Shown here: positions 1 through 64,000 of the stretch, piece after piece
Position numbering within the stretch: the stretch's first letter is position 1
Layout of the letters: the number at the start of each line of letters is the position of its first letter
Assembly: GCA_001786955.1 (NCBI GenBank)
Contig: MFUM01000004.1
Coordinates: 4,457-68,456 of the forward strand
Source of the DNA: Candidatus Nomurabacteria bacterium RIFCSPHIGHO2_12_FULL_42_19
GTDB taxonomy: Bacteria; Patescibacteriota; Minisyncoccia; Phycocordibacterales; UBA9973
DNA: 64,000 bases
Direction: 5' to 3'
The notes under the pieces: model-generated
The model's input: the letters and a program-made list of their open reading frames with translations, nothing else
What the model was told of the DNA's origin: nothing
Databases searched by the model: none
Translations under genes and position numbers: made by a program

Positions 1-431
1 AGCTGGCCGCGAAAATCGGAAATATACGGCAGGCGGTCCCGGTCAAGCACATTAACAAATATTATGACTTTGCCCGGCCCGAAAATGTCGGACGGCAGGA
101 AACGGATACTGCCCCAGTCAATAAGCAGGCGCAGGTCGGATTCATGCTGCTGGCTGAAACCGCGGATAGAGGAGCCGTCAAAGGTCAGATTATTCGCCGA
201 GCCAAGCAGAAATTTTTTATCATAATCAAGCATATGAAAGCGGCCTTCCAGGTCCGTAAAGCAAAGCGTCACCGCCTTGATTCGTTTTTCTTTTTGCAGG
301 TATGCGCGATATTCTTTTTCAAGTTCCGCCGAGCTGGCCTTCTCCGCTCTATCTTGAGCGCGCAGGTTCATGGCCTCAAGCTCCCCGTAAGGAATTTCCA
401 AAAAGTTTTTCAATGCTTTATTATTTTCCAT
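1..431 (-). CDS. glnA: glutamine synthetase, N-terminal part (continues beyond window start)
   Basis: Own minus-strand translation from ATG 431-429: MENNKALKNF...CFTDLEGRFHMLDYDKKF...LTFDGSSIRGFSQQHESDLRLLIDW. FDGSSIRGF and ESD are typical of the GS N-terminal domain. Absent from the ORF track because it runs off the edge. Confidence 0.7.
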   Translation of the reverse strand, partial: MENNKALKNFLEIPYGELEAMNLRAQDRAEKASSAELEKEYRAYLQKEKRIKAVTLCFTDLEGRFHMLDYDKKFLLGSANNLTFDGSSIRGFSQQHESDLRLLIDWGSIRFLPSDIFGPGKVIIFVNVLDRDRLPYISDFRGQ

Positions 432-477
432 TGATTTTGCAAAATCACGTCGCGCAAACTCAATTAAAGCGCGACGC
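432..477 (-). promoter_or_regulatory. two-hairpin leader motif, copy L1, abutting the glnA ATG
   Basis: Perfect 16-bp palindrome TGATTTTGCAAAATCA (432-447). GC hairpin CGTCGCGC (448-455) / GCGCGACG (469-476). Same architecture at 4339-4418, 12259-12303 and 63274-63325. Confidence 0.55.
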
Positions 478-592
478 TCTTTTATATTAATTTAATAAAT
501 ATTTAATATAATTAAATACTAAATTAAACTAATTATATACTATTTTTATATAATAGCTGTGGATAACCCCTCACATACGTGCACGTGAGGGG

Positions 593-676
593 AAAATAAA
601 CAAAACCCCGCCTTACGGCGGGGTTTTGCGGCACATATACTGTCTATATAAAAATGTGAGAACACCTCACACTCAC
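593..676 (-). ncRNA. candidate short transcript or leader (promoter + hairpin + intrinsic terminator)
   Basis: Lies downstream of the minus-strand promoter TTGCAA-17-TGcTATACT. Hairpin TGTGAG/CTCACA (655-671), then CCCCGCC/GGCGGGG stem and a U-run. No homology identified. Confidence 0.3.
602..627 (-). terminator. intrinsic terminator hairpin (A-run/T-run flanked, bidirectional shape)
   Basis: aaaaCCCCGCCttacGGCGGGGtttt. A second hairpin CCCCTCAC...GTGAGGGG follows at 567-592. Confidence 0.55.
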
Positions 677-682
677 AAAAAG

Positions 683-711
683 AGTATAGCATACTTGTCA
701 GAAAATTGCAA
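683..711 (-). promoter_or_regulatory. sigma70-like promoter TTGCAA-17-TGcTATACT (minus strand)
   Basis: -35 at 711-706 and -10 at 688-683, read on the minus strand. The -35 hexamer is palindromic and shared with the rnpB promoter. Confidence 0.45.
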
Positions 712-734
712 GTAAAAAGCAAATAGTGTAGAAT
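706..734 (+). promoter_or_regulatory. sigma70-like promoter TTGCAA-17-TAGAAT for rnpB
   Basis: -35 at 706-711, 17-nt spacer, -10 at 729-734. The P1 stem of RNase P RNA starts 7 nt downstream. Confidence 0.6.
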
Positions 735-740
735 ATCGGG

Positions 741-1141
741 GCAGGCATCGGGTAGCTACCCAGCTCCACTTTCAATACTGAAAGTAAAATTAGGTAAAAA
801 ATAGGTTGCTTATTTTACACAAAGTGATGAAATTGATTGAGTGTTGAAAGTGGGGCTGGGAGGAAAGTCCGAACACAGACCAGTTTAGTCTAGGAAAGTA
901 GAGGGTAACGCCCTCCCATAGCGATATGGAGTTGCGAACAGAAACGACCCGGTTAAGTCCGGCTGAAACGGCTAAATACTTACTCCTGTGCAAGATCGTG
1001 TCCAGCCCCACTTTTCAAAAAGTGGAGCTGGGAGAATCGCTTGAGCCTATCAGTAATGACGGGCCTAGATAAATTGCTATCCCTCTCGTATGCTTAATCG
1101 CATGTAAGGGGCACAGAATTCGGCTTATAGATGCCTGCAAA
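741..1141 (+). ncRNA. rnpB: RNase P RNA (bacterial)
   Basis: Universal P4 strands GGAGGAAAGTCCGAACAC and ACAGAATTCGGCTTATAG. Terminal P1 pairing GCAGGCATC (741-749) / GATGCCTGC (1130-1138). GGTAACGCC element present. Own promoter and terminator. Confidence 0.85.
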
Positions 1142-1151
1142 AAAACGAGAG

Positions 1152-1176
1152 TCCCCCGCCCAAAGCGGGGGATTTT
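1152..1176 (+). terminator. intrinsic terminator after rnpB (bidirectional; also ends the DUF192 gene)
   Basis: TCCCCCGCccaaaGCGGGGGAtttt. Confidence 0.7.
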
Positions 1177-1179
1177 CTA

Positions 1180-1647
1180 TTAATATACAAATAAAACCCT
1201 GTCCCCTTCCTTTAAATTATTTTTATCTGAAAATCCGGCATTAATCTCCAAAATATATTTCGCATTAATATCCGGTCCAAAAGTTTCCGGATAGGACTCT
1301 GGCCACGCGTCTTTTTTTATATATATCACTTTCATATCTTCAGTAATCCAAACGATGTCTATTGGAAAATTCATTCCCTTCATCCAAAAATAATATTTGC
1401 CGGGATGTTCAAAAACAAACAGCATACCCTCGTTTGTTTTTAATTCATTCCGTCCTCCGAGACCTTTTTGCCGTTCGGCGTCAGTCAAAGCCAAATCAAC
1501 TTTAATATTGGCCCCCGTCAATCTCACATACTTTATATTTTCCGGACTAAGGTTCTTGACAGGCTGATTGATTAGAAAAAATCCTATTACAAAAAAAACA
1601 ATAACCAAGGCGAAGCTAGAGAAAGAAGAAATATTTTTTTTATTCAT
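1180..1647 (-). CDS. DUF192 domain protein with N-terminal membrane anchor
   Basis: GLGGRNEL..GMLFVF......FWMKGMNFPIDIVW pattern typical of DUF192. Confidence 0.75.
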   Translation of the reverse strand: MNKKNISSFSSFALVIVFFVIGFFLINQPVKNLSPENIKYVRLTGANIKVDLALTDAERQKGLGGRNELKTNEGMLFVFEHPGKYYFWMKGMNFPIDIVWITEDMKVIYIKKDAWPESYPETFGPDINAKYILEINAGFSDKNNLKEGDRVLFVY

Positions 1648-1656
1648 AATTCAGGG

Positions 1657-3060
1657 CTATTTAGGATCTCCGTTCCAGCCGAAAAGTTTCCCAATAGAAT
1701 CCGCGCTCTCGCGTTTGCGGGCGATTTTAATCATCCCGTCCCGGGCAATAATTTTTAGCGGTGTCGCCAGAAGACAATGATGCGAAGCCAGGCCGTCTTG
1801 ATACGCACCGGTATCCAAGACCGCCACAAACTGGTCCTGGTTGTCATGAAGCTTCGGCAAAAGAATATAATTTCCCCCAGCTGTGTATTTATCATCTGAA
1901 TCGCAAGTGCTCCCCGCTAGCCAGGTTGTTTTCAGGGCGCCATGCATATTGTTTGCCGGAATGACGTGGAACTTTTGGTGTATAGCCCAAGTATCCTTAA
2001 TGTCGTTCATAAAAGATCCGTCAATAATATACCAGGCTTTGGCATTCGCTTTCGGTATAAATTTTTTGGAAAGCACTTTGTAAATCGTCATTTCTGCCGG
2101 AGCCACGATGTATTGCCCCCACTCTACTATAAGATTTGGATGCCTGATTCCCGCTTTGTCTGATAAATTTTTAAGTATTTTGATAATCTTACTGGAAACT
2201 CCTTTAGCGGTATAAAATTTTTTCTTTTCATAAGGAATGCCAAATCCGCCGCCAATGTCCAGCGTATCAAGCGAAGGATGGATTTTTTGCAATTGTATAT
2301 ACATACTAAAAGCATGCTTTATGCCGTTTAAAATACTTTTTTGTGTTTTAATCTGCGACCCCAGATGGTAATGCATCACTTTAAGGTTTTTCATTTTGTT
2401 TAATTCAAGAGCATCTTTTTCTGAAAGTCCGAAACGGTCAAATTTTTTATCCCAATGCGAATCGGTTTTAATATTCAAATCTATCCGAGCTCCGATGTCG
2501 CCTTTATATTTTGAAAGCCTTTCAATTTCATCCAGACTTTCTATAATCGGCACAATATTCATACCTTTAGCGCGAAGTTCTTCTATTAAATCCAAATACT
2601 GGTCGGTTTTCGGGCCGTTGCAAAGTACGCGGATTTTGCTGTTGAATTTCTCTCCTTCCCAAAGTTTCTTTACAATCCAAAGCTCGTTGGCGGATGTCGC
2701 TTCCAGATTGGCGCCCTCGGAAAGGAGTGAAAGGATAAATTCCTTATTTTGATTCACTTTCATTGGATAGTGATAGAAAAATTTCCCCCGATAGCCGTAT
2801 ATTTTCATATAGGCTTGAAAATAGCCAATCAAGTCTTTTAATCTGTCTTCAATGATAAAAGGGAAAATTACCTGCAGTGGCGTGCCATATTTATACGCCA
2901 GGTCGCTTAAATTATAAATGTGATGGCCTTCAGTGGCTGTCAGTTCGCCGTCCTTATTGACACCGAAAAACTGGGTGTTGAATTCATCCGCTCCGAGCTT
3001 CCAAAATTTCTTCCAATTTTTCTGCGGTCTTTTGGGCTTTTTGGGTTTTTTCTTCGGCAT
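1657..3060 (-). CDS. speA: PLP-dependent fold-III decarboxylase, arginine decarboxylase-like
   Basis: YPMKVNQ, HLGSQI, LDIGGGFGIPY and GSTCDSDD motifs resemble biosynthetic arginine decarboxylase. Lys-rich N-terminus. Confidence 0.6.
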   Translation of the reverse strand: MPKKKPKKPKRPQKNWKKFWKLGADEFNTQFFGVNKDGELTATEGHHIYNLSDLAYKYGTPLQVIFPFIIEDRLKDLIGYFQAYMKIYGYRGKFFYHYPMKVNQNKEFILSLLSEGANLEATSANELWIVKKLWEGEKFNSKIRVLCNGPKTDQYLDLIEELRAKGMNIVPIIESLDEIERLSKYKGDIGARIDLNIKTDSHWDKKFDRFGLSEKDALELNKMKNLKVMHYHLGSQIKTQKSILNGIKHAFSMYIQLQKIHPSLDTLDIGGGFGIPYEKKKFYTAKGVSSKIIKILKNLSDKAGIRHPNLIVEWGQYIVAPAEMTIYKVLSKKFIPKANAKAWYIIDGSFMNDIKDTWAIHQKFHVIPANNMHGALKTTWLAGSTCDSDDKYTAGGNYILLPKLHDNQDQFVAVLDTGAYQDGLASHHCLLATPLKIIARDGMIKIARKRESADSIGKLFGWNGDPK

Positions 3061-3100
3061 CTAAGTAAAAATAATTATAGCAAGTGCTGATAAAATGTAA

Positions 3101-3130
3101 ACCCCCACATCTATATATAAGTGTGGGGGT
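3101..3130 (-). terminator. intrinsic terminator after tgt
   Basis: ACCCCCACAt...GTGTGGGGGT hairpin followed by a U-rich tract on the minus strand. Confidence 0.6.
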
Positions 3131-3138
3131 AAAGGATT

Positions 3139-4338
3139 TTAGGATTTTAAATACCCTTTTAAAAATTCCTTCTTGAATTCAAAGAAGTTGTCGTCCAGGA
3201 TTGACTGCCGGATTTTTTTAACTAAATTAATAATGAAATACAAATTATGTATTGAAGCAAGAGTTGCGGCCAGTATTTCTTTACCATGAAAGAGATGGGC
3301 GAGGTAAGCGCGGGAATAGTTCGCGCATAAATAGCATTTACAATTCTCTTCAACCGCATTAAAGTCATTTTTATATTTAGCATTCATTATATTTATTTTC
3401 CCATTTTTGGTATAGAGTGAGCCATTGCGGGCATTGCGCGTCGGCGCAACGCAATCAAACAAATCCACGCCGTTTTCTATGCCCATAAACAAATCCTCCG
3501 GCTCGCCGATGCCGAGCAGATGCCGAGGCTTTTCTTCCGGCAATATTTCATTTACCCATCGGACCGCTGTCTGCATATCTTCCTTGGCAAAAGAGCCGCC
3601 GATACCAAAACCGTCAAAATCTAAACTCTTTAGAAAGTTTGCCGATTTTTTTCGGAGCGTTTCGTCTCTTCCGCCTTGCACAATACCGAACAATGCAATG
3701 TTGTTTTTTTTATTTAATTTATCATGTTCTTCTAAACTTCTTTTTGCCCAATTATGAGTTCGTTCCAACGCCTCTGTCTGATATCTAAAATCTTCCGCCG
3801 GGCTGGTGCACTCGTCAAAAGCAAAAATTATATCTGCGCCCAGGTTGTGCTGGATTTGGATTGATTTTTCCGGAGTGATGTAATGGATGCTGCCGTCCAA
3901 GTGCGATTTAAAAGAAACCCCGTCCTGTCCGATTTTAGCCAAACGAGGAGCACCAGAGTCATCAAAGCGTTCCGGAATCAACAAGGACGAATCGGTAATT
4001 TTTGTGATTTTAGAAACCTGCTTACCATAAGCTGCGCCCAGGGAAAAAACCTGAAAGCCGCCGGAATCGGTAATTATAGGGCTATTCCAATTCATAAATT
4101 TATGCAGACCGCCCGCTTTGGCTACCAACTCATCACCAGGCTGTAAATATAAATGATAGGTATTGGCTAAAATTACTTCAGCTCCCAGATCCCTAGCCTG
4201 CTCGGGGGTCAGAGCTTTCACGCTGGCTTTCGTGCCGACCGGCACAAAAGCCGGAGTCTGAATAACTCCATGCGCTGTAGTGATGACTCCCACCCTTCCT
4301 AAACAATTTTCCAATTTTTTCTCTATTTTGAAATGCAT
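3139..4338 (-). CDS. tgt: queuine tRNA-ribosyltransferase (tRNA-guanine transglycosylase)
   Basis: TPAFVPVGT, ILANTYHL, TDSGGFQVFSL, FAFDECT, LFGIVQGG and a CxCxxC zinc site (CKCYLC). Confidence 0.9.
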   Translation of the reverse strand: MHFKIEKKLENCLGRVGVITTAHGVIQTPAFVPVGTKASVKALTPEQARDLGAEVILANTYHLYLQPGDELVAKAGGLHKFMNWNSPIITDSGGFQVFSLGAAYGKQVSKITKITDSSLLIPERFDDSGAPRLAKIGQDGVSFKSHLDGSIHYITPEKSIQIQHNLGADIIFAFDECTSPAEDFRYQTEALERTHNWAKRSLEEHDKLNKKNNIALFGIVQGGRDETLRKKSANFLKSLDFDGFGIGGSFAKEDMQTAVRWVNEILPEEKPRHLLGIGEPEDLFMGIENGVDLFDCVAPTRNARNGSLYTKNGKINIMNAKYKNDFNAVEENCKCYLCANYSRAYLAHLFHGKEILAATLASIHNLYFIINLVKKIRQSILDDNFFEFKKEFLKGYLKS

Positions 4339-4418
4339 TGATTTTGCGAAATCACGTCACGCAAGTTAATTCTGATGAATTATGTCGTGTTCTCCTTTAA
4401 AACACGACCGGCGCGACG
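4339..4418 (-). promoter_or_regulatory. two-hairpin leader motif, copy L2, abutting the tgt ATG (with an extra internal hairpin)
   Basis: TGATTTTGCGAAATCA (4339-4354). CGTCACGC (4355-4362) pairs with GCGCGACG (4411-4418). Inserted hairpin GTCGTGTT/AACACGAC at 4384-4408. Confidence 0.5.
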
Positions 4419-4421
4419 CTT

Positions 4422-5252
4422 CTATATTTCCACTTCCACGAATTTTAACTCCTGAATATTGACCGGGCTGGAAAGCAACGCTTTGGCAAAAGGATTGCGT
4501 GGGTCAGAGATTATCTTTTCAACAACAGCCAAAAGCAGAGAATTAATGCCGGGCAAAACCACCTGATCTCCTTTTTGCAAGATAAAATCTTTAGGCATTG
4601 TCATTTCAAAATTTCCCCCGCCCCGCCCGACAACTTCCATAAAAACATCCCCGCCTGCGTGAGCAGACCGACCCGCAATTATAGCCTGCGTTCTTTCTCC
4701 TGCATTTGAAAACAAAATTACTTTGGAAGAATTGTCATAAGCAAGGCTCACGCGCCCAATCGGCACATTACCTAGGGCAAAAACTATATTCCCCGTTTTT
4801 ACTCCCCTGTTCGTGCCCGTATCAATGATAAGCGTATCATAAGGAGATTGATTCGGTTTGGACAAAATAGCGGATAAAATCATCTTAACCTTTTCGTTTT
4901 TCCCTGCCTTGCCGACAGGCAGACGTCCTAAAATTTCCTTGATTTTTAAATTCTCATCCAAAATAGAATTGTAATTCGCTGTTCTTGCTTCTTGTTCGTT
5001 CAGTCTCAATTTCAAATCTTCATTTTCCCAAAGAAGAGATTTTTTGGAATAAAAATAGGAACCGGCATCTGATAATTTTCCATTTATGTTATTTCCTAAA
5101 ATTAAAACCGGGCGGAAAAGCCATCCGCTCATATAGGACAGCCCGTTAAAAATTCCCGTTCTGAAATAAAATAAAACAATCAAAACAAAAGCGCTAAGCG
5201 CAATATTTAAAAATTTTTTTCTTTTATTTTTTTTATCTAGGAGGTAGCTCAT
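4422..5252 (-). CDS. mreC: rod shape-determining protein MreC
   Basis: N-terminal TM, coiled coil and beta-rich C-terminus, immediately after mreB. The ATG at 5252 is preferred over the TTG at 5264. Confidence 0.7.
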   Translation of the reverse strand: MSYLLDKKNKRKKFLNIALSAFVLIVLFYFRTGIFNGLSYMSGWLFRPVLILGNNINGKLSDAGSYFYSKKSLLWENEDLKLRLNEQEARTANYNSILDENLKIKEILGRLPVGKAGKNEKVKMILSAILSKPNQSPYDTLIIDTGTNRGVKTGNIVFALGNVPIGRVSLAYDNSSKVILFSNAGERTQAIIAGRSAHAGGDVFMEVVGRGGGNFEMTMPKDFILQKGDQVVLPGINSLLLAVVEKIISDPRNPFAKALLSSPVNIQELKFVEVEI

Positions 5253-6279
5253 CTTGGTTGCCAATCAGAATTTCTTTATAAAGAGGAAGATTGTCCAGAA
5301 TTACCCCCGTCCCGCGAGCCACGGCCGAGAGCGGATCTTCCACTACATAAACCGGAATTTTAAGAACTCTTTGTAAAAGCTGGTCAAGCCCCGGAAGCAA
5401 AGCCCCGCCGCCGGACAAAGTAATCCCCCGATGCATTATGTCGGATAAAATTTCCGGCGGTGTCGTTTCCAGCATGTCTTTCACGCCTTCTACCAGACTT
5501 TTGATTGAAGATGAAAGCGCTTCACGAATATCGGAATCCGTCACCACTACTTCGCGCGGCAATCCGGTAAGAAGGTCCCGTCCGTGGACTTCTGTTTCCA
5601 TGTATTCTCCCTGGACAACGGAACCGATGGCAATCTTGACCATCTCGGCTGTCCGCTCTCCAATCAGTATTTTAAATTCATCGCGCATATAAGTGATAAT
5701 GTCATTATTCAGCCGGTCGCCGGCTATTTTCAGATTTTTTGACTTGACGATTCCGCCCAAGGAAATTACCGCAACATCTGTCGTTCCGCCGCCGACGTCT
5801 ATAATCATGGAACCAACGGGGTCTTTGATTGGAAGCCGGATGCCGATGGCGGCCGCCATCGGTTCTTCTACCAGGAAAACTTCCCTGGCGCCGGCGGAGC
5901 GCGCCGCATCGTAGACTGCCCGCGTTTCAACGTTAGTCGTGCCGGATGGCACGCCGACCAGGACTCTCGGCCGCGCCAACTTTTTGGACATTTTGTCGGC
6001 TTTGTTTATCAGATAGGAGAGCATTTCTTCGGTTACTTCAAAATCGGAAATAACGCCATCCACCAGCGGACGGATAGCTTTGATGTGCCCGGGAGTGCGC
6101 CCGAGCATTTCTTTGGCCTGCACGCCAACTGCCAGGATTTGATTGGTTTTGATGTTGACTGCCACGACTGAAGGCTCGTTGATTACGATACCGTGGCCTT
6201 TCAAATACACCAAGGTATTGGAAGTGCCCAGATCTATGCCGATGTCGTTGGAGATTAATTTGTAGAATTTTTCAAACAT
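5233..6279 (-). CDS. mreB: rod shape-determining actin-like protein MreB
   Basis: DLGTSNTLVY, DVGGGTTDVAVISLGG and LSGGGALL motifs. Confidence 0.95.
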   Translation of the reverse strand: MFEKFYKLISNDIGIDLGTSNTLVYLKGHGIVINEPSVVAVNIKTNQILAVGVQAKEMLGRTPGHIKAIRPLVDGVISDFEVTEEMLSYLINKADKMSKKLARPRVLVGVPSGTTNVETRAVYDAARSAGAREVFLVEEPMAAAIGIRLPIKDPVGSMIIDVGGGTTDVAVISLGGIVKSKNLKIAGDRLNNDIITYMRDEFKILIGERTAEMVKIAIGSVVQGEYMETEVHGRDLLTGLPREVVVTDSDIREALSSSIKSLVEGVKDMLETTPPEILSDIMHRGITLSGGGALLPGLDQLLQRVLKIPVYVVEDPLSAVARGTGVILDNLPLYKEILIGNQDELPPR

Positions 6280-6281
6280 AA

Positions 6282-6323
6282 TTAAGAACGGTTCTTAAGA
6301 AGTTTCCCCAAGAACCGTTCTTG
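6282..6323. repeat. two copies of the palindrome AAGAACsGTTCTT
   Basis: TTAAGAACGGTTCTTAA (6282-6298) and CAAGAACCGTTCTTG (6309-6323). Third copy at 49213-49225. Confidence 0.6.
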
Positions 6324-7551
6324 TTAATTCTTCTAAAGAAACAATTTTTCCTTTCTCTTCAGCACGTTTTTTTAATTCTATTCCTTTTTCTTTTATACTC
6401 CGTAGAGATACAACCGCGCGAAATGGTATTCCAAGTAAATCCGCATCAGAAAACTTTTCTCCAGCCGATATGTTCATTCGGTCATCGAACAGGACTTCAA
6501 TACCCGCTTTCGATAAGCTTTTATAAACTCTATCAGCTTCTGCCGAAGTTGTTTCATCGTCCCCAAGCGCAAGCAAATGCACCTGAAATGGCGCTATAGA
6601 TTCCGGCCAAATTATACCTTTATCGTCGGCCAGAACCTCTACCACCGTGCCCAAGAGACGCCCCAGCCCTATGCCATAACAACCCATTAAAACAGGGTGT
6701 TTTTCCCCTTTTTCGTCTGTAAAGGATAAATCAAACGGCGCTGAGTATTTTGTTTTTAAGTCAAAAATATTCCCAACCTCAATAGCTCTTTGCTCGACTA
6801 ATTTTTCCTTTTTCAGATTAAGCTGGTTTAAAATCTCATCACTTAAAACCTCCTTATTCACGGCAACACCGCTCGCTTCATCAACATAGATAACATCTTC
6901 GCCCACGGGAGTAATGGTTTGAAATTCATGCGAATATTTTGCAAAAGTCCCGCCTGAAGCGAAAGTCATATAAGTCAGGTGCCCAATACCGACTCTGGAA
7001 AAAATAGTTTTATAAGCATCTTGCATTTTGCTGTAAAAATTTTCAAAGTCCCCAGCCGAAGTGTGAAAAGAATACATGTCTTTCATGATAAATTCCCTAC
7101 CACGCAACATTCCGGACTTGGCGCGAAGTTCCATTCTAAACTTATTTTGAATTTGATAAATATAGAGCGGAAAATCTTTATGCGAGGAAATATAATTTTT
7201 TAAAATTGGAACAACTATTTCTTCATGGGTGGGTCCCAGGGCAACTTCCCGACCGGAAGAATCTCCGACTTTGTATAAATCATCCATTGCCTGCCACCGG
7301 CCGGTTTTTTCCCAATTTTCTTTCGGCTGCATTGTGGACATCAGGACTTCCTGCCCACCGACTTTATCCATCTCTTCCCTGATTATATTTTCAATTTTCC
7401 TTAAAACCCGAAGCCCCAGCGGCAGGTAGCTATAAACTCCGGCCATTTCTTTGTGAACAAAACCCCCGCGAATAAGCAATTCGGCGTTTCTGGAAACTTC
7501 ATCCGCCGGACTCTCTTTTCTGGTCCTGGTAAAAAGCTTAGATTGTCTCAT
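6295..7551 (-). CDS. proS: prolyl-tRNA synthetase, short form apparently lacking the INS editing domain
   Basis: MRQSKLFTRTRKESPADEVSRNAELLIRGG N-terminus, class II motifs and a C-terminal anticodon-binding domain. About 418 aa. Confidence 0.9.
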   Translation of the reverse strand: MRQSKLFTRTRKESPADEVSRNAELLIRGGFVHKEMAGVYSYLPLGLRVLRKIENIIREEMDKVGGQEVLMSTMQPKENWEKTGRWQAMDDLYKVGDSSGREVALGPTHEEIVVPILKNYISSHKDFPLYIYQIQNKFRMELRAKSGMLRGREFIMKDMYSFHTSAGDFENFYSKMQDAYKTIFSRVGIGHLTYMTFASGGTFAKYSHEFQTITPVGEDVIYVDEASGVAVNKEVLSDEILNQLNLKKEKLVEQRAIEVGNIFDLKTKYSAPFDLSFTDEKGEKHPVLMGCYGIGLGRLLGTVVEVLADDKGIIWPESIAPFQVHLLALGDDETTSAEADRVYKSLSKAGIEVLFDDRMNISAGEKFSDADLLGIPFRAVVSLRSIKEKGIELKKRAEEKGKIVSLEELTRTVLGETS

Positions 7552-7631
7552 GCTGTTAATCATACTTGCATCTTACCCGAAAAAAGTCTTTTGGTCAAAG
7601 CAAAAACTCTTCCATAAAATAGAAGAAAAAT

Positions 7632-7660
7632 TTGCAAAAAAGAGAGTTTTCTGCTATATT
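7632..7660 (+). promoter_or_regulatory. promoter TTGCAA-17-TGcTATATT, 6 nt before the rpsB ATG (leaderless-type)
   Basis: -35 at 7632-7637, -10 at 7655-7660, ATG at 7667. Confidence 0.55.
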
Positions 7661-7666
7661 ATTCGT

Positions 7667-8392
7667 ATGCAAAAAACAGATATTAGGAAAGATTCAGATA
7701 CAATAATAGAAAAAATGTTCAAAGCCGGAGCGCATTACGGCTACAGCAAGACCAGAAGACACCCTTCTGTTTCTTCGTATATATACGCCACAAAAAATAA
7801 CGGAGACATCATAAATCTTGAAAAAACAGGTGTGATGCTGGATGAAGCCGTGAAATTTGTAAAAAACCTGGGAGCTCAGGGTAAAGTTGTCCTTTTCGTC
7901 GGCACAAAACCTGAAGCCAAAGAAACAATCAAAAATGTTGCGGAATCCCTGAATATGCCCTACGTCATGGAAAGATGGATAGGGGGCACCCTCTCTAATT
8001 TCATAGAGATAAAAAAAAGGATTGCCGAACTGGAAAATTACCATAAAGACAGCCTTGAGGGCGGACTGGATAAGTACACAAAAAAAGAACGAGTGATAAT
8101 GGCTAAAAAAATAGAAAAACTCACAAGATATTATTCCGGACTGATTGGCTTAAAAAAAACTCCGGATGCTTTATTTATTATAGACGGAAAAGCGGAGCAT
8201 ATTGCCCTAACTGAGGCAAAAAAAGGAAATGTGCCTATCGTTGCTTTGGTAAACTCTGATTCAAATATTAAAGGTATTGATTATCCGATTATTGCCAATG
8301 ATTCCGGAATTCCATCCATCAAATTTTTTGCCGCCGCTATTGCCGATGCTTATAGAGAAGGTCAAAATTCCGCGCCGGTTAAAACATTTTAA
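7667..8392 (+). CDS. rpsB: 30S ribosomal protein S2
   Basis: MFKAGAHYGYSKTRRHP and VLFVGTK motifs. The start at 7667 fits the promoter; the 7550 extension looks spurious. Confidence 0.9.
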   Translation: MQKTDIRKDSDTIIEKMFKAGAHYGYSKTRRHPSVSSYIYATKNNGDIINLEKTGVMLDEAVKFVKNLGAQGKVVLFVGTKPEAKETIKNVAESLNMPYVMERWIGGTLSNFIEIKKRIAELENYHKDSLEGGLDKYTKKERVIMAKKIEKLTRYYSGLIGLKKTPDALFIIDGKAEHIALTEAKKGNVPIVALVNSDSNIKGIDYPIIANDSGIPSIKFFAAAIADAYREGQNSAPVKTF

Positions 8393-8398
8393 ATCCAC

Positions 8399-9214
8399 AT
8401 GTCTATTCAAATCACCACAGAGCAAATAAAAGGGCTCCGCGATATGACTGGCATTTCGGTAATGCAATGTAAGCGCGCCTTGGAAGAAGCCGAAGGCGAT
8501 ATAAAAAAAGCGCTGGCTATCTTAAAAAAAACAAGCTCGGATATTGCGCTTAAAAAAGTTAATCGTGAAGTTAAAGACGGAAAAGTTTGCATTAAAACAG
8601 GAAACCTGCCTCCTGCCCGCGCAGGCGGGGCGCAGGCAGGTAAAAAAGCAGTCTTGGTGTCTTTGCGCTGTGAGACCGATTTTGTCGCCAGAAATGAAGA
8701 CTTCGCTAAGCTGCTGGAAAATCTTGCGGAAAAAGCGATAAAAGTCGGAGTAGAAGAAATGAAAAAGGAGGCCAAAGACATGATTGATGCTATAATCCAG
8801 AAAACCGGAGAAAATATCCAGCTTGGCGACACATATGAAGTAAATGGAGGTATTTTGGGAAATTACGTGCATAATAATAAGACTGGAGTTATCGTAAGCT
8901 TGACAGGGGGTGATGCGGAACTTGCAAAAGATATAGCCATGCACATAACTGCCATGAAGCCGGAATATATTTCGCAAGACGAAATAACAGAAGATGCCAG
9001 AAAAATAATGAAAGAAATTTTCGAAAAAGAAATAGCCAGTATGGACAAGCCTGCGGAAATAAAAGAGAAAATGCTTCTCGGAAAAATGGCGGCCTATTTC
9101 AAAGAAAAAACCCTGCTTGACCAGGCATTCATAAAAAACGGGGAAGAAACAGTGGGCCAGCTCCTGGAAAAAGCCAAGGCAAAAATAAAAGAAGTAAAAG
9201 CTTGCTTAATATAA
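8399..9214 (+). CDS. tsf: elongation factor Ts
   Basis: LRDMTGISVMQCKRALEEAEGDIKKA (UBA-like N-terminus), CETDFVARNEDF, HITAMKPEY. Confidence 0.9.
   Translation: MSIQITTEQIKGLRDMTGISVMQCKRALEEAEGDIKKALAILKKTSSDIALKKVNREVKDGKVCIKTGNLPPARAGGAQAGKKAVLVSLRCETDFVARNEDFAKLLENLAEKAIKVGVEEMKKEAKDMIDAIIQKTGENIQLGDTYEVNGGILGNYVHNNKTGVIVSLTGGDAELAKDIAMHITAMKPEYISQDEITEDARKIMKEIFEKEIASMDKPAEIKEKMLLGKMAAYFKEKTLLDQAFIKNGEETVGQLLEKAKAKIKEVKACLI
8605..8640. repeat. family B GC-rich palindromic insert (in frame in tsf)
   Basis: CCTGCCTCCTGCCCGCGCAGGCGGGGCGCAGGCAGG encodes LPPARAGGAQAG. It shares the GCGCAGGCAGG core with 35110-35131, 39984-40020 and 49558-49585. Confidence 0.7.
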
Positions 9215-9224
9215 GAATTAAAAT

Positions 9225-9626
9225 ATGTATTTTCTTTTAATTTTATTTTTTACATCGCTTCTCGGAATCATTTTTATGATCGGGAAAAAGTTGGTTTTAC
9301 TGAAAAACGGGCAGATATTGAGCAGAGAAGAAACTTTTTTAAAAGCCCCTTATTTGGAAGAATGGAAGCATTTGACCGTTAAAAACATAAAAAAGCACGG
9401 TTATACGGGGCTCGTAGCCACAATCAGACTCTATGTCCGATCTTCCAATCTTTTAAAAAATAAATATCAAGAAGTAAAAATTAGAATAAAAAATGTGCGC
9501 GAAAAGAGCCAAAACGGCGGCTTATCAGAAAAAAAGGAAGCCAGTAAGTTTTTAAAAATGATTTCGGAATACAAACATAAAATCAGAGAAATAAAGCATA
9601 AAATACACGAGGAAGAAAATTTGTAA
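9225..9626 (+). CDS. hypothetical membrane-anchored Lys-rich protein
   Basis: Single N-terminal TM helix and a charged tail. No family recognised. Confidence 0.4.
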   Translation: MYFLLILFFTSLLGIIFMIGKKLVLLKNGQILSREETFLKAPYLEEWKHLTVKNIKKHGYTGLVATIRLYVRSSNLLKNKYQEVKIRIKNVREKSQNGGLSEKKEASKFLKMISEYKHKIREIKHKIHEEENL

Positions 9627-9658
9627 ATGTGTTAGTATATTGAAGTTAAAATAATATT

Positions 9659-9731
9659 GCCGGCATAGCTCAGTTGGTAGAGCACTTCTTTTGTAAAGAA
9701 GATGTCCGGGGTTCGATCCCTCGTGCCGGCT
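9659..9731 (+). tRNA. tRNA-Thr (anticodon UGU)
   Basis: Manual cloverleaf: acceptor GCCGGCA/TGCCGGC, anticodon stem CTTCT/AGAAG, loop TTTGTAA, T-loop TTCGATC. Confidence 0.9.
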
Positions 9732-9741
9732 CAATAGATAA

Positions 9742-10431
9742 TTAAGGACTTGTTTTATTGTTCCCTGCGGATGTTGTTCCCTGAAGCTTGAAAGATTCCC
9801 TGACCCGGGATGAAAGCTCGTCTATGTCATGGAAACCGGTCAATACATCATCGTCAATCACCAGCGCCGGAAGCACAGTATCTTTTATCTTGTAAATTTG
9901 CAGCATGGATTTTACAGCTGAAAGGTCGGTACTATAATCAAAAGAATAAACGCGAAGCTCCGGATATTCCGTGCGCAGGCTTGAAAGCACTAGACTTTCC
10001 CGCTCACACAAGCCGCAATTTGCCGCTGTTGTATAAAAATAAAGAATAAATGCGGATTTTACCCCGCAGCGCGCGGAAATCTTTTTTGCCAGCAGATAAT
10101 CCTTAATCTGCAGCAATGAATAATATTTTTTCAAATAAGACACCTCATCCGTAGCGCCTAAATTTTTTTGGCTCCATTCCAGCTTATTGCCCAATTCGCC
10201 AAGCTCGTCAGAAAATACTGAATCGGAAATATTCTTGCAAGAAAGTTCGGAAAGCAGGGAAAATTGGGTTTCCGAGGAAAGAATATCTATGGCTATTTTA
10301 TCTTGAATCGCTTTCAGTTGATTGATTTTTTGACTGCCAAAATAATTGCTGAGATAGCTGGCACTGGCGAAAAGACCCACGGTAATCAAAAACACGATTA
10401 AATATTTTTTCCAGTCAATATTATTATCCAT
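9742..10431 (-). CDS. membrane-anchored thioredoxin-fold protein (CGLC motif)
   Basis: N-terminal TM and a C-terminal domain with a CxxC (CGLC) motif. Confidence 0.45.
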   Translation of the reverse strand: MDNNIDWKKYLIVFLITVGLFASASYLSNYFGSQKINQLKAIQDKIAIDILSSETQFSLLSELSCKNISDSVFSDELGELGNKLEWSQKNLGATDEVSYLKKYYSLLQIKDYLLAKKISARCGVKSAFILYFYTTAANCGLCERESLVLSSLRTEYPELRVYSFDYSTDLSAVKSMLQIYKIKDTVLPALVIDDDVLTGFHDIDELSSRVRESFKLQGTTSAGNNKTSP

Positions 10432-10435
10432 ATAT

Positions 10436-11686
10436 TTATCTCCAAGTCGGTTTTTTGGATAAAATGGTATTGTAAACTCCTTTTATAAGCCAAAATGGAG
10501 CGATAATGCTAAAAACGGGAAAGAAATAAAGCATATTAAGGGAAAAAAGAGTTTTCTCTTCGGTCATTTTCCGCCCAAAAATTATTGCAAAAATTACCAA
10601 AAAATATATGACGAACACAAGAAACATAAAAGACCGGGTATTTATAAAAAAGGTATCAAAATAAAGACTTTTGATGGAGAAATAGAATCCGATAGTATTC
10701 AAAACTATAATCTTTGAATATAAAAAATTTCCCAAGTTATATATAATCTGGCCGAAAAGGTAGCTGACCGAAAAAATGGAGATAATTCCCATAGGCAGGG
10801 TAAAAGTGGCGAAATTACCGTATTTTTTTCTGAATAAAACATCGCGGTAATCAATCGTGTTATTTATAAAACCATAAATCCAGCGCACTCTTTGGCGGTA
10901 AAGCTTTCCGATTGTCGGCGGCGTATTGGTATAAACATACGCATCATTGCAATGCTCTATTTTATAGCGATTTTTCTGCATGCGATAAGCAATTTCCATA
11001 TCTTCCGTGTTGTGGCCATGGCGATATGGTCCTAGTTCATCAAATACTCTTTTCCTGAAAATTGTCAGAGGTCCCGGAGTTACATTGATAGCTCCCAAAA
11101 AACCGAGCATCTTTTTAAGATAAACTCCCATATTGTACTCGGCTTTCTGCGCGTATTGGATAAAGTTTTTCGGATTATGCACAATCACTGAGGGGGCTAC
11201 AGCCATGATACTGGGATTTTTTTCAAAATAACCCATAATTCGGACAAGCGACTCCGGATCTGTCACGGAATCCGCATCAAGACAGCCAAAAAAATCAGTC
11301 TCTAGATTTTCCAGTCCCAGATTCAGCGCGGTATATTTTCCCCCATTTTTCTTGTAAAAAACTTTTATGTTGGGATATCCCGAAAATTTATTTATTACAT
11401 TCCAAGTGCCGTCGGTAGACCCGTCATCCACGAGAAAGATTTGAATCCTATCTTGGGGGTAATTCAAATCAAGCAGAGAGCGTACTGTTTTATAGACAGT
11501 TTTTTCTTCGTTCCAGCAAGGCACGGTAATCGTCACCTTTGGATAAAAGCTGAGCTTAATTTTTTCATTTCTTTTTCTGGTGACTATCTTTTTCCTGTTC
11601 TCAAAAAAAGTGACGAAAAAAAAGACCTGCACGTAAACAGAAAAAAAGACCAAGATATAAAATATAACATCCGAAATTGAAGTCAT
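10436..11686 (-). CDS. family 2 glycosyltransferase, processive type with C-terminal TM helices
   Basis: DDGSTDGT, CLDADS, TEDMEIAY and QRVRW (QxxRW) motifs. Confidence 0.85.
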   Translation of the reverse strand: MTSISDVIFYILVFFSVYVQVFFFVTFFENRKKIVTRKRNEKIKLSFYPKVTITVPCWNEEKTVYKTVRSLLDLNYPQDRIQIFLVDDGSTDGTWNVINKFSGYPNIKVFYKKNGGKYTALNLGLENLETDFFGCLDADSVTDPESLVRIMGYFEKNPSIMAVAPSVIVHNPKNFIQYAQKAEYNMGVYLKKMLGFLGAINVTPGPLTIFRKRVFDELGPYRHGHNTEDMEIAYRMQKNRYKIEHCNDAYVYTNTPPTIGKLYRQRVRWIYGFINNTIDYRDVLFRKKYGNFATFTLPMGIISIFSVSYLFGQIIYNLGNFLYSKIIVLNTIGFYFSIKSLYFDTFFINTRSFMFLVFVIYFLVIFAIIFGRKMTEEKTLFSLNMLYFFPVFSIIAPFWLIKGVYNTILSKKPTWR

Positions 11687-11726
11687 GCGCTTACTGCCAA
11701 TATAGCATTTTAGAAGTTAGATGTAA

Positions 11727-11796
11727 ACCCGTCACACTTACTTTTATGACACAACTAAATTAAATTATTACATATCGTTAAAGTAAGTGTGCGGGT
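11727..11796 (-). terminator. long hairpin (17-18 bp stem) downstream of the DUF378 gene
   Basis: ACCCGtCACACTTACTTT (11727-11744) pairs with AAAGTAAGTGTGCGGGT (11780-11796). Confidence 0.4.
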
Positions 11797-11813
11797 AAAT
11801 GAAAAAACAAAAA

Positions 11814-12107
11814 TTACATTTTCTTGTCCATACCCCCCGCTTCACAAGAAGCACAAGCTTCCATGCATTTCTTGCACCTGCAGCCAAAAATCTTCATAAC
11901 TGCGGCGAGACCCACAAGAACATAGACGACTCCTTCAGCAACCGGCCAAGAGCCGAGAAGTAGATTGACAACATTCCAATTGCTGCCATTGCCCATCAAC
12001 AATGCCACGCCTACCAAACCCCAATTCAAGCCTCCTATAATCAATAAGGGCTTCCTGACTTTCCTTACAACACACCCACTTTTACAACAACCTTTTCCAT
12101 TACACAT
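11814..12107 (-). CDS. DUF378-like membrane protein with Cys-rich N- and C-terminal tails
   Basis: Core LLIIGGLNWGLVGV...YVLVGLAAV resembles DUF378. Tails are MCNGKGCCKSGC and CRCKKCMEACASCE. Confidence 0.55.
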   Translation of the reverse strand: MCNGKGCCKSGCVVRKVRKPLLIIGGLNWGLVGVALLMGNGSNWNVVNLLLGSWPVAEGVVYVLVGLAAVMKIFGCRCKKCMEACASCEAGGMDKKM

Positions 12108-12121
12108 ATATTTTTCTTAAA

Positions 12122-12170
12122 TTAATCCCAACGCTCTCGGGTCGGGACTCCGACTTTACATCGGGGTTAA
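12122..12170 (-). repeat. family F hairpin element, intergenic copy (5' UTR side of the DUF378 gene)
   Basis: The minus strand reads TTAACCCCGATGTAAAGTCGGAGTCCCGACCCGAGAGCGTTGGGATTAA. The 17-mer AGTCGGAGTCCCGACCC is identical to gyrB 36541-36557. Confidence 0.6.
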
Positions 12171-12258
12171 TAAAAAAGACCTTTATGTTAATACAGTTAT
12201 TATATCATATTCTTAAAATATGCTACAATGGTATATTACAAGTTAAATAGCAGAAGAA

Positions 12259-12303
12259 GTCGCGCTTCAATGGACAATTGCGCGACACGATTCTGCAGAA
12301 TCG
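12259..12303 (+). promoter_or_regulatory. two-hairpin leader motif, copy L3, 4 nt before the dsbA-like ATG
   Basis: GTCGCGC (12259-12265) / GCGCGAC (12280-12286), then the palindrome GATTCTGCAGAATC (12289-12302). An upstream TGcTACAAT is a possible -10. Confidence 0.55.
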
Positions 12304-12307
12304 AAAT

Positions 12308-12991
12308 ATGCAAAACAATGACCAAAAACCGATAGCCGGGGCAATCCTTATCGTAGGGGTTCTCATCGCCGGAGCAATTCTGTTAAAAGACAGCAAGGCG
12401 CCAATAGTAAATGCACCAGCTGCAAACAATGAAAAAAATCCGACAACCGGAAGACCGGTCTCATCGGCTGACCATATAATAGGAAGCCTGAATGCAAGAT
12501 TAGTTATAGTAGAATATTCGGATCTTGAATGTCCGTTTTGCAAAGTATTTCACGACACAATGCATAAAGTGGTAGATAACAGCAACGGCAAGGTTGCTTG
12601 GGTGTTTAGGCATTACCCGATTCCCCAACTTCATTCAAAAGCTTTTCGCGAAGCCGAGGCCACGGAATGCGCTTGGGAGCAGGGCGAAAATGACGCTTTT
12701 TGGAAATATACAGACAGGTTGTTTGAGATTACTCCATCCAATAACGGCCTGGATGCGGCTTTACTGCCTGAGATTGCCGAATATGCCGGATTGAATGTCG
12801 CGTCTTTTAATGATTGTCTGGTTAGCGGAAAATTCACAAATAAAGTTCAAGCTGATATTGATGATGGAATCAAGGCAGGCGTAAATGGAACCCCGTCTTC
12901 TTTCATCCTGCAAAAGGGTTCCCGCGTTGATACTATCCCGGGTGCCCAGCCGTATGAATCGGTGATGCAAAGATTAAGCGAGATAAAATAA
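12308..12991 (+). CDS. DsbA-family thiol:disulfide oxidoreductase, membrane anchored
   Basis: The CPFC active site follows EYSDLE, and GVNGTPSF is DsbA-like. The ATG at 12308 is preferred because it follows the leader motif. Confidence 0.75.
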   Translation: MQNNDQKPIAGAILIVGVLIAGAILLKDSKAPIVNAPAANNEKNPTTGRPVSSADHIIGSLNARLVIVEYSDLECPFCKVFHDTMHKVVDNSNGKVAWVFRHYPIPQLHSKAFREAEATECAWEQGENDAFWKYTDRLFEITPSNNGLDAALLPEIAEYAGLNVASFNDCLVSGKFTNKVQADIDDGIKAGVNGTPSSFILQKGSRVDTIPGAQPYESVMQRLSEIK

Positions 12992-12997
12992 ATAAAA

Positions 12998-14206
12998 CTA
13001 GTCAAAATAATTTTTCAGACGGGAAATTTTGTCGTGTTGGCGAAGTTTTTCGTGAACCTTGGCTTCAATTTGGCGAATACGCTCGCGGGTAACACCGAAT
13101 TCTTCCCCTACTCTTTCCAGCGTATGCTGAATGCCGTCAAGCAGGCCATAGCGCATTTCAAGAATTTTCCGCTCTTTCGGGTTAAGTTCATCCAAAACTT
13201 CGCGAATCTGGTCGGAGAGAATCCGGCGGGAAGATTCCTGGTCGGGACGCAAGATTTTATCGTCCGGAATAAAGTTTTCCAGGGTTGACTTGTCGTCATC
13301 GTCCCCCACCGGCTGTTCCAGGGATACAGTCTCCTGGCTGATATTTTCAATAACATGGATTTTTTCAACCGGGATGCCCATCTCGGTCGCAATTTCTTCG
13401 GCTAGCGGTTCCCGGCCTAAATCCTGGCTGAGCCTCCGGTGTGTCTGCTTATATTTGGAAATTGTTTCCACCATATGCACCGGTATGCGAATAGTTCTGC
13501 TCTGATCAGCCAAGGCACGGGTAATGGATTGGCGAATCCACCAAGTAGCGTAAGTAGAAAATTTATATCCTTTGGTCCAATCAAATTTTTCCACCGCCTT
13601 GAACAAGCCCAAATTCCCCTCCTGAATCAGGTCAAGCAGAGTTAAATTCGCGCTCCGGCCGACGTATTTTTTTGCGATTGAAACCACCAGACGCAAATTA
13701 GCGCGGGCCAATAAATTCTTTGCTTCCATATCCCCGCGCTCGATGCGCTTGGCAAGATCCTTCTCGTCACCCGCACGAATGAGAGGATATTGCCCTATTT
13801 CTTTCAGATACATTTGAATTGAATCATGCAAGCTTGATTTATTTAAATCTTTATCATTAAGGTCAAGGTCGAGATTAAGCAAATTTCCGCCTTCCAACAC
13901 ATCAATCGAGGCTGCAGAAAATTTCTCATAAAGCTCGTCTAAAAACAAAATATTGTTTTCGATGTCCGGAAAAGTTTTTAATATCTCGTCATAAGTGATA
14001 AACCCGCGCTTTCTTCCTTTTTCTATAAGAATATTTGCCAAATGAGCTAGGTTTTCGGCTTTCTTTTCAGCATAAGATAATTTTTTGGTTTTCGGGGCTT
14101 TTTTAACTATTTTACGGGGCTTTTTTTTGATTTTTTTTACCTTTTTGCTTTTTCTCTTTTTCGCAACTTTCGCTTTTTTATTTAATTTTCTGTTTTTCTT
14201 TTTCAT
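12998..14206 (-). CDS. rpoD: RNA polymerase sigma factor RpoD (sigma-70) with a Lys-rich N-terminus
   Basis: Regions 2-4 present: [31 protein letters not shown]. Confidence 0.95.
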
Positions 14207-14213
14207 TAATTTT

Positions 14214-15950
14214 TTATTTACGATTATTTTTAATATTCTCTTTTTTCTTATTCAATTCATTTATTTCCTTCAAAATCTTTTTACCTATTTCCTCATTAGA
14301 CGTTTGTCTTAATTCCAGCATTTTCTTGCTTAACTCTTCATTAATATTTTCTTCTTCAAGATTCAGAAACATCTCCGTTATGCTATTTTCTAATTTTTCG
14401 TTGTTCGTATAAAATACTTCTGCTTCGAATATAAGATCTTGTTTGACAACTTCATACTTTTTATAAACTTCTCCTAATTTTTCAAAAATTGCCTTAAAGT
14501 CTATAGCGGACGTTGGACGTCCGAGTTCCGGACGTCCAACGTCCGCTAAGCTTTGCTGCCAAAGAGCGATGCCCAAGAGTTTTCGCTCTATGTAATCTTT
14601 TCTGTACATCTTGGTTAAGCTCTCTCCCGCTTCCTTAATTTCTTCTTTTTCATATCTGAACTCTTGCTCAATTTTTTTTAAATCATCCTGTAATGCATTT
14701 TGAGATATGCCCGAAAGGTCGCTAATCTTTTTTATAAAATGCATTTTTTCTATCGAGCTTTCGAGCGCATTTACAAACGGTAATATTGTGCCTTTTATTT
14801 CCCTACCGGCCTTACGGGTGTCATTGCTATAATTTTTTAAAACTTTACTTAAAAGAAATTCTATAACGTGTTTAGAGTTTTTAATGGCTTCGCGCCAGGC
14901 ATCCGAACCCGTCTTCCCAATCAAATCCGCCGGATCGACACCATCAGGCATATCCACCACTTTTACATCCATCCCCAAAGAAAGAGCGATTTTGCCGGCA
15001 CGAATGGTCGCACTTGCCCCCGCCTTATCAGCATCAAAAGCAAGCACTAGATTCTCCGATAGGCGCCGCACCAGTCCTAAATTGCTTACAACATTTTCTT
15101 TTGAAACAGTAGAATCCGATAAAGCTGTGCCGGATGTCGCGATTGTGTTTTTATATCCCGCTTGATGCGATAATATCAAATCCATCTGACCTTCCACTAA
15201 AACAGAGAAGTTGTTCTTGCGGATGGAATCCTTAGCCTTATCAATTCCGTAAAGCACCGCATTTTTGCTGAAAATGGGCGTCTCGGGAGAGTTTAAATAT
15301 TTCGGTTCTCCTTCCCCTGTAATTCTTCCCGAAAACGCTATAACTCTTCCGCTTGAATCATTCATGGGAAACATAATTCTATTGCGAAAACGATCATAGT
15401 ATCCTTTCTCCGTTTTTTTAATTAGCCCGGCACGCTCTATTTCTAAATCACTAAAACCTGTCAACTTCAAGTGTTCATAAAGCGTCCGCCAGTCATCCTT
15501 CGCAAATCCAATACCAAAATCTTTGATTGTTTTTTCGCTCAGTCCTCGAGATTTTAAATATTCTATTTGTTTCGTTTCTAAGTTAGAAATAAAGAACTTC
15601 TCTGCTTTCTCCATCGCCCTGTATAATTTTTCTTTTTCGCTTTCCGCTTCTTTCATTTCTTTGCTGTAAGCCTTAAGAGGCACTCCGGCCCTATCTGCAA
15701 GAAGTTTTAATGCGCCTTTAAAATCAAGCCCTTCAAATTCCTCGACAAAGGTAAAAATATCACCCGACGCCCCGCAGCCAAAACAGTAATAAGTGCCGCG
15801 GTCGGGAGAAATGAAAAACGAAGGGGTTTTTTCATTGTGGAACGGGCATTTCGCCTTCAGGTTTACGCCTGTCTTCTCGAGCTTTATATAGGAAGAGACT
15901 ACTTCTTCAATCGATAGCCTCTCCTTAATTTTTTGTACGGGGGAATTCAT
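14214..15950 (-). CDS. dnaG: DNA primase
   Basis: Zinc finger [11 protein letters not shown]...CFGCG and a TOPRIM domain ([16 protein letters not shown]). Confidence 0.95.
14506..14546. repeat. family D perfect 18-bp inverted repeat, in frame in dnaG
   Basis: GCGGACGTTGGACGTCCG-agttc-CGGACGTCCAACGTCCGC encodes [14 protein letters not shown]. Confidence 0.7.
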
Positions 15951-16044
15951 GAATCTTTATCTTTGGTTGTTTTTAAAATTTTCATAAATAAGCTTATAAA
16001 TTATAGATAATCTGGGTTTGATATACATGTTTCTAATAACTGCC

Positions 16045-16072
16045 TTGACACATATTTCATATTTGCTATACT
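16045..16072 (+). promoter_or_regulatory. near-consensus promoter TTGACA-16-TGcTATACT facing the 3' end of the MazF-like gene
   Basis: -35 at 16045-16050, extended -10 at 16064-16072. A terminator lies about 30 nt downstream. Confidence 0.45.
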
Positions 16073-16100
16073 TCGGTAGTAAATGGCTTCGGCCTCCGAG

Positions 16101-16128
16101 AAACCCCCGCAAGGGGGTTTCGTCTTTT
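16101..16128. terminator. bidirectional intrinsic terminator
   Basis: aaaCCCCCgcaaGGGGGtttcgtctttt. Confidence 0.65.
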
Positions 16129-16513
16129 ATGGAAGAATATTATGTATTTTCTTAATTATCGTACCAAAGTCATTCTCTTTTATCATACCAATTTTTCTTG
16201 AAAGCCTTCTACTATCCAAAAGTCTTATCTGTGATAAAATACCGGCATAAGTCTTTCCACTGAACTCATATTGGTGATAATAGTTATTGTTTTTCTTGGA
16301 GCTTGTTAATGGTATCGCTAAAAATATACTGTTATTGAATTTTCTAATAATAAGGATAGGTCTTTCAAATAATTCATTTTTCCCATCTTCTTCATAACCT
16401 ATATTTTTACCAAGTGAACAAAACCATATTTCTCTTTCGTGGAAAAAGACATTAGATTTCTTGGTTGATAAACTTTTTTTTAATTTATTCCAATCGTCAT
16501 ATTCTTTTTCCAT
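16127..16513 (-). CDS. PemK/MazF-family toxin-like protein, with no adjacent antitoxin ORF
   Basis: EREIWFCSLGKNIGYEEDGKNELFERPILIIRKFN...AIPLTS...IRLLDSRRL matches the MazF/PemK fold pattern. The ATG at 16513 avoids overlap with rpoC. Confidence 0.6.
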   Translation of the reverse strand: MEKEYDDWNKLKKSLSTKKSNVFFHEREIWFCSLGKNIGYEEDGKNELFERPILIIRKFNNSIFLAIPLTSSKKNNNYYHQYEFSGKTYAGILSQIRLLDSRRLSRKIGMIKENDFGTIIKKIHNILP

Positions 16514-16520
16514 ATTTTTA

Positions 16521-19500
16521 TTATTCTTTTTTAGAAACAACTTCTCTATTTTTAAATCCGGTTCCGGCCGGAATCAGTCGTCCAATAATGACATTTTCTT
16601 TAAGCCCCCGCAGAAAATCCACTCCGCCTTTAATGGCATTTTCAATCAGGACGCGATTGGTGTTTTGGAATGAAGCGGCCGAGAGCCAGCTCTTGGTGCG
16701 GAGTGATACTTCGGTAATGCCGAGCACTACTGTTTCGGCTTTTGCTTCTTTTCCGTTTAAGTCGGCGACTCTTTGATTTTCTTCTATAAAGGCCGTATTC
16801 TCAACGATATCGCCGATTGAAAAATTAGTTTCACCTGCATCTTTTATTTTTCGCCGAGAAAACATCTGACGAATAATTATTTCCGTATGCTTTCTGGATA
16901 TTGAGGCACTTTGAAGCTCATAAACTTTGTTTATTTCAGTAATGATATATTCTTCAACCAATTCTTTATTGCCCAATTTAAACATTTCGGCAATATCGGC
17001 CGATCCATCGGTCAAAAGCTGTCCTTTTTTTACCTGCTCCCCTATTTTTACGATTGGCATTCTACGGAAAGCCACAGTGTATTCCATCTCGTTTTTCTTG
17101 CCGTCAACCTTGCTGTCAGATAGAATTTTAATTATTTTCTCTTTCCCGTCTTTAGCTTTGATTTCTATTATCTCGCCATCGGTCTCGGAAATAACTGCGG
17201 GATTTTTTGGAATCCTTCTTTCAAATATTTCCTCAACACGCGGCAGACCGGTCGTGATATCGGTTCCCGCCACGCCTCCGGCATGAAAGGTGCGAAGCGT
17301 AAGCTGCGTGCCGGGCTCACCGATAGCTTGAGCCGCGATAATGCCGACAGCCTCGCCTTGTTCCACCAGATGATTGCGCCCCAAATCAAGCCCGTAACAC
17401 ATCACGCAAAGACCGTGCACCGTTTTGCACGTAAGCGGAGAACGGACGAATACTTCCGCAAAACCCGCTCCTTCAATATTGTATGCTTCTTCTTTGGTAA
17501 TCAAAAATCCTTTCTTGTAGATGACCTTGCCGTTTTTGTCTTTAAGGTCGCCTGCGAGTATGCGTCCCCGGATGTTTTTTGAAAGCGGAATTTCAATTCC
17601 GGAAATATTTTCCCTGGTAACTATTTTTCCTTCTTTCGTGCCGCAATCCTCTTCGGTAATCACAACATCCTGCGCCACATCCACCAATCTTCGAGTCAAA
17701 TACCCGGCTTTCGCGGTGTTAAGCGCCGTGTCGGAAGCGCCTTTTCTGGCGCCATGAGTGATAACGAAATATTCAATCGGGGAAAGTCCTTCTTGATAGC
17801 AAGGAATAATCGGAAATTCCAGTGTCTTGCCCTGGTTATTTTGAATAAGACCAATCATGCCTATCATTTGTACTAGAGAACTCATCGTACCGCGGGCTCC
17901 GGAAGTAACCAAGTCAAAGGTAGAGCCATTCTGGTCAAGAGTGCCTGGCAGGACTTTTTCCAAATCTCTCTTGGTATGGGTCCAGATTTCAATAATTTTC
18001 TGGTATTTTTCTTCTTCGGAAAGCAAACCTTCGCTCCATTGGGCCAATACTGCTTCTTCCAGTTTTTTACCTTGTTCTATAATCTTCGGCTTTAAGGGAG
18101 AAACCTCCACATTGTCCAATCCCCAAGTAGTGCCGGAAACTGTCGAGTATTTGAAGCCGAATTCCTTGATTTTATCCAGAATAGGAGGAGTATTGTCCAC
18201 GCCGCAGTGTATGATAAGCTCGTCCAAGAGCGAGGATAATCTTTTTTGGTTCATTTCATCGTTCACGTAGGTAAAATCGTTAGGCAAAATGCTGTTGAAA
18301 AGAAGTTTCCCCACAGAGGTCTCAAAAATTCCCCCGTCAAACTTTCTATATTTGTGCGTATCGGTCGCGAGAACTTTTATTTTGGCGCGCAGAGACACAA
18401 CTCCGTAATCATGGGCGGTAATAGCGGTATTCGGACTGGAAAAATATTTTCCTTCTCCTTTTTCCCCATCGACAGATTTGGTCATCCAATAAGCCCCTAG
18501 GACAATATCCCGGCTTGAATGTACTATCGGGTCTCCATTTTGCGGCTTGAGCAGGTTTTTATTGGCTGCCATTAATTCTCTGGCTTCCCATTGCGCTTCC
18601 TCAAGAAGCGGAACATAGACAGCCATCTGGTCTCCATCGAAGTCAGCGTTGAAAGCCTGGCAAACCAGGGGATGCACCTGAATAGCGTTGCCTTCAATTA
18701 AAATCGGATTAAAAGCCTGAATACCCAAGCGATGCAGGGTCGGCGCGCGGTTGAGCAGCACATATTTTCCCTGAATGACTTCTTCCAACATCGCCCAGAC
18801 TTCTCCGGTCCTCTCTTCTATAAGCTTGTTGGCTCCGCGGATATTGAATGCAAGTTCCGCCTGTAGAATTTTTGAAATTACGAATGGCCGGAAAAGCTCG
18901 AGCGCCATATGCTTCGGCAATCCGCATTGGTTGAGCTTGAGCTGGGGACCGACGACGATAACCGAGCGTCCCGAATAGTCTACGCGCTTTCCCAGCAAAT
19001 TCTGGCGAAAGAGGCCTTGTTTTGACTTTAGATTATCCGACAGGGATTTCAAGGGGCGTTTTTGGGACTGACTCATCGCCGCCGAATCGTTCTGCTTGGC
19101 AATCGAGTTGTCAATCAATGCGTCAACGGCTTCCTGAATGATTCTTTTTTCGTTTCGTAAAATTACATCCGGGGCATTAATTTCTTTCAATTTTTTCAAG
19201 CGATTGTTTCTATTTATCACCCGGCGATAAAGATCGTTCAAATCGGAAGTTGCGTGCCTGCCCCCGTCGAGAGCCACCATCGGGCGAAGTACCGGCGGAA
19301 TAACCGGAATAACCGTTAGAAACATCCATTCCGGCCTGATTCCCGCGTAAGTCATCGCGCGGATAAGGGAGAGCCTTTTTTGCAGTTTTTCTTTTTCAGC
19401 CGCGCTCGCTTTTTCCGCCATCTTCTCCGTGAGATGTTTTAATTTGTTTAAATCAAGATTCTTAAAAATAGAATAAATCGCCTCGGCACCGATATTGGCT

Positions 19501-20129
19501 TCAAAACAAGTACCGTATTTCAAAGAGTAATGATGGAAGGAAATTTCGTTCAATACTTTACCTTCGTAAATTTCTCCGATTTCTTTCTTGGTGATGGAAA
19601 GCAAAGTTTTCAGCTTCTCGCGGATGTCGTCATCAGCCGAATTTTTTAATTTGGTTTTATATTCCTTGTCCAGACCCGACAGAATATTTTCTTTTTCCTC
19701 TTCGTGAACCTTGGTAATGATATATCCGGCAAAATAGATTACTTTTTCAAGATCGGAAACGGAAATATTCAGGAGAATGCTCATGCGGGAAGGCACTCCG
19801 CGCAGAAACCAAATATGCGAGACCGGAGTGGAGAGCTCAATGTGTCCCATGCGCTCCCGGCGCACGATAGAGCGCGTAACTTCGACTCCGCATTTTTCGC
19901 AAATGATGTCTTTGTAGCGAATTCGGCGGTATTTTCCGCAGTAACATTCATAATCTTTTTCCGGTCCGAAGATTTTCTCATCAAAAAGGCCTCCGCGCTC
20001 GGACCGTCCGGTGCGGTAATTTATTGTTTCCGGTTTGGTAACTTCCCCAAAAGACCATTCTTTTATCTGCTCCGGAGACGCGAGCCGGAGCGCGATGCGG
20101 TCAAATTCAGTTGTGTTGAGAGTTTTCAT
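16521..20129 (-). CDS. rpoC: DNA-directed RNA polymerase subunit beta'
   Basis: NADFDGDQM catalytic motif, zinc-binding CxCGK, and [14 protein letters not shown]. Confidence 0.97.
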
Positions 20130-20135
20130 ATTTTT

Positions 20136-23100
20136 TTATTTATCTCCGGATTTTTTTAAATCGACATCAAGCGCAAGACCTCGCAGATAATTCAAGAGCA
20201 CATTGAAGGACGCGGGAGAATTTGGCGGCCTAATTTTTTCATTTTTGATAATGGAATCAAATGTCTGAGAACGGCCTAAGATATCGTCGGATTTGATGGT
20301 AAGCATTTCGCGCAAAGTATAAGCCGCGCCATAGCCTTCAAGCGCCCAGACTTCCATTTCTCCGAATCTCTGTCCCCCGCCCTGAGCTTTTCCGCCCAAA
20401 GGCTGCTGAGTAATAAGCGAATAAGGTCCGATGGAACGCATGTGAATCTTGTCTTCCACCATGTGGTGCAATTTGAGCATATACATATAGCCCACAGCCA
20501 CATCCTGCTGGAAAGCCTCTCCGGTACGGCCGTCAAAAAGTTTTAATTTCCCATTCTCCGGCAACCCGGCTTTAATCAATTCTTCTTTTATTTCTTCATG
20601 CCGCGCCCCCAAGAATGGCGGAACAATAGCCTGATAGCCGAGACTGTTGGCAGCCATGCCTAAGTGCATTTCCAAAATCTGCCCCAAATTCATGCGGGAA
20701 GGAACGCCGAGTGGAGTCAGGATAATATCAATCGGGGTTCCGTCTTCCGCGTAAGGCATGTCTTCTTCGGGAAGAATGGTTGAAATGACTCCTTTATTCC
20801 CGTGCCTTCCGGAAAGCTTGTCCCCGACTGAAATATTCCTGATCTGCGCGACTTCAACCACGATTTTTTTGATGATTCCGGCTTCAAGCGCATGCCCTAA
20901 ATCACGGGAGAAAATCTTTACGCCAATAATGCGCCCGCGCTTGCCATGTTCCATACGGAGCGACGTATCTTTCACGTCGCGCGCTTTCTCGGCAAAAATT
21001 GAACGAAGGAGCCGCTCTTCCGGGGTAAGCTCGGTCTCGCCTTTGGGGGTAATCTTGCCAACCAAAATATCATTTTCCCGGACTTCCGCGCCGATGCGGA
21101 CAATGCCGTCTTCGTCGAGATCTTTCAATTTTAATTCGCCGACATTCGGTATGTCGCGGGTGGTTATTTCGGGCCCGAGCTTGGTATCGCGGACCACGCA
21201 GGTAAATTCTTCAACATAAACGGAAGTGAATTTGCTATTTTTAACCAGGCGCTCGGAAACAATTATCGCGTCTTCGTAGTTGGATCCGGACCAGGACAAA
21301 AAAGCCACAAAAATATTTTGCCCGAGAGAAATCTGCCCATTTACCGTGCTGCTGGTATCTGCCAATATATCGCCTTTCTTCACTTTATCGCCTACGTTCG
21401 GGAGTGGGCGTTGATGAAAGACTGCAAAATTGTTATTTCTCAGAAAATTAATCAAGTTGTAAATTTTTTCTGTTTTTCCCTTGACGACTATTTTTTTTGC
21501 ATCTAAATAAGAAACAACCCCGTCTTCCAGGCAGATAACCAGCCGGCCTGAATCGCGCGAGGCCGATTCTTCAACGCCGGTTGCTACAAGTGGAGCCTCC
21601 GGAAGAACGCAGGGCACAGCCTGTTTCTGCATATTGGATCCCATCAGGGCACGGTTCGCGTTATTGTGTTCTAGAAATGGAATCATTGAGGTCGCGATAG
21701 AGAAAGCCTGGTTGGGGGCAACGTCGATAAAATCAATCTGGTCGCGGGAAACTCGTCCTGGTTCGGTTTTAATTCTGGCTTCCACTTTTTCCTCGGTTAT
21801 TTTCCCATTTTCGTCATAAGGAATTCCGGCGTGCGCGATGTTGTACTTTTCTTCTTCCAGCGCGTTCAAATACACAATCTCGCTGGTAATCTTCCCGTTT
21901 TTAACTTTTGCATAAGGGGTTTCAATAATTCCGAAATCATTTATTTTGGCATAGGTGGAAAGATGAAGAATAAGCCCGATGTTCGGGCCTTCCGGAGTAT
22001 GAATCGGACAGACTCTTCCGTAGTGCGAAGGATGCACATCGCGCACCTCCAGTCCGGCGCGCTCACGAGTAAGACCTCCGGGTCCCAGGGCGGAGAGAGT
22101 GCGCAAATGCTCTATTTCATAAAGTACATTTTCCTGCGCCATGAATTGCGAAAGCTGGTTAGTGGTAAAAAATTCCTTGATGCGGGCCTGTAGCGGCCGC
22201 TGGTTGATAATCTGAATCGGCATTGCCGTGTCAACGTCAATAATGGACATGCGGTCTTGAATATTCCTTTTAATCTGCATCATGCCGGTGCGCACTTTTT
22301 GCTGAAGTATTTCTCCGACAAAACGCACGCGTCTCTGGCCTAAATGATCTATGTCGTCGGCTTTTGCTCCGGGAGTATTGTTTAAAATAATGATATTAGA
22401 AATTACGGTCACTAAATCTTCCTTGGAAATAGTTCGGCGGGCGAGTTCCATTTCGTCCATCGATTTTAGAAAACGCTGATTAAATCTGAACCGTCCAACC
22501 GGGGAAAGGTCATAACGTTCCGCGGTAAACAAGGAATTGATAAATTCTTTGGCATTGTCAGCGGTTGCCATGTCGCCGTCCCGGAGACGCTTGTAGATTT
22601 CAATATATGCATCATTCAAGCTTCCTTCTTTATCTTTGGAAAGAGAATCTTTAATAGTTTTTTCCGCAACAGAATTTTTCTCAAATGCTTTTAGAATCAT
22701 TTCGTTCGTTTCATAACCCATAGTGCGCAAAAACGTTGTCGCAGGAAATTTTCTCTTTTTGTCTATTCTTATATAAATTCCCCCATCCGCTTCCGATTCT
22801 ATTTCAATCCAAACTCCGCGAGCCGGAATAATTTTTGCGCCGAAATATTTTTGACCCTTGCTTTCAGATTCGGTGAAAAAAACTCCGAAGGACCGTGCGA
22901 GTTGCGGCACGATAACGCGCTCTACTCCGTTTATAATGAAAGTCCCGTGCGAAGTCATCAAAGGAAGCTCTGACATGAAAATCTCCTGCTCTTTAACAGT
23001 ACCTAAAATTTTATTGGTCAGTCGGACCCGCGCTTTAAGCAATCCTTGATGGGAAAGCTTGTTTATTTTAGAATTATTTTCGTCGGATTTGGACTCACTA

Positions 23101-23303
23101 AGAGAAAAAGAAGTGAATTCCAGTTGAAACTTTTTTCCGGAGTAATCTGCGATTGGAGAAAATTCTTTAAAAACTTCCCCGATACCCTGTTCAATCAGCC
23201 ATTTGAAACTTTTTAACTGAGCTTCAATCAAATTCGGAAATTCCACCAAGGGTTTTTTGTATCTGGAAAAGTACTTTTTGGGACGCTTTGTTTCTACGTG
23301 CAT
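20136..23303 (-). CDS. rpoB: DNA-directed RNA polymerase subunit beta
   Basis: Conserved RpoB blocks GRHGNKGV, NLGQILE and GGQRFGEMEVWALE. The ATG at 23303 is preferred over the TTG at 23318. Confidence 0.97.
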   Translation of the reverse strand: MHVETKRPKKYFSRYKKPLVEFPNLIEAQLKSFKWLIEQGIGEVFKEFSPIADYSGKKFQLEFTSFSLSESKSDENNSKINKLSHQGLLKARVRLTNKILGTVKEQEIFMSELPLMTSHGTFIINGVERVIVPQLARSFGVFFTESESKGQKYFGAKIIPARGVWIEIESEADGGIYIRIDKKRKFPATTFLRTMGYETNEMILKAFEKNSVAEKTIKDSLSKDKEGSLNDAYIEIYKRLRDGDMATADNAKEFINSLFTAERYDLSPVGRFRFNQRFLKSMDEMELARRTISKEDLVTVISNIIILNNTPGAKADDIDHLGQRRVRFVGEILQQKVRTGMMQIKRNIQDRMSIIDVDTAMPIQIINQRPLQARIKEFFTTNQLSQFMAQENVLYEIEHLRTLSALGPGGLTRERAGLEVRDVHPSHYGRVCPIHTPEGPNIGLILHLSTYAKINDFGIIETPYAKVKNGKITSEIVYLNALEEEKYNIAHAGIPYDENGKITEEKVEARIKTEPGRVSRDQIDFIDVAPNQAFSIATSMIPFLEHNNANRALMGSNMQKQAVPCVLPEAPLVATGVEESASRDSGRLVICLEDGVVSYLDAKKIVVKGKTEKIYNLINFLRNNNFAVFHQRPLPNVGDKVKKGDILADTSSTVNGQISLGQNIFVAFLSWSGSNYEDAIIVSERLVKNSKFTSVYVEEFTCVVRDTKLGPEITTRDIPNVGELKLKDLDEDGIVRIGAEVRENDILVGKITPKGETELTPEERLLRSIFAEKARDVKDTSLRMEHGKRGRIIGVKIFSRDLGHALEAGIIKKIVVEVAQIRNISVGDKLSGRHGNKGVISTILPEEDMPYAEDGTPIDIILTPLGVPSRMNLGQILEMHLGMAANSLGYQAIVPPFLGARHEEIKEELIKAGLPENGKLKLFDGRTGEAFQQDVAVGYMYMLKLHHMVEDKIHMRSIGPYSLITQQPLGGKAQGGGQRFGEMEVWALEGYGAAYTLREMLTIKSDDILGRSQTFDSIIKNEKIRPPNSPASFNVLLNYLRGLALDVDLKKSGDK

Positions 23304-23501
23304 ATTGATTGAGTCCAAATAAAAGAAAATAAACGAAAGAAAAACATACGAGGAAATGCTTTTCTCTAGCTTCTTTAGATTTATTTAGATATGATTAAGT
23401 TAAAACCTTGTAATATATACACAGGATTGCATCCGATACTCAATCAATGAATCTCAGCCACCTTACTCCTTTTCAACTTTTTTGTCAACTAAAACTGGGG
23501 A

Positions 23502-24236
23502 TTATCTATTTTTCTTCCATTCCTCTATTTTTTTGTGGTTTCCAGAGAGTAAAACTTTCGGAACTTTGTAATTTTTATTCTTATATTTTAAAACTTCCGG
23601 GCGGGTGTAAACTTCACTACTAGAGACTCGTTCTTCTTCTAGTGATTCATATTTACCCAAAACCCTGGGAATCTGGCGAGAAATTGAGTCTATTAAAACC
23701 ATCGCCGGTAATTCGCCTCCGGTTAAGACATAATCCCCTATTGAAATATCTTCTGCCTTAAATATCTTTTTGACCCGCATATCTATGCCTTCATAACGGC
23801 CGGAAATCAAAATAATATCGGTGTATTTTTTTACGGAATTTTTTGCATATGCCGTATTAAATTTTTTACCGGATGGAGAAAAATTTATTATTTTAATTCT
23901 AGAGCGTTTAGAAAGTGTTCTTGCGAATGGTTGACGTTGCGTAGTAGGAAATCCTGAGCGAGAACACTTTCTAAGAGCGTATTCAATAGCCTTTAGCATC
24001 GGCTCGGCTCTCATCACCATTCCCGGCCCTCCGCCGTAAGGCTTATCATCTACCGGGCGATACCCATTGTCTTTAACCCTCCTCCGCTTAAAAGCTTCGG
24101 ACGGGCGAGTAAAATCCCGCGGATTGTAAAATTTCACTTCTATCAGCTTGTTCTTCAGAGCCCGTCCGACAATAGACTCATTTAGGTATGAACTGAACAT
24201 TTCTGGGAATATGGTAATAATGTGAAATTTAATCAT
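23502..24236 (-). CDS. trmD: tRNA (guanine37-N1)-methyltransferase
   Basis: ITIFPEMF, YGGGPGMVM, GRYEGID, IGDYVLTGGELPA. Confidence 0.9.
   Translation of the reverse strand: MIKFHIITIFPEMFSSYLNESIVGRALKNKLIEVKFYNPRDFTRPSEAFKRRRVKDNGYRPVDDKPYGGGPGMVMRAEPMLKAIEYALRKCSRSGFPTTQRQPFARTLSKRSRIKIINFSPSGKKFNTAYAKNSVKKYTDIILISGRYEGIDMRVKKIFKAEDISIGDYVLTGGELPAMVLIDSISRQIPRVLGKYESLEEERVSSSEVYTRPEVLKYKNKNYKVPKVLLSGNHKKIEEWKKNR
23908..23974. repeat. family E hairpin element, in frame in trmD
   Basis: 14-bp inverted repeat TTAGAAAGTGTTCT / AGAACACTTTCTAA around the core TGCGAATGGTTGACGTTGCGTAGTAGGAAATCCTGAGCG. Flanked by the direct repeat AGAGCGT. Sister copy at 38708-38769. Confidence 0.7.
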
Positions 24237-24250
24237 AAAAAATTGCTTTG

Positions 24251-24277
24251 CCCGTCCGTAGCTTTAGCGAAGGAGGG
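24251..24277. repeat. family G hairpin element, intergenic copy
   Basis: The reverse complement CCCTCCTTCGCTAAAGCTACGGACGGG is similar to CCCGCCTTCGCTAAAGCTTCGGCGG at 59673-59697. Confidence 0.5.
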
Positions 24278-24312
24278 TAATTATATGAAAACGCATTTTT
24301 ATATTATATTAC

Positions 24313-24337
24313 AAAACCCCGCTTTAGGCGGGGTTTT
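24313..24337 (-). terminator. intrinsic terminator after the KH-domain gene (bidirectional shape)
   Basis: aaaaCCCCGCtttagGCGGGGtttt. Confidence 0.7.
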
Positions 24338-24347
24338 GTTTCAAAAA

Positions 24348-24689
24348 CTAGATTCCCTTAAGGTCTTCCATTGCTTGGTCCACAGTCTTGAGCGTTGGGG
24401 CGGAACTCATTGATCCCGCGGGTCTCTCGGGTCTCATACTCCCCGCCGGTTCGTTGATTTTCAGATTCACACGGGCATTGTTCTTCATGCCAATAATGCG
24501 GAGCAAGGTGCGGATAGCCTTCGCAGTATTACCCATCCTTCCGATAATCTTGCCCATGTCGGCAGGATTTACGGTAAGACTGATGAGCACACCCATTTCA
24601 TCCACCGTGCGATCGATTTTTACATCGTTCGGATTGTCTACGAGAGCTTTTACTACATACTCTAGAAATATCTTGTCGGCTTCTTCCAT
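24348..24689 (-). CDS. KH-domain RNA-binding protein (YlqC/UPF0109-like) with a repeat-containing tail
   Basis: GKIIGRMGNTAKAIRTLL KH motif, in the rpsP-trmD operon context. The tail carries a PAGSM duplication. Confidence 0.8.
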   Translation of the reverse strand: MEEADKIFLEYVVKALVDNPNDVKIDRTVDEMGVLISLTVNPADMGKIIGRMGNTAKAIRTLLRIIGMKNNARVNLKINEPAGSMRPERPAGSMSSAPTLKTVDQAMEDLKGI

Positions 24690-24771
24690 ATGTGTTTCAG
24701 AATTTTATATTTTTAATCTAACTTTGCAGTGTTACGACCTGACATGCTGCCATACCTGTAATTATACGAAA

Positions 24772-25080
24772 TTATTTTTTCATTTTCAACTCCTTTCTCT
24801 TTAGTGTCGGCTTCTTTTTCGGCAGCACATTAACTTTTTTCCCTTCAATGACCTTGTCGTGCACCAAGAAATTATGCATCGTGTCAGAACATTTCGCGCC
24901 TTGGGAAATCCAATACTTTATCCGGTCAGCTATCAAGTTTTTCTCCCCGGCTTTTGGATTATAGGTGCCGAGTATTTCCAAAAACTTTCCACTCTTGGTG
25001 CTATTTTTTGAATCGGTCAAAACAGCCCGAAATGACGGATCATTTTTCCTGCCTATTCTCTGAAGCCTTATCTTTAACAT
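24772..25080 (-). CDS. rpsP: 30S ribosomal protein S16
   Basis: MLKIRLQRIGRKNDPSFRAVLTDS N-terminus. Confidence 0.9.
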   Translation of the reverse strand: MLKIRLQRIGRKNDPSFRAVLTDSKNSTKSGKFLEILGTYNPKAGEKNLIADRIKYWISQGAKCSDTMHNFLVHDKVIEGKKVNVLPKKKPTLKRKELKMKK

Positions 25081-25109
25081 GCAGTGAGTCTAACATAAAT
25101 TATATAAAA

Positions 25110-25138
25110 TGCAATCCGCCCCTATTTTATGCTATATT
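25110..25138 (+). promoter_or_regulatory. promoter TGCAAT-17-TGcTATATT, 7 nt before the rnr ATG (leaderless-type)
   Basis: -10 at 25133-25138, ATG at 25146. Confidence 0.45.
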
Positions 25139-25145
25139 TAAAAGA

Positions 25146-27167
25146 ATGAAGGAATCTAAAAACAAATTGCAAGGTATTATTTCCATCTCTTCAAAAGGCA
25201 CAGGCTATGTGGCAACCGGAGAAGTGAAGAATAAGGGCCAGGACCCGGAAATTGATTTCCAGCATTTAAATACCGCCCTGCACGGAGATATGGTAGAGAT
25301 AATCTTGCACCCGAAAGGTAAAAATCGCCAAACTGCTGAAGTTTCAAAAATAATATCGCGCGCAAAAATGAATTTCGCGGGAGTTCTGGAAGAAGAAAAC
25401 AAAATGTTCTTCCTGAAACCGGACGATACAAAAATGTATACAGATATTCTAATCCCAACCAAGTTTTTAAATAATGCGAAAGTTGGACAAAAGGTTTTTG
25501 TGGAAATAATTTCATGGAAAGATCCCCACAAGGCTCCGGAAGGAAAAGTAATAAAAGTTTTAGGCCGTCCGGGAGACAATGATACTGAAATGGAAAGTAT
25601 TGCGATAGAAAAAGGCTTTGATGCGAAACTTCCGCATAAAGTGGAAGAAGAAGCAAGGAAAATAAAGCAAAACGGCATTAAAGAAACCGACTATGCCGGA
25701 CGCAGAGATTTTCGCAAAACCCTGACCTTCACTATTGACCCCTCGGATGCGAAAGATTTTGATGATGCGATATCTTTCAGATTCCTCCCCTCCTTAAATA
25801 AGGAGGGGGCAGGGGGTGGTAATTCAAAAGACCACCCCGCCTCCGGCACCCCTCCTAAAAAAGGAGGGGAAGAGCAATATGAAGTCGGCATACACATCGC
25901 CGATGTCTCGCATTATGTAAAAATCGGCAGTGCTTTAGATGAAGAAGCGCGAGAAAGAGGAACTTCGGTATATTTGGTAGATAGGACGATACCAATGCTG
26001 CCGGAAACGCTTTCTAATGATTTGTGCTCTCTGGTGCCAAATAAAGACCGGCTTACTATGAGCGCAGTATTTATCATAGATAAAAATGCTCATGTAAAAA
26101 GCAAATGGTTCGGGCGCACGGTTATACATTCAAAAAAAAGATTTACTTACGAAGAAGCCGAGGAGTTAATAAAAAAATCCGCTGCGCCGTTCCATAAAGA
26201 ACTTTTTATCTTGAACAGCTTGGCAAAAAAATTAACCGGGGAAAGATTTGCGCAGGGCGCAATATCGCTTGACCAGGAAGAAGTAAAATTTGTTTTGGAT
26301 AAAAATGGAGTGCCGTTGAAAGTAATAAAAAAAGAGCGCGGCGATTCAAACAGGCTGATTGAGGAATTTATGCTCCTGGCAAATAAAAAAGTGGCGGAGG
26401 TCTTGTCTCCAAAAAATATAAAGGGTGTGAAAGATGAAGGCGTATCCATATACCGAGTGCACGATCTGCCGAGTAAGGAAAAAATGGCCGATCTGGCGTT
26501 TTTTTTGCGAAGTTTGGGACATAGAGTCTCCTTGCAGAACGGCCTTATCCCGACATATGAAATAAATAAGCTTCTAGAGAGTTTGGCCGGCAAAAATGAA
26601 GAAGATACGGTGCATCGCGCAGTTATCCGTTCTATGGCTAAAGCGCTTTATTCCACCAAAAATATCGGGCATTACGGTCTGGCTTTTCAATATTATACTC
26701 ACTTCACTTCCCCGATTAGGCGCTATCCGGACATCATGGTGCACAGACTTCTGGAAAAATTCCTCTCTGGCAAAAAAATAAAAAAGGAGGATTTAAAAGA
26801 GAAATTAATCGAATATGAAAAAATCGCCCTAAATGCATCCGAACAGGAAAAACGCGCCGCAGATGCCGAACGAGCTTCCATAAAATATAAACAAGTGGAA
26901 TATATGTCCAGATATCTGGGAAAAAGCTTCGACGGGGTAATCAGCGGGATAACCGAGTGGGGCATGTATGTGGAAGAACTAGAGACAAAATGCGAAGGTT
27001 TGGTGCGGGTACGTGATATGAATGACGATTTTTATATTTTCAATGAAAAAAAATTGGAATTAACCGGACAAAAAAAGAAAAAAAAGTACAGGCTCGGCGG
27101 CCGTGTCAAAATAAAAGTAAAATCGGTTGATTTGGAGAGAAAAACGATAGATTATATATTGACATGA
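25146..27167 (+). CDS. rnr: ribonuclease R
   Basis: RNB domain motifs (TIDPSDAKDFDDAIS, HIADVSHYV, YSTKNIGHYGLA..YTHFTSPIRRYPD) and a C-terminal S1 domain. The 24954 extension is rejected. Confidence 0.9.
   Translation: MKESKNKLQGIISISSKGTGYVATGEVKNKGQDPEIDFQHLNTALHGDMVEIILHPKGKNRQTAEVSKIISRAKMNFAGVLEEENKMFFLKPDDTKMYTDILIPTKFLNNAKVGQKVFVEIISWKDPHKAPEGKVIKVLGRPGDNDTEMESIAIEKGFDAKLPHKVEEEARKIKQNGIKETDYAGRRDFRKTLTFTIDPSDAKDFDDAISFRFLPSLNKEGAGGGNSKDHPASGTPPKKGGEEQYEVGIHIADVSHYVKIGSALDEEARERGTSVYLVDRTIPMLPETLSNDLCSLVPNKDRLTMSAVFIIDKNAHVKSKWFGRTVIHSKKRFTYEEAEELIKKSAAPFHKELFILNSLAKKLTGERFAQGAISLDQEEVKFVLDKNGVPLKVIKKERGDSNRLIEEFMLLANKKVAEVLSPKNIKGVKDEGVSIYRVHDLPSKEKMADLAFFLRSLGHRVSLQNGLIPTYEINKLLESLAGKNEEDTVHRAVIRSMAKALYSTKNIGHYGLAFQYYTHFTSPIRRYPDIMVHRLLEKFLSGKKIKKEDLKEKLIEYEKIALNASEQEKRAADAERASIKYKQVEYMSRYLGKSFDGVISGITEWGMYVEELETKCEGLVRVRDMNDDFYIFNEKKLELTGQKKKKKYRLGGRVKIKVKSVDLERKTIDYILT
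25784..25870 (+). repeat. family A element (modules Y then X), in frame in rnr
   Basis: CCTCCCCTCCTTaaatAAGGAGGGGGCAGGGGGTGGTaattcaaaagACCACCCCGCCTCCGGCACCCCTCCTaaaaaAGGAGGGG. A 30-nt stretch is identical to pheS 40782-40826. Confidence 0.8.
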
Positions 27168-29068
27168 ACTTTGTTTTTAATTCAAAAATAAAATTGTGGA
27201 AATGGATTTTAGCCGCTATTTTTGTAGGATTTTTTTTGACGTCATTATTTTTTAAAAATACGGAAAAAGAAGGAATATTCCGGCCGCAAAATAATAAAGC
27301 TTCGGTAATACAACTTATCGCCCCGGAACCAAAAACAATAAAACCCCGGTATTTTTACGTCAATAAAGACGCAAACGGACAACCTAAAGTCTCCGCCACG
27401 GCATATTTGGTCGGTGATTTGAATACCGGAGAAGTCGTTTTGGCAAAAAATCAAGACCAGAAATTCCCGATTGCTTCCATATCCAAGCTGATGACGGCAC
27501 TTGTTGCTAGAAAAATAACAACTTTGGACGATACGGCGCGGGTAAGCAAAACAGCTTTGGCAACTTACGGCAAAAACGGCGAATTAAGGTTGGGAGAAAA
27601 AATAAAAATCGCCGACCTGATATATCCTCTTCTTTTGGAATCAAGCAATGATGCGGCGGAAGTACTCGCCCTGCATTTTGACAGAAATAATTTTATTTCA
27701 AAAATGAACCAGGAGGCGGAAAAATTAAAGATGTCCGGAACGTTATACGAAGATCCGAGTGGGCTTTCTCCCAATAACCAGTCGACCGCTTCCGACATAT
27801 TTAAGTTGACAGGATATTTGATGCAGCAACAGCCGGATCTGCTGAAAATCACGACAAAACGAAGTTATTCCGATAAAAAACATTCTTGGTCAAATATCAG
27901 CCAGTTTCTGGGCAAAGACGGTTATTTGGGAGGAAAAAGCGGATATACGGATGAAGCGAAACAAACAGCTGTTTCTATTTTTTCTTTGCCTCTCGGGGAA
28001 AATAGCTACCGCCCTGTTGCTATTGCCTTATTGCAAAGCTCTGACCGCTACAAAGACGTAGAAAATATCCTAAATTATCTGAAGAAAAACATATACTACG
28101 GGGGAGAAGCAGATGCAAATACCAATTGGGTGCAGGAAAAAATCGGAGTGCCGGATATTAAAGATCCTAATTTTATAACTATTGTTTTCGCCGGCGACGT
28201 AATGCTTGGACGCGGAGTCCGAAATTCAGTTATAAAAAATTTCAATAATGATTATTCCGCGCTGTTTGGAAAATCAAAAGAACTGTCGGAATTATTAAAA
28301 AAATCCGATATTGTTTTTGCTAATTTGGAAGGTACCGCTTCGGACCAGGGCATTGACCAGAAAAATTTATATTCTTTTAGAATGGACCCGGCCGTCATTC
28401 CGGCCTTAAGGGGCGCGGGCATCAGCATTTTATCTATGGCTAATAACCATATTGCGGACTGGGGACGCCTGGCATATATTGATACGCTTTCGCGCTTGAA
28501 AGAAAATGAAATACTCTACACCGGTGGAGGAAATAATAAAACAGAAGCCGAAACGCCGGCAGTTATTGAAAAATACGGAATGAAAATCGGTTTTCTCGGT
28601 TTCTCCGATAAAGGACCGGACTATATGGCGGCAGACGCCGATAAAGCAGGCGTTCTTCTGGCCAACGATCCGGATTTTGATGAAATAGTTAAAAAAGCCA
28701 GCGCCAAAGTTGACTATTTGATAGTTTCGTTTCACTTCGGTGATGAATACCAGGCGAAGCATAATGCCAGGCAGGAATATTTAGCGCACAGGGCGGTTGA
28801 TGACGGCGCGAAAATTATTATTGGAAACCATCCGCATGTCATAGAAGATACGGAAGTTTATAAAAACAGCTTCATCGCCTACTCGCTCGGCAACTTTATC
28901 TTTGACCAGTCTTGGAGCAAGGACACGATGAAAGGCATGCTTCTGGAAATTAAATTAAACAGAGACGGTTCTATGACAGTCAAGAAAAATATTGTCCAAT
29001 TAAATTCCGCTTTCCAGCCGGATAAAATAATTAAAGGCAAAGAGGAGAAAGTGATTTTCGGGAAGTAA
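27164..29068 (+). CDS. fusion protein: D-alanyl-D-alanine carboxypeptidase (S11, SxxK) + CapA/PGA_cap metallophosphatase-like domain
   Basis: N-terminal half: IASISKLMT, ESSNDAA, KSGYT. C-terminal half: FAGDVMLGRG, NLEG, MANNHIADWG, FHFGDEY, GNHPHV, YSLGNFIFDQ. The ATGA overlap with the rnr stop suggests coupling. Confidence 0.75.
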   Translation: MNFVFNSKIKLWKWILAAIFVGFFLTSLFFKNTEKEGIFRPQNNKASVIQLIAPEPKTIKPRYFYVNKDANGQPKVSATAYLVGDLNTGEVVLAKNQDQKFPIASISKLMTALVARKITTLDDTARVSKTALATYGKNGELRLGEKIKIADLIYPLLLESSNDAAEVLALHFDRNNFISKMNQEAEKLKMSGTLYEDPSGLSPNNQSTASDIFKLTGYLMQQQPDLLKITTKRSYSDKKHSWSNISQFLGKDGYLGGKSGYTDEAKQTAVSIFSLPLGENSYRPVAIALLQSSDRYKDVENILNYLKKNIYYGGEADANTNWVQEKIGVPDIKDPNFITIVFAGDVMLGRGVRNSVIKNFNNDYSALFGKSKELSELLKKSDIVFANLEGTASDQGIDQKNLYSFRMDPAVIPALRGAGISILSMANNHIADWGRLAYIDTLSRLKENEILYTGGGNNKTEAETPAVIEKYGMKIGFLGFSDKGPDYMAADADKAGVLLANDPDFDEIVKKASAKVDYLIVSFHFGDEYQAKHNARQEYLAHRAVDDGAKIIIGNHPHVIEDTEVYKNSFIAYSLGNFIFDQSWSKDTMKGMLLEIKLNRDGSMTVKKNIVQLNSAFQPDKIIKGKEEKVIFGK

Positions 29069-29100
29069 AAACAATTGAAATAGATAAAACTAATTAATTT

Positions 29101-31374
29101 TTATTTCGCAATTTGAGTAGCTTCTTCGAATTTTACCGAGAGAAGTTTGGAAGCTTCGTTGGAGCCGATGGTGACGCCGTAAAGAATTCCGGCTCTGGAC
29201 ATCGTTTCGCGGTTGTGGGTAACGACGATAAGCTGGGATTGCTTGGAGAGCTTCTCCAGCATATCCCCGTATTTTCGGGAGTTTGCTTCATCCAGCGCCG
29301 CATCCGTTTCGTCCAGCACCAAAAAAGGCGGCGGATTGACTTGCGACATAGCGAAAAGAAGGGCAATGGAAGTAAGCGACCTTTCTCCCCCGGAGAAAGC
29401 GTGAAGTTCCTTGACTTTCTTGCGCGGCAAAGAGACATTGATTTCTATTCCTTTTTCAATAACGATGTTCTCATCATCTTCTGATTCCCCCATTTCATCG
29501 TCATCTTCATTGATTTCATCAACTTTTTTCTTCTTAGTTTCAATAATAGAAATAGATCCGTGTCCGCCGCCAAACATTAATGAAAAGAATTCTTGAAACT
29601 CTACGTTGATTTTTTTGACACCTTCCTTGAATTCCGTATCTATTTTTTCCTTCAAATCAGCAATAAGTATAACCAGAGATTCAATGCTTTTGGATAAATC
29701 TTCCATTTCTTTCGTTAAAAATTGATCCCGCCCGGAAACTTCTTTATATTCCTTTATCAATTCCGCTCCGTTGCCCAGGCCCGTATCTTCTAATTTTATT
29801 TTTATGCGCTCAATTTTTTTCTTTTGGTCTTCTTGGTTATGCAATTCCCCGTTGTTTTCAATTTTATAGTCCTTATAAGAAAAAACTTCCCGTCCAATCA
29901 GGATTTCCCCTTCTTTTATCTCATTTTCAAAAGATTCGGCCCTATTTTTCAAATTCCCTTCTTTGATAGCCACAAGTTCCAGAGCGGAAGACAATTCTTG
30001 TTGTCTGACTCTCCAGGCAAATTTCTCCCGTTCAAGATCGCGTAAGGCCTCCATTTCCTTGTTTATTTCTTGTTTCAGTATCTCTATTGATTTGGCAATT
30101 TCTTTTTCTTTGCTTTCAATCCCTTTCATTTCTTCCAAGATTGCCTGCTGGGTTTTTTTTAGTTTTTCAATTTCTAAATTGTGGCTGGATTCATCCTTGT
30201 CATTTTGAGAGAATTTTTTCAAAATATTCTTAATACTCTCCAAAACGGGCCTAATCTCCTCAATACTTTCTTTTAAAAAAGCCAAATCTATAGAATTATT
30301 TATCTCACTGATTATGGCTTTGATTTCTTCCTGTGAAATTTCTATAAATAGGGATTTCTGTTCTTTCCTGCGTTCTTCCATTTCAACCATTCCCTCTATC
30401 CGCCCAAGCTTGCGTTCTATTTCACTTTTTACTCCGCGAAGGGAGTTGAGGCCTTCCTCAATTTTTCTCAATTCTTCTATTTTACCCCCACCCATCCTCC
30501 CCCTTATTAAGGGGGAGGTGTCAGAATGACGGAGGGGGTCGTTGTTTTCAACAATAGAAATTTTACCAGTTACATTTTTAAGTTCATTTGAAAGCTTGTT
30601 CCTTTCAGATGATAAATCGGCTTTCTCTTTCTCCAAAAAGATGCTTTCTTTCTTCAGATATTCCCCGTAAAGAGCCGTCAGCTCTGTTTGCATTTCTTTT
30701 GTTTTTTCAAATTTTTCCACCTGTTTCTTGAGAAAGTTAAGATGTGGGGCATTTTCCCGCCGCATTAAGGAAACCTCTTTCATGTTTTCATTCGTCCGTT
30801 CAAGTTTTCTCTCGCTTTCTTTTATCTTATATTGATAAATTTTAAGTCCCAAGGCATCTTCTACCATTTCTTTTTTTTCTCTTGCATTGGCGCTCAAAAT
30901 CCTGTCTGTCTCGCCCTGAGAAATAATGTGATGCCCGGAAGAACCTATGTTGACCGAGGCCAGCAAATTGTGAATATCCTTCAGTCTGACTTCTGTGCCA
31001 TTTAAAATATATTTATTCAACCCATCGGAAAAAACCTCGCGGGAAATTGAAATAACATCATAATTCAAATTAATATTCTCTCCCCCGTCATTGGAAAGCT
31101 TGAAAATTTTGTCGGAATTATTGAAATAGATGGTGACGGACGCCCGTGAGGCTTTTGGCAGATTTTTAGAACCTTTAAAAATGAGATCCGAACCGCCTTT
31201 TCCGCGCATGGATTTCATGGATTGTTCGCCCAAAACAAAGCGGATGGATTCCACCACATTGGATTTTCCGGATCCGTTCGGGCCGACAATGGAAACAATG
31301 GGATTTTCAAACTCTAAAACAGTTTTTTGGGCAAAAGACTTAAAACCATTTAGCTGGAGTGTTTTGAGCCGCAT
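29101..31374 (-). CDS. smc: SMC-like chromosome segregation ATPase, short (757 aa), no recognisable hinge
   Basis: Walker A GPNGSGKSN, signature LSGGERSL and Walker B LVLDETDAALD. The middle is coiled-coil. Confidence 0.8.
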   Translation of the reverse strand: MRLKTLQLNGFKSFAQKTVLEFENPIVSIVGPNGSGKSNVVESIRFVLGEQSMKSMRGKGGSDLIFKGSKNLPKASRASVTIYFNNSDKIFKLSNDGGENINLNYDVISISREVFSDGLNKYILNGTEVRLKDIHNLLASVNIGSSGHHIISQGETDRILSANAREKKEMVEDALGLKIYQYKIKESERKLERTNENMKEVSLMRRENAPHLNFLKKQVEKFEKTKEMQTELTALYGEYLKKESIFLEKEKADLSSERNKLSNELKNVTGKISIVENNDPLRHSDTSPLIRGRMGGGKIEELRKIEEGLNSLRGVKSEIERKLGRIEGMVEMEERRKEQKSLFIEISQEEIKAIISEINNSIDLAFLKESIEEIRPVLESIKNILKKFSQNDKDESSHNLEIEKLKKTQQAILEEMKGIESKEKEIAKSIEILKQEINKEMEALRDLEREKFAWRVRQQELSSALELVAIKEGNLKNRAESFENEIKEGEILIGREVFSYKDYKIENNGELHNQEDQKKKIERIKIKLEDTGLGNGAELIKEYKEVSGRDQFLTKEMEDLSKSIESLVILIADLKEKIDTEFKEGVKKINVEFQEFFSLMFGGGHGSISIIETKKKKVDEINEDDDEMGESEDDENIVIEKGIEINVSLPRKKVKELHAFSGGERSLTSIALLFAMSQVNPPPFLVLDETDAALDEANSRKYGDMLEKLSKQSQLIVVTHNRETMSRAGILYGVTIGSNEASKLLSVKFEEATQIAK
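30484..30540 (-). repeat. family A module X copy, in frame in smc
   Basis: The coding strand GACCCCCTCCGTCATTCTGACACCTCCCCCTTAATAAGGGGGAGGATGGGTGGGGG encodes DPLRHSDTSPLIRGRMGGG. Confidence 0.65.
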
Positions 31375-31381
31375 ATTATTT

Positions 31382-32110
31382 TTAATCCAGCCAATTTTTT
31401 ATTTTTAATGCGGCTTCAGCCGCTTTCTGTTCGGCTTCTTGTTTTGATTTGCCCTTGCCCTCGGCAATCAAGTCCGGTCCGAAATAAATACCCACGGTAA
31501 AATGCTTGTCGTGGTCCGGGCCCGACTGATGCAAAACCTTATAGGCGGGAGTAACCAACACGAATTCCTGCGCTTTTTCCTGCACCAGGGACTTTGCATC
31601 GCGCCAAAGTTTTTTATTTACTATTTCTTCTGTCTTGGGCAGAAGAGTTTCAGCCACGAATTTATCTGCCGCATCATATCCTCTATCCAGATACATAGCT
31701 CCGACAAATGCCTCATAAGTATTCGCCAAAATATATTGCCTGGCTTTGCCGTAATCTTTGGCTTCGCCTTTGGACAAAAGTAAATAGTCGTTCATTCCTA
31801 TTTTTAAAGCAATTTCAGAAATAATAACGGCATTCACAAGAGCGGAACGAAGCGCGGTCAATTCTCCTTCCGTATAGTGCGGATATTTTTTATAAAGAAA
31901 ATCGGTGACAATGAGCTCGAGCACGGCATCGCCTAAAAATTCCAAACGTTCATTGTGGGAAAGAGAAGCCGCCGGATTTTCGTTTATATAAGAACGGTGC
32001 GTAAAAGCCTGTTTAAGCAAATCCTTATTCTTAAAAATTACTTTTATTTTTTTCTCAAAATTTGAAAAATGTGTCATGTTATCTGTTTGTTTTTTGTGAA
32101 ATAATTTCAA
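31382..32110 (-). CDS. rnc: ribonuclease III
   Basis: [13 protein letters not shown] signature and a C-terminal dsRBD (GPDHDKHF...[13 protein letters not shown]). Confidence 0.9.
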
Positions 32111-33041
32111 CCGCCTTGCTAATTAACGGGATAATGTCGTTATAAATACGGAGTTCCGGGATTGCGGAAAGCTCAAACCATCTTGCCCCATCCAGTCCGC
32201 CGGATTTTTCCAAGGCAAGTTCTCTGTATTCGCTCTTGGCTAAAAAATAAACCACCTTTTTCAGGCTTTTTCCTTTTTCTGGATGCGTTGCCACATATTC
32301 GTTTTCCCCCAATTTTTCTTCCATTTTAATATCAAGCCCGATTTCTTCCTTTATTTCTCTGATTGTCGCTTCTTCTTCGTTTTCTCCCTTTTCAATACTG
32401 CCCTTGGAAATAGTCCAATAGCCGAAAACATCATGCACTAATGCAAAAAAGACTTTGTTATTCTTTTTCGCATAAACAAGCGCTCCGCCTTTTTTCTCAA
32501 CTGGCAATTTTGCAGTATCCGGCACTTCTTCGTGTTTTTTCTTTCTGCTGACTTGTTCTTTTCCGGGCTCGCCTATTTCTTTATAAACCGCGCCTAAGAC
32601 GCCGTTGACGAATTTACCGGAATTCTCTCCGCCGAAAGTTTTTGCCAGTTCTATCGCTTCATTGATAGCCACTTTCGGAGGCACTTCCTTCCTGTCGCCA
32701 AAAAGGAGCTCCGTTAGGCCGATTCTCAGAATATTCCTGTCAACAACAGAAATCTTATCTATCGGCCAATCAGGCGCGGCCTTTTCTATGATTTCGTCAA
32801 TCATTGCGCGCTTCTTTAACACTTTATCCATAAGCGAGAACACAAAAACATCATCCTCCAACCCTGGGGCAAATTCTTTTAAATTTCTTTTGAGAATATT
32901 ATTTATCTCTCCGGAAATATCGGAATTGCTGATTTTCTTATCATCGGACCCGCCTGCGCTCGACTGTGGCGAGGCGAGCAGGAAATCCCACTCAAAAAGC
33001 GTCTGAAGAACTATTGATCTGGAAAGGTGCCTATTTGCCAT
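32079..33041 (-). CDS. nusB: NusB - NUDIX hydrolase fusion protein
   Basis: The N-terminal NusB fold ([13 protein letters not shown]...[27 protein letters not shown]) is followed by a Nudix box [23 protein letters not shown]. Confidence 0.8.
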
Positions 33042-33075
33042 AAAATAATGAACGGGGTGAACAATTTGTCAATTC

Positions 33076-33133
33076 ACCTCACCCCCGACCCCTCTCCTTA
33101 TCAAGGAGAGGGGTGCCAAAGGCGGGGTGAGGT
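33076..33133 (-). repeat. family A module Y-like nested hairpin, intergenic (between rpmF and nusB)
   Basis: Outer stem ACCTCACCCC/GGGGTGAGGT. Inner stem CCCCTCTCC-ttatcaa-GGAGAGGGG. Confidence 0.65.
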
Positions 33134-33357
33134 TATTTCTCCGCTTTTTTTGCTTTTGCTTTCTTTTGTCTCTTTTCCGTCTTTTTGACTAAATCCAAAA
33201 TCTTTTTCCCGCGGTAAAAACCGCAAGATGAGCACACTGTATGGCGTCTTTTTAGGGCTTTACAATTTTCACACTTGGAAAAACTCGTAGTTTCCAAGGC
33301 GTGGTGCGAGCGACGGTTTTTTGTATGCGATTTTGTATGCCTCATTCGTACTACCAT
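33133..33357 (-). CDS. rpmF: 50S ribosomal protein L32
   Basis: MRHTKSHTKNRRSHHAL and CxxC...CxxC (CENC, CSSCG). Confidence 0.9.
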   Translation of the reverse strand: MVVRMRHTKSHTKNRRSHHALETTSFSKCENCKALKRRHTVCSSCGFYRGKKILDLVKKTEKRQKKAKAKKAEK

Positions 33358-33432
33358 AATGAATACATCCTAGCATATTAAGGCCGAAAAGCAATTTTCA
33401 TATTGAAAATAATATGTTATTATAAACGAATT

Positions 33433-35208
33433 ATGGAAAAGACTGAAAAACTAGGCAATTTAAGGCATACTCTGGCTCACCTGCTCGCATCGGCCATCGG
33501 AGAGATTTATAAATTTGATAAAATCAAACTTACCCTCGGTCCGGCCATAGATAATGGCTTTTATTATGATATTGATTTTTGCGGCGAAAAAATGACCGAT
33601 GCGGATTTGAAAAAAATTGAAGATAAAATGCGGAAAAATTTGCCTAAATGGACAGAATGGGAACATAAAGAAATAAGCAAGGACGAAGCGTTAGAATTTT
33701 TCAAAAACGAATACAAGGCGGAATTAATAAATGAAATCGCCCTACGCGGAGAGAAAATTACTACTTATACTTGCGGAGGATTTACTGATTTATGCCGTGG
33801 TGGACACTTGGCGCATCCGTCTAAAGAAATAGATCCGGATTCTTTCAAGCTGGACCGCGTGGCCGGCGCTTACTGGCGAGGAGATGAGAAGAACAAAATG
33901 CTCACCCGAATTTACGGATTGGCTTTTGAGACCAAAGAAGAACTGGATGCATATTTAACACAAAGAGAGGAAGCAGAAAAAAGAGACCATCGAAAGCTCG
34001 GACAAGAGCTTGATATTTTTATTTTTGATGACGATGTCGGCCCGGGACTTCCGCTTTGGTTGCCAAATGGCGCCGTGATTATTGAAGAACTGGAAAAATT
34101 AGCAAAAGAAACGGAAGAAAAAGCCGGATATGTTCGTGTGCGCACTCCCCATATTGCCAAAGAATCAATGTATAAAAAAAGCGGGCATTTGCCTTATTAT
34201 GCAGACAGCATGTATTCGCCGATGGACTGTGAAGGAGAAAATTACTATCTCAAAGCGATGAATTGCCCGCACCATCATAAAATTTTTGCCGCGCGGCCAA
34301 AAAGCTATCGTGATTTGCCCCTGCGGCTTGCCGAATATGGCACAGTCTATCGTTATGAAAAATCCGGAGAACTTTTCGGGCTTATGCGCGTACGCTCCCT
34401 CTCAATGAATGACGCGCATATTTATTGTTCGGAAAAACAATTCGCGAATGAATTTCGCGCAGTTAATGAAATGTATCTTAAATATTTTAAAATTTTCGGA
34501 GTTGAAAAGTATATAATGCGATTCTCTACCCATGATCCGAAAGAACTTGGAAAAAAATATGTGGACGAACCGGAGCTCTGGCTGAAAACGGAAAAAATGG
34601 TCCGTGATGTTCTGATTGAATCAAAAATTCCATATGTTGAGGTGCCGAATGAAGCGGCTTTTTATGGGCCAAAAATAGATGTGCAAGTCTGGAGTGCTAT
34701 TGGGAAAGAGTTTACTCTGGCCACCAACCAGGTTGATTTTGCAGTGCCTAAGCGTTTTGATTTAACATTCACAAATAAAGAAGGCAAGGCAGAAACTCCG
34801 CTTTGTATCCATCGTGCGCCGCTCGGCACCCATGAAAGATTTATCGGCTTCTTGATTGAGCATTATGCCGGCATCTTCCCTCTTTGGCTCTCGCCAGTGC
34901 AGGTAAAAGTAATTCCTGTCCGCACAAATCATAATGAATATGCGAAGCAGATTTTTGAATTATTAAAAGAAAATAACATCCGTGCGGAATTGGATGATAG
35001 CGATGAAAACCTCGGCACAAAAGTCCGCGATGCAAAAAATAAAAAAATGCCTTACTGGATAGTCATCGGCGACAAAGAAATAGAAGCAAAAAAAGTAACT
35101 CTTGAATCCCGCCTGCCTGCGCAGGCAGGCGACGCTGGACAATTAGGACAAATTTCAAAAGAAGAACTCGTCGCAAAACTTGTGGCCGAGGTCAAAATTA
35201 AAATATAA
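33433..35208 (+). CDS. thrS: threonyl-tRNA synthetase lacking the N-terminal TGS domain
   Basis: Starts at the editing-domain HTLAHLL motif. Class II core and a C-terminal anticodon-binding domain. TATAAA lies 6 nt before the ATG at 33433. Confidence 0.93.
   Translation: MEKTEKLGNLRHTLAHLLASAIGEIYKFDKIKLTLGPAIDNGFYYDIDFCGEKMTDADLKKIEDKMRKNLPKWTEWEHKEISKDEALEFFKNEYKAELINEIALRGEKITTYTCGGFTDLCRGGHLAHPSKEIDPDSFKLDRVAGAYWRGDEKNKMLTRIYGLAFETKEELDAYLTQREEAEKRDHRKLGQELDIFIFDDDVGPGLPLWLPNGAVIIEELEKLAKETEEKAGYVRVRTPHIAKESMYKKSGHLPYYADSMYSPMDCEGENYYLKAMNCPHHHKIFAARPKSYRDLPLRLAEYGTVYRYEKSGELFGLMRVRSLSMNDAHIYCSEKQFANEFRAVNEMYLKYFKIFGVEKYIMRFSTHDPKELGKKYVDEPELWLKTEKMVRDVLIESKIPYVEVPNEAAFYGPKIDVQVWSAIGKEFTLATNQVDFAVPKRFDLTFTNKEGKAETPLCIHRAPLGTHERFIGFLIEHYAGIFPLWLSPVQVKVIPVRTNHNEYAKQIFELLKENNIRAELDDSDENLGTKVRDAKNKKMPYWIVIGDKEIEAKKVTLESRLPAQAGDAGQLGQISKEELVAKLVAEVKIKI
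35110..35131. repeat. family B perfect 22-bp palindrome, in frame in thrS
   Basis: CGCCTGCCTGCGCAGGCAGGCG encodes RLPAQAGD. Confidence 0.7.
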
Positions 35209-35217
35209 ACCCCCAAC

Positions 35218-35430
35218 CTAAAGTTCAAGTACCTCTTTCACAATTTGGTGTGCAACGATTTGAGCTTGTTTTCTACCCAACGCAGGAGTCATCTCCTCAA
35301 TTGCCTTTGCAATCAAAGAATCTCTTTCCTCTGGTTTGCTATCTGTCCTTTTAAGCCCCGTCATTAGCTCTACTCGCGCATCACGCAATCGCAAGTCTGG
35401 TGATTTTTGGTTTAGATCTGATTCTCTCAT
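35218..35430 (-). CDS. hypothetical 70-aa protein
   Basis: ORF only. A 25-nt segment (SKPEER region) resembles the 3' part of the neighbouring doc gene. Confidence 0.3.
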   Translation of the reverse strand: MRESDLNQKSPDLRLRDARVELMTGLKRTDSKPEERDSLIAKAIEEMTPALGRKQAQIVAHQIVKEVLEL

Positions 35431-35480
35431 TTTATATAAACTATTAAGCTAATAATGATCTAATCATACAAGTTAAGAAC

Positions 35481-35513
35481 TTATATATCAATCTCCGCCA
35501 GCTTGGCGTTGGA
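35481..35513 (-). pseudogene. displaced duplicate of the gyrB 3' end ([10 protein letters not shown]-stop)
   Basis: The minus strand tcc aac gcc aag ctg gcg gag att gat ata taa encodes the same 10 residues as the true gyrB end (36292-36324). A 14-nt core is identical. Confidence 0.7.
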
Positions 35514-35957
35514 TTATTTTGTTGCATCGTAATCTTCAATATTCTCTTCAATAAAAGAATTTATTATATTCATAATATTATGTCTTTCTTCTGGTTTGCT
35601 TTCAGCAACTTTACAGGCAAATTGATAGATATCTTGGTTGGGAGTAGAGAGCCATTTGCCATTTTGAACAAGAAAAAATAGCAGTGTTGTAACTGCAATT
35701 CTTTTATTGCCGTTTTGAAAGGGGTGATTTTTTACCATCAAATAAAAGAGTATTGCTGATTTCCCGATAAGGCCTTCGTATAAACTTTTTCTATCAAAAG
35801 TTTGAAATGGTGTTGCAATACAACTTTCCAATTTATCTGGAAAACGCGTTTCAAAGTCAGGAATTGGTTCATTCCATTCCATAAATTCCTTGGCGAGTTG
35901 AAAAGCGATATATTCCACATCTGCCAGATTAATACGTTTAATCGTTTGACGTGCCAT
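35514..35957 (-). CDS. doc: Doc (death-on-curing, Fic-fold) toxin
   Basis: HPFQNGNKRIAV matches the Fic/Doc motif HxFx(D/N)(A/G)NKR. Confidence 0.85.
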   Translation of the reverse strand: MARQTIKRINLADVEYIAFQLAKEFMEWNEPIPDFETRFPDKLESCIATPFQTFDRKSLYEGLIGKSAILFYLMVKNHPFQNGNKRIAVTTLLFFLVQNGKWLSTPNQDIYQFACKVAESKPEERHNIMNIINSFIEENIEDYDATK

Positions 35958-35967
35958 AAAATTTTAA

Positions 35968-36252
35968 TTATTCTTTTCCGAGTTTTCGCAATGCGGGACC
36001 ATATTTCTTTACCACACGCTTAACAACATCTTCTATATCCTTTTTGCGACGATCTGGCACAAAAACGCCTAAAATGGTCTCATATTCTTCTCTTGGAATA
36101 ATATAATTTCTTCCAATTTTTTCAGCATGTATTTGGCCTGACCGAATCTTCTTAAAAATAGCAACTCTGGAAACACCAAGAAGTTTCGCTATTTCCGGCG
36201 CAGAAAAGTACTTTTTGCTCTCTCCTTCAAAAATATGCTTATTTTTCAACAT
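35968..36252 (-). CDS. excisionase-type HTH DNA-binding protein, putative antitoxin of Doc
   Basis: SAPEIAKLLGVSRVAIFKKIRSGQIHAEKIG helix-turn-helix. Lies 10 nt upstream of doc. Confidence 0.65.
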   Translation of the reverse strand: MLKNKHIFEGESKKYFSAPEIAKLLGVSRVAIFKKIRSGQIHAEKIGRNYIIPREEYETILGVFVPDRRKKDIEDVVKRVVKKYGPALRKLGKE

Positions 36253-36290
36253 ATATATAGGTTAACATATGTTAACTCATAAATCAATGG
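36253..36290 (-). promoter_or_regulatory. putative cassette promoter with a palindromic operator
   Basis: TTGATT (36287-36282)-17-TAACCT (36264-36259), 6 nt before the ATG. The perfect 16-bp palindrome GTTAACATATGTTAAC (36261-36276) overlaps the -10. Confidence 0.35.
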
Positions 36291-36291
36291 G

Positions 36292-38397
<2,106 letters not shown>

Positions 38398-38412
38398 CTA
38401 TTATAGCAAATT

Positions 38413-40269
38413 TTACCGCACTTGCCAACCATTATTCTCCTTGATTTTATTGGTTATTTGAGTCATAACTGCATTTATTTCCGCATCTGTAAGAGTCCTA
38501 TCAAAAGACTGGAAAACTACCCTAAAAGCATAAGAGATTTTATCGTCCTTTTTAAACTCATCAAAGAGTTCCGGGCCACGAATTGCAAGACTTCCGGCAT
38601 TATTTTTTATAATTTTTTCTACATCTTTACTTTTAACTCCCTCCGGCACCCAGACGGCAATATCGCGTGCGATAAAAGGAAACAAGGACCACATCTTAAA
38701 AGCTCCGCCTGTGTGCTTTTGCGAACGGTGACGTTGCGAAGCAGGATATTCCTGAGCAAAAGCATCAGGCGAGGCTGATTTACAAAATTCTTCAAGACTC
38801 ATTTCTTTTACTTCTTTTTTATTTCCATAAGCCACATTCATTTCTTCCCCGCTCTTTTTAAACACCGTTCCAATTTCAAAAATTTTTATTTCGTCCATCC
38901 CCAACAAAGGCACGTTGAGTTGGTTTAATTTCAAACTTTCCTTCAGTCCGTCAGTCAGATTCGTCCGCAAAAATTTTTTATCCGAAGCGCTCTGCATCAC
39001 TTCCACTTCCCCACTATTACAAAAAGTATAAGTCATTACTTCACTATATCCTTCGCCGAGCAATTTATTTCTCGCCCAGGAAATCTTCGCATAAGTTTCA
39101 TTTACTTTTGTTTTAAAATTAATTTTTGGTATTTTTCCTTTTACTTTGTCATAGCCAATAATCCTTCCGATTTCTTCTGCCATATCTTCCTCAATTACTA
39201 AATCAAGCCGCATCGGTGGCACGGTGATTACGTATTCTTCTCCCCCTGCTAAGGGGGAGTGCCCATCGGGCGAGGGGGTCTTTGTATATTCAAAGTTATA
39301 TCTTTTCAAAATATCTTCCACTTGAGACACAGAAATGTCCAAACCAAGAATTTTTGAAATTTTTTCCACCGAGAAAGAAAGCTTTCTGATCTCCTGTTTT
39401 TGGGGATAGACATCGACAATGTTTTCAAAAATAGCTTCCGGACACATTTCTAAAATAAGCGCCGATAATTCCAGCATAGCGTGCGGGCCAAGTTCCGGAG
39501 ATAAATCGTTTTCAAAGCGCTTGCGTGCGTCCGTAAATATATTCAAAGCCTGCGCGGTTTTTCTTACGGAAGTTGGATTAAAATTAGCAACTTCCAGAAT
39601 TATATCTTTTGTATTATTATCTACTTCCGCAATTTTCCCGCCCTTGATGCCAGCAATGGCTAAGACATTCTTATCGTCCGAAATGACCATATTTGAAGAT
39701 TTGAACTTTATTTCTTTATTGTCCAGGGTGGTCATCTCCTCGCCGTCTTTACCGTTTCGGACAATTATGTCGCCCTGTATTTTATCCAAATCAAAAGCAT
39801 GTGCGGGCTGACCGCAATCAAACATCACAATATTCGCCGCATCTACCACATTATTTATGCTTCTCTGCCCTATTGACTCCAGATGCTTTATGACCCATTC
39901 CGGACTGGTGCCAATTTTAATATTCTTTACAATTCTCCCCATATATCTTCTACATTTATCTGATTGGACATCAATTTTTAATTCTGCCTGCCCCGCCGGA
40001 GCCTTGGGCGCAGGCGGGGGAATTTTATACTTCGGAGCAGGATCAACATACTTTATATTTAAAAGTGAAGCGAGTTCACGCGCCACGCCCTGGTGGCTAA
40101 GTAAATCATGCGCGCGGTTTGGCAAGATTTTCAAATCAAAAATATTATCATCCCCTTTTTTCTCTAAACTCTCAACTTCACAAAGATGGTAATTAAAAAC
40201 ATCCACAAATTTTTCTGCATCAGGTGCTTCCGGTATATACCATTTGAGCCAATTGTAAGAAATCAACAT
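38413..40269 (-). CDS. pheT: phenylalanyl-tRNA synthetase beta subunit (short form)
   Basis: B3/4, B5 and FDX-ACB-like C-terminal regions. Directly downstream of pheS. Confidence 0.9.
   Translation of the reverse strand: MLISYNWLKWYIPEAPDAEKFVDVFNYHLCEVESLEKKGDDNIFDLKILPNRAHDLLSHQGVARELASLLNIKYVDPAPKYKIPPPAPKAPAGQAELKIDVQSDKCRRYMGRIVKNIKIGTSPEWVIKHLESIGQRSINNVVDAANIVMFDCGQPAHAFDLDKIQGDIIVRNGKDGEEMTTLDNKEIKFKSSNMVISDDKNVLAIAGIKGGKIAEVDNNTKDIILEVANFNPTSVRKTAQALNIFTDARKRFENDLSPELGPHAMLELSALILEMCPEAIFENIVDVYPQKQEIRKLSFSVEKISKILGLDISVSQVEDILKRYNFEYTKTPSPDGHSPLAGGEEYVITVPPMRLDLVIEEDMAEEIGRIIGYDKVKGKIPKINFKTKVNETYAKISWARNKLLGEGYSEVMTYTFCNSGEVEVMQSASDKKFLRTNLTDGLKESLKLNQLNVPLLGMDEIKIFEIGTVFKKSGEEMNVAYGNKKEVKEMSLEEFCKSASPDAFAQEYPASQRHRSQKHTGGAFKMWSLFPFIARDIAVWVPEGVKSKDVEKIIKNNAGSLAIRGPELFDEFKKDDKISYAFRVVFQSFDRTLTDAEINAVMTQITNKIKENNGWQVR
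38708..38769. repeat. family E hairpin element, in frame in pheT
   Basis: TGCTTTTGC / GCAAAAGCA arms around the core TGCGAACGGTGACGTTGCGAAGCAGGATATTCCTGAGC. Compare trmD 23908-23974. Confidence 0.65.
39237..39280 (-). repeat. family A module X copy, in frame in pheT
   Basis: The coding strand GACCCCCTCGCCCGATGGGCACTCCCCCTTAGCAGGGGGAGAAG encodes TPSPDGHSPLAGGEE. Confidence 0.65.
39984..40020. repeat. family B-like GC-rich insert, in frame in pheT
   Basis: CTGCCTGCCCCGCCggagccttgggcgcaGGCGGGGG encodes PPPAPKAPAGQAE. Confidence 0.55.
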
Positions 40270-40280
40270 AAATTAAGTTA

Positions 40281-41072
40281 TTAAAACTGATTGAGGCGTA
40301 AATCTCCCTGATAAAAAAGTCTAACATCCGGAATACCCCATTTAATCATAGCAATACGGTCCAATCCTCCGCCGAAAGCAAAACCTTGGTATTTTTTAGG
40401 GTCCAAGCCGCAATTTTTGAGTACATTTGGGTGTAAAACACCTGAACCCATCATCTCAAGCCACTTCCCTTTGAACTTGGCGAAAACTTCCAGAGATGGT
40501 TCGGTAAAAGGGAAAAAACTGGGGCGAAATTCTACCTCCACATCATCACTCAACATTTTTTTGTAAAAATGGGTTAATACGCCCTTCAAATCAGCAAGGG
40601 AAACATTTTCTCCCACCATTGCTCCGTCTATCTGATAAAATTGCATTTCGTGCGTTGCATCCGTAGCTTCGTTGCGGAAAACTTTTCCGATGGAAATAAA
40701 AGCGGCTGGCAATCTGCCGTCTTTGCCCGCTTGCTCAATCGCGCGGGCGGTTACGGTCGTCGTATGTGTTCGCAACACAGATTTTGAATTACCACCCCCT
40801 GCCCCCTCCTTATCAAGGCGGGGAGGATTCTTTTCTCCTCCTGCCTGAGGAGGAGTGCCCGAAGGACGAGGTGGTTCTTTTATCCAAAATGTATCCTGCA
40901 TATCCAGCGCCGGATGGTCTTTCGAAAAATTCAAGGCGTAAAAGTTATACCAGTCGCTCTCCAGCTCCGGCCCGGTCGCGATTTCAAAACCAAGCTCCGA
41001 AAAAGCCCGATAAGCCTCCTCGGCTAACAGAGAAAGCGGATGTATTGTGCCCTTTTTTATGTCTTCGTTCAT
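40281..41072 (-). CDS. pheS: phenylalanyl-tRNA synthetase alpha subunit (catalytic core only)
   Basis: Class II motifs (LRTHTT, FRNEATDATH, GFAFGGGLDRIAM). The N-terminal coiled coil is absent. Confidence 0.9.
   Translation of the reverse strand: MNEDIKKGTIHPLSLLAEEAYRAFSELGFEIATGPELESDWYNFYALNFSKDHPALDMQDTFWIKEPPRPSGTPPQAGGEKNPPRLDKEGAGGGNSKSVLRTHTTTVTARAIEQAGKDGRLPAAFISIGKVFRNEATDATHEMQFYQIDGAMVGENVSLADLKGVLTHFYKKMLSDDVEVEFRPSFFPFTEPSLEVFAKFKGKWLEMMGSGVLHPNVLKNCGLDPKKYQGFAFGGGLDRIAMIKWGIPDVRLFYQGDLRLNQF
40782..40875 (-). repeat. family A element (modules X then Y), in frame in pheS
   Basis: The coding strand ACCACCTCGTCCTTCGGGCACTCCTCCTCAGGCAGGAGGAGAAAAGAATCCTCCCCGCCTTGATAAGGAGGGGGCAGGGGGTGGTAATTCAAAA encodes PPRPSGTPPQAGGEKNPPRLDKEGAGGGNSK. 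Confidence 0.8.
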
Positions 41073-41075
41073 TGA

Positions 41076-41297
41076 TTAATGATGCGGGTGAATGGAGCCA
41101 TCATGTCCTAATTTATATTCAACCGTTTTGCCATTAACATGAGCAGAAAAAACACCACTTTGATGATTTTCAACATGTTTAAATAATTGATCTCTTAGCT
41201 CATCACTCATGCCTGCTAGGGCAGCATACGCGTGAGGGTGATTAGTAGCGTTAATATCATGCTCACCTATTTTTAGTCTTACATTTTCGTCTGACAT
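41076..41297 (-). CDS. hypothetical His-rich 73-aa protein
   Basis: ORF ending 4 nt upstream of pheS. No family recognised. Confidence 0.35.
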   Translation of the reverse strand: MSDENVRLKIGEHDINATNHPHAYAALAGMSDELRDQLFKHVENHQSGVFSAHVNGKTVEYKLGHDGSIHPHH

Positions 41298-41358
41298 ATA
41301 TTTAATAAAAATTAACTTATAATAAACAGATTATACCAAAAAATACCTATTTTACCAG

Positions 41359-44256
41359 TCATTTTTTCTTATAAATTTCTGCCATCCGGCAGTATTCGCA
41401 TTCGGTATTTTTGCCGTAAGAATTGTAGCGGCACTCCCGCTCCAACCAACGTCCGTTTTTCACCGACTCATCGTAATCAGCAATATCTTTTTTTAGCAGT
41501 CTAATTTCTTTTTCGGTGATTATTCTCTCATAAAAACTTTCTTTTTCATCTTTCGCTTCTAGAAATTCTAGCCGGCTTTCACTGACACTTACTTTCCACT
41601 CGGGGCTTTGATTAATTAAAAAAGAATACATCGCAAGCTGCCGTAAATTTCCACTCATCCTTCCTTCTTCGTCAAGCTTCTCAATTTCGAACTTTTTTCT
41701 TACTCCTCCGGTCTTAAAGTCCGTCACCCGCACCTCTTTGCCGTTTAAGTTTTCAATAAGGTCGATTTTCCCGTAAATCTTCAGGTGCGGATAATCGTTG
41801 TCTTTTATGGCAATGCTTTCTTCGGTCTTGCGGCTGAATTTTATTTCTTTCAGGCGGTTCTCTGTCCAGGATAAAACTACGCTTAAAATTTCTTTTCCTA
41901 TTCGCATACGTTCTCTGGAATCTTCAAACTCCCGCTTCAAAACCTCTTCGGTAACGATATCCTCGACTTCGCCCGGAGTTGGAATATTTTTCATCTTCAA
42001 AATCCTGTCTATTGACGCATGGACGGCAATACCGAATTCCAAAACTTCAATTTTATCTTTAGGCAGCTGCAATAAATTTTCAAAATACCATTTCCACGGG
42101 CATTCAAAGAAATTATTAAGCAACGAGACAGAAACATACCTGTCTTTGTATTTGTCTTTCACCAGCTTCGCCAGATGTGAAAGGTTCGTATTTTTATGAA
42201 TTTTTTTCTTTAGGGCCTGAGCCTTCTCTTTTTTAAAGACTTGGGGAGGCAAATCCGCTATAACCCTAGCAAGCTCCTGACTTCCTCCTTTCAAAGATTC
42301 TTTGGAATAAGAAAGGGTGCAGAATCTTTTGGCCCGGGTTATGGCCACATAGAGTTTGCGTTTTATGGCATCTATGTCTCGTTCTTCAACCCCCTCCGCT
42401 ATACTCTCGGATAATGTAAAGCCCATATGCCTGCCACCCACCAGTGATTTCTCATCCATGTGCGCAATCCAAACATAATCGAATTCCAACCCCTTCGAAG
42501 AATGCATAGTAAGAACTTTCACCCCCTCAGAAGAAGTAGTGAGAATTGGTATATGTTCATTATAAAATTCCAATTTTTCCAAATACGAAACGAACTGTGT
42601 GAATGTGATGTTGGGATTCTTTTCTTCTTCCCGAATCAAAAGTCCTAAAACGGTATCTAAAATTTCTTTGCCTGAAATAATTTTTTTCTCCCTGTTTTCG
42701 TTCTCAAATAGTTCTTGTCCGATTATTTGAATTAATGATTTCAAATCATTATCTTTAGAATCATCTTTCCATTTAATAAGTTCCCTAATCCACTTCTCTA
42801 CATTATTGTCAGCGGAAAAAAGAGTCGGAACTTTTTCGGAGATTTTTTCGAAAGAAAATTCTCGCATATTTTGAGAAACTATAAAAGCATGAGCCGAAAG
42901 TGGTTCGATGCCTGATATCTTGTCAAAAAAAGACAGGGCTAGAGACGTAATATCTCCATTATTAATTATTTTCAAAACTCGGATGAGTGCCTGCGTTTCC
43001 TCCTGGTCGAAAAGGCTTAGAGCTTCAAGGGTTCCGACTGGCACTCCCCCTTCATGTAATAATTCAAGTGCTCTGCGGACTTGTCTGTTCTTTGGCACCA
43101 GTATCGCGCAATCGTTAGAGTTTATCCCCTTTTTTATTTTTTCTTTTATATCAATTAAGGCGGCATAAATTTCCTCTTCCGGATTATCGGCCTCAAATAG
43201 TCTTATTATATGTTTTTCTTTATTTTGGCTTTTCAGTTTCTGGTCGGATAATACACTTTGCAGGAGTGCATGAGAAGCATCCAAGATCACCTGCGTAGAG
43301 CGATAATTGTCTACCAAGGTGATAAGCTTGGCGTCCGGAAATGTCTTCTTGAAACCGGCAAAGTATTCTATCGAAGCTCCGCTAAATCCATAAATGAGCT
43401 GCCTATCGTCGCCGACCACAAAAATGTCCGGCCTTTCAACAGCAGCCCAAACGCTGGTTAAAAATTCATTTTGCACGCGGGAAGAATCCTGATGCTCGTC
43501 TATGAGAATATACAAATATCTTTCTCGGATGAGTGAAGCGGCTTCATTGGAAACTTCCACAATCTTTAACAGAGATTCCAAAATGTCGTCATAATCCAAC
43601 ACATTTTTTTCCTTCTTTTTTTTCTCATATAAATCAATAAATATAATAACCTCCTTGGTCCGTTCCAGGCTTTCACTTCTTTTGGCGTCTTTTTTAAATT
43701 TGCTTTCGCCCAAATCTGCAACTTCTTTATCGATGCTCTTTGAAAATTCTTTGAGTGTTATACGCCCCCTTTTTAAAAGTGAGATGAGAGACTTTAGGTC
43801 TTGAAAATACCGCATAGGATTACCCCGCGGGCGAAGGTATTCCCAATCATTGTCCCGTAATATTTGGTCGAAAAATATCGCCCGGTCGGTGTCTTCCAAA
43901 AGTTTCGGCGCTGCCGTGAGCCTAAGAACCTTAAAATGTTCTTCTATTATTTTCATACCAAAGCTATGGAAGGTAAAAATATTTACTTTTTCTCCCGATT
44001 TACCGATATAACGATTCAAGCGCTCTTTCATGGCATCCACTCCGGAATTTGTAAAAGTGAGACATAAAATCCCGTCTGCCTTGATGTCGGTTTTCTGTAA
44101 GATATTAGCAATGCGAAGCGCCAGAATCTGCGTTTTGCCCGTCCCGGGGCCTGCCACCACCATTACCGGACCGTCTATAGTGTCCACGGCCTCTTTTTGA
44201 GCCTTGTTTAGATTTTTATATTTCTCGCCAAAAACATCACTATCGCCCATAGACAC
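41359..44256 (-). CDS. UvrD/PcrA-type helicase fused to a C-terminal PD-(D/E)XK (RecB/Cas4-like) nuclease with a Cys cluster
   Basis: Walker A GPGTGKT, DEHQDS, and helicase motifs through VAITRAK. C-terminus: FECPWKWY...GKIDLIE..VTDFKTG...QLAMY...CRYNSYGKNTECEYC. Confidence 0.8.
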   Translation of the reverse strand: MSMGDSDVFGEKYKNLNKAQKEAVDTIDGPVMVVAGPGTGKTQILALRIANILQKTDIKADGILCLTFTNSGVDAMKERLNRYIGKSGEKVNIFTFHSFGMKIIEEHFKVLRLTAAPKLLEDTDRAIFFDQILRDNDWEYLRPRGNPMRYFQDLKSLISLLKRGRITLKEFSKSIDKEVADLGESKFKKDAKRSESLERTKEVIIFIDLYEKKKKEKNVLDYDDILESLLKIVEVSNEAASLIRERYLYILIDEHQDSSRVQNEFLTSVWAAVERPDIFVVGDDRQLIYGFSGASIEYFAGFKKTFPDAKLITLVDNYRSTQVILDASHALLQSVLSDQKLKSQNKEKHIIRLFEADNPEEEIYAALIDIKEKIKKGINSNDCAILVPKNRQVRRALELLHEGGVPVGTLEALSLFDQEETQALIRVLKIINNGDITSLALSFFDKISGIEPLSAHAFIVSQNMREFSFEKISEKVPTLFSADNNVEKWIRELIKWKDDSKDNDLKSLIQIIGQELFENENREKKIISGKEILDTVLGLLIREEEKNPNITFTQFVSYLEKLEFYNEHIPILTTSSEGVKVLTMHSSKGLEFDYVWIAHMDEKSLVGGRHMGFTLSESIAEGVEERDIDAIKRKLYVAITRAKRFCTLSYSKESLKGGSQELARVIADLPPQVFKKEKAQALKKKIHKNTNLSHLAKLVKDKYKDRYVSVSLLNNFFECPWKWYFENLLQLPKDKIEVLEFGIAVHASIDRILKMKNIPTPGEVEDIVTEEVLKREFEDSRERMRIGKEILSVVLSWTENRLKEIKFSRKTEESIAIKDNDYPHLKIYGKIDLIENLNGKEVRVTDFKTGGVRKKFEIEKLDEEGRMSGNLRQLAMYSFLINQSPEWKVSVSESRLEFLEAKDEKESFYERIITEKEIRLLKKDIADYDESVKNGRWLERECRYNSYGKNTECEYCRMAEIYKKK

Positions 44257-44366
44257 ATTTTAACACCTTAAGAGACTTTCTCCATCTGCATTATATAACC
44301 AAATTATGTGTCAAATAAACGGTAAAATGCTTTCTTTTTATTGGAAATAATGTAAATTAGAGACAA

Positions 44367-44392
44367 GGAGGATTCGCATAGCGGTCTAGTGC
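44367..44392 (+). pseudogene. 5' fragment (acceptor + D arm) duplicate of tRNA-Ser(GGA)
   Basis: GGAGGATTCGCATAGCGGTCTAGTGC matches GGAGGGTTCGCATAGCGGTCTAGTGC at 44452-44477 (25/26). CTTGGAAAGCG is also repeated (44408-44418 and 44483-44493). No T arm. Confidence 0.6.
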
Positions 44393-44451
44393 CGAAGGAA
44401 ATATAGACTTGGAAAGCGCTTTTTTGTTTGTTAGTATTTGAATTGAAAAAT

Positions 44452-44536
44452 GGAGGGTTCGCATAGCGGTCTAGTGCGCACGCTTGGAAAGCGTGTGTGG
44501 AGCAATCCACCAGGAGTTCGAATCTCCTACCCTCCG
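44452..44536 (+). tRNA. tRNA-Ser (anticodon GGA), long variable arm
   Basis: Manual cloverleaf: acceptor GGAGGGT/ACCCTCC, anticodon stem CACGC/GCGTG, loop TTGGAAA, T-loop TTCGAAT, discriminator G. Confidence 0.9.
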
Positions 44537-44561
44537 CCTTCGATTGCCGAAAATAATTTAT

Positions 44562-44783
44562 TTAGGCGGGGATATCTATTCGCTCTGATCGGTCTTCTTG
44601 ATCGGCTTTTTGTCTGGCACGAACAACTTCTTCCATGTGAGTAAGTTCCGTCCTGGCCTGCGTTTCATTTTTGCCTTGCGTCATAAGTTTTTTCATCTCT
44701 TCCTCCCATTCTTCCGGAAGATATTTAAAGCCAGAACCTTGATAACCCGAATTATTTAAATTTTTTGGTTTTTCTATTTTCAT
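44562..44783 (-). CDS. hypothetical charged 73-aa protein
   Basis: ORF only. Confidence 0.3.
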   Translation of the reverse strand: MKIEKPKNLNNSGYQGSGFKYLPEEWEEEMKKLMTQGKNETQARTELTHMEEVVRARQKADQEDRSERIDIPA

Positions 44784-44818
44784 AAATTTATTTACTTTTT
44801 ACACCTCTAATAAAGGCA

Positions 44819-47014
44819 TTATAACATACTTAAAAATTCTTTCTCGCTTAATATTTTTACACCCAGCTTTTCGGCAACTTTAAGCTTGGAGCCCGGGTCC
44901 GCTCCGGCTACGATATAGGAAGTATTTTTTGAGACGGAACCCGCGACTTTCCCTCCGAGAGCCAGGATTCTTTCTTTAGCAATTTCTCGGGACATTTGGG
45001 AAAGCGTCCCGGTCAAAACGAAATGTAATTCGGTAAATTTGTCGGCTTTCTTTTTTTCCGCTCTTTCCACGATTACGCCATTTCTTTGCAATTTTTTTAT
45101 GAAATTCAAATTATTTTTATTATTAAAAAAATCATAAACGCTTTTTGATACAGCCGGGCCGATGTTTTCTATACTATCTATCTCAGCAAGGACTCCCCTT
45201 GCTGAAGTTATTAATTTTTCCAGAGTGCCAAAGTGTAGCGCTAAATCTCTTGCTGTTTCCTCCCCCACATGCAGGATTCCGAGCGCCCACAGAAAGCGTG
45301 AAAAAGGGATTTTCTTTTTATTTTTTATTTCATTGATTATGTTTTCCGCCGATTTTTCCCCAAAGCGTTCCAGGAGCGCTATATCTTCTTTTTTAAGGGT
45401 GAAAATGTCGGCTGCGTCGGTAATGAGCCCTTCGTCCTTGAATCTTCTCAGTATTTTCGGGCCTAATTCATAAATTTCAAAGACAGAAACAAAATGCTCT
45501 AAATACCTTTCGTTTTTTGCCGGGCATTTAGGATTGCTGCAATAATGAGCGACAGAGATATTCTCCAGCTCGCAAGATTTCTGAGTCGCGTAAGTCCCAC
45601 CCGGTACCCCGGGAAGGGTCAAGCGCGAAGAAATCTCGTGAGCCGAAGAATCCCCCATCTTTTTCTTCCTAACTTTTCCTCCGCAGGCCGGGCATTTGTC
45701 CGGCATTTTGAATTTTTTTTCTTTGCCTGTCCGCATCCGAATCAGCACCTCCACTACTTTCGGTATCACATCGCCGGCTTTTTCTATCACGACCGTATCC
45801 CCGATACGCAAATCAAGGCGCTCTATCTGGTCCATATTATGGAGAGTAGCCTTGGACACCCGGGAACCCGCCACCAGCGTCGGCTCAAAAAGAGCGAGCG
45901 GTGTCAATACACCGGTACGCCCGACATTTACCTTTATATCCTTTACTATTGTTGTCGCTCTTTCCGCCGGATATTTGAATGCCACCATAAAGCGCGGCGC
46001 CTTGCCGACCACCCCTAGTGTCTCCTGTAATTTCAAATCGTCCACCGAGACAACGACGCCGTCCGTGCCGTAGAGAAAATCGGGCCTGATTTTTTCAAAT
46101 TTCTTTATGAAAGTAAACACTTCATTCATATTAGCGCACAGAGCCTCCAATTTCTCAACTTTAAATCCAATCCTGCGGAGCATTTGATGTTTTTCGGAGT
46201 GGGTTTGCATAGCCGAATCATGAATTTTCTGAGTCGCGTAAGTCCCACCCCGTACTCGGGGAAGGGTCAAGCGCGAAGAAAATTCATGATTCGGCGTAGC
46301 CTCGGCTATATCGTAAGCAAAAAAATCCAATTCCCTTTTGGCGGCTAATTTTGGATCCAGCTGCCGCAAACTTCCTGCCGCGGCATTTCGGGTATTGGCA
46401 AAAAGGGGTTTTCCTTTTTTCTCATTTTCTTTATTCAATTTAACGAGCATTTCTTTGCTCAAAAGCGCTTCTCCGCGGATTTCCAGGTGCGGAAGGTATG
46501 GTTTTTGGAGAAGAAGTGGAATTGAATGTATGGTTTTGAGATTTTGGGTTATGTCTTCCCCAATTAATCCGTCTCCTCTCGTTGCGCCGCGCATAAACTT
46601 GCCATTTTCATAAACAAGCGAAACTGCCAACCCGTCAAACTTGACTTCGCAAAAATAATTAAATTTCGCGCGCGCAGGTAAAAGCTTTTTGATTCTTGTT
46701 TCCCACTCATATAATTCTGTCTCACTAAAAGCATCATTAAGAGAAAGCATGCGGGTTTTGTGCTGAACTTTTACAAATTTATTAAGCGGTTTGCCGGCTA
46801 CTCTGTTTTCCGGAGCATTTAAATCGTTAAATTCGGGGTATTTTTTCAAAAGCTCTTTAAGCTCGTGAGTGAGAGAATCGTAAACATCGTCGGTTACACC
46901 GGGGGCGTTTTGGGTATGATATAAATCACGCAAACGCGCGATTTCTTTTCGTAATTTTTTTACCCGCTTGGATTCGGCGAGGCTGGTTCTTTTTTTATCT
47001 TCCACCTCTTTCAT
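44819..47014 (-). CDS. ligA: NAD-dependent DNA ligase
   Basis: Adenylation motif CEVKFDGLA, OB fold, Zn finger CPACG...CSNPKCPAK, HhH and BRCT domains. About 60 aa longer than usual because of two inserts. Confidence 0.95.
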   Translation of the reverse strand: MKEVEDKKRTSLAESKRVKKLRKEIARLRDLYHTQNAPGVTDDVYDSLTHELKELLKKYPEFNDLNAPENRVAGKPLNKFVKVQHKTRMLSLNDAFSETELYEWETRIKKLLPARAKFNYFCEVKFDGLAVSLVYENGKFMRGATRGDGLIGEDITQNLKTIHSIPLLLQKPYLPHLEIRGEALLSKEMLVKLNKENEKKGKPLFANTRNAAAGSLRQLDPKLAAKRELDFFAYDIAEATPNHEFSSRLTLPRVRGGTYATQKIHDSAMQTHSEKHQMLRRIGFKVEKLEALCANMNEVFTFIKKFEKIRPDFLYGTDGVVVSVDDLKLQETLGVVGKAPRFMVAFKYPAERATTIVKDIKVNVGRTGVLTPLALFEPTLVAGSRVSKATLHNMDQIERLDLRIGDTVVIEKAGDVIPKVVEVLIRMRTGKEKKFKMPDKCPACGGKVRKKKMGDSSAHEISSRLTLPGVPGGTYATQKSCELENISVAHYCSNPKCPAKNERYLEHFVSVFEIYELGPKILRRFKDEGLITDAADIFTLKKEDIALLERFGEKSAENIINEIKNKKKIPFSRFLWALGILHVGEETARDLALHFGTLEKLITSARGVLAEIDSIENIGPAVSKSVYDFFNNKNNLNFIKKLQRNGVIVERAEKKKADKFTELHFVLTGTLSQMSREIAKERILALGGKVAGSVSKNTSYIVAGADPGSKLKVAEKLGVKILSEKEFLSML
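45568..45642 (-). repeat. family C hairpin element copy 1, in frame in the ligA Zn finger (75 nt)
   Basis: Outer arms GCTCGCAAGATTTC/GAAATCTCGTGAGC. Core TTCTGAGTCGCGTAAGTCCCACCCGGTACCCCGGGAAGGGTCAAGCGCGAAGAAA. Confidence 0.8.
46212..46295 (-). repeat. family C hairpin element copy 2, in frame in the ligA adenylation region (84 nt)
   Basis: Perfect 17-bp arms GCCGAATCATGAATTTT/AAAATTCATGATTCGGC. The core differs from copy 1 at 3 positions. Confidence 0.8.
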
Positions 47015-47017
47015 ATA

Positions 47018-47509
47018 TTAATAAGATACTCTGATTTCACGTTCAATGCGATTCGGATTAGAGGGTAAACATCCGGAATCGCCAATATTATATCCCTTTG
47101 AGGTAACTGTCGTGATTATTGACGGTGCTTTAGTGATATTATCTTTAAAAACAGTCACATTGGCACAACCAAGCTCGCTATTACCCAGTCTGGAAACGAC
47201 AAAATTCCAGGATGGGAAAATGCCATTCAGGGTAATATTGCCACCGAGACACTGCACTGTGCCTGATCCTCCGCTCTGCACGAAAGAATTACTGGAAGGT
47301 TTGTCATTGTTGAGTGCGCATTCGGCGCCGGTATCAGCGGCAAAAAAAGCTTCATTGGTGTCTTTGGCGGAAGTGCCAAATCTGATTTCTTTCAAAGCAA
47401 TATTAGCAACACCCAGAGCGATGGCTAAAAGAATACTTGAAAGAGTAACTGCAAAAAGTATTACAAATCCCCTATTTTTTTTTATTTTTTTTATAATCAT
47501 TGCGTCCAA
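47018..47509 (-). CDS. pilus-cluster protein with a hydrophobic N-terminal segment (PilX-like?)
   Basis: NRGFVILFAVTLSSILLAIALGV N-terminus. Last gene of the pilin operon. Confidence 0.4.
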   Translation of the reverse strand: MDAMIIKKIKKNRGFVILFAVTLSSILLAIALGVANIALKEIRFGTSAKDTNEAFFAADTGAECALNNDKPSSNSFVQSGGSGTVQCLGGNITLNGIFPSWNFVVSRLGNSELGCANVTVFKDNITKAPSIITTVTSKGYNIGDSGCLPSNPNRIEREIRVSY

Positions 47510-47955
47510 TTAAATAAATTTTCTGAAAAAGTTATGCTGTAATTCCCTGAACCTTGAGTCCAGGAAACGGTTGAGAAAATTTTAACTTCCTCCGAATTTA
47601 CTATAGTTTTTTGAATTGTGCGGCTAAAACTAGAATCGGCAGGAGAGGAAGGAGTTATGTCGGCTATGTTGGCATCTCTGAAATTACTCCAATTTTTTCC
47701 TGTCGTTTCGGTATATAAAACATAAGTGTCACGCACATTCCTGGCATACTCGATGCCTTCTTGGGTCAAATAGGCGGCAATTATTTTCTTTTTGGCATAA
47801 TTGGTATCGGCAATTCCCTGAGACAAAATTATCAGCAGGCCTAAAATTGACACGGAGAAAATGGAAACAGCAACAAGCGTCTCTATTAAAGTGAATCCCC
47901 TCGGCAAGTTTGGAACTTTTTGATTTTTATTTTTTTGTTTAAAAAAATTTCTCAT
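47497..47955 (-). CDS. prepilin-type N-terminal cleavage/methylation domain protein (minor pilin)
   Basis: GFTLIETLVAVSIFSV class III signal. Confidence 0.7.
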   Translation of the reverse strand: MRNFFKQKNKNQKVPNLPRGFTLIETLVAVSIFSVSILGLLIILSQGIADTNYAKKKIIAAYLTQEGIEYARNVRDTYVLYTETTGKNWSNFRDANIADITPSSPADSSFSRTIQKTIVNSEEVKIFSTVSWTQGSGNYSITFSENLFNWTQ

Positions 47956-47959
47956 AATT

Positions 47960-48607
47960 TTAAATATCTATCAGTCTTTGGGACACTGAAGTCTGCAGAG
48001 AAAAGGGCGTGGCAACATTTTTAAAAGTTATCGTTCCAGTCAGTTTGATAGTAATAAAAGGTTGCTGCTGGTCGCCGGGAGGAGAAGTATAATTAGGGGG
48101 TTCGGCGCCCAATACTGAAAATCCGGAAACCGCCGAATCAATTACAACTTCGTCGGGAGTCAGTTGGATAAAATTAGATGCGCTATAAGGACCCGCCGTT
48201 GATTTGAAAATCTTGCCGCTGTCCAGATAGTAAATCCATTGATCGTCGTGATTAATCGGATCGCCGTCTGCAGCAGTAGAATCGCCATCGGCAGATTCAA
48301 AGGCTATGGCCCAGCCATTTATGCAACTCTTTGGAACGCTCACAATCGGAGAAGTAGTAGAAGGAATCGTGTCTCCGGCTGTAAAACAGTGATAATTATA
48401 TCCTGTTCTTAAATTTCTGGACATATCTTCCAGAATAAAACTTAAATTGTCTATTATTGAGCGCATGCTTTGCGATTTTTGGTGAAGCAGGTTGGCATTC
48501 AGGAGAGCGCCCATGCCGGCCATAATAATAATTATAAAAATAGACACGGCAATCATTGTTTCAATTATCGTATAACCGCCTTTAATTTTAAAATCTTTTT
48601 TAAGCAT
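47960..48607 (-). CDS. prepilin-type N-terminal cleavage/methylation domain protein (minor pilin)
   Basis: GGYTIIETMIAVSIFIII class III signal. Confidence 0.7.
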   Translation of the reverse strand: MLKKDFKIKGGYTIIETMIAVSIFIIIIMAGMGALLNANLLHQKSQSMRSIIDNLSFILEDMSRNLRTGYNYHCFTAGDTIPSTTSPIVSVPKSCINGWAIAFESADGDSTAADGDPINHDDQWIYYLDSGKIFKSTAGPYSASNFIQLTPDEVVIDSAVSGFSVLGAEPPNYTSPPGDQQQPFITIKLTGTITFKNVATPFSLQTSVSQRLIDI

Positions 48608-48608
48608 A

Positions 48609-49202
48609 TTAATTTATCTGCACTCTGCCGGAAGGGTATAATTTAATTACAGCCGTCATTGATTGGGGTGATTTAATGGTAATTTGAATATAATCAAAAT
48701 TATTAGTTAATGTTGTACCACTTGAATCTTTAAAAATTGCGCCGGAATCTGTCCGTTTAAAAATAATAGATAGGGGGCTAATTGGAACACTCGGAACACA
48801 AGCAACACCGGTGCATCTGTCTATTCCAAATATGTAATTATTTTTTTGAATATCTATAGTGTTTAATGCTTCTCCGGCTTCGTAACCATTAAGATTATTA
48901 AAATCAGCAAAATAAATAAAACTTTTATTATTACTGAGGTCAAAATAAGTTCCATAAGACGGCTTCCAGGGCGAAACGGTTGGCGCCTGGGTCGGCAATA
49001 AGCCGGATAGGGATGATTTCTGCGCCTGAACGATTTGCAAAGCAATATCGCTGGCAAGATTTTTTATGTCAACTTTTGCCTGAAAACCCCCGTAGTTAAA
49101 CATCACAATAGAAGACATGGCCGAAAAAATGCTCAGAACAACAATGAGTTCTACATAACTCATTCCCGCATTTGTTCTATTTTTTTTGTTTAATTTTTTC
49201 AT
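48609..49202 (-). CDS. prepilin-type N-terminal cleavage/methylation domain protein (minor pilin)
   Basis: AGMSYVELIVVLSIFSA class III signal. Confidence 0.65.
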   Translation of the reverse strand: MKKLNKKNRTNAGMSYVELIVVLSIFSAMSSIVMFNYGGFQAKVDIKNLASDIALQIVQAQKSSLSGLLPTQAPTVSPWKPSYGTYFDLSNNKSFIYFADFNNLNGYEAGEALNTIDIQKNNYIFGIDRCTGVACVPSVPISPLSIIFKRTDSGAIFKDSSGTTLTNNFDYIQITIKSPQSMTAVIKLYPSGRVQIN

Positions 49203-49212
49203 TTTTTAAAGA

Positions 49213-49225
49213 AAGAACCGTTCTT
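49213..49225. repeat. third copy of the palindrome AAGAACCGTTCTT
   Basis: Lies 11-23 nt upstream of the minor pilin ATG (49202). Compare 6282-6323. Confidence 0.5.
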
Positions 49226-49238
49226 GCTTAAAACTTGC

Positions 49239-50063
49239 CTAAAAAAGACGCAATTCAAAAAGAAACGCCAAGAGCGCGCCTAAAACCAGATATGGAGCAA
49301 AGGGAATTTCGCTTTTTATTCCGTATTTTTTAGAAAAAACAACAAGAGAAAGACCGACAATGGCCCCAAGCCAGAAAGCGACCACAAGGCCGGAGAATGC
49401 GCGCGCGAGCCCAAGCAGCCATCCCAAGCCGACTGCCAGTTTGGCATCCCCCAGCCCCATCCAAGTTCCGGAAGACACGAGCCAAAATAAATAAAAAGGT
49501 AAAGCAATCAAGAAGCCGGACAAAAATTCCAAAATTGAAGGCATGTGCGGATAAAAACCTGCCTGCGCCCAGCCTGCGCTGGCAGAAGACAGGCCAGAAT
49601 TGTTAAAAAAGAATAAGCCGATAAAACCAAGAGCGCCTAAGGCAAAAGCGAGCGAGTCGGGGATTATTTTATGCCGGAGGTCGTAGACGGCAATAACCAC
49701 CAGAAGCGCGAATATCGCGGCATAATAAGCATAAGCGATAATAAATGCGGGAGTAAAAAAACTAAACTGTCCGCCCAGGGCGGAAAACTTTAAAAAGAGC
49801 GCCGCAAAAATCAGGCCGGTCGCCAGCTCGACCAAAGGATAGGAAATTGAGATTCTTGTTTTGCAGGTTCGGCATCTACCTCCCAAAACAAAAAAACTTG
49901 CGAGCGGGACAAGCTCATACCAGCAAAGAGTATTCTGACAGGACATACAGGCGCTTCTCCCGCCGAAGGATCTCTCGGTGTTCAGCCGGGCAATGACAAC
50001 ATTTAAAAAACTTCCGATAATCAGGCCAAAAAAAAAGAAAATAATTGTAACTACAATGATCAT
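49239..50063 (-). CDS. pilD: prepilin peptidase (A24 family)
   Basis: N-terminal Cys motif CMSC...CRTC and a catalytic Asp context (GLGDAKL). Confidence 0.9.
   Translation of the reverse strand: MIIVVTIIFFFFGLIIGSFLNVVIARLNTERSFGGRSACMSCQNTLCWYELVPLASFFVLGGRCRTCKTRISISYPLVELATGLIFAALFLKFSALGGQFSFFTPAFIIAYAYYAAIFALLVVIAVYDLRHKIIPDSLAFALGALGFIGLFFFNNSGLSSASAGWAQAGFYPHMPSILEFLSGFLIALPFYLFWLVSSGTWMGLGDAKLAVGLGWLLGLARAFSGLVVAFWLGAIVGLSLVVFSKKYGIKSEIPFAPYLVLGALLAFLFELRLF
49558..49585. repeat. family B GC-rich insert, in frame in pilD
   Basis: CCTGCCTGCGCCCAGCCTGCGCTGGCAG. pilD peptide SASAGWAQAG. Confidence 0.55.
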
Positions 50064-50084
50064 ATTAATTAAAACTATCCGTAA

Positions 50085-50543
50085 TTAATCACAAATCGGG
50101 CCGGAAATATTACCTATTTCCCCTTTGGCGTTGCCTTGAGAATCAATACACCAATAATTGAAATTTCCTTCTTTGCTTTTTAGTAAAGCCGAAACCACAT
50201 AGGCTGAGGGATTAGCAGCACAGGTTGGCATTGTCCCGCCACTTTGTTTTTGCGCTTCCAGTATCGCTGCCCAAATTACAGTATTGCTAAATGGCGTACC
50301 GGCAGTCTGAGCGCAAGGTCCGATACTATGAGAATCAGTCCCATAAGCATTCGGAATATTATTCAAATACAACAACTCCGTTTGCTGCATTACGGTCCTA
50401 AGATTTGTTTTAACTCCGGCATTTGCCCCTTTGGCTCTTGAAGCGGAAGTGGAAGTTAGTATTACTCCGGTCAAAATAGCAATAATCGCGACAACGACCA
50501 ATAATTCAATTAACGTGAAACCTCGTTTAAAATTAGTTTTCAT
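50085..50543 (-). CDS. type IV pilin (second paralogue)
   Basis: [24 protein letters not shown]. The ATG at 50543 is preferred over the upstream extension. Confidence 0.8.
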   Translation of the reverse strand: MKTNFKRGFTLIELLVVVAIIAILTGVILTSTSASRAKGANAGVKTNLRTVMQQTELLYLNNIPNAYGTDSHSIGPCAQTAGTPFSNTVIWAAILEAQKQSGGTMPTCAANPSAYVVSALLKSKEGNFNYWCIDSQGNAKGEIGNISGPICD

Positions 50544-50604
50544 AAATTTATCTTTCCTATTAAAAGGACTTTCTAATCCATTTATTATACCAAACCAAAC
50601 AAGC

Positions 50605-50641
50605 AAAAACCACCCTGAGTTTTCTTGGAGGGTGGTTTTTG
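50605..50641 (-). terminator. strong intrinsic terminator after the first pilin gene (bidirectional shape)
   Basis: aaaaACCACCCTgagttttcttggAGGGTGGTtttt. Confidence 0.7.
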
Positions 50642-50665
50642 TTTGTTGTAATCTTTAAACAGATG

Positions 50666-51112
50666 TTATGAACATACGCCAACTGTTGGTACGGTGTTAT
50701 AGGCCTTTACCCATCCAGAGTTATCTACGCACCATGTTCCAGTGCCTTTTAACGCAGGAACACTCATAGACCACTTTTGTCCACTTGAACCAACAGAACA
50801 AGATGCGGTGCTGCCAGATTGAGTATTAACTTGAACAATTGCTGCTGCAATAACAGGATCAGCAAACATACCAGTAGCTGTGGTACATGCGGTAGCGCCA
50901 AAATCAGAAGCAGCATATTTATTACCACCAGTGACACTATCATAATAAAGTTCTGCTTGTGCACGAACATTTGCCATATTCGCTTTTACCGCCGCATCCG
51001 CGCCCTTGGAACGCGCCGAGTTCAATGATGCAAGCACGACTGATGCCAATATGCCGATAATCGCCACGACCACCAAAAGTTCAATTAACGTGAAACCTTT
51101 ATTCATTTTCAT
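50666..51112 (-). CDS. pilA: type IV major pilin
   Basis: [30 protein letters not shown] class III signal and N-terminal helix. Confidence 0.85.
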
Positions 51113-51163
51113 AATCTTAATTTCTAAACTAAATTAATAATAATTAATAATGCAATTTCGACT

Positions 51164-51190
51164 CCCGCCTGCTCCCATAGGGCGGGCAGG
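51164..51190. repeat. family B-like hairpin, intergenic between pilC and pilA
   Basis: CCCGCCtgctcccatagGGCGGGcagg. Confidence 0.45.
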
Positions 51191-51241
51191 TATTTTTAAT
51201 ACGTTCATTATAACATATATGCAAAAAAGTTATCCACACCC

Positions 51242-52450
51242 CTAACTTATCCCTCCCGCTAGATTGTAAATAGGCATTAATACGGAAACCAAAAGTACAC
51301 CTACTCCCAAGCCCAAGACCACAATCATTACAGGCTCTATCATGCCGACTAATGTATCAACCGCATCGTCCACTTCCCGCTTATAAAAATCGGTCAGAGT
51401 TTTTAAAATAGCGCCGAGAGAGCCTGTTTCTTCGCCGACTAAGACCATTTGCACCATAATTCCGGGTATTTGTTCTCCGTGCTTTTCAAGCGCCGCCGAG
51501 AAAGCCAATCCTGATTTTACTCCGTCTGCCACTTCTGCCAGCAGGTTTTTATATACCAGACTGCCTACGACTTGCCCGGTAATGTCTATTGCCCGAACTA
51601 TCGGGACACCCGACAGAAGCATAGTGTTCAAATTGTCCGTTATTCTGGAAAGATAAAGTTTTTTATATAAATTGCCTACAACCGGAGTGGAAAGACGCAA
51701 ACCATCAAGATATACTTTCCCTCTCTCCGTAGAAGCCAGCCGCCAAACCCAGATTCCTAAAAGCACGAGAAAAATCAGCGCAAAAAGACCGTAGTGAACA
51801 AAAAAATTAGAAACGGCAATCACTATTTTAGTATAAAAAGGCACGGCTTGGCCGGAATCCAGAATAATTGTGGAAAGTTTCGGGATTACAATCACGAACA
51901 TCAAACTCATCACGATAAAAAAGGTGGCAATAACAAAAGCCGGGTAAATAAGCGCGTTCCTGGTCTTGGAAGTAAGGGCGTATTGGCGATCCAGGTAGTC
52001 TGCCAAATGCAAAAACGTTTGGTTGAGTTTTCCCGTCTCTTCACCCACCTTAACCATATTTATATAAAAATCGGAAAAAACATCCGGATGATGGGAGAGA
52101 GAGCCAGAAATGGAAACCCCCGCCTGAAGATCGTCGCCAACTTGGGTAAGCTTATGCCCAAGAAGTTTGTTTTCGGTGTTCGCCGCAAGCATCGTAAAAG
52201 CTTTCAAGGCAGAAACCTGCGCTTCAAATAAAGTGGAAATCTGGCGTGAAAGAATCACTATGTCTTTCGGCTTTACTCTTTCAAAAAAGGAAAGCTGGAA
52301 AATCGATTTATTTTCTCCCTCTTCTTTGATAGAAATAACAACCAAGCCCCTGCGCTGAAGCCCGCTTATTGCTATGTCGCGGTTAGGCGCATCAATTTCT
52401 CCCTCTTTGTTTATACCCTTATCATCTATTGCCTTGTATTTAAATAACAT
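51242..52450 (-). CDS. pilC: type IV pilus platform protein PilC (GspF family)
   Basis: Two T2SS-F repeats and three TM segments. Confidence 0.9.
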   Translation of the reverse strand: MLFKYKAIDDKGINKEGEIDAPNRDIAISGLQRRGLVVISIKEEGENKSIFQLSFFERVKPKDIVILSRQISTLFEAQVSALKAFTMLAANTENKLLGHKLTQVGDDLQAGVSISGSLSHHPDVFSDFYINMVKVGEETGKLNQTFLHLADYLDRQYALTSKTRNALIYPAFVIATFFIVMSLMFVIVIPKLSTIILDSGQAVPFYTKIVIAVSNFFVHYGLFALIFLVLLGIWVWRLASTERGKVYLDGLRLSTPVVGNLYKKLYLSRITDNLNTMLLSGVPIVRAIDITGQVVGSLVYKNLLAEVADGVKSGLAFSAALEKHGEQIPGIMVQMVLVGEETGSLGAILKTLTDFYKREVDDAVDTLVGMIEPVMIVVLGLGVGVLLVSVLMPIYNLAGGIS

Positions 52451-52473
52451 AGAAATTTAAATTAACTTTTTGA

Positions 52474-52516
52474 CCACAGGTCGGACCTGTGGGTTTCCCA
52501 TAGGTCTGATCTGTGG
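52474..52516. repeat. two tandem 19-bp palindromes between pilT and pilC
   Basis: CCACAGGTCgGACCTGTGG (52474-52492) and CCATAGGTCtGATCTGTGG (52498-52516). Confidence 0.55.
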
Positions 52517-52521
52517 TCCTA

Positions 52522-53580
52522 TTATATCAAGCGCTCAAGCCCTTTTGGATTAAGCGAATATTGATAAGCGTTATCTATGGAAATTTCCCCGGCGCGCACA
52601 AGCTCTATCAATGAATGATTCAAATCCACCATTCCGGATTCCATTCCCGTTTCAATAACCACATCTATTTCGTGCGTGCGTTTTTCGCGGATTAAGTTGG
52701 CAACCGCATTATTATTCAAAAGAAGCTCATAAGCCGGAATAAGCCCGCCCGCAATTCTGGGAATAAGCCTCTGGGAAAAAATACCGAGCAGGCTGGCTGC
52801 AAGCTGGGCGCGGATTTGGTCCTGCTGGTCGCCCGGAAAAGAGTCAATTATCCTGTCAATGGTCTGGGAGGCGTTATTGGTATGTAGGGTTGAAAGCACG
52901 AGATGCCCCGTCTCAGCCGCCGTTACAGCGGTTGCAATGGTTTCCGGATTGCGCATCTCACCTACCATTATTACGTTCATATCTTCGCGAAAAGCCGATT
53001 TTAGCGCCGTATGAAAATCTTTCGTATCAATACCGACTTCACGCTGACTAACAATAGATTTGTCGGGCGTGTATACATGTTCAATCGGATCTTCTATGGT
53101 TATTATATTACGCGCTTGTTCATTGTTAATTACATTAATCATTGCCGATAAAGTGGTTGACTTGCCTTGTCCGACAGGACCAACAACCAGAAAAAAACCC
53201 TGTTTCTTGCGGGCTAAATCGGCCAAAATGGGAGGCAGACGCAATTCTGTCATAGTCTGAACTTTAGGCACTAGTCTGAAAACTATATTAATCAAGCCTT
53301 TTTGGTAAAAGGCATTGCCGCGCAGTCTCGCTTTGCCGCGAAAATCATAAGAAAAATCGGCTTCTTGGTTTTCCTTAAATCTGTCAATTTTTTCTTTTTC
53401 CAGTATTTCGCCCAAAAATCCCAACATATCTTCTTGGGTCAAGACCGGATGCTTGGCAAGAAAAATAAGTTCTCCGGATACGCGGATAGCCGGCGCGCGC
53501 CCGGCGCCCAAATGCAAATCCGAGCCATTTTCGTGAATAACATTCAAAACAAGTTCTTCAAGTTCTTTTTTATAATCCAT
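52522..53580 (-). CDS. pilT: twitching motility ATPase PilT
   Basis: GPVGQGKSTT, ITIEDPIE and TGHLVLSTLHTNNA, in 352 aa. Confidence 0.9.
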   Translation of the reverse strand: MDYKKELEELVLNVIHENGSDLHLGAGRAPAIRVSGELIFLAKHPVLTQEDMLGFLGEILEKEKIDRFKENQEADFSYDFRGKARLRGNAFYQKGLINIVFRLVPKVQTMTELRLPPILADLARKKQGFFLVVGPVGQGKSTTLSAMINVINNEQARNIITIEDPIEHVYTPDKSIVSQREVGIDTKDFHTALKSAFREDMNVIMVGEMRNPETIATAVTAAETGHLVLSTLHTNNASQTIDRIIDSFPGDQQDQIRAQLAASLLGIFSQRLIPRIAGGLIPAYELLLNNNAVANLIREKRTHEIDVVIETGMESGMVDLNHSLIELVRAGEISIDNAYQYSLNPKGLERLI

Positions 53581-53586
53581 GATTTT

Positions 53587-53988
53587 TTATTTTGGAATAA
53601 TAACTTTTTTTTCTAAAATTTTTATCACTTGGTCAATTACTTCTGCCGGAGTAGAATTCGCCTTCACGATATATCCGGCTACTCCCAGCCGATTGCCTTC
53701 GTCAATATCTGATTGCTGGCTTTTATTGGATAAAACTATTTTCAAGCAATTCGGACACAATTTTTGCATATTTATTTTCGCCAGCATCTCAAAACCGTCC
53801 ATCTCCGGCATAATGATATCCATCAGCATGACATCAGGGCTTAATCCGCCTTTAAGTTTTTCTAGAGCCTGTCCGCCGCTTGGCGCCGTATAAACCTCAA
53901 AATTATTTTGGCTGAATTTAAGCGCATACATATCCAAAAGAAAGCTATCGTCATCAACTATTAAAATTTTTCTTTTTTCGCCTTCCAT
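53587..53988 (-). CDS. single-domain response regulator (receiver only)
   Basis: KILIVDDD...LMDIIMPEMDG...VLSNK receiver motifs. ATG at 53988. Confidence 0.8.
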   Translation of the reverse strand: MEGEKRKILIVDDDSFLLDMYALKFSQNNFEVYTAPSGGQALEKLKGGLSPDVMLMDIIMPEMDGFEMLAKINMQKLCPNCLKIVLSNKSQQSDIDEGNRLGVAGYIVKANSTPAEVIDQVIKILEKKVIIPK

Positions 53989-54065
53989 ATAATATTCCTT
54001 CTTTAAGCCAACATCCCCAATTATACTATAAAACAGCCACCAAGAGAAATTCATTGTTGCACATT

Positions 54066-55808
54066 CTATTCGCTCTCATTGCTGAAATTGTAGACTTCCG
54101 TGAAAGGAATTATGCCTTGCAGGGACTTTAACATGGCATCTTCTCTCATCATCAGCATTCCTTTACTGCGGGCCAATTTGTAAATTGCCGCATTGGTGGG
54201 ATTTTTCAGTATTATAGCCTGCATTTCCTTGTCAATTTTAAACATTTCAAAAACAGCAATACGGCCGCGTGTTCCGGAAGGACATTCGGGAGACGGTACG
54301 GTATCGTACATCTTGTCGCCTATTTTCGGCTTGAATTCAGCCGGTAAATCTTTCATTTGCTCTTCAATCTGCATCCTGACGCTTTGATCCATCGGCATCT
54401 CTTTGCGTGAAGACGGAAAGGTCATCCGAGCCAGACGCTGGGCAATAGAAACAATCAATGTCGGCGCAATCAAATATGGGTCAACTCCCATGTCCACAAG
54501 GCGAGGGACCGCGCCAATCGCGTTATTGGTATGAAGCGTAGAGAGCACGAGGTGTCCGGTCAAAGCCGCCTGAATCGCGAGCTGGGCCGTCTCCTTGTCG
54601 CGGATTTCTCCAACCATGATTATGTCCGGGTCCTGGCGCAGGATTGAACGAAGTCCTGAAGCAAACGTATAGCCAATCTCGGGCATCATTTGCGACTGAT
54701 TAATATCCGGCATATGATACTCCACCGGATCCTCCAAAGACACAATATTGCTTTTTTCCTTATCCAGCTCATTCATCATTGAATACAGAGTAGTTGATTT
54801 TCCGGATCCTGTCGGGCCGGTAATCAGGATAAGCCCATACGGCTTTTTTATCGCTTCTCTGATTATGTTCAGATTTGTTTCCGATAGGCCTAATTGGTCC
54901 AGCGGCTTGACTCCTTTTTCGGAATCCAGAATACGCATGACAACTTTTTCGCCATAATATGCCGGCATGGTGGAAACGCGAAAATCAATCTTGCGCCCGT
55001 CAATATTAGCGCTAAAAGACCCGTCTTGAGGCTTACGTTTCTCGTCCAATCGCAGCTTGGAAAGAATTTTTATACGCGCTACAATCCCGCCATAAACATT
55101 CGGCGGCAATACTATTGTGGTATGAAGCGCGCCATCCACCCGAAAACGTACTTTTACTTTTTCCCCCGTGTATTCAATGTGTATATCCGAAGCGCCTCCT
55201 TCAATGGCGTTGCGAAGTATGACGGCGACAATTTTTATAACCGGCGCGTCTTCCACTATTTTTGCTTCTTCGCCCGGTTTTATATTTTTAATTTCTTTGC
55301 TTAAATTTTCCTCGCTCAAGCTTTTAACATTGGCCATCTCCTCCTGACTCAATTCTTTAAGAGCTTCTTCAACTTGGCTTCCTATGCCCTTGTAAGTTTC
55401 CATAATGCCTTCATAATCGCTTTTGGAAATAAGAAAAATTTTGAAGGGAATGCCGATTTTGGTGGAAATAAACTGCAACGCATCCATCGCCTGTATATTT
55501 TCCGGGTCCATTACTCCCACTTCCAATACTCCGTCTTTCAACTCAATCGGGGCAAAATGATAATGGGTCGCCGAGTCTTCCGAAATATATTTCAGGGCAT
55601 CAAAAGATGTTTCTGCCGGATTTATATTTTTCACCGGTATGCCCAAATATTCTCCTTTTAGTTCAAGAATTTTTTCTTCCGGAACGCCGGACTCAATCAG
55701 CACTTCGTCAACATCACCGTCATAATCCCGGCTTGCACGGCTTTTAATCTCGCTTATTTGGCCTTCTTTGATTACGCCTCTTTTAGCTAATTCTTCTAAA
55801 AAGCTCAT
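54066..55808 (-). CDS. pilB: type IV pilus assembly ATPase PilB (GspE family)
   Basis: GPTGSGKSTT, the Asp and His boxes, and the tetracysteine-position region. Confidence 0.9.
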   Translation of the reverse strand: MSFLEELAKRGVIKEGQISEIKSRASRDYDGDVDEVLIESGVPEEKILELKGEYLGIPVKNINPAETSFDALKYISEDSATHYHFAPIELKDGVLEVGVMDPENIQAMDALQFISTKIGIPFKIFLISKSDYEGIMETYKGIGSQVEEALKELSQEEMANVKSLSEENLSKEIKNIKPGEEAKIVEDAPVIKIVAVILRNAIEGGASDIHIEYTGEKVKVRFRVDGALHTTIVLPPNVYGGIVARIKILSKLRLDEKRKPQDGSFSANIDGRKIDFRVSTMPAYYGEKVVMRILDSEKGVKPLDQLGLSETNLNIIREAIKKPYGLILITGPTGSGKSTTLYSMMNELDKEKSNIVSLEDPVEYHMPDINQSQMMPEIGYTFASGLRSILRQDPDIIMVGEIRDKETAQLAIQAALTGHLVLSTLHTNNAIGAVPRLVDMGVDPYLIAPTLIVSIAQRLARMTFPSSRKEMPMDQSVRMQIEEQMKDLPAEFKPKIGDKMYDTVPSPECPSGTRGRIAVFEMFKIDKEMQAIILKNPTNAAIYKLARSKGMLMMREDAMLKSLQGIIPFTEVYNFSNESE

Positions 55809-55817
55809 AAATTAAAA

Positions 55818-56243
55818 TTAAGGAACGATTGGCGTCTGATTGTTTGGGATCGTATTTGGAACATTTGAGACATCGAGAGGCGCGGATATATTTTCAGCGC
55901 CAAATTGGGCAAAAGGATTTGGTCTGCCTTCGGTGCCATCCGGTATAAGATTTATTGGAGTATCGTGTAAATTAATAAACGCCGGATCGGAAAAAACAGC
56001 ATCATTCAATTTTATATTCTTGACATTCAATAGCAAGGTAAGAAAATCCCTGGCAACCAAAGAGGTCGGGTTTTGAATATTTATATCCGCAGGTAAATTA
56101 TTCGCGTCCGGCAATGAAGTATTGGAAGGCGATAAAACCAAACTACCTTGATCGGGGGATGATTTTATGAAAAAAACATAAATCAAAACAAAAATCCCGG
56201 CGATTATTACAAATATTATGATGTTTCTGATTTTGGGAATCAT
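55818..56243 (-). CDS. hypothetical membrane-anchored pilus-cluster protein
   Basis: N-terminal TM and a Pro/Asn-rich ectodomain. Confidence 0.4.
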   Translation of the reverse strand: MIPKIRNIIIFVIIAGIFVLIYVFFIKSSPDQGSLVLSPSNTSLPDANNLPADINIQNPTSLVARDFLTLLLNVKNIKLNDAVFSDPAFINLHDTPINLIPDGTEGRPNPFAQFGAENISAPLDVSNVPNTIPNNQTPIVP

Positions 56244-56244
56244 T

Positions 56245-56850
56245 TTAATTTTTTAGCCAATAAGTTCTAATGTGAAAATTATATTTGTAAACTTCGGAAG
56301 AAGAAGCCGATTTTGTATTGATGTTCACGCCCGTATCGGATGAAAAGGCAATTGATGATATGTCCACAATCCTGAGATTACTTTCCAGGTTCTTGGTAAA
56401 ATTAATAAAATTATGATAAGTTCCCGATGTGGAAAATTCCAAATCAAAAATTCCATAATCCTTGTGCGCCGGCTTGGCAATTCCGCCCTGGACCACCGCT
56501 GTTGTTGTAGTCGCCACGGCATTTGTATCCGTTGTGTTATATTTTACATCTTTCAAAACCATTCCATAAGGCGACGCCATTTGTTCTATTTCAAGAATCA
56601 GACGGATATTGTCAACATTCTCAGGCAGGAGTTTTTTAATTTTTATTAAATTTTCCGGATCAACAGCATTGTATTTGGCGGTCAATTTATCCCGTTCGTT
56701 TTCAAGCATTTTAGAATTGTCAAGCGCTTCATTATAAGCTGTGGCCTGGATTTTTAATGCGGACACATCTTCATAAAGGGGATTAGCAAATACGAAAAAG
56801 ACAGAGACTGCGATTCCTATCAAGATAATTGGCATGATAAATCTCATCAT
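56245..56850 (-). CDS. pilO: PilO-like pilus biogenesis protein
   Basis: N-terminal TM plus coiled coil, in the position after the pilN-like gene. Confidence 0.5.
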   Translation of the reverse strand: MMRFIMPIILIGIAVSVFFVFANPLYEDVSALKIQATAYNEALDNSKMLENERDKLTAKYNAVDPENLIKIKKLLPENVDNIRLILEIEQMASPYGMVLKDVKYNTTDTNAVATTTTAVVQGGIAKPAHKDYGIFDLEFSTSGTYHNFINFTKNLESNLRIVDISSIAFSSDTGVNINTKSASSSEVYKYNFHIRTYWLKN

Positions 56851-56856
56851 AAAAAT

Positions 56857-57447
56857 TTAACTCTGGAGTGTCTGTTTATAATTGACAAAACTCGGATCGA
56901 CCGAAAATTCCAAATCAAAAAGAACACTGCCTTTGTCGTCCAGGGTTAGGTTGGAAAAAATAGGATCAATCAAATTTTTATTTTTAGCGAACAAGTCAGA
57001 TTGAAGCGCCACCGAACTATAGCCGATTGCCTGTCCGGATATTTTAATGCTTATCCTGGTATTTTTATCCGTTTCAAGATTATAGCCGAATTTGGTATAG
57101 CGGATGGTTTTCATGGTAATGCTATCCAGCGTATTGAAAACGGGAGTAATGGCAATATGTTTGGATAAAATTTCGCTTGCTGCGCGCAGACGCCTGTCTA
57201 AAGTTTGCAATTCGGTTATTTTAGAAGGCTCAAAACGATTTTTGGCCAAGTTAAGGGTGTTCTCCATTTTCGTAATGTTTTTTATTACGATTCCTTTATA
57301 AAAATAAAGGCCTCCGGTTGCTAAAAGCACGGCGAATAAAACAAAAATAGAAGCAATAAGCAAAATACCGACAGGCCGCGCGGAAACAGCGCGCTCCCTG
57401 ACTATGGGTTTTTTGGGTATAAATGATGTTTGAAAATTTTGATCCAT
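56857..57447 (-). CDS. pilN: PilN-like pilus biogenesis protein
   Basis: Short cytoplasmic N-terminus, single TM and coiled coil. Follows pilM. Confidence 0.5.
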   Translation of the reverse strand: MDQNFQTSFIPKKPIVRERAVSARPVGILLIASIFVLFAVLLATGGLYFYKGIVIKNITKMENTLNLAKNRFEPSKITELQTLDRRLRAASEILSKHIAITPVFNTLDSITMKTIRYTKFGYNLETDKNTRISIKISGQAIGYSSVALQSDLFAKNKNLIDPIFSNLTLDDKGSVLFDLEFSVDPSFVNYKQTLQS

Positions 57448-57474
57448 CTTCTTTTCCTTGCTTTATTATCGCAC

Positions 57475-58602
57475 TTATTGTAATTTTCGCAATGCCAAAC
57501 CCAAGGCAACCGCGAATTCAGGGCCCATAGTTTCAAGAACTTTTTCCAGAAACGCCGGCGCACTTACCTTGGAAAAAGGACGGCCAATTTCTATTTCCGC
57601 CCGGAAATTATTTACCGCCACCTCTTTCAGTCCTTTCAAAAGGGACCCGCCACCGGTAAATATTACCTTGCTGATAGTCCGATTATACTTCTTTTCGTAT
57701 CCCAACAACACATTATTAATCTCGGAAAAGATATAATCAATATGAACTTTAATAATATCAGCCAAGCTTTTTTCTGCCGGGTTTCCAAAAAGGCCGAATT
57801 CCTTCTTTATTTTTTCCGCTTCCGAAAAAGAAATGCTCAAAGACTTGGAAATGGAATTGGAAATGTCCGCTCCTCCCCTGTCTATCGTGTGATAACCCTT
57901 AACCATGCCGAATTCAACGATAGAAAGCTTGGTATGCGACGCGCCGAAATCTATCAGTAAAACCGGGGAAAGCTCGTGTTCAAAGTTTGCCCGGATGGAA
58001 GAAAATATTTCAATCTCAAAAAAAGAAGCCGAGAGACTGCACTGGGAAACAATTGAACGGTACTTGGCAACCGCATCGTTTTGCGTGGCGACGACCAGCA
58101 CGTTTATCTTGTCTGCCGGCTGGGGCGGCAAATCGGCATTGTTCGCTTCCTCAAAAGAAGCTTCTCTTTTCGGCAATATGAAATAATCAATGGAAACCTC
58201 GGTAATCGGCACCGGGATATATTTGCGGGCTTCGGTAGGAATAATCGCGGCTATTTCGGCGTCTTGTATCTGAGCCGGGAGCTCAATGGTAAAAATCAGG
58301 CTTGATTGAACCGGAATGGAAAGGGCTGGAGAGGCGCCGGTCACGCCGGATTGCTTGAGAACTTCCTGCAGAGCCAGCACGATTTTTTCAATGGGAAGAT
58401 TGGTAACGCGCCCTGCATCAAGATCGGCGTAAGGACCAAGCGCTATCGCTCCATAAGTTTCAAGTACTGCTTTGCCTCCTTTTCTTTTAATTTCAACCAC
58501 CTTAATCGCCGAAGAACCGATGTCAACACCAACAGCGCTGTTTCCATCGCTGCCCTGAAGCCTGCTGAAACTTGAAAAAAGATTTTTTAATAAATTATTC
58601 AT
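57475..58602 (-). CDS. pilM: type IV pilus assembly protein PilM (actin-like ATPase fold)
   Basis: VGVDIGSSAIKVVE, DFGASHT and FTGGGSLLKGL. Confidence 0.85.
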   Translation of the reverse strand: MNNLLKNLFSSFSRLQGSDGNSAVGVDIGSSAIKVVEIKRKGGKAVLETYGAIALGPYADLDAGRVTNLPIEKIVLALQEVLKQSGVTGASPALSIPVQSSLIFTIELPAQIQDAEIAAIIPTEARKYIPVPITEVSIDYFILPKREASFEEANNADLPPQPADKINVLVVATQNDAVAKYRSIVSQCSLSASFFEIEIFSSIRANFEHELSPVLLIDFGASHTKLSIVEFGMVKGYHTIDRGGADISNSISKSLSISFSEAEKIKKEFGLFGNPAEKSLADIIKVHIDYIFSEINNVLLGYEKKYNRTISKVIFTGGGSLLKGLKEVAVNNFRAEIEIGRPFSKVSAPAFLEKVLETMGPEFAVALGLALRKLQ

Positions 58603-58641
58603 CCTTAATTTATGCTAAAATACCCCTTAAGTATAACATAT

Positions 58642-59292
58642 ATGAGTTTTTTAAACACCATATTAGGCATAGTTTTTCCCGTAAAATGCATATTGTGCGG
58701 CAAAACCGGGGTGGATTTATGCCTTGAATGCCTTAAAGACGCTCCGGCAGCCGAACGCGAGAGCGCAAGATGGATTTTCCCCCTTTATGATTATCGCCAC
58801 CCGGGCATCAAAAAGGCATTATGGTTCCTAAAATATAAAGGCAGGAAAAGATTGGCGGACGTTTTTGCGGAAATTATTTATGGCAGGATTTTGGAAGAAT
58901 TGTCCGATTTGTCCGTAATGGAAAACTTTAACAATGCTATTTTGGTCCCGATTCCCCTTTCGCCGAAAAGATACCGCGAACGGGGATTTAATCAGGCAGA
59001 ATTAATTTGCAAAAAGCTTATTGAGATAGATCAAGATGAAAATTTCAGATTGGAAGAAAATGTCTTGATAAAAATAAAAAATACCGAGCACCAGGTGCGT
59101 ATACAGGATCGGCGCGCCAGGTTAAAAAATCTAATTGGCTCGTTTGCGGTAAAAAATGAAGCATTGGTAAAAAATAAAAATATAATCCTGATAGACGATG
59201 TCACGACCACCGGCGCGACCTTAAACGAAGCGCGGAAAACTTTAAAGCAGGCGGGCGCACGAAAAATAATTGCTTTCACGATTGCGCATTAA
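58642..59292 (+). CDS. comF: ComF family phosphoribosyltransferase-domain protein
   Basis: N-terminal CxxC...CxxC and a C-terminal PRT motif ILIDDVTTTGATL. Confidence 0.8.
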   Translation: MSFLNTILGIVFPVKCILCGKTGVDLCLECLKDAPAAERESARWIFPLYDYRHPGIKKALWFLKYKGRKRLADVFAEIIYGRILEELSDLSVMENFNNAILVPIPLSPKRYRERGFNQAELICKKLIEIDQDENFRLEENVLIKIKNTEHQVRIQDRRARLKNLIGSFAVKNEALVKNKNIILIDDVTTTGATLNEARKTLKQAGARKIIAFTIAH

Positions 59293-59330
59293 GACATCTA
59301 TTTAAAAAATTTTATATTCTCATATTTTAT

Positions 59331-59339
59331 TGCTATAAT
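59331..59339 (+). promoter_or_regulatory. extended -10 TGcTATAAT, 7 nt before the ATG at 59347 (leaderless-type)
   Basis: The track start at 59338 lies inside the -10 hexamer. Confidence 0.45.
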
Positions 59340-59346
59340 GATTTTC

Positions 59347-60564
59347 ATGAAACACTGCAAGGATTGCGAGCCGGCGCAGGAGAGCCATTTCGTGGCATAT
59401 ACTTCCGTTGTTCTGAGCTGGATAGACGAGCCGTTTTTCGACCTGATGGAAAGAATTTTCAAAAATATCGCCGAGACGTTGGCGGATGAAATTACCCTGC
59501 CTTTTTTTAAATTAATGGTTTTTTTAAAGCTCGGGCATTGGAGCGACAAGCCTGACGGCAAAGATACTTGGCGCACGAAGTGCTTCTGGGAAGAAGCGGA
59601 ACGGCGCGGGATAAAGATGCGCGAATTCCATTTGGGCCCTATTAAAGACGCTTTCATCGCGGAATATAAAGGCCCGCCTTCGCTAAAGCTTCGGCGGACA
59701 AGCAAAACAATACTCTTTGACGGTCTGCCCCGCCCCGGTTTTAAAGAATCCCCGGCGCTCAAATGGATGGACAATAAAGGCATAATGAAAGTAAAATTCC
59801 TGAAAGAAGGCTTGCCAATCGCGAATGGCGGAGTGGCTTTTACTAAAAGAGGCGCATTAAAAATTTTTAATAGCATAGCAAAACCGGTTATCACTAAGCC
59901 GAATCTAGGTTCCAGGAGCCGACACACGATGATACACATAAATACCGGAGAAGGCCTGATTGCCGGCTTTAAAAAAGCGAAAAAGTTGTCTCCGCTTGTC
60001 GTGATTGAAGAAGAATTGCGCGGATATTTATTCAGAGGCACTTTAATCGGCGGGAAATTAGCCGGAGTGGTCCGGCGCGACCAACCGGAAGTCACCGGCG
60101 ATGGCATGCATACTTTGAAGGAATTAATGGAAGAAGAAAATAAAAGACCGGAACGCAACGGCCCGATTTTTCATAAAATAATCGTGGATAAAGAAATGGA
60201 AATAGAATTAAAAAGAGAAAATATAACCATGGATGATGTTCCGGAAACGGGAAAAGTCGTGACTTTTTCCCAAAAGACAAGCCGGAGCTGCGGCGGGACC
60301 ACGACTGAAGTTACGGACATTGTGCATCTCGAGAATGTGGAAATGCTGGAGCATGTTGCCAGATTTTTGGACGACCCGCTCATCGGTGTAGATTTTATAA
60401 TTGAAGATATTACCAAGTCGTGGAAAGAAGAACAGCATTGCGGAATAATTGAATGCAACAGCTTGCCTTTCATAGATTTGCACCACTATCCTCTTTTTGG
60501 GAAACCGAACAATGTCGCCGGCAAGCTTTGGGATTTGGTATTGCCGGAATCAAAAATAGATTAA
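59347..60564 (+). CDS. stand-alone ATP-grasp protein resembling the N-terminal module of cyanophycin synthetase
   Basis: PVITKPNLGSRSRH, VVIEEELRGYLFR, VTGDGMHTLKELMEEEN..RPE, and GGTTTEVTD..H.EN...IGVDFI..D all resemble the CphA ATP-grasp domain. No Mur-ligase part. Confidence 0.6.
   Translation: MKHCKDCEPAQESHFVAYTSVVLSWIDEPFFDLMERIFKNIAETLADEITLPFFKLMVFLKLGHWSDKPDGKDTWRTKCFWEEAERRGIKMREFHLGPIKDAFIAEYKGPPSLKLRRTSKTILFDGLPRPGFKESPALKWMDNKGIMKVKFLKEGLPIANGGVAFTKRGALKIFNSIAKPVITKPNLGSRSRHTMIHINTGEGLIAGFKKAKKLSPLVVIEEELRGYLFRGTLIGGKLAGVVRRDQPEVTGDGMHTLKELMEEENKRPERNGPIFHKIIVDKEMEIELKRENITMDDVPETGKVVTFSQKTSRSCGGTTTEVTDIVHLENVEMLEHVARFLDDPLIGVDFIIEDITKSWKEEQHCGIIECNSLPFIDLHHYPLFGKPNNVAGKLWDLVLPESKID
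59673..59697. repeat. family G hairpin element, in frame in the cphA-like gene
   Basis: CCCGCCTTCGCTAAAGCTTCGGCGG encodes PPSLKLRR. Confidence 0.5.
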
Positions 60565-61064
60565 ATTCGTTTTAGTGTTTCTATGGAAATCTCTGATTTA
60601 GGGTCAAAAGCGTCTGGATCCATTTTAAGATGCGATACATATTTTCTCTCAACAGCAAATTCGCCTAAGAATTTTAAAAAATCTTCTTTGGTTTCCCTCT
60701 CTCCTTTTTCCTCCAGGTGTTCAAGAGGATGCGCTTCCGGGGTAAATTCAAAATGCCCGCATATTTCTCCGTCTTTATAAACTCGTAAATGATACTGGTC
60801 TTGGAAATCCGTTAATTTCCTCCAGCTCAAAACTTGGTCCTCATCCACCCAAGCGATAAAGTGATTGCCGAAACCCCATTCATCGTGGAGATGCTGTTTA
60901 AGCCCTTCCAGAGTCTTTCCGGGCGTCAACCAGCCAATATGGTATTTTTGCCTGCCTTTCTTGTGCCAAATAAGACCGGCTTTTAAAAGAATTTTGCGAA
61001 AGGGCAGGAAAAAACTATATATAAAATCCCAAATTTTTTGCTTTAGTTTGTCTTCCGGAGTCAT
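60561..61064 (-). CDS. hypothetical protein (167 aa)
   Basis: ORF only. Confidence 0.4.
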   Translation of the reverse strand: MTPEDKLKQKIWDFIYSFFLPFRKILLKAGLIWHKKGRQKYHIGWLTPGKTLEGLKQHLHDEWGFGNHFIAWVDEDQVLSWRKLTDFQDQYHLRVYKDGEICGHFEFTPEAHPLEHLEEKGERETKEDFLKFLGEFAVERKYVSHLKMDPDAFDPKSEISIETLKRI

Positions 61065-61085
61065 AAAAACAATATAGCACGAAAA

Positions 61086-61487
61086 CTATTCGGTAGTCAC
61101 CCCGTCAAATTCCGGGCTATCGGCTTCTGCTTCGGCGCGAGTCGCCCGCATTACGCCGTCCTTGTGGTGCGCCGGGGAATAAATCGTGTAAAGTTTCAAG
61201 GCTTCGGTCTGTGAAATATTAACTACATTATGCTCCGCGCCAGCCGGCACGATGACCGCATCGCCGTCACCGACCGCGTATTCATTGCCGTCGATAAATA
61301 CCTTTCCTTCTCCTTTTTCAAAGCGGAAAAATTGGTCGTTGTCTTTGTGAATTTCAAGGCCGATTTCTTCGCCGGGCTTGAGGGCCATCAGCACAAGTTG
61401 GTTGTGCGCTCCGGTATATAAAACTTTCCGAAAATTATTATTTTCAAGAGTCAGTTTTTCTATATTATTTTTATATCCTTTTTTCAT
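61086..61487 (-). CDS. cupin domain protein
   Basis: GEEIGLEIH...GDAVIVPAGAEHNV two-motif cupin pattern. Confidence 0.75.
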   Translation of the reverse strand: MKKGYKNNIEKLTLENNNFRKVLYTGAHNQLVLMALKPGEEIGLEIHKDNDQFFRFEKGEGKVFIDGNEYAVGDGDAVIVPAGAEHNVVNISQTEALKLYTIYSPAHHKDGVMRATRAEAEADSPEFDGVTTE

Positions 61488-61553
61488 AAATATATTATAT
61501 CACTTTTTTAATTTTGGGCGGGACACTCGGATCGGCATGGCAGTCTGTTTATT

Positions 61554-62120
61554 TTAAAGATTTTTGCTCAACTGTTCTACAACCTTCCCTAACTCAATCC
61601 AAGATGTTTTACGCCCTCCGTTTTGTTCCAGCCAGGAGCTTTCCAAATCAATAAGTCGAACACTGTTTTTGCTTCCAAGAGATTTTTCAGGAACTACATA
61701 GAATAACCACTGTAAGGGATTTCGCTGATCACACGTTTTGTTGAAAATTCCATGCCACGCGAATATAAATAATTCGCAGAATCTTCCTTGTTCCTCAATC
61801 TGTTCATCTAGGTGATCTCGTTTAAAATAAGACGGTTTGTTTTTTATTTGTGTAGAAAAAGCGTGAATAGCTTTACTACGGGGCGTCCATAATTGTTTTG
61901 CCGCAGATTGTTTAAGCTGTATGCGAATCCGCTTTATTCCGTTGCCTTTCTGAAAATCCCACGGATGCCAACCTGCAGCCACCCACTCCCATGCAGGATC
62001 GGTGATGAAAAGTGCTTGCCATACCATAGCTTCTGCGTAACTGCCTCGCTCACGATTATCCATAATTTTTTGATTATAGAGATGGTCAATAAGTCTTTTT
62101 ATGATTTCTTTATTGGACAT
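61554..62120 (-). CDS. hypothetical protein, possibly PD-(D/E)XK-like
   Basis: GSYAE...WDF...IQLKQS spacing is reminiscent of restriction-endonuclease-fold motifs. Weak. Confidence 0.3.
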   Translation of the reverse strand: MSNKEIIKRLIDHLYNQKIMDNRERGSYAEAMVWQALFITDPAWEWVAAGWHPWDFQKGNGIKRIRIQLKQSAAKQLWTPRSKAIHAFSTQIKNKPSYFKRDHLDEQIEEQGRFCELFIFAWHGIFNKTCDQRNPLQWLFYVVPEKSLGSKNSVRLIDLESSWLEQNGGRKTSWIELGKVVEQLSKNL

Positions 62121-62148
62121 GTTTGGTTTAAGATTAAGGCAGCGGAGT

Positions 62149-62391
62149 CTACCGATAATAAATTAAATGCTTTTTTAAAAACGCTCGACCGGAGCCAGAT
62201 TTTAAATATTTTTCAAAATTAAAAGCCTTGTATTTGTCTTTTGTTGCAAAGTAAAAATCTAATTCCACTGGCAAACGAGTCGAGGTAGCGGGCACGTTAC
62301 CTTTTTTGTGTCTACTCAATCTGTCTTTCAAATTGTCAGTACAACCAATATAAAAACCATCTTTACATTTTAAACTGTACACATAATACAT
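62149..62391 (-). CDS. GIY-YIG nuclease superfamily protein (80 aa)
   Basis: YYVYSLKC.DGFYIGCTDNLKDRLSRH matches the GIY-YIG N-terminal motif. Confidence 0.8.
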   Translation of the reverse strand: MYYVYSLKCKDGFYIGCTDNLKDRLSRHKKGNVPATSTRLPVELDFYFATKDKYKAFNFEKYLKSGSGRAFLKKHLIYYR

Positions 62392-62476
62392 TGATAAAGT
62401 ATAACAGCGAAGGTCGCCTTCGCAAATCTCCTGGCGGATTTCATCACGCCGAAGGTTTGCTACTGCGAACCGAAGG

Positions 62477-62563
62477 CGGATGAGGTGGGATTCGAACCCA
62501 CGGTCCTTTTAAGGGGACGGCGGTTTAGTAAACCGCTACCTTAAACCACTCGGTCACTCATCC
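62477..62563 (-). tRNA. type II (long variable arm) Ser-like tRNA with anticodon ACU
   Basis: Manual fold: acceptor GGATGAG/CTCATCC, D stem ACC/GGT, anticodon stem GCGGT/ACCGC, loop TTACTAA, T arm GTGGG-TTCGAAT-CCCAC, discriminator G. Confidence 0.7.
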
Positions 62564-62568
62564 AATTT

Positions 62569-62596
62569 TTTATAATAACATAAGGGAGTATAGCAA
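62569..62596 (-). promoter_or_regulatory. promoter TTGCTA-16-TATAAA ending 5 nt before the tRNA(ACU) 5' end
   Basis: -35 at 62596-62591 and -10 at 62574-62569, read on the minus strand. Confidence 0.45.
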
Positions 62597-62610
62597 AAAA
62601 AATGGAAAAA

Positions 62611-62653
62611 TAGCATTAATATGCTAGAGTAATTACGTAATTGATTACGTAAT
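62611..62653. promoter_or_regulatory. cluster of palindromes between the divergent tRNA genes
   Basis: TAGCATtaatATGCTA (62611-62626), AATTACGTAATT (62631-62642) and ATTACGTAAT (62644-62653). Confidence 0.4.
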
Positions 62654-62661
62654 TAATTACA

Positions 62662-62677
62662 TAAAGGAGCCGTGTCT
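62662..62677 (+). repeat. 16-nt direct repeat of the tRNA-Ser(GCU) 5' end plus 4 upstream nt
   Basis: TAAAGGAGCCGTGTCT occurs at 62662-62677 and at 62797-62812. Confidence 0.7.
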
Positions 62678-62800
62678 ATGAAATATAAACTGCTTTATAT
62701 TTCATCTGTTTCGCCAAAGCGAATAGGATTATGCGCCAAAGGCGCAATCCTAAGGGAAGAGCCCGAGAGGGCGCGAAGACACGTGACTGAACGAAGTAAA

Positions 62801-62889
62801 GGAGCCGTGTCTGAGCGGTCTAAGGTACATCTTTGCTAAAGATGCAGGGGCTTTATACCCCCTCGCGAGTTCGAATCTCGCCGGCTCCG
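62801..62889 (+). tRNA. tRNA-Ser (anticodon GCU), long variable arm
   Basis: Manual cloverleaf: acceptor GGAGCCG/CGGCTCC, anticodon stem CATCT/AGATG, loop TTGCTAA, T-loop TTCGAAT, discriminator G. Confidence 0.9.
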
Positions 62890-62907
62890 CATTGGGAAAA
62901 TAAAATT

Positions 62908-63273
62908 TTAGGCTCTTTTCTTTTTTAAACTTTTAACTGCTTTGTTTGTAATTCCTTTCCACTCGCTTTTTAATTTTTTGGCTAGAGCTTTGATGTCTTT
63001 CTCATGTAATTTATACTGCTTGGCATAATTTTCGGTTACAACATCTACCGCTTTGTGATAAACAGGAGCGCTGACTTTTTTAGCCTTTTTAACTTCACTT
63101 ATTACCTCTTTCTTTATTTTATCCATCAAGACTTTCGCTTTCTTTTGATGCGCCTTAGCCTTAGGACCAAATAAATAATACGCTCCGGCACCAAGCGCCG
63201 CTACTCCCGCTCCCACTGCCGCCATTTCACCCCCCGACATCCCCTTTTTTTTATTTGTATTATTTTTTTTCAT
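62908..63273 (-). CDS. small Lys-rich protein with a Gly/Ala-rich N-terminal helix (YtxH-like?)
   Basis: GGEMAAVGAGVAALGAGAYYLFGPKA followed by a charged helical region. Confidence 0.4.
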   Translation of the reverse strand: MKKNNTNKKKGMSGGEMAAVGAGVAALGAGAYYLFGPKAKAHQKKAKVLMDKIKKEVISEVKKAKKVSAPVYHKAVDVVTENYAKQYKLHEKDIKALAKKLKSEWKGITNKAVKSLKKKRA

Positions 63274-63325
63274 TTGATTTGATTTTGCGAAATCATGCCG
63301 CGCAACCGTCCGTTTTAGCGTAGCG
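63274..63325 (-). promoter_or_regulatory. two-hairpin leader motif, copy L4, near the ATG of the YtxH-like gene
   Basis: TGATTTTGCGAAATCA (63280-63295). TGCCGCGC (63296-63303) partially pairs with GCGTAGCG (63318-63325). Confidence 0.45.
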
Positions 63326-63335
63326 TTAATAATTT

Positions 63336-63587
63336 TTAATCTTTTCGACTTTTTCTCTTTTTTCTAAAAAGAAAATTGAACACCGCGCTGTCCCTCACGT
63401 CTTCCAGCAATTCTTTCGTCGTATCACCCACATTGTCTATATTTTTTTCTATCTTGTCCATAATCCTTGAAAATGTGTTGGTGGCGCGGATAAGGTAAAA
63501 TAAAAATATCGCCGTTAAAATCCACAGCATAACAAAGCCGACGGATGATATAAAAAAGAAAACTTGTGATTGTAAAACGAGATCCAT
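63336..63587 (-). CDS. small membrane protein (DUF948-like)
   Basis: N-terminal TM followed by a charged helix (IDNVGDTTKELLEDV). Confidence 0.45.
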   Translation of the reverse strand: MDLVLQSQVFFFISSVGFVMLWILTAIFLFYLIRATNTFSRIMDKIEKNIDNVGDTTKELLEDVRDSAVFNFLFRKKRKSRKD

Positions 63588-63612
63588 AACTGCATTATAG
63601 TATATTTAGTTA

Positions 63613-63618
63613 TATAAT
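63613..63618 (+). promoter_or_regulatory. -10 TATAAT, 6 nt before the recG ATG (leaderless-type)
   Basis: ttaTATAATtcaaacATG. Confidence 0.4.
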
Positions 63619-63624
63619 TCAAAC

Positions 63625-64000
63625 ATGGAATTGAGCAACCAGTTAGAAATAAAATTCCGCCTGGATATAAATCAAAAGAAAGCTCTGCGTCGGCTGAAGA
63701 TTTTCTCGGTAGCCGATTTGCTGTTTCATTTCCCTGTCCGTTATAGCGATATCAGCGAAGTAAAAAAAATCGCGGAACTGATTCCGGGAGACATAGCAAC
63801 GGTATACGGTAAAGTTTCAAAACTGAAAACCAAAAAAGCTTTCCGCTCAAGAATACCGATGGCTGAGGGAGAGATTGAGGATTTGTCCGGAAAAATAAAA
63901 ATCATCTGGTTCAACCAGGCCTACCTCGCCAAGATGATTAAAAATGGCGAAAATGTAAAATTAACCGGAAAAATAACATTGGGGAAAAAAGGCATCTACC
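63625..64000 (+). CDS. recG: ATP-dependent DNA helicase RecG, N-terminal wedge domain (partial; runs past window end)
   Basis: Own translation: MELSNQLEIKFRLDINQKKALRRLKIFSVADLLFHFPVRYSD...GKIKIIWFNQAYLAKMIKNGENVKLTGK. This matches the typical RecG N-terminus. Confidence 0.8.
   Translation, partial: MELSNQLEIKFRLDINQKKALRRLKIFSVADLLFHFPVRYSDISEVKKIAELIPGDIATVYGKVSKLKTKKAFRSRIPMAEGEIEDLSGKIKIIWFNQAYLAKMIKNGENVKLTGKITLGKKGIY

Follow-up and report, generated by a model that had tools for sequence, protein, structure and literature searches.

Short GC-rich palindromes of a single family recur throughout a 64-kb stretch of a Candidatus Nomurabacteria (CPR/Patescibacteria) genome with a GC content of about 41%; the whole of this stretch is referred to here as the window. 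They are best read as a kind of miniature insertion element new to description, and we incline to the view that the family consists of miniature, non-autonomous, hairpin-forming insertion elements, i.e. selfish palindromic DNA, analogous to the Rickettsia palindromic elements (RPEs) and the yeast mitochondrial GC clusters. Literature searches on the exact 18-mer, its 11-mers, the peptide LPAQAG and related topics found no description of the motif. The basic unit is an 18-bp perfect palindrome, CCTGCCTGCGCAGGCAGG, and the window contains the following copies and variants.

4650..4667, minus strand: decayed 18-nt copy in mreC, TCTGCTCACGCAGGCGGG, encoding SAHAGG (PACAGR-type frame), with 5 mismatches to the 18-mer
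4902..4922, minus strand: 21-nt variant in mreC, CTGCCTGTCGGCAAGGCAGGG, encoding LPVGKAG; outer stem CTGCCT/AGGCAG kept, centre different
8605..8640, plus strand: 36-nt composite in tsf, exactly CCTGCCTCCTGCCCGCGCAGGCGGGGCGCAGGCAGG, encoding LPPARAGGAQAG
32949..32982, minus strand: variant of about 34 nt in nusB, CCTGCTCGCC...GCGCAGGCGGG, encoding 11 residues at the N-terminus of the NusB-NUDIX protein
35112..35129, plus strand: exact 18-bp palindrome CCTGCCTGCGCAGGCAGG in thrS, encoding LPAQAG; a recent insertion, empty in orthologues
39984..40021, minus strand: rearranged variant of about 38 nt in pheT, CCCCCGCCTGCGCC-CAAGGCTCC-GGCGGGGCAGGCAGA, encoding PPPAPKAPAGQAE
49558..49593, minus strand: 36-nt composite in pilD, CCTGTCTTCTGCCAGCGCAGGCTGGGCGCAGGCAGG, encoding LSSASAGWAQAG; 4 positions differ from the tsf 36-mer
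51164..51190, minus strand: 27-nt variant CCTGCCCGCCCTATGGGAGCAGGCGGG in the pilC-pilA spacer, with a TATAAT box on one side and the pilA start on the other

All sites named in the initial annotation (tsf, thrS, pilD, pheT, the spacer and, as a possible case, nusB) exist after small corrections of their coordinates, and the two mreC copies were missing from it. The 18-bp palindromic unit, the identity of the tsf and pilD composites and the presence of the element in many CPR lineages were likewise not part of it. Its statement that every coding copy yields an A-Q-A-G-like peptide holds for tsf, thrS and pilD and approximately for pheT (AGQAE), whereas the right arm of the nusB copy and one mreC copy use another frame (AGG).

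The 18-mer can be read as LPAQAG, PACAGR or CLRRQ. Being divisible by three in length and free of stop codons in every frame, it leaves a gene unbroken on insertion. The variants range from 21 to 38 nt (21, 27 and about 34–38 nt, as well as the 36-nt composite) and retain an outer stem CCTGCC/GGCAGG or CCCGCC/GGCGGG with differing centres or loops; the arm variants are made of CCTG/CCCG units, with GCGC or GCCGGC at the centre. A composite 36-mer, in which one unit is nested inside another, is common to tsf and pilD; in tsf it consists of CCTGCCT followed by CCTGCCCGCGCAGGCGGG and GCGCAGGCAGG. Stable hairpins are predicted for the 20-mer (RNA folding energy −12.7 kcal/mol) and for the two 36-mers (−27.6 and −23.4 kcal/mol), and the predicted RNA fold is identical for the tsf and pilD 36-mers. 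The nested hairpins initially proposed for the tsf copy are borne out by the predicted fold.

The recurrence of the family in the window far exceeds the composition-matched expectation, in agreement with the initial impression that it is too recurrent for chance. With at most one mismatch, GCGCAGGCAGG occurs 9 times compared to 0.47 expected, a count reached in 0 of 100 dinucleotide-preserving shuffles, and the hairpin pattern CC[TC]GCC..GGC[AG]GG has 9 matches compared to 0.085 in the shuffles. Copies are present at a density of about 1 per 8 kb, and at least 6 of the 8 are located inside ORFs. Every occurrence of the 9-mer half-site GCAGGCAGG in the window falls within a palindromic element, with no surplus of solitary half-sites, and the few 8-mers outside exact copies are mostly found within variant hairpins. 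Several unrelated palindrome families are present together in the same genes, and GC-rich palindromes of this or other families account for about 10 of roughly 27 in-frame insertions of at least 4 residues that are specific to the window in comparisons with close relatives. The sequence at the element sites is identical in contigs assembled independently from six samples. These contigs are 99.98–100% identical and show no presence/absence polymorphism within the population, which counts against the interpretation as a mobile element.

The insertion of the 18-mer into thrS was precise and recent. The LPAQAG segment, which lies in the ThrRS peptide stretch ...ESRLPAQAGDAGQ..., is absent from 119 of 119 retrieved orthologues, one of them 89% identical, and solved ThrRS structures have a gap at its position. 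The empty site in a relative (L235) reads GAATCCCG|CGATGCTGG and the filled site reads GAATCCCG[18-mer]CGACGCTGG; the extra DNA is exactly the 18-nt palindrome, and comparison with this empty site revealed no target duplication at the junction.

The insert in tsf corresponds to residues 70–81 of EF-Ts (peptide stretch ...GNLPPARAGGAQAGKK...), ten residues upstream of CETDFVA, confirming the earlier observation of about 12 extra residues ahead of this block. Most EF-Ts orthologues are 259 aa long and do not have the 12 residues; the segment is also absent (a gap) from solved EF-Ts structures, and the AlphaFold model places it in a low-pLDDT loop at the tip of a beta-hairpin. Among relatives, the tsf site is empty in L128 and L131, occupied by an 18-nt copy in L129, and occupied by the identical 36 nt in L127. 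The element copies form a decay series: several EF-Ts orthologues have at this site the LPxGKAG form that is also seen in the mreC copy LPVGKAG, and decayed orthologous copies include that of L132 and forms such as LPAGKAG. Relatives of tsf were also sought in metagenomes with very unspecific peptide patterns, which recovered mostly distant EF-Ts and three useful loci, L130–L132. The 36-mer is identical at 36 of 36 positions between two tsf genes with 48% third-codon identity (P about 1e-4 to 5e-6). Such identity amid saturated synonymous sites suggests maintenance or a later shared origin as opposed to neutral decay, and speaks against a mobile element. The same codon is also occupied in several separate clades of tsf and pilD, which would require a hot spot or repeated precise loss and is likewise a point against mobility.

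Similar comparisons are available for the remaining copies. Most PilD orthologues do not contain the 12 residues, some have LPAQAG, and two have the 12-residue form. In mreC, SAHAGG and LPVGKAG are insertions of 6 and 7 residues, respectively, relative to MreC of L128 and L129, and the spacer copy has no counterpart in the corresponding spacer of L238 (ATTAAAAAT|TAGTCGAAA). At the codon position of the nusB copy, the close relative L109 has a perfect 18-mer (LPAQAG) and L235 has another variant of similar length, amounting to three different versions at the same codon in three close relatives. The pheT copy is located in a length-variable linker and the orthologue representatives compared there were at most 57% identical; an insertion is plausible for this segment. 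The initial suggestion that the palindromes are extra segments of their host genes is thus supported by orthologue comparison in thrS, tsf, pilD, mreC and the spacer, where the segments are not ancestral.

Identical copies of the element occur many times between genomes as well as within them. In a collection with one genome per species, at least 120 stretches contain the exact 18-mer, compared to about 9 expected by chance (our own calculation for 596 Gb of uniform composition). Among the matches listed, 71 of 120 are labelled as CPR, covering more than 15 candidate phyla and many classes, some others belong to Bacteroidota, and one Sphingobacteriales MAG contains 8 copies; in Bacteroidota MAGs the palindrome lies within mosaic intergenic repeats. 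Near copies were sought by a Hamming scan, and the further copies in loci chosen for one exact copy comprised 5 exact copies, 3 with one mismatch and 0 with 2–3 mismatches. Selfish repeats such as REPs, RPEs and GC clusters are usually host-restricted, unlike an 18-mer that is identical across very deep CPR lineages and Bacteroidota, and this difference weighs against the mobile-element interpretation.

Coding insertions are filtered by reading frame and by location in loops. Of 86 exact copies elsewhere, 41 fall in stretches that run for 600 nt or more without a stop codon, and 31 of these 41 use the LPAQAG frame (p = 3.7e-8), whereas copies in stretches shorter than 300 nt are split 10/9/10 among the frames with no bias. 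Length and frame indicate that coding copies are translated in the ordinary way. We also rejected a reading of LPAQAG as an LPXTG-like sortase signal: the resemblance is a coincidence of translation, the T-G positions are missing, and both EF-Ts and ThrRS are cytoplasmic proteins. Insertions of the element lack target-site duplications: flanking direct repeats of 2–4 nt are at or below the random level. In the flank logo of the 86 copies the sole preferences are for R at −1 and for Y at +1, and an R^Y junction is found in 57% of copies compared to 22% of random positions; no requirement for A/T runs at the target was found, R^Y being the only rule. None of the loci contained a longer element bounded by the two 9-mers.

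Searches for a carrier or a mobilizing enzyme gave few leads. No transposase, integrase, reverse transcriptase or HUH enzyme was detected by Pfam in 30 ORFs of the 64-kb window, and no mobilizing enzyme was detected in ORFs between paired copies elsewhere (8-kb pieces). The mobilizing activity is consequently hypothetical, which again counts against a mobile element, and 18 bases is, to our knowledge, less than in any element with a demonstrated transposition mechanism. Viral contigs gave no lead to a phage carrier: the matches there amount to 25 stretches, mostly with 58–67% GC and compatible with chance (low GC only in L215, L224 and L227). A 5' fragment of tRNA-Gln is broken by the exact 18-mer in five genomes, with a GIY-YIG gene following in L033 and L116 and an ORF with an HNH-like motif, recognized by eye, in L043. 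A GIY-YIG motif scan of about 120 loci gave 3 regex matches, one of them near a copy; with a single such locus, the association between tRNA-Gln and GIY-YIG is local.

These results lead us to propose that new copies would be inserted genome-wide, precisely, with no duplication of the target and for the most part at purine^pyrimidine steps, and that selection would then purge most coding insertions. Coding copies that survive would be those placed in loops or turns at the protein surface and read in the LPAQAG frame, with its small and flexible residues, in preference to PACAGR or CLRRQ, and old copies would decay through point mutation. Our best guess at the copying chemistry is mobilization in trans via a single-stranded hairpin intermediate, as carried out by HUH/Y1 enzymes on REP sequences and IS200/IS605 ends. 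HUH/Y1 action on these substrates likewise leaves no target duplication. Spread between lineages could occur by horizontal DNA transfer.

The closest parallels differ from this family in several respects. RPEs form about ten families, found in Rickettsia only, each with a conserved peptide of about 30–50 residues. They are palindromic, inserted in-frame in unrelated housekeeping genes, translated and compatible with the protein fold, and are about 100–150 bp long (PMC10969869). The family described here resembles them in its in-frame presence in unrelated housekeeping genes of a small AT-rich genome, at fold-compatible positions (thrS, tsf, pilD, mreC), and in the extra peptide segments that would result from translation; the mobilizing mechanism of RPEs is likewise not established (PMC10969869). 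It differs in being a perfect palindrome of 18–38 nt (a unit of 6 residues) in CPR lineages and some Bacteroidota, and in having no sequence similarity to RPEs. The yeast mitochondrial GC clusters (var1 insertions, byp elements) are regarded as mobile and merge into composites (PMC8811140). They too are short GC-rich palindromes in AT-rich DNA with presence/absence polymorphism, lie mostly between genes but also in-frame in a gene, and undergo merging and shuffling into composites comparable to the 36-mer. GC clusters, however, are organellar, typically 30–50 bp long and greatly variable between species, they have AG/TAG flanks taken as target duplications, which this element lacks, and in Magnusiomyces they are bypassed in translation, as opposed to the ordinary translation indicated here.

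REPs, tagged with GTAG or CGTC, are imperfect palindromes of 20–40 nt that by definition lie outside genes and are specific to the RAYT of their own genome (PMC3733652). REPs and REPINs share with this family the character of short, GC-rich, non-autonomous hairpin repeats without target-site duplication, and the copies in mosaic intergenic repeats of Bacteroidota MAGs are BIME-like. The present palindrome, however, is a perfect 18-mer with no tetranucleotide tag in the 86-copy logo, about half of its copies are in genes, and no RAYT was seen among the window ORFs or between paired copies. Uptake sequences (Neisseria DUS, Pasteurellaceae USS), which are largely solitary, and the cyanobacterial HIP1 octamer are 8–12 nt long, are present at roughly one per kb and accumulate by substitution. 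They are also short, exact, clade-wide motifs tolerated in coding regions with preferred frames and with no link to a transposase, whereas the 18-mer is a discrete insertion found about once per 8 kb, as a rule without solitary half-sites. Palindromic or hairpin repeats are described as invading organelle genomes in Volvox, in sponges (RHE) and in Haematococcus, the last with one repeat in both its mitochondrial and plastid genomes (PMC7235400, PMC2800124, PMC2670323). As described, they are comparable selfish hairpin repeats entering compact genomes, but mostly non-coding and longer, whereas the copies described here lie in a bacterial chromosome and within essential genes. IS-derived MITEs, with terminal inverted repeats around an internal region, a target-site duplication and a related full-length IS, differ from this family, which has no internal region, no target-site duplication and no longer form bounded by the 9-mers. 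Intrinsic terminators, GC-rich hairpins with a T-run that close a transcription unit, differ as well: the coding copies are internal to genes, and no T-run follows the spacer copy. A few copies elsewhere (L068, L125) are flanked by A/T runs. Some A/T-flanked copies may have been co-opted as terminators.

Explanations other than mobility have to be weighed against the same observations. The palindrome could be filler added in the repair of double-strand breaks, such as those cut by free-standing GIY-YIG or HNH-like endonucleases, which are common in CPR genomes. The same GC-rich tail (..CCTGCCTGCGC-3') would be placed on both 3' ends, and the ends would pair via the self-complementary GCGC centre and be sealed. 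This route would itself yield perfect palindromes with arms of CCYG units, variable centres (GCGC or CCGG) and no target duplication, and perfect palindromes without target-site duplication, CCTG/CCCG arm units and GCGC or GCCGGC centres are what we observe; the lack of a transposase among the window ORFs and the tRNA-Gln interruptions in five genomes, with their GIY-YIG (L033, L116) or HNH-like (L043) neighbours, also fit. We still regard it as unlikely, given that no enzyme adding this specific sequence is known or was identified, that the GIY-YIG link is confined to one locus (one of 3 regex matches in about 120 loci being near a copy), and that a 36-mer architecture repeated at two loci fits template copying better than de novo synthesis. 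That no discrete element exists, and that the copies are ancestral low-complexity Ala/Gly/Pro loops, chance GC-rich runs or assembly or sequencing artefacts, deserves almost no credence: the generally variable linker around the pheT copy would suit it, but it is effectively refuted by the counts against expectation, the exact nucleotide identity at unrelated loci and in unrelated genomes, the absence of the segments from orthologues and the agreement of independent assemblies from six samples.

Alternatively, selection or molecular drive could keep the palindrome as a functional DNA signal, either the binding site of a conserved DNA-binding protein or a DNA uptake sequence read by the type IV pilus/ComEC machinery, which CPR bacteria are thought to depend on; DNA carrying the 18-mer would be preferentially taken up and recombined, which would keep the 18-mer exact and spread it among lineages. 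The window encodes a full pilus and ComF-like cluster and no associated transposase, the 18-mer is common to many CPR classes in mostly exact copies, and the tsf 36-mer is preserved at the nucleotide level amid saturated synonymous sites. We nevertheless find this explanation improbable, as copies arise as clean 18-nt insertions instead of by substitution, at about 1 per 8 kb compared to about 1 per kb for known uptake sequences, and solitary half-sites are not in excess. Decay is evident in many orthologous copies (that of L132 and LPAGKAG-like forms), presence or absence varies between close relatives, several unrelated palindrome families share the same genes, and multiple copies are also found in a Bacteroidota MAG. 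Selection of the hairpins as mRNA structures acting in stability, processing, pausing or attenuation is very improbable. The stable predicted RNA hairpins, the common fold of the two 36-mers, which differ by one compensatory C-G to A-U change plus G.U-compatible changes, and the copy in the pilA 5' leader are consistent with it, but the covariation amounts to a single double-sided change and lacks significance (as high a score arises in 48 of 500 shuffles), the host genes are unrelated and the internal positions arbitrary, close relatives function without the copies, and the frame bias points to protein-level tolerance instead.

Returning to the interpretation of the family as miniature insertion elements, we would only tentatively go as far as to speculate that the 18-bp palindrome is the smallest mobile DNA so far: a six-codon unit that copies itself or is copied without target duplication, inserts itself or is inserted in-frame into essential genes throughout the Candidate Phyla Radiation, and passes between phylum-level lineages and Bacteroidota by a possibly undescribed mechanism, such as integration of a hairpin oligonucleotide or symmetric tailing of a break. 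In that case these palindromes, with their sister families, would account for a large part of the loop insertions in CPR proteins. If the palindromes are insertion elements, CPR/Patescibacteria genomes, which are tiny and thought to be poor in mobile DNA, are being colonized by ultra-short palindromes that rewrite the loops of essential proteins (EF-Ts, ThrRS, MreC, PilD, NusB and others), and about a third of the lineage-specific in-frame insertions in the window would be of the palindrome type. CPR phyla rank highest for perfect inverted repeat density in a published survey (PMC13155455), and the elements would provide a sequence-level explanation for this very high density. They would also raise the question of how an 18-bp palindrome can be copied without duplicating its target and stay identical from phylum to phylum, and would serve as a natural marker for recent insertions and horizontal exchange among uncultured lineages. 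For annotation, LPAQAG-like segments in CPR proteins would have to be taken as element-derived and not as functional motifs.

The window corresponds to contig MFUF01000012 of GCA_001785625.1, and NCBI assigns its proteins to Candidatus Nomurabacteria (Parcubacteria, CPR/Patescibacteria). The initial annotation described a GC-rich palindrome in tsf (8605-8640) that recurs in other genes too often to be accidental. The sequence at that position is exactly as it was given, and the recurrence does exceed chance in a window with 37-47% GC along its length: GCGCAGGCAGG with at most one mismatch occurs nine times compared with 0.47 expected, a number reached in 0 of 100 shuffles, and the looser hairpin pattern CC[TC]GCC..GGC[AG]GG has nine matches in the window compared with 0.085 expected. 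The common denominator of the copies, here called Family B, is the 18-bp perfect palindrome CCTGCCTGCGCAGGCAGG, which is identical on both strands because it is a palindrome, and whose frames (PACAGR, LPAQAG and CLRRQ) are all free of stop codons. The 64 kb contain eight copies:

thrS, 35112-35129: the intact 18-mer
tsf, 8605-8640: a 36-nt composite of CCTGCCT, CCTGCCCGCGCAGGCGGG and GCGCAGGCAGG
pilD, 49558-49593, minus strand: the tsf 36-mer with four differences
mreC, copy 1: a 21-nt form encoding LPVGKAG, outer stem kept, centre changed
mreC, copy 2: a decayed 18-nt form encoding SAHAGG, read in the PACAGR-type frame and altered in its Pro, Cys and Arg codons
pilC-pilA spacer: a 27-nt form, outer stem kept, centre changed
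nusB and pheT: forms of about 34-38 nt, outer stem kept, centre changed

The segments had been read as additions to their host genes, and empty counterparts for thrS, tsf, pilD, mreC (both copies) and the pilC-pilA spacer show that these copies are not ancestral. All 119 retrieved ThrRS orthologues read LESR/DAGQLGQ (the slash marks the insertion site), including P0122 with 89% identity, and compared with these the form LESR[LPAQAG]DAGQ belongs to the window protein only; decayed LPAGAG- or LSTQAG-like segments lie one residue off in a few distant ThrRS. In DNA, the empty state reads GAATCCCG/CGATGCTGG and the occupied one GAATCCCG[CCTGCCTGCGCAGGCAGG]CGACGCTGG; the insert comprises the 18-mer and nothing else, and the target is not duplicated. 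EF-Ts orthologues are mostly 259 aa long and empty (..IKT-xx-KK..), and in about 25 this position holds LPAQAG or a decayed version of it (among them LPAQTG, LPAGKAG and LPGQTG). Empty tsf DNA reads ACA GGA AAC/AAA AAA in L131 and GAA GGC AAA AAA in L128 (L-numbers denote DNA loci from other genomes), and the site holds an 18-nt copy with one mismatch in L129 and a decayed copy in L132. The PilD segment is absent from most orthologues, reads LPAQAG in several and takes a 12-residue form in two, both of which have the inner stem CCAGC/GCTGG in common with the window copy. L128 and L129 are without either mreC segment, and L238 without the spacer copy. Three close relatives have three different versions at one nusB codon, one of them a perfect 18-mer (L109); the pheT segment lies in a variable linker and may be an insertion. 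These comparisons support and extend the earlier interpretation of a recurrent inserted palindrome family.

Pairwise comparison of 36 window genes with close relatives yielded about 27 window-specific in-frame insertions of at least four residues, about ten of them GC-rich palindromes. These include the clean Family B copies, five in number, as well as a palindrome of 45 nt in dnaG, a hairpin in smc and two insertions in ligA. The dnaG palindrome (14504-14548, in the minus-strand ORF 14214-15950) is translated and near-perfect, with 20-nt arms TAGCGGACGTTGGACGTCCG and CGGACGTCCAACGTCCGCTA; it is absent from L128 DnaG and represents a second in-frame family unrelated to Family B. The ligA insertions (45557-45643 and 46256-46300, minus-strand ORF 44819-47014), seen against L239 LigA (731 compared with 682 aa), have in common a 23-nt core TTTCTTCGCGCTTGACCCTTCCC followed by ..GTAC.GGGTGGGACTT, and are copies of a longer palindromic element of about 45-90 nt, similar in size to Rickettsia palindromic elements; the LigA adenylation domain appears in Pfam as two separate stretches. 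The smc hairpin CCTCCCCCTTAATAAGGGGGAGG (HSDTSPLIRGRM; 30493-30528), inserted relative to L235, belongs to a CCCTCC/CCCCC-TTAnnAA-GGGGG/GGAGGG family also found at 25788-25807, 25850-25868 and 40804-40822, and in L113 a similar hairpin immediately adjoins the 18-mer. Further inverted repeats are an intergenic one in the pilT-pilC spacer (52472-52518; 22-nt arms GACCACAGGTCGGACCTGTGGG and CCCATAGGTCTGATCTGTGGTC), a CCCGCC-TTAC-GGCGGG hairpin between AAAAC and GTTTTG at 607-622, which resembles a terminator or a G-type relative of Family B, and GGRGGAGTGCCC-nnn-GGRCGAGGKGG hairpins at 39253-39280 (in pheT, encoding ..SPDGHSPLAGG..) and 40845-40870, which may be the other family of the initial annotation.

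In a 596-Gb collection with one genome per species, the exact 18-mer occurs in at least 120 stretches, compared with about 9 expected under uniform composition by our calculation. Among the 120 matches listed, 71 are CPR-labelled (WWE3, Microgenomates, Woese-, Gottesman-, Beckwith-, Shapiro-, Dojka-, Kaiser-, Yonath-, Uhr-, Wildermuth-, Zambryski-, Magasanik-, Staskawicz-, Saccharibacteria and Nomurabacteria, Paceibacterota), 15 are Bacteroidota, one Sphingobacteriales MAG accounting for seven loci and eight copies, ten are low-GC MAGs labelled Gammaproteobacteria or Pseudomonadales in the database, eight are labelled "bacterium" only, and 16 have other labels, most of these being high-GC and consistent with chance matches. 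The proteins that harbour copies have no relation to one another (FtsW/RodA-like, SecF, DnaG, UvrD-like, NusB and others). Within 81 low-GC loci, each selected for one exact copy, the additional copies comprised five exact ones and three with a single mismatch, and no copy had two or three mismatches; therefore recent or maintained copies outnumber mildly decayed ones.

In Bacteroidota MAGs the 18-mer lies within longer mosaic intergenic repeats with shared flanks, resembling BIME arrays (L018, L039, L077, L083, L089 and L108 in Sphingobacteriales MAG bin43; L010/L049, Saprospiraceae; L111/L118, Bacteroidota), for example GCGTTAACGAYGGTAGCGG-[pal] and AAACCCGACAG-[pal]-TAGCGGATACC, where pal is the 18-mer. 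A 16-bp perfect palindrome, TCCGCCAGCTGGCGGA, occurs in unrelated genomes (L072 at 2079, L103 at 7450, L111 at 4962, L118 at 5470; variants in L028 and L086), three times within about 100 nt or less of the 18-mer. In five Paceibacteria-type loci (L033 at 1725-2105, L116, L043, L048 and L044) the exact 18-mer sits inside a 5' fragment of tRNA-Gln, splitting it between nt 10 and 11 (..TGCCGGGTCG[pal]TCTAATGGTAGGAC..). Next to it is a small GIY-YIG nuclease ORF (Pfam PF01541) in L033 and L116, truncated in the latter, or in L043 an ORF with an HNH-like Cys/His motif and no Pfam match; an intact tRNA-Gln follows the ORF in all three. In L048 the intact tRNA-Gln is directly adjacent with no intervening ORF, and in L044 the 18-mer interrupts a full second tRNA-Gln copy.

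Where exact copies lie in open stretches of 600 nt or more without a stop, 31 of 41 use the LPAQAG frame (p = 3.7e-8), compared with a 10/9/10 split between the frames in stretches below 300 nt. In the flanks of exact copies, direct repeats do not exceed the chance level and a strong target is absent; all that stands out is a preceding purine together with a following pyrimidine, in 57% of copies compared with 22% of random positions. These patterns are signs that selection filters an otherwise unspecific insertion. In the EF-Ts AlphaFold model (mean pLDDT 88) the insert forms a low-confidence beta-hairpin tip between strands 60-69 and 82-91, and the EF-Ts and ThrRS segments align to gaps in solved structures. 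A beta-turn of two residues offers very few positions that satisfy frame, loop tolerance and the purine-pyrimidine step at once, which can explain why the same tsf, pilD and nusB codons are occupied in several separate clades; a real hot spot, or precise loss on several occasions, may also account for this recurrence.

Window and L127 carry the same tsf 36-mer without a single difference in its 36 nt. In the remainder of the two genes 75% of residues and 48% of third codon positions match, and where the amino acid is the same the codon agrees in only 46% of cases. The genes are not sisters in the NJ tree, and the chance of an unchanged 36-mer is about 1e-4 to 5e-6; plain neutral decay would not leave such identity. 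Among three lineages the pilD 36-mers diverge at roughly 14% of their positions, less than the DNA around them and more than zero. A function of the hairpins at the RNA level is one alternative. Stable hairpins are predicted for the single-stranded 20-mer and both 36-mers, and the tsf and pilD 36-mers have one common RNA fold (-27.6 and -23.4 kcal/mol); they differ by one compensatory C-G to A-U change, a single and not significant event, and by G.U-compatible changes.

On balance we regard Family B as a mobile or recently mobile family of palindromic insertions. Its copies were inserted, are multiple, have been filtered and decay; the copying chemistry and the route between lineages we infer. 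The hairpin element would be non-autonomous, with copying in trans, and would enter new sites without duplicating the target; the most plausible route is a hairpin intermediate of single-stranded DNA, by analogy with REP/RAYT or IS200/IS605 chemistry, after which selection would filter the copies and slow decay would follow. Neither the window nor the DNA next to paired copies encodes a transposase, an integrase, a reverse transcriptase or an HUH enzyme. A perfect palindrome without duplication would also result from break-repair filler, if both 3' ends were tailed symmetrically and paired via the GCGC centre. The rival of a maintained DNA signal, an uptake sequence for instance, is weakened, as the copies originate by insertion, decay and differ in presence among relatives, their density is low, solitary half-sites are absent, and several unrelated palindrome families coexist.

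Functionally, Family B is closest to Rickettsia palindromic elements, which are inserted in-frame in housekeeping genes (PMC10969869), and to yeast mitochondrial GC clusters, short GC-rich palindromes that are polymorphic in-frame in var1 and form composites by merging (PMC8811140). Size, host and sequence rule out membership in either, as does, for GC clusters, the lack of terminal duplications. REP/REPIN elements are excluded by the absence of a GTAG/CGTC tag and by the location of copies inside genes (PMC3733652), and the definitions of MITEs, uptake sequences, HIP1 and terminators do not apply. In the literature searched, neither the 18-mer nor LPAQAG appears in any paper, nor do its 11-mers in such a context, and Family B is therefore probably new among selfish palindromic in-frame repeats. 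The findings fit a general invasion of CPR genomes by palindromes; a survey that ranks CPR phyla highest for density of perfect inverted repeats does not describe the element (PMC13155455). What is unusual in Family B is its extreme brevity, its perfect symmetry, insertion without duplication and its spread over phylum-level lineages.

Follow-up and report, generated by a model that had tools for sequence, protein, structure and literature searches.

Four two-hairpin elements directly before start codons

The window, by which we mean the whole 64-kb stretch of DNA that was analyzed, contains exactly four copies of a two-hairpin element, all in sense orientation to the gene that follows and with 0 to 6 nt between their 3' end and the ATG. 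Read in the orientation of that gene, each copy has a GC stem, (C)GTCGCGC, a loop of 13 to 14 nt, the returning arm GCGCGAC(G), one base, the hairpin YGATTYYGCRRAATCR, a spacer of 0 to 6 nt, and the ATG. The pattern GATTYYGCRRAATC matched exactly four times in the 64 kb, compared with 0.02 matches expected from shuffled sequence, and the extra window matches obtained when two mismatches were allowed were at chance level only. A covariance model built from 104 copies likewise found only these four in the window, at 64.9, 63.9, 53.6, and 29.5 bits, with the next match at 9 bits. The four copies that had been proposed in an earlier, sequence-only reading of this DNA were thus borne out. Their parts, and one associated promoter-like motif, are listed here.

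432..476, minus strand: copy A, 64.9 bits, abutting the glnA ATG (431-429); in plus-strand coordinates, hairpin 2 at 432-447, stem 1 at 448-455/469-476, and a 13-nt loop at 456-468
4339..4418, minus strand: copy B, a nested pair that fills the mreC-tgt spacer and abuts the tgt ATG (4338-4336)
4339-4354, minus strand: hairpin 2 of the outer copy in B, with the stem arms at 4355-4362 and 4411-4418
4367-4382, minus strand: hairpin 2, TAATTCATCAGAATTA, of the inner, degenerate copy in B, with stem 1 at 4384-4391/4401-4409
12225..12230, plus strand: TACAAT, the -10-like hexamer of dsbA, with TG one base upstream; kept in the related loci L207, L212, and L213
12259..12303, plus strand: copy C, the flagged element, 63.9 bits, 4 nt before the ATG (12308) of the DsbA-like gene
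12259-12265 and 12280-12286, plus strand: left arm GTCGCGC and right arm GCGCGAC of stem 1 of copy C
12266-12279, plus strand: loop 1 of copy C, 14 nt, TTCAATGGACAATT
12287, plus strand: unpaired A of copy C
12288-12303, plus strand: hairpin 2 of copy C, CGATTCTGCAGAATCG
12304-12307, plus strand: spacer AAAT, followed by the ATG at 12308
63280..63325, minus strand: copy D, 53.6 bits, 6 nt before the ATG (63273) of a 121-aa Lys-rich open reading frame (ORF)
63280-63295, minus strand: hairpin 2 of copy D, with an imperfect stem 1 at 63297-63303/63318-63325

Searches against Pfam identified glnA (Gln-synt_N, the N-terminal part), tgt, and a DsbA-like thioredoxin downstream of copies A, B, and C, in agreement with the names first given to these genes; the name YtxH-like for the fourth gene lacks such support, as the 121-aa ORF downstream of copy D matched no significant Pfam family. 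A homologue of that ORF in another locus (L114) bears the element as well. Copy A follows an AT-rich promoter region, which itself follows a good terminator at 629-600, and copy D lies 10 nt 3' of the stop codon of an upstream DUF948-like ORF. Copy C follows the orientation of its plus-strand gene even though the neighboring genes are on the minus strand. It lies 29 nt 3' of the conserved -10 hexamer TACAAT, the putative promoter of the DsbA-like gene; since this hexamer and its context are conserved in relatives, copy C would be transcribed within the 5' leader. The JGI annotation of DsbA, 237 aa long, starts at a TTG inside loop 1 of copy C. In copy B, the G-U-compatible change that had been pointed out is present (GCGTGACG opposite CGTCGCGC). 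The extra internal hairpin described there is also present, but it is actually a second, degenerate copy of the element, reading GGTCGTGTT-loop-AACACGAC-A-TAATTCATCAGAATTA and placed within loop 1 of the outer copy. The whole unit of copy B scored 42.5 bits with the covariance model in L001.

The absence of a Shine-Dalgarno sequence, which had been remarked on as a feature of the four copies, is real at all four genes and yet not special to them. SD-like 4-mers were found upstream of 4 of 41 window genes, against a background of 9%, which indicates that the absence is genome-wide. Upstream regions of window genes are A/T-rich, and 13 of the 41 genes have a -10-like hexamer 4 to 9 nt before the ATG, giving them the look of leaderless genes. 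The 3' end of the 16S rRNA of one other element-bearing metagenome-assembled genome (MAG; L087) lacks CCUCC. Pairing of the element to this single available 16S tail was considered and set aside, the complementarity being unconvincing. With AAAAUCA as its 3' strand, hairpin 2 preserves an A-rich context before the AUG, like that of the native upstream regions.

Structure and covariation of the element

The unit is 45 to 46 nt long and consists of a 7-bp GC stem, a 13- to 14-nt loop with a conserved GAC, one unpaired base, and a 6-bp hairpin, YGAUUY-YGCR-RAAUCR. Pairing was assessed in an alignment of 104 copies, taken from among the matches listed in the pattern scan described below. Among these, pair 9-34 is UA in 76 copies and CG in 26, with 1 broken; pair 37-52, which closes hairpin 2, is UA in 78 and CG in 25, with 0 broken; and pair 42-47 (hairpin 2 pair 5/10) is UA in 71 and CG in 30. 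The covariation score was reached by 0 of 500 shuffles. The paired T..A to C..G changes in hairpin 2, originally seen in the window copies, thus hold across the 104 copies among the matches listed. That three pairs covary this strongly indicates that the hairpins matter, and such covariation, as read from the alignment, is the signature of a folded single strand and not of a protein operator. The central palindrome positions 6/9 show no covariation across the 104 copies, from which it follows that hairpin 2 has 6 bp and a YGCR loop. Stem 1 has 7 bp in most copies, with the eighth pair failing in 71 of 104. A copy found by the covariance model (L165) has changed G-C to A-U at a pair that was fixed in the search pattern. 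Mutual-information analysis of the alignment returned no pairs beyond those already seen. Wobble cells are equally common in their two forms (14 G-U versus 15 A-C) and do not tell which strand folds, or whether RNA or DNA does so.

Two linked subfamilies were recognized, one pairing loop TTCAATGGACAYT with GATTYTGCARAATC and the other pairing loop CTAAAGGACGGTT with GATTTCGCAAAATC, and both are present in the window. The correlation between columns 29/46, which might have been read as a loop-loop tertiary pair, is best explained by these subfamilies. Predicted folds are strong for copies A, B, and C (z scores of -2.7, -4.1, and -3.3) and weak for copy D (-0.1); the whole unit of copy B folds at -30.5 kcal/mol. 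Hairpin 2 by itself is thermodynamically marginal and is not formed in the minimum-energy folds of A and C. The structure that those folds contain instead, between the 5' flank and hairpin 2, was rejected because the flank sequence varies and is not conserved. An alternative fold of the loop GAC with the left-arm GUC was likewise rejected, since changes of the arm to GCC are not accompanied by compensating changes in the loop. A search of the window against Rfam 15 at the gathering score returned tRNAs only, and a weak match to sau-13 (E = 4.8) was noise.

Distribution of the family and position relative to genes

One genome per species was scanned with the 23-nt pattern GCGYGRCRYGATTYYGCRRAATC. 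At least 117 stretches matched, nearly all of them from MAGs of Paceibacteria, Nomurabacteria, or Parcubacteria, compared with approximately 4 chance matches by a rough estimate from pattern information and collection size. A complementary left arm, on which the pattern places no constraint, lies 11 to 14 nt upstream in 103 of the 118 matches listed, and the approximately one dozen listed matches from unrelated phyla are without a left arm and fit the chance expectation. Among the matches listed, 69 copies have a loop of 13 nt and 22 have one of 14 nt, and many copies begin with CGTC. The named relatives closest to the proteins of the window are Candidatus Nomurabacteria. The strictness of the 23-nt pattern inflates the apparent conservation of the right half. 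Nested copies comprise window copy B and those in L032, L039, and L054, and tandem or partial duplicates were found in L088, L092, and L118. No match to the element was found in the viral contigs of IMG/VR. The 23-nt signature and the covariance model together make this family easy to find in other genomes.

Among the matches listed, 60 of 111 copies have their 3' end 0 to 8 nt from the ATG of a downstream ORF that is 50 aa or longer. A further 8 precede the ATG of a short ORF by 0 to 8 nt, and two of the ORFs concerned are conserved, small, and basic. Another 17 (approximately 15%) are intragenic, in long ORFs, and the remaining 26 lie elsewhere, right after stop codons, beside DnaA boxes, or in the space separating tRNA genes. 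As for spacing, 16 copies among the matches listed have no base between them and the ATG, and 35, 2, and 8 copies are separated from it by 1, 2, and 3 nt, respectively. Copies are mostly single, and nearly all run in the same direction as the gene next to them or around them. In 24 of the 60 copies adjacent to the ATG of a longer ORF, among the matches listed, a co-directional gene ends 80 nt or less upstream, which places these copies within operons; the others follow promoter-like AT-rich DNA.

The downstream genes are diverse and often highly expressed, including rplL, rplJ, rpsL, rpsR, tuf, frr, nusA, hup, and atpG, with recA, gyrB, several tRNA synthetases, and transporters added on the basis of N-terminal sequences. 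They form no regulon. The question whether these genes share a function, which the sequence-only reading had posed as a check, was therefore answered in the negative.

Several ways in which the element might act directly on its gene were considered and rejected. A promoter within the element would use TGGACA in loop 1 as the -35 box and CAAAAT in hairpin 2 as the -10 box; the spacer would be 18 to 19 nt, the promoter scan was silent, and with the common spacing of 0 to 1 nt transcription would start within the ORF. A CsrA-type GGA loop site is not consistent with a loop in which only GAC is conserved, and copy A is without GGA. A start codon inside the element (RYG at the junction or an ATG in the loop) has no consistent frame with the downstream ORF. 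Nor does the window show an enrichment of DnaA boxes that would point to an origin of replication.

Filled and empty sites

We compared tgt across 80 orthologous metagenome loci (58 to 82% identity), of which 76 had enough upstream sequence to judge, and none of the 76 has the element upstream of tgt. In the closest relatives, mreC lies directly upstream, with its stop codon 2 to 24 nt from the tgt ATG. The junction in L128 reads ...gtggaacagTAGaaataATG, and that in the window reads ...gtggaaataTAGaag followed by the 80-nt nested element and the ATG. The dsbA leader gave the same picture, in that six related loci from five genomes (L207/L208, L209-L212, and L213) have no element there. The syntenic relatives L207/L208 (77% identity) and L212 (80%) have the TG-n-TACAAT promoter, approximately 28 nt, and the ATG, and in the window this promoter is followed by 29 nt, then by the 45-nt element, and finally by AAAT directly before the ATG. 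By comparison with these closest relatives, in which the sites are empty, the element was shown to be inserted at the tgt and dsbA sites of the window. One of the six loci, L213, has an unrelated, repeat-rich insertion of approximately 85 nt at almost the same place in the dsbA leader.

When the covariance model was run on five syntenic 20-kb loci of relatives, it detected none, and the tgt neighborhoods from 80 genomes, 293 kb in all, yielded a single copy, compared with four in the 64-kb window. This contrast in density indicates a patchy distribution with expansion in the present lineage. No repeated flank was found in 13 intragenic copies or in the two filled/empty comparisons, with an AA dinucleotide duplicated at most. 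Sequence conservation does not extend beyond the left arm on one side and the closing base of hairpin 2 on the other, and no terminal inverted repeat could be defined. There is good support for regarding the element as a family of insertion-type repeats that is kept for its hairpins.

In-frame copies within protein-coding genes

In-frame copies are present in at least 11 families of host proteins, and all of them lie in the sense orientation and are read in the same frame. Ten of the hosts were verified by Pfam: uracil-DNA glycosylase (UDG) family 4, GatA amidase, FtsK, RecA, a CFA-synthase-like methyltransferase, TrmD, a MurD-like ligase, a PduO-type adenosyltransferase, a sugar transferase, and a DAO oxidoreductase. 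The eleventh, GroES (L106), was recognized by eye. In several of these hosts the Pfam domain match spans the insert. The insert lies in the linker before the alpha domain in FtsK and in the C-terminal region in RecA. The intragenic peptide reads (S/G)RASxD(G/T)ARHD(F/S)A(K/E)S. Stop codons do not account for the use of a single frame, as the other sense frame is equally open (82 of 104 versus 81 of 104 copies for frames a and c); judging from the peptide, the bias may reflect selection for a hydrophilic, flexible, tolerated sequence. Gene callers start genes within the element and silently translate it inside RecA, FtsK, GroES, and other proteins, a matter of practical concern for annotation. 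Protein families of the candidate phyla radiation (CPR), as called, would thus contain a recurrent 15-aa insert that is DNA-driven.

Selection on inserted copies

One copy, at nusA, is common to five species and has a distinctive loop variant, TAATTTGACGGTT, which, being shared, favors common descent of this copy over repeated independent insertion. Four-fold sites of nusA in the five species are saturated (24 to 47% identical), and the element is 89 to 96% identical. A similar contrast was observed inside genes. In three intragenic orthologous pairs (FtsK, UDG, and sugar transferase), four-fold identity is 23 of 25 (92%) inside the element versus 145 of 388 (37%) outside it. Ascertainment with the strict pattern inflates these selection figures somewhat, although the contrast is large, and in the left half alone, which the pattern does not constrain, four-fold identity in the intragenic pairs is 12 of 13. 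Within the FtsK pair, AGC/CGG in one sequence corresponds to AGT/CGA in the other, two synonymous changes that turn a C-G of stem 1 into U-A. The four-fold contrast indicates that individual inserted copies are kept intact at the nucleotide level, as those of a purely selfish, decaying repeat would not be. With purifying selection acting on nucleotides, some cis function after insertion is possible.

Interpretation of the element and its alternatives

The reading that we prefer, and consider probable, is that the element is an undescribed family of miniature insertion elements of Paceibacteria (Parcubacteria, including Nomurabacteria), which are tiny bacteria of groundwater, similar to REP and RPE repeats, that is tolerated and then exapted before the AUG. 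The sequence-only reading had offered three possibilities, of which the last, a mobile hairpin family that settles near start codons, is favored by the empty and filled sites, the nested and tandem copies, the patchy distribution, and the location of approximately 60% of copies 0 to 8 nt from the ATG. On the same reading, the element would spread via a folded single strand that is recognized in trans by an enzyme needing both hairpins, and insertion would leave no obvious target duplication. The folded-strand signature, together with the lack of terminal repeats and of target duplication, points to hairpin-recognizing enzymes that act on single-stranded DNA, such as the HUH/Y1 transposases, which would be the candidate class. 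Y1_Tnp-like genes occur in related loci (two in L209, and others in L057, L067, L079, and L189); among the loci examined, none is adjacent to a copy, there is no enrichment near copies, and none lies in the window. The element would then persist where it does little harm, namely a few bases before a start codon or, in the hydrophilic frame RASxDxARHD(F/S)A(K/E)S, in surface loops. In a lineage without Shine-Dalgarno pairing, and with AAAAUCA providing an A-rich context, the bases before the start codon would be permissive. A tolerance view of the accumulation at the ATG can also take in the lack of SD use, the tiny amount of intergenic DNA, and the unrelated element in the same leader in L213. 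The window copies would be transcribed in a 5' leader (glnA and dsbA) or an intercistronic spacer (mreC-tgt and DUF948-ORF), and the selection observed suggests an acquired use at the RNA level, for example to cap the cistron with a structure at its 5' end or to insulate it.

Several observations sit uneasily with tolerated insertion. In the loci examined, no transposase or recombinase was linked to the element, and neither a target-site duplication nor a terminal inverted repeat could be defined. The near-identity of copies across very divergent genomes, with purifying selection, is unlike a purely selfish, decaying MITE; the spacing of 0 to 1 nt to the ATG (51 copies among the matches listed) is tighter than insertion anywhere permissive would predict; and use of a single frame would be explained solely by the argument from peptide tolerance. 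In the explanation that we rank second, as a possible though clearly less likely one, the element is a portable functional RNA expression module of an SD-less, largely leaderless lineage, with insertion and spread being secondary and the host keeping the copies that work. The hairpins might define or expose the AUG, mark a processing site that yields a near-leaderless 5' end, stabilize the message against exonucleases, or act as a ribosome-loading signal. Such a module would account for the tight spacing (0 nt in 16, 1 nt in 35, and 3 nt in 8 copies among the matches listed), the almost invariable sense orientation, the many copies before highly expressed genes (tuf, rplJ, rplL, rpsL, rpsR, frr, and nusA), the retention of the nusA copy in five species with saturated synonymous sites, and the nucleotide-level constraint even within ORFs; it also suits a genome without SD sequences in which many genes have a -10 hexamer 4 to 9 nt before the ATG, and the lack of CCUCC at the 16S 3' end of one related element-bearing MAG. 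However, tgt and dsbA of the closest relatives manage without the element, approximately 40% of copies among the matches listed are not at a start codon, and approximately 15% are in ORFs, where a processing or initiation signal would be harmful. Hairpin 2 is marginal and is omitted from the minimum-energy folds of A and C, wobble pairs show no preference for the sense strand, and no Rfam family matches. A more speculative proposal, to which we give somewhat less credence, is a self-spreading RNA cassette that is useful to its host, supplying a cistron with a start signal or a processed 5' end of its own in bacteria that no longer have SD pairing and depend on leaderless or near-leaderless initiation. 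It would be a hairpin version of the tRNA punctuation of mitochondria, and, as an equally tentative suggestion, a conserved Paceibacteria factor would recognize the element. If true, such a factor would explain the near-invariance, the 0- to 1-nt AUG spacing, and the selection on copies within ORFs.

The first two possibilities in the sequence-only reading fared less well. A conserved leader or RNA structure controlling these particular genes is not supported, given the empty sites in 76 tgt orthologues and in the dsbA relatives, the lack of a regulon among the downstream genes, and the units inside ORFs; judged from these sites, the element is not a gene-specific regulatory switch. Hairpin 2 is a near-perfect palindrome of 14 to 16 bp close to each gene start, as would be expected of the operator of a dimeric regulator governing a regulon of glnA, tgt, dsbA, and the small ORF, with the GC hairpin being incidental. 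That is very improbable, given that T..A and C..G variants coexist in one genome and covary as pairs, as the central positions 6/9 do not, and that every palindrome is joined to a covarying GC hairpin, with distance and orientation unchanged. Copies also occur in coding sequences and at 3' ends, the downstream genes are unrelated in function, and the element is missing from the orthologous promoters of close relatives. Termination or attenuation, with the GC hairpin and UGAUUU ending or pausing transcription between cistrons or in leaders, is scarcely more probable. It would fit a GC-rich stem followed by a moderately U-rich tract, the location of copies B and D between co-directional genes, and an upstream gene that ends 80 nt or less away in 24 of 60 ATG-adjacent copies among the matches listed. 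But a 13- to 14-nt loop with an interrupted U tract makes a poor terminator, the terminator scan does not call the element, and real terminators with short loops and T runs lie nearby, for example at 629-600; many copies are promoter-proximal without an upstream gene or lie in ORFs, and no conserved alternative (antiterminator) pairing was found. We accordingly place tolerance with later exaptation first, as probable, and the expression module second, as a possibility of distinctly lower standing.

On the preferred reading of a tolerated and then exapted insertion, the element offers a clear case of a tiny repeat that colonizes extremely reduced genomes and is then held by selection. Its copies, piled against start codons in a lineage apparently without SD sequences, provide a handle on start-codon choice and the expression of internal cistrons in Paceibacteria.

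Comparison with known systems

REPs are GC-rich imperfect palindromes of 20 to 40 nt, present in many copies and including GTAG- and CGTC-tagged superfamilies (PMC3733652). They have an unpaired GTAG or CGTC tag, an 8- to 9-bp stem, and a 4- to 5-nt loop; REPs and BIMEs lie mainly downstream of ORFs, often as inverted dimers, and the RAYT (Y1 HUH) gene is flanked by repeats (PMC3733652). RPE-4 and RPE-6 have been equated with CGTC-type REPs (PMC3733652). The present element resembles REPs in being a multicopy, short, imperfect palindrome, four times present in the 64-kb window and over 100 times in Paceibacteria as a whole, that would be co-transcribed with genes, is occasionally intragenic, and has stems kept by compensatory change. 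Unlike the REP tag, its CGTC forms part of the stem, with covarying changes to CGCC or GCC (pair 9-34, T to C), and it differs further in its loop of 13 to 14 nt with a conserved GAC and in the second hairpin fused to the first. Also in contrast to REPs, 68 of 111 copies among the matches listed lie 0 to 8 nt upstream of an ATG, single and in sense orientation, and no RAYT gene flanked by the element was found in the loci examined.

The Correia elements of Neisseria (CREE/NEMIS) are 100 to 155 bp long and have terminal inverted repeats, a TA duplication, and promoter and IHF sites, and they are substrates of RNase III. Like them, the present element is a small, non-autonomous repeat often found just upstream of genes and presumably co-transcribed with them, and Correia hairpins alter the expression or processing of mRNA; no terminal inverted repeat, TA duplication, promoter, IHF, or RNase III feature like theirs was seen in it. 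The GC clusters of yeast mitochondria, or "byp" insertions, are hairpins of 27 to 55 nt in the coding regions of a compact genome with leaderless-type mRNAs. The likeness is that of a hairpin-forming insertion in coding regions of a compact genome, but byps break the frame and are bypassed by the ribosome, whereas the frame of the present element is open and is most simply translated. A cis-regulatory leader differs in that the element is not conserved upstream of tgt or dsbA in relatives, though it is kept at nusA in five species.

The closest parallel for copies within proteins is found in the Rickettsia palindromic elements (RPEs), which were reportedly described by Ogata et al. in 2000. 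RPEs are approximately 100 to 150 bp long, hairpin-forming, and known only from Rickettsia, encode no transposase, and inhabit the small genomes of host-dependent bacteria. They are best known for in-frame insertion into unrelated housekeeping genes, to which they add a tolerated peptide; we know of no preference of RPEs for the bases just before start codons. The present element is likewise a short, non-coding hairpin repeat found both between genes and in-frame within unrelated protein-coding genes. The two are apparently unrelated, judging by size, host, and the Rfam null result. Our search of the literature found no described CPR repeat of this kind. At 45 to 46 nt, spread with near-unchanged sequence over many Paceibacteria lineages and under strong purifying selection, the element differs from RPEs, and it represents a previously undescribed family, unusual in its size, its fused second hairpin, its near-invariance across a class, its position at start codons, and the selection that maintains it.

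Start codon and leader of the DsbA-like gene

The JGI gene call for the DsbA-like protein (P0001) begins at a TTG that lies within loop 1 of the hairpin element, giving the protein the extra N-terminal residues LRDTILQNRN (12278-12307). Close homologues begin MQNN, so the true start codon of the gene is the downstream ATG at 12308. In another Nomurabacteria relative (L213), the dsbA leader carries a different insertion of ~85 nt (L213:1865-1950), which has abundant GGCTCTAG and GCCTAG repeats and stops ~8 nt short of the dsbA ATG. Because that leader holds a different insertion, the few bases 5' of the dsbA start codon seem to accumulate small repeats, and these come from more than a single family.

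The window also contains another family of hairpins, based on AGAACGGTTCT:

6284-6322, long inverted repeat, ending 5 nt before the mreB ATG (6279)
49214-49224, single copy, ~12 nt 5' of the ATG at 49202

Its pattern gave 6 matches in the window against 0.9 expected, the 6 representing three sites with both strands counted for each.

Translation start signals

Shine-Dalgarno-like motifs occur at the gene starts of the window at the background rate. A TATAAT-like hexamer ends 4-9 nt 5' of the ATG at 13 of 41 gene starts (for example, at 38391, 63587, 61487, and 61064), a placement that leaderless mRNAs would show. In L087, a different MAG that also bears the element, the 16S rRNA 3' end (minus strand, ~3590-3680) reads ...AAGTCGTAACAAGGCACGGGTAGCGGAAGCTGCTCGTGGATTAATTC, and the CCUCC anti-Shine-Dalgarno is absent after GGAT; this fits with the missing Shine-Dalgarno sequences, although it is only one sequence and not from the genome of the window.

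Sequences around the element

Two conserved, very basic small open reading frames lie 3' of the element in different genomes (L057 and L115, directly after it; L031 and L120), and no Pfam family was found for either:

MGKGNNAYRKDVKKPKKAKKK, 21 aa, 3' of the element
MAKRSTTLSPKKKSRRSHKT..., 41-43 aa, 3' of the element

One subfamily of the element (GGTCGCGCCCAACGGACTTGCGCGACACGATTCCGCAGAATCG) forms partial tandem arrays in L092, L118 (~6250-6340), and L088; in the last of these, the right arm and hairpin 2 are duplicated (27 nt) in-frame within a sugar-transferase gene. The glnA copy has a perfect DnaA box (TTATCCACA, 558-566) ~80 nt upstream of it, and DnaA-box-like motifs, TTATCCACA or TGGATATAAC, flank three copies from other genomes (L022, the second copy of L118, and L123). 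Across the window, DnaA boxes show no enrichment (20 versus 14.6 expected).

Y1_Tnp genes in relatives

No gene for Y1_Tnp, the candidate class of mobilizing enzyme, was found in the window. Genes encoding such IS200-like HUH proteins of 233-242 aa were found in Nomurabacteria relatives (L209, L057, L067, L079, and L189), none of them adjoining the hairpin element, and two are located in a region of L209 that is syntenic with the window:

L209:3390-4091, minus strand, Y1_Tnp gene
L209:11108-11836, plus strand, Y1_Tnp gene

What the first reader, a model, noticed from the sequence alone, without database searches (positions are those of the whole stretch)
14506..14546. Perfect 18-bp inverted repeat (41-nt hairpin) in frame in dnaG
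GCGGACGTTGGACGTCCG-agttc-CGGACGTCCAACGTCCGC is a perfect GC-rich hairpin in the C-terminal helicase-interaction region of primase. It encodes [14 protein letters not shown]; the palindrome produces the GRP..GRP peptide echo. I found no second copy in this window, so it may be a further element family.
Basis: seen in the sequence. Interest (0 to 1): 0.5.

Follow-up and report, generated by a model that had tools for sequence, protein, structure and literature searches.

The report
REPIN-like palindrome inserted in primase gene
The perfect hairpin inside the primase gene is one copy of a short palindromic repeat found across many ultra-small (CPR/Patescibacteria) bacterial genomes. The repeat flanks a REP-type tyrosine transposase gene in related genomes and usually sits in frame inside essential genes, where it adds a small surface loop to the protein.

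Summary
Window 14504-14548 is a perfect 20+20-nt inverted repeat with a 5-nt loop (45 nt, 15 codons), in frame in dnaG of a Candidatus Nomurabacteria genome.

It is an insertion. 115 of the 120 closest DnaG proteins lack it, and in an AlphaFold model it lies in a coil between two C-terminal helices.

It belongs to a dispersed family with core GACGT-TGG-ACGTC ... GACGT-CCA-ACGTC. An exact-pattern scan found 75 stretches in 29 CPR assemblies, as single hairpins and mostly as inverted doublets.

About two thirds of copies lie inside long ORFs. All 20 ORFs tested are real housekeeping genes, and the copies are strongly biased to the frame DVGR..RPTS.

In four related genomes the same hairpins flank a single RAYT-like HUH/Y1 transposase gene (best fold match PDB 4ER8). 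More distant RAYTs are flanked by co-varying hairpins.

Strains with otherwise identical dnaG differ only by reverse-complementing the 5-nt loop (flip/flop). Outer stems differ between copies but stay Watson-Crick complementary.

Best reading: a REPIN/REP-like element, RPE-like in being coding. RAYT mobilisation is inferred, not shown, and no RAYT or second copy lies in this window. I rate it a new member of a known kind, of moderate interest.

The parts
14504..14548 (.). Whole palindromic element: 45 nt, a REPIN-like doublet of two inverted hairpin units
   Evidence: 20-nt perfect arms with a 5-nt loop; hairpin of -30 kcal/mol (DNA) and -44 kcal/mol (RNA), z about -11.
14504..14523 (+). Left arm, holding the 'TGG' unit. 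Core GACGTTGGACGTC lies at 14509-14521. The arm is itself a small hairpin: CGGACGT-TGG-ACGTCCG.
   Evidence: the core is invariant in 34 of 34 aligned family copies.
14524..14528 (.). Loop AGTTC (GAACT in gene sense). It is reverse-complemented in other assemblies of the same species (flip/flop).
   Evidence: the only differences in the 1737-nt dnaG between the window and L086-L088 are these 5 bases, exactly reverse-complemented (L089 has one further substitution); both forms were assembled repeatedly.
14529..14548 (+). Right arm, holding the 'CCA' unit. Core GACGTCCAACGTC lies at 14531-14543.
14214..15950 (-). Host gene dnaG (primase, 578 aa). The element encodes residues 469-482, in a coil between helices 432-470 and 485-492.
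   Evidence: 100% identical to Ca. Nomurabacteria DnaG. (AF2 model, pLDDT dips to about 50 at 471-480). (fold matches DnaG structures).
14464..14552 (.). Roughly 90-nt mosaic patch that differs from a 99.7%-identical relative (L001). That relative lacks 30 nt of the palindrome.
   Evidence: the only indel in 17.4 kb, plus 18 clustered mismatches confined to this patch.

Best explanation
The palindrome is one copy of a CPR/Patescibacteria-wide family of very short, GC-rich, nested-palindromic repeats. In architecture it is a REPIN: two inverted REP-like hairpin units (stem-TGG-stem and stem-CCA-stem) separated by 9 nt. The most likely origin is insertion into a variable 4-residue linker between two helices of the DnaG C-terminal region. 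It was probably mobilised in trans, as single-stranded hairpin DNA, by a single-copy RAYT-type HUH/Y1 tyrosine transposase. It persists because in this reading frame it encodes a hydrophilic Gly/Arg/Pro/Thr/Ser loop (DVGRP..GRPTS) that the protein tolerates. The arms are probably kept perfectly complementary, and the loop flips between strains, through intrastrand template switching or arm-to-arm conversion in the hairpin state.

Shown here: the palindrome; its status as an insertion; the family; the in-frame and frame bias; the adjacency and co-variation of RAYT genes and hairpins in related genomes; the flip/flop; the compensated stem differences.

Inferred: that the RAYT moves it; that the intermediate is single-stranded; that template switching maintains it; and that this particular genome has, or once had, the RAYT.

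The confidence of 0.72 is for the full REPIN/RAYT reading. That the palindrome is a member of a dispersed CPR repeat family is close to certain.
For: **Insertion.**
- The 10-residue extra segment is present only in P0001-P0003 and, in related form, P0048. The other 115 of 120 DnaG homologues lack it, including one that is 97% identical.

**Family.**
- The pattern CGTTGGACGTC-N3-20-GACGTCCAACG matches 83 stretches. Of these, 75 lie in 29 CPR assemblies, with up to 12-14 stretches per assembly. About 1-6 matches are expected by chance in 596 Gb, and the 8 non-CPR hits are in high-GC genomes.
- Single hairpins exist (24). Doublets are strongly oriented: TGG..CCA 99 versus CCA..TGG 9.

**Coding copies.**
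- 52 of 81 doublets lie in ORFs of at least 200 aa. All 20 ORFs tested have strong Pfam hits: TopA, PurH, GatB, GuaA, RecJ, RNase J, DnaG and others.
- 31 of the 37 doublets in those long ORFs with an in-phase spacer use the DVGR..RPTS frame.

**Transposase link.**
- A 227-aa protein is flanked within about 120 nt on both sides by these hairpins in L083, L037 and L016. In L090 it is flanked by six single hairpins with the same core.
- RAYTs at 63-67% identity are flanked instead by CGGGTG-TTGGA-CACCCG (L091) or CAGGTAT-CCG-ATACCTG (L093), so the hairpin co-varies with the protein.
- The protein matches Pfam Y1_Tnp (E = 1e-4) and NCBIfam REP_Tyr_transpos (E = 1.7e-6), both below the curated cut-offs. 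JGI names its homologues RayT.
- HUH (H84-F-H86) and Tyr144 are invariant in 37 homologues.
- The AF2 model's best PDB match is 4ER8_A, the E. coli RAYT bound to a REP hairpin (E = 2.7e-5). IS608, ISDra2 and IS200 TnpA follow.

**Palindrome dynamics.**
- Loop flip between otherwise identical dnaG alleles.
- In 34 aligned copies, stem pairs outside the invariant core vary but stay Watson-Crick. Pair 8-44 reads GC 24, AU 8, CG 2, unpaired 0. None of 500 shuffles reached the observed covariation score, and G-U pairs are no more frequent than chance.

**Tolerated loop.**
- The insertion lies in a coil between helices, with low pLDDT only there.
Against: - No RAYT gene, no conserved RAYT neighbourhood and no second copy lie in this 64-kb window. 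Whether this genome has the enzyme or other copies is unknown.
- The genome scan did not return this species at all, so the scan is not exhaustive.
- No target-site duplication or conserved target motif could be defined. The only near-identical 'empty' allele (L001) is a mosaic patch, not a clean empty site.
- The element occupies the same dnaG site in five lineages whose flanks are only 57-75% identical. That fits ancient descent with losses, short-patch recombination, or a hot spot; recent transposition has not been demonstrated.
- The sequence matches of the transposase to RAYT models are below the curated cut-offs.
- REPs are by definition extragenic and carry an unpaired GTAG or CGTC tag (PMC3733652). 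Neither holds for this family.
Confidence: 0.72

Rival explanations
1. The copies spread and persist mainly by homologous or ectopic recombination rather than by transposase-mediated insertion. This would mean short-patch gene conversion between alleles after DNA uptake, or conversion from other copies at sites with microhomology. On this view the RAYT only processes the hairpins, or is merely linked to them.
For: - L001 differs from the window over 17.4 kb essentially only by a ~90-nt mosaic patch that includes the element. So short-patch replacement at this site does occur, unless the contig is an assembly chimera.
- The element sits at the same codon position in five DnaG lineages, and likewise at shared sites in GatB, TopA and PurH of different species.
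- The ancestral linker (x-T-P-x, ACN CCN G..) resembles the end of the core (ACGTCCG).
Against: - Flanks of the five dnaG copies are no more similar than the rest of the gene, 57-75%. Recent transfer of large patches is therefore not supported.
- Recombination alone does not explain arrival at dozens of unrelated genes, the strong TGG..CCA orientation bias, or the co-variation of hairpin sequence with RAYT lineage.
Confidence: 0.15
2. The palindrome is a selected functional feature of dnaG itself. It could be a DNA or RNA hairpin that regulates primase expression or replication, or a functional DVGRP..GRPTS loop in the helicase-binding region.
For: - A very stable hairpin sits inside the mRNA.
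- It recurs at the same dnaG site in five lineages.
- A sub-family of the repeat carries a DnaA-box-like 9-mer.
Against: - It is absent from 115 of the 120 closest DnaG proteins.
- The same repeat lies in at least 15 unrelated gene families and in intergenic DNA.
- The loop sequence can be reverse-complemented (PELG to PSSG) without other change.
- There is no excess of G-U pairs, so no sign of RNA-level selection, and no Rfam match.
Confidence: 0.05
3. It is a locally generated palindrome, made by inverted duplication or quasi-palindrome correction through replication template switching, and is unrelated to any mobile family.
For: - Perfect arms and a loop flip are classic products of template switching at hairpins (established knowledge).
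- The outer stems are specific to each copy.
Against: The identical 13-nt core, spacing and orientation recur in 75 stretches of 29 genomes and next to RAYT genes. Independent local origin cannot produce that. Template switching probably maintains the palindrome but did not create it.
Confidence: 0.03
4. It is a DNA uptake sequence, a restriction or other protein-binding site (it holds two GACGTC/AatII-type sites), or an assembly artefact.
For: - The palindromic hexamer GACGTC occurs twice.
- CPR bacteria depend on imported nucleotides (general knowledge).
- Palindromes can confuse de Bruijn assemblers.
Against: - Copy numbers are tens per genome at most, far below the roughly one per kb typical of uptake sequences.
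- The exact allele was assembled in at least 24 contigs from different studies and assemblers. The flipped allele was assembled in at least 8: 7 contigs carrying P0002 and 1 carrying P0003.
Confidence: 0.02

Closest known systems
REP / REPIN elements with their RAYT (REP-associated tyrosine transposase), e.g. E. coli and Pseudomonas (PMC3116915, PMC3337134, PMC5581495, PMC3479197)
   Same: - Short GC-rich hairpin repeats, occurring as singletons and mainly as inverted doublets that fold into one long hairpin.
- A single-copy HUH/Y1 transposase gene in a conserved chromosomal neighbourhood, flanked by the repeats.
- Repeat sequence co-varies with RAYT lineage.
- Copies persist at orthologous positions across species.
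   Different: - Roughly two thirds of copies are inside genes and translated, not extragenic.
- There is no unpaired GTAG/CGTC tag.
- The doublet is only about 36-55 nt, with near-perfect arms.
- The host is CPR/Patescibacteria, for which I found no report.
- The RAYT is very divergent, below the curated family cut-offs.
Rickettsia palindromic elements (RPE) and intragenic REPs (Ogata et al. 2000, from my own knowledge; PMC3733652)
   Same: - Palindromic repeats inserted in frame into housekeeping genes, adding a peptide segment.
- DNA replication and repair genes are often hit.
- Different copies can lie at about the same site of a gene in related species.
   Different: - RPE-1 is 100-150 bp and has no known transposase.
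- Sequences are unrelated and the host phylum differs.
- Here a cognate RAYT-like gene is linked to the repeat.
IS200/IS605 family and their palindrome-associated derivatives (TnpA Y1; PDB 2A6M, 2XM3)
   Same: - The associated protein has the same fold and the HUH plus Tyr motifs.
- These enzymes recognise sub-terminal hairpins in single-stranded DNA and leave no target duplication, which fits the lack of a TSD here.
   Different: - The element carries no transposase gene and has no distinct left and right ends.
- The RAYT gene appears to be single-copy and chromosomally fixed.
Small hairpin-loop inversions in chloroplast DNA, and quasi-palindrome template-switch mutations (own knowledge)
   Same: The loop is reverse-complemented between near-identical genomes, and the arms stay perfectly complementary.
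   Different: Those are properties of any hairpin, not an element family. They explain maintenance and flipping, not origin or spread.

Membership tests
REP/REPIN-RAYT system | Short palindromic repeat present in many copies per genome | tested here: inconclusive
   Met in related CPR genomes: 12-14 stretches per assembly in JARLIG01 and CAZKWN01, and 9 copies in CAWHSF01, all by a strict exact pattern. In the window's own genome only 1 copy is seen in 64 kb, and the rest of the genome could not be read.
REP/REPIN-RAYT system | Repeats flank a cognate RAYT gene and co-vary with it | tested here: met
   L083, L037, L016 and L090 carry the same core on both sides of the RAYT. L091 and L093 carry variant hairpins beside diverged RAYTs. 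This was met in relatives only. No RAYT lies in this window.
REP/REPIN-RAYT system | The associated protein is an HUH/Y1 transposase of RAYT type | tested here: met
   Pfam PF01797 E = 1e-4 and NCBIfam NF047646 E = 1.7e-6, both below cut-off. HUH and Tyr are invariant. The best fold match is 4ER8_A, E = 2.7e-5, probability 1.00.
REP/REPIN-RAYT system | Inverted doublet (REPIN) as the predominant unit | tested here: met
   99 TGG..CCA doublets, 9 in the opposite arrangement, 24 singletons.
REP/REPIN-RAYT system | Extragenic location | tested here: not met
   52 of 81 doublets lie in ORFs of at least 200 aa, and all 20 tested are bona fide genes. The window copy is inside dnaG.
GTAG-/CGTC-tagged REP super-families (PMC3733652) | Unpaired GTAG or CGTC tag at one end, 8-9 bp stem beginning with A/T, 4-5 nt loop, CCA tail | tested here: not met
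   CGTC occurs, but as a paired part of the stem. The unit loop is TGG (3 nt) and there is no unpaired tag or tail (definition).
REP/REPIN-RAYT system | The RAYT binds and cleaves the repeat and mobilises it | not testable with these tools
   This needs biochemistry or mobilisation assays.
Rickettsia palindromic elements (RPE) | In-frame palindromic insertion in protein-coding genes relative to orthologues | tested here: met
   This is a functional resemblance only: sequence, size and host differ, so it is not a member.
MITE | Terminal inverted repeats matching a parent IS, plus a target-site duplication | tested here: not met
   No direct duplication flanks the copies. The conserved part is the middle of each arm, and the termini are specific to each copy.

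The most novel reading that the evidence does not exclude
CPR bacteria may carry an ancient, vertically persisting REPIN-RAYT system whose elements live mostly inside essential genes as translated loops. On this reading the elements are actively kept as perfect DNA palindromes by a hairpin-resolution or template-switch process that also flips them. That would make them a systematic source of lineage-specific insertions in CPR proteins. Through the sub-family carrying a DnaA-box-like tail, they might also have a role at the replication fork.
Probability: 0.15. Interest if true: 0.7.

Novelty: new member of a known kind. Interest (0 to 1): 0.5.

Why it matters
CPR/Patescibacteria proteins and rRNAs are known for unexplained lineage-specific insertions. 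This result gives a concrete, searchable source for one class of them: a 36-55-nt palindromic repeat that adds DVGRP..GRPTS-type loops to primase, topoisomerase I, GatB, PurH, RecJ, RNase J and others.

It also links in-frame, RPE-like palindromic elements to a RAYT-type transposase, in a phylum where I found no description of such a system.

There are practical consequences. These repeats can break assemblies, create false strain variants through loop flips, and mislead alignments and phylogenies of marker genes.

Tried and rejected
- **Clean empty site.** L001 is 99.7% identical over 17.4 kb, but it differs by a ~90-nt mosaic patch with 18 clustered mismatches. The exact insertion boundaries and any target duplication therefore could not be read.
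- **Recent lateral transfer of the dnaG patch between lineages.** Rejected: identity around the element equals the gene average.
- **Metagenome scan with a dnaG-site-specific pattern.** It gave only 2 loci and did not return the window's own species, so that collection is a subset.
- **Viral contigs.** No match.
- **Rfam.** Only three tRNAs in the window and nothing at the site.
- **Sequence search of the RAYT against PDB.** Nothing meaningful came from either a single sequence or a profile. Only the fold comparison worked.
- **RAYT or its conserved neighbours in the window.** None found.
- **Literature.** No paper in the held library contains the core sequence in a relevant context, and none combines RAYT/REPIN with CPR names.
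- **Pfam on the DnaG C-terminus.** Only a sub-threshold DnaB_bind hit upstream of the site. 'Helicase-interaction region' therefore stays positional.

Full report
**1. The observation.**

Window 14506-14546 reads as reported. The perfect inverted repeat extends two bases further on each side. The arms are 14504-14523 and 14529-14548 (20 nt, 100% complementary) and the loop is 14524-14528 (AGTTC), giving 45 nt or 15 codons.

It is the longest perfect inverted repeat in the window. In 40 simulated 64-kb sequences with the same dinucleotide transitions, the longest perfect arm was 9-14 nt. The single strand folds at -30 kcal/mol as DNA and -44 kcal/mol as RNA. The z-scores are about -11, and none of 200 shuffles did as well.

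The element lies in frame in a 578-aa ORF on the minus strand (14214-15950). That ORF is 100% identical to DnaG of Candidatus Nomurabacteria assemblies, and its model matches DnaG structures. It encodes residues 469-482, [14 protein letters not shown].

No second copy of GGACGTCC, or of the 13-nt core with up to 2 mismatches, lies in the window.

**2. It is an insertion.**

I aligned the 120 best DnaG homologues. The extra 10 residues occur only in P0001-P0003 (the same species) and, in related form (TDVGRLQGRRPTSV), in P0048, which is 75% identical. The other 115 have a 4-residue linker, typically x-T-P-x, or a deletion.

In an AlphaFold model built with 65 homologues, the segment is coil between helices 432-470 and 485-492. 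The only local dip of confidence is there. It therefore replaces a short inter-helix linker in the all-helical C-terminal third.

Pfam's DnaB_bind gives only a weak hit further upstream.

**3. It belongs to a dispersed family.**

P0048's locus (L002) also carries a perfect palindrome of 45 nt: TTACAGACGTTGGACGTCTGC-AGG-GCAGACGTCCAACGTCTGTAA. It shares the core GACGTTGGACGTC with the window copy. Every stem difference between the two copies is compensated in the other arm.

I scanned one genome per species (596 Gb) with CGTTGGACGTC-N3-20-GACGTCCAACG. It returned 83 stretches:
- 75 lie in 29 Patescibacteria/CPR assemblies (Nomurabacteria/Paceibacterota, Saccharibacteria bins), with up to 12-14 stretches per assembly.
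- 8 lie in unrelated high-GC genomes, about the number expected by chance.
- The window's own species was not returned, so the scan is not exhaustive.

**Anatomy**:
- Each arm is itself a small hairpin, stem-TGG-stem. In the window copy this is CGGACGT-TGG-ACGTCCG.
- The element is therefore two inverted units, with TGG and CCA loops, most often 9 nt apart.
- Single units exist (24).
- Doublets are strongly oriented: TGG..CCA 99 versus CCA..TGG 9.

**4. Most copies are translated.**

Of 81 CPR doublets, 52 lie in open frames of at least 200 codons. All 20 such ORFs I tested are bona fide housekeeping genes. They are GuaA x2, GatB x2, PurD, TopA x3, PurH x3, RecJ, RNase J, an ATP synthase subunit, GatA, a Mur ligase, an ABC transporter, an aminotransferase, an LTD protein and another DnaG.

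Among long-ORF copies whose spacer is a multiple of three, 31 of 37 are read in the frame DVGR..RPTS. In short, probably spurious frames the phases are even (5/5/3). None of the six frames of the core contains a stop. This is the pattern expected if only insertions that give a tolerable hydrophilic loop survive.

**5. The link to a transposase.**

A 227-aa protein lies within about 120 nt of these hairpins, with hairpins on both sides of the gene, in three genomes: L083, L037 and L016. In L090 a 69%-identical homologue is flanked by six single units with the same core.

Homologues at 63-67% identity are flanked instead by CGGGTG-TTGGA-CACCCG (L091) or CAGGTAT-CCG-ATACCTG (L093). The hairpin therefore co-varies with the protein.

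The gene sits in a conserved neighbourhood, like a resident chromosomal gene.

Evidence that the protein is a RAYT-type enzyme:
- It matches Pfam Y1_Tnp (E = 1e-4) and NCBIfam REP_Tyr_transpos (E = 1.7e-6), both below curated cut-offs.
- It has over 3000 homologues, many named RayT by JGI.
- HUH (H84-F-H86) and Tyr144 are invariant.
- Its model (pLDDT 77) best matches 4ER8_A, the E. coli RAYT bound to a REP hairpin (E = 2.7e-5). IS608, ISDra2 and IS200 TnpA follow.

These are the defining associations of REP/REPIN-RAYT systems (PMC3116915, PMC3337134, PMC5581495).

**6. Dynamics of the palindrome.**

The window's dnaG and three other assemblies of the same species (L086-L088) differ only in the five loop bases. 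These are exactly reverse-complemented (GAACT versus AGTTC, giving PELG versus PSSG). L089 has the same flip plus one further substitution. Both forms were assembled repeatedly and by different pipelines, including in sibling samples of one study series.

In 34 aligned doublets the 13-nt cores are invariant. The stem pairs outside the invariant core, on both its outer and inner sides, vary but remain Watson-Crick. Pair 8-44, for example, reads GC 24, AU 8, CG 2, with none unpaired. None of 500 shuffles reached the observed covariation or percentage paired, and G-U pairs are no commoner than chance.

The constraint therefore looks DNA-level. It fits arm-to-arm copying, as in template switching at hairpins and the small loop inversions known from chloroplast DNA (my own knowledge). 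It does not look like selection on an RNA fold.

**7. History at the dnaG site.**

Related copies lie at the same codon position in five DnaG lineages whose flanks are only 57-75% identical: the window, L002, L058, L095 and L096. L095 and L096 were found with a pattern that fixed the junction. The net length gains are +10, +11, +13, +13 and +9 residues.

The closest relatives of the window species and of P0048 lack the element. Identity around the element is not raised.

L001 is 99.7% identical to the window over 17.4 kb and differs essentially by one ~90-nt mosaic patch that removes the palindrome. Short-patch replacement, or chimeric assembly, therefore occurs here.

Shared sites are also seen in GatB, TopA and PurH of different species. 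I cannot decide between repeated insertion at a hot spot, ancient insertion with losses, and short-patch recombination. No target duplication or clean empty site was found.

**8. Verdict.**

The best explanation is a REPIN-like doublet of a RAYT-associated hairpin family specific to CPR bacteria, fixed in frame as a surface loop of primase. It resembles Rickettsia RPEs and the intragenic REPs catalogued in PMC3733652.

It is not a typical REP. It is mostly intragenic, and it lacks the unpaired GTAG/CGTC tag.

Mobilisation by the RAYT is inferred. Neither the enzyme nor further copies could be sought in the rest of this genome.

I found no description of this family or of RAYT/REPIN systems in CPR in the held literature. 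That is not proof of novelty. I rate it a new member of a known kind, of moderate interest.

Noticed in passing
window 8612-8647, 35108-35131, 39985-40022, 49558-49590: A second kind of GC-rich palindrome (CCTGCC[T/C]GCGCAGGC[A/G]GG-like) lies inside four different long ORFs: 8399-9214 (+), 33403-35208 (+), 38413-40269 (-) and 49239-50063 (-). These may be further in-frame palindromic element families in this genome.
   Followed up: no
window 45577-45636 and 46231-46290 (ORF 44819-47014, minus strand): A ~60-nt GC-rich repeat (..GAGTCGCGTAAGTCCCACCC.GTAC.C.GGGAAGGGTCAAGCGCGAAG..) occurs twice inside one 731-aa ORF. The second copy is framed by a perfect 19-nt inverted repeat (46212-46230 / 46277-46295).
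   Followed up: no
window 39236-39284, 40835-40874, 33071-33138: More short GC-rich hairpin-like stretches are present: GGGGGAGTGCCC..GGGCGAGGGGG and CACCTCACCCC..GGGGTGAGG. The first two lie inside ORFs.
   Followed up: no
L083 3871-3879 and 3031-3039; L037 around 1018-1026; 13 of 83 doublets in the fetched loci: One sub-family (CCTCCAGACGT..) carries a DnaA-box-like 9-mer (TGTGGATAA / TTATCCACA, 1 mismatch or fewer) on exactly one side, always in the same relative orientation. It occurs in 13 doublets where about 1 is expected. The same tail follows the repeats on both sides of the RAYT genes. It could be part of the unit the RAYT recognises, or a real DnaA box.
   Followed up: partly
L016 about 1264-1276: The RAYT gene of this genome itself carries an in-frame single hairpin unit of the family.
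   Followed up: no
L084 7742, 7814, 7886: Three single hairpin units lie exactly 72 nt apart in AT-rich intergenic DNA, forming a small array.
   Followed up: no
window 14464-14552 versus L001 7050-7110: A relative that is 99.7% identical over 17.4 kb differs by one ~90-nt mosaic patch (18 mismatches plus a 30-nt gap) at exactly the palindrome. This is either short-patch recombination with a diverged allele or a chimeric metagenome contig.
   Followed up: partly
L009, L020, L064 (GatB); L011, L065 (TopA); L031, L044 (PurH): Copies of the repeat occupy the same codon position of the same gene in different species. Spacer lengths differ (7, 9 or 10 nt), yet the reading frame is preserved.
   Followed up: partly
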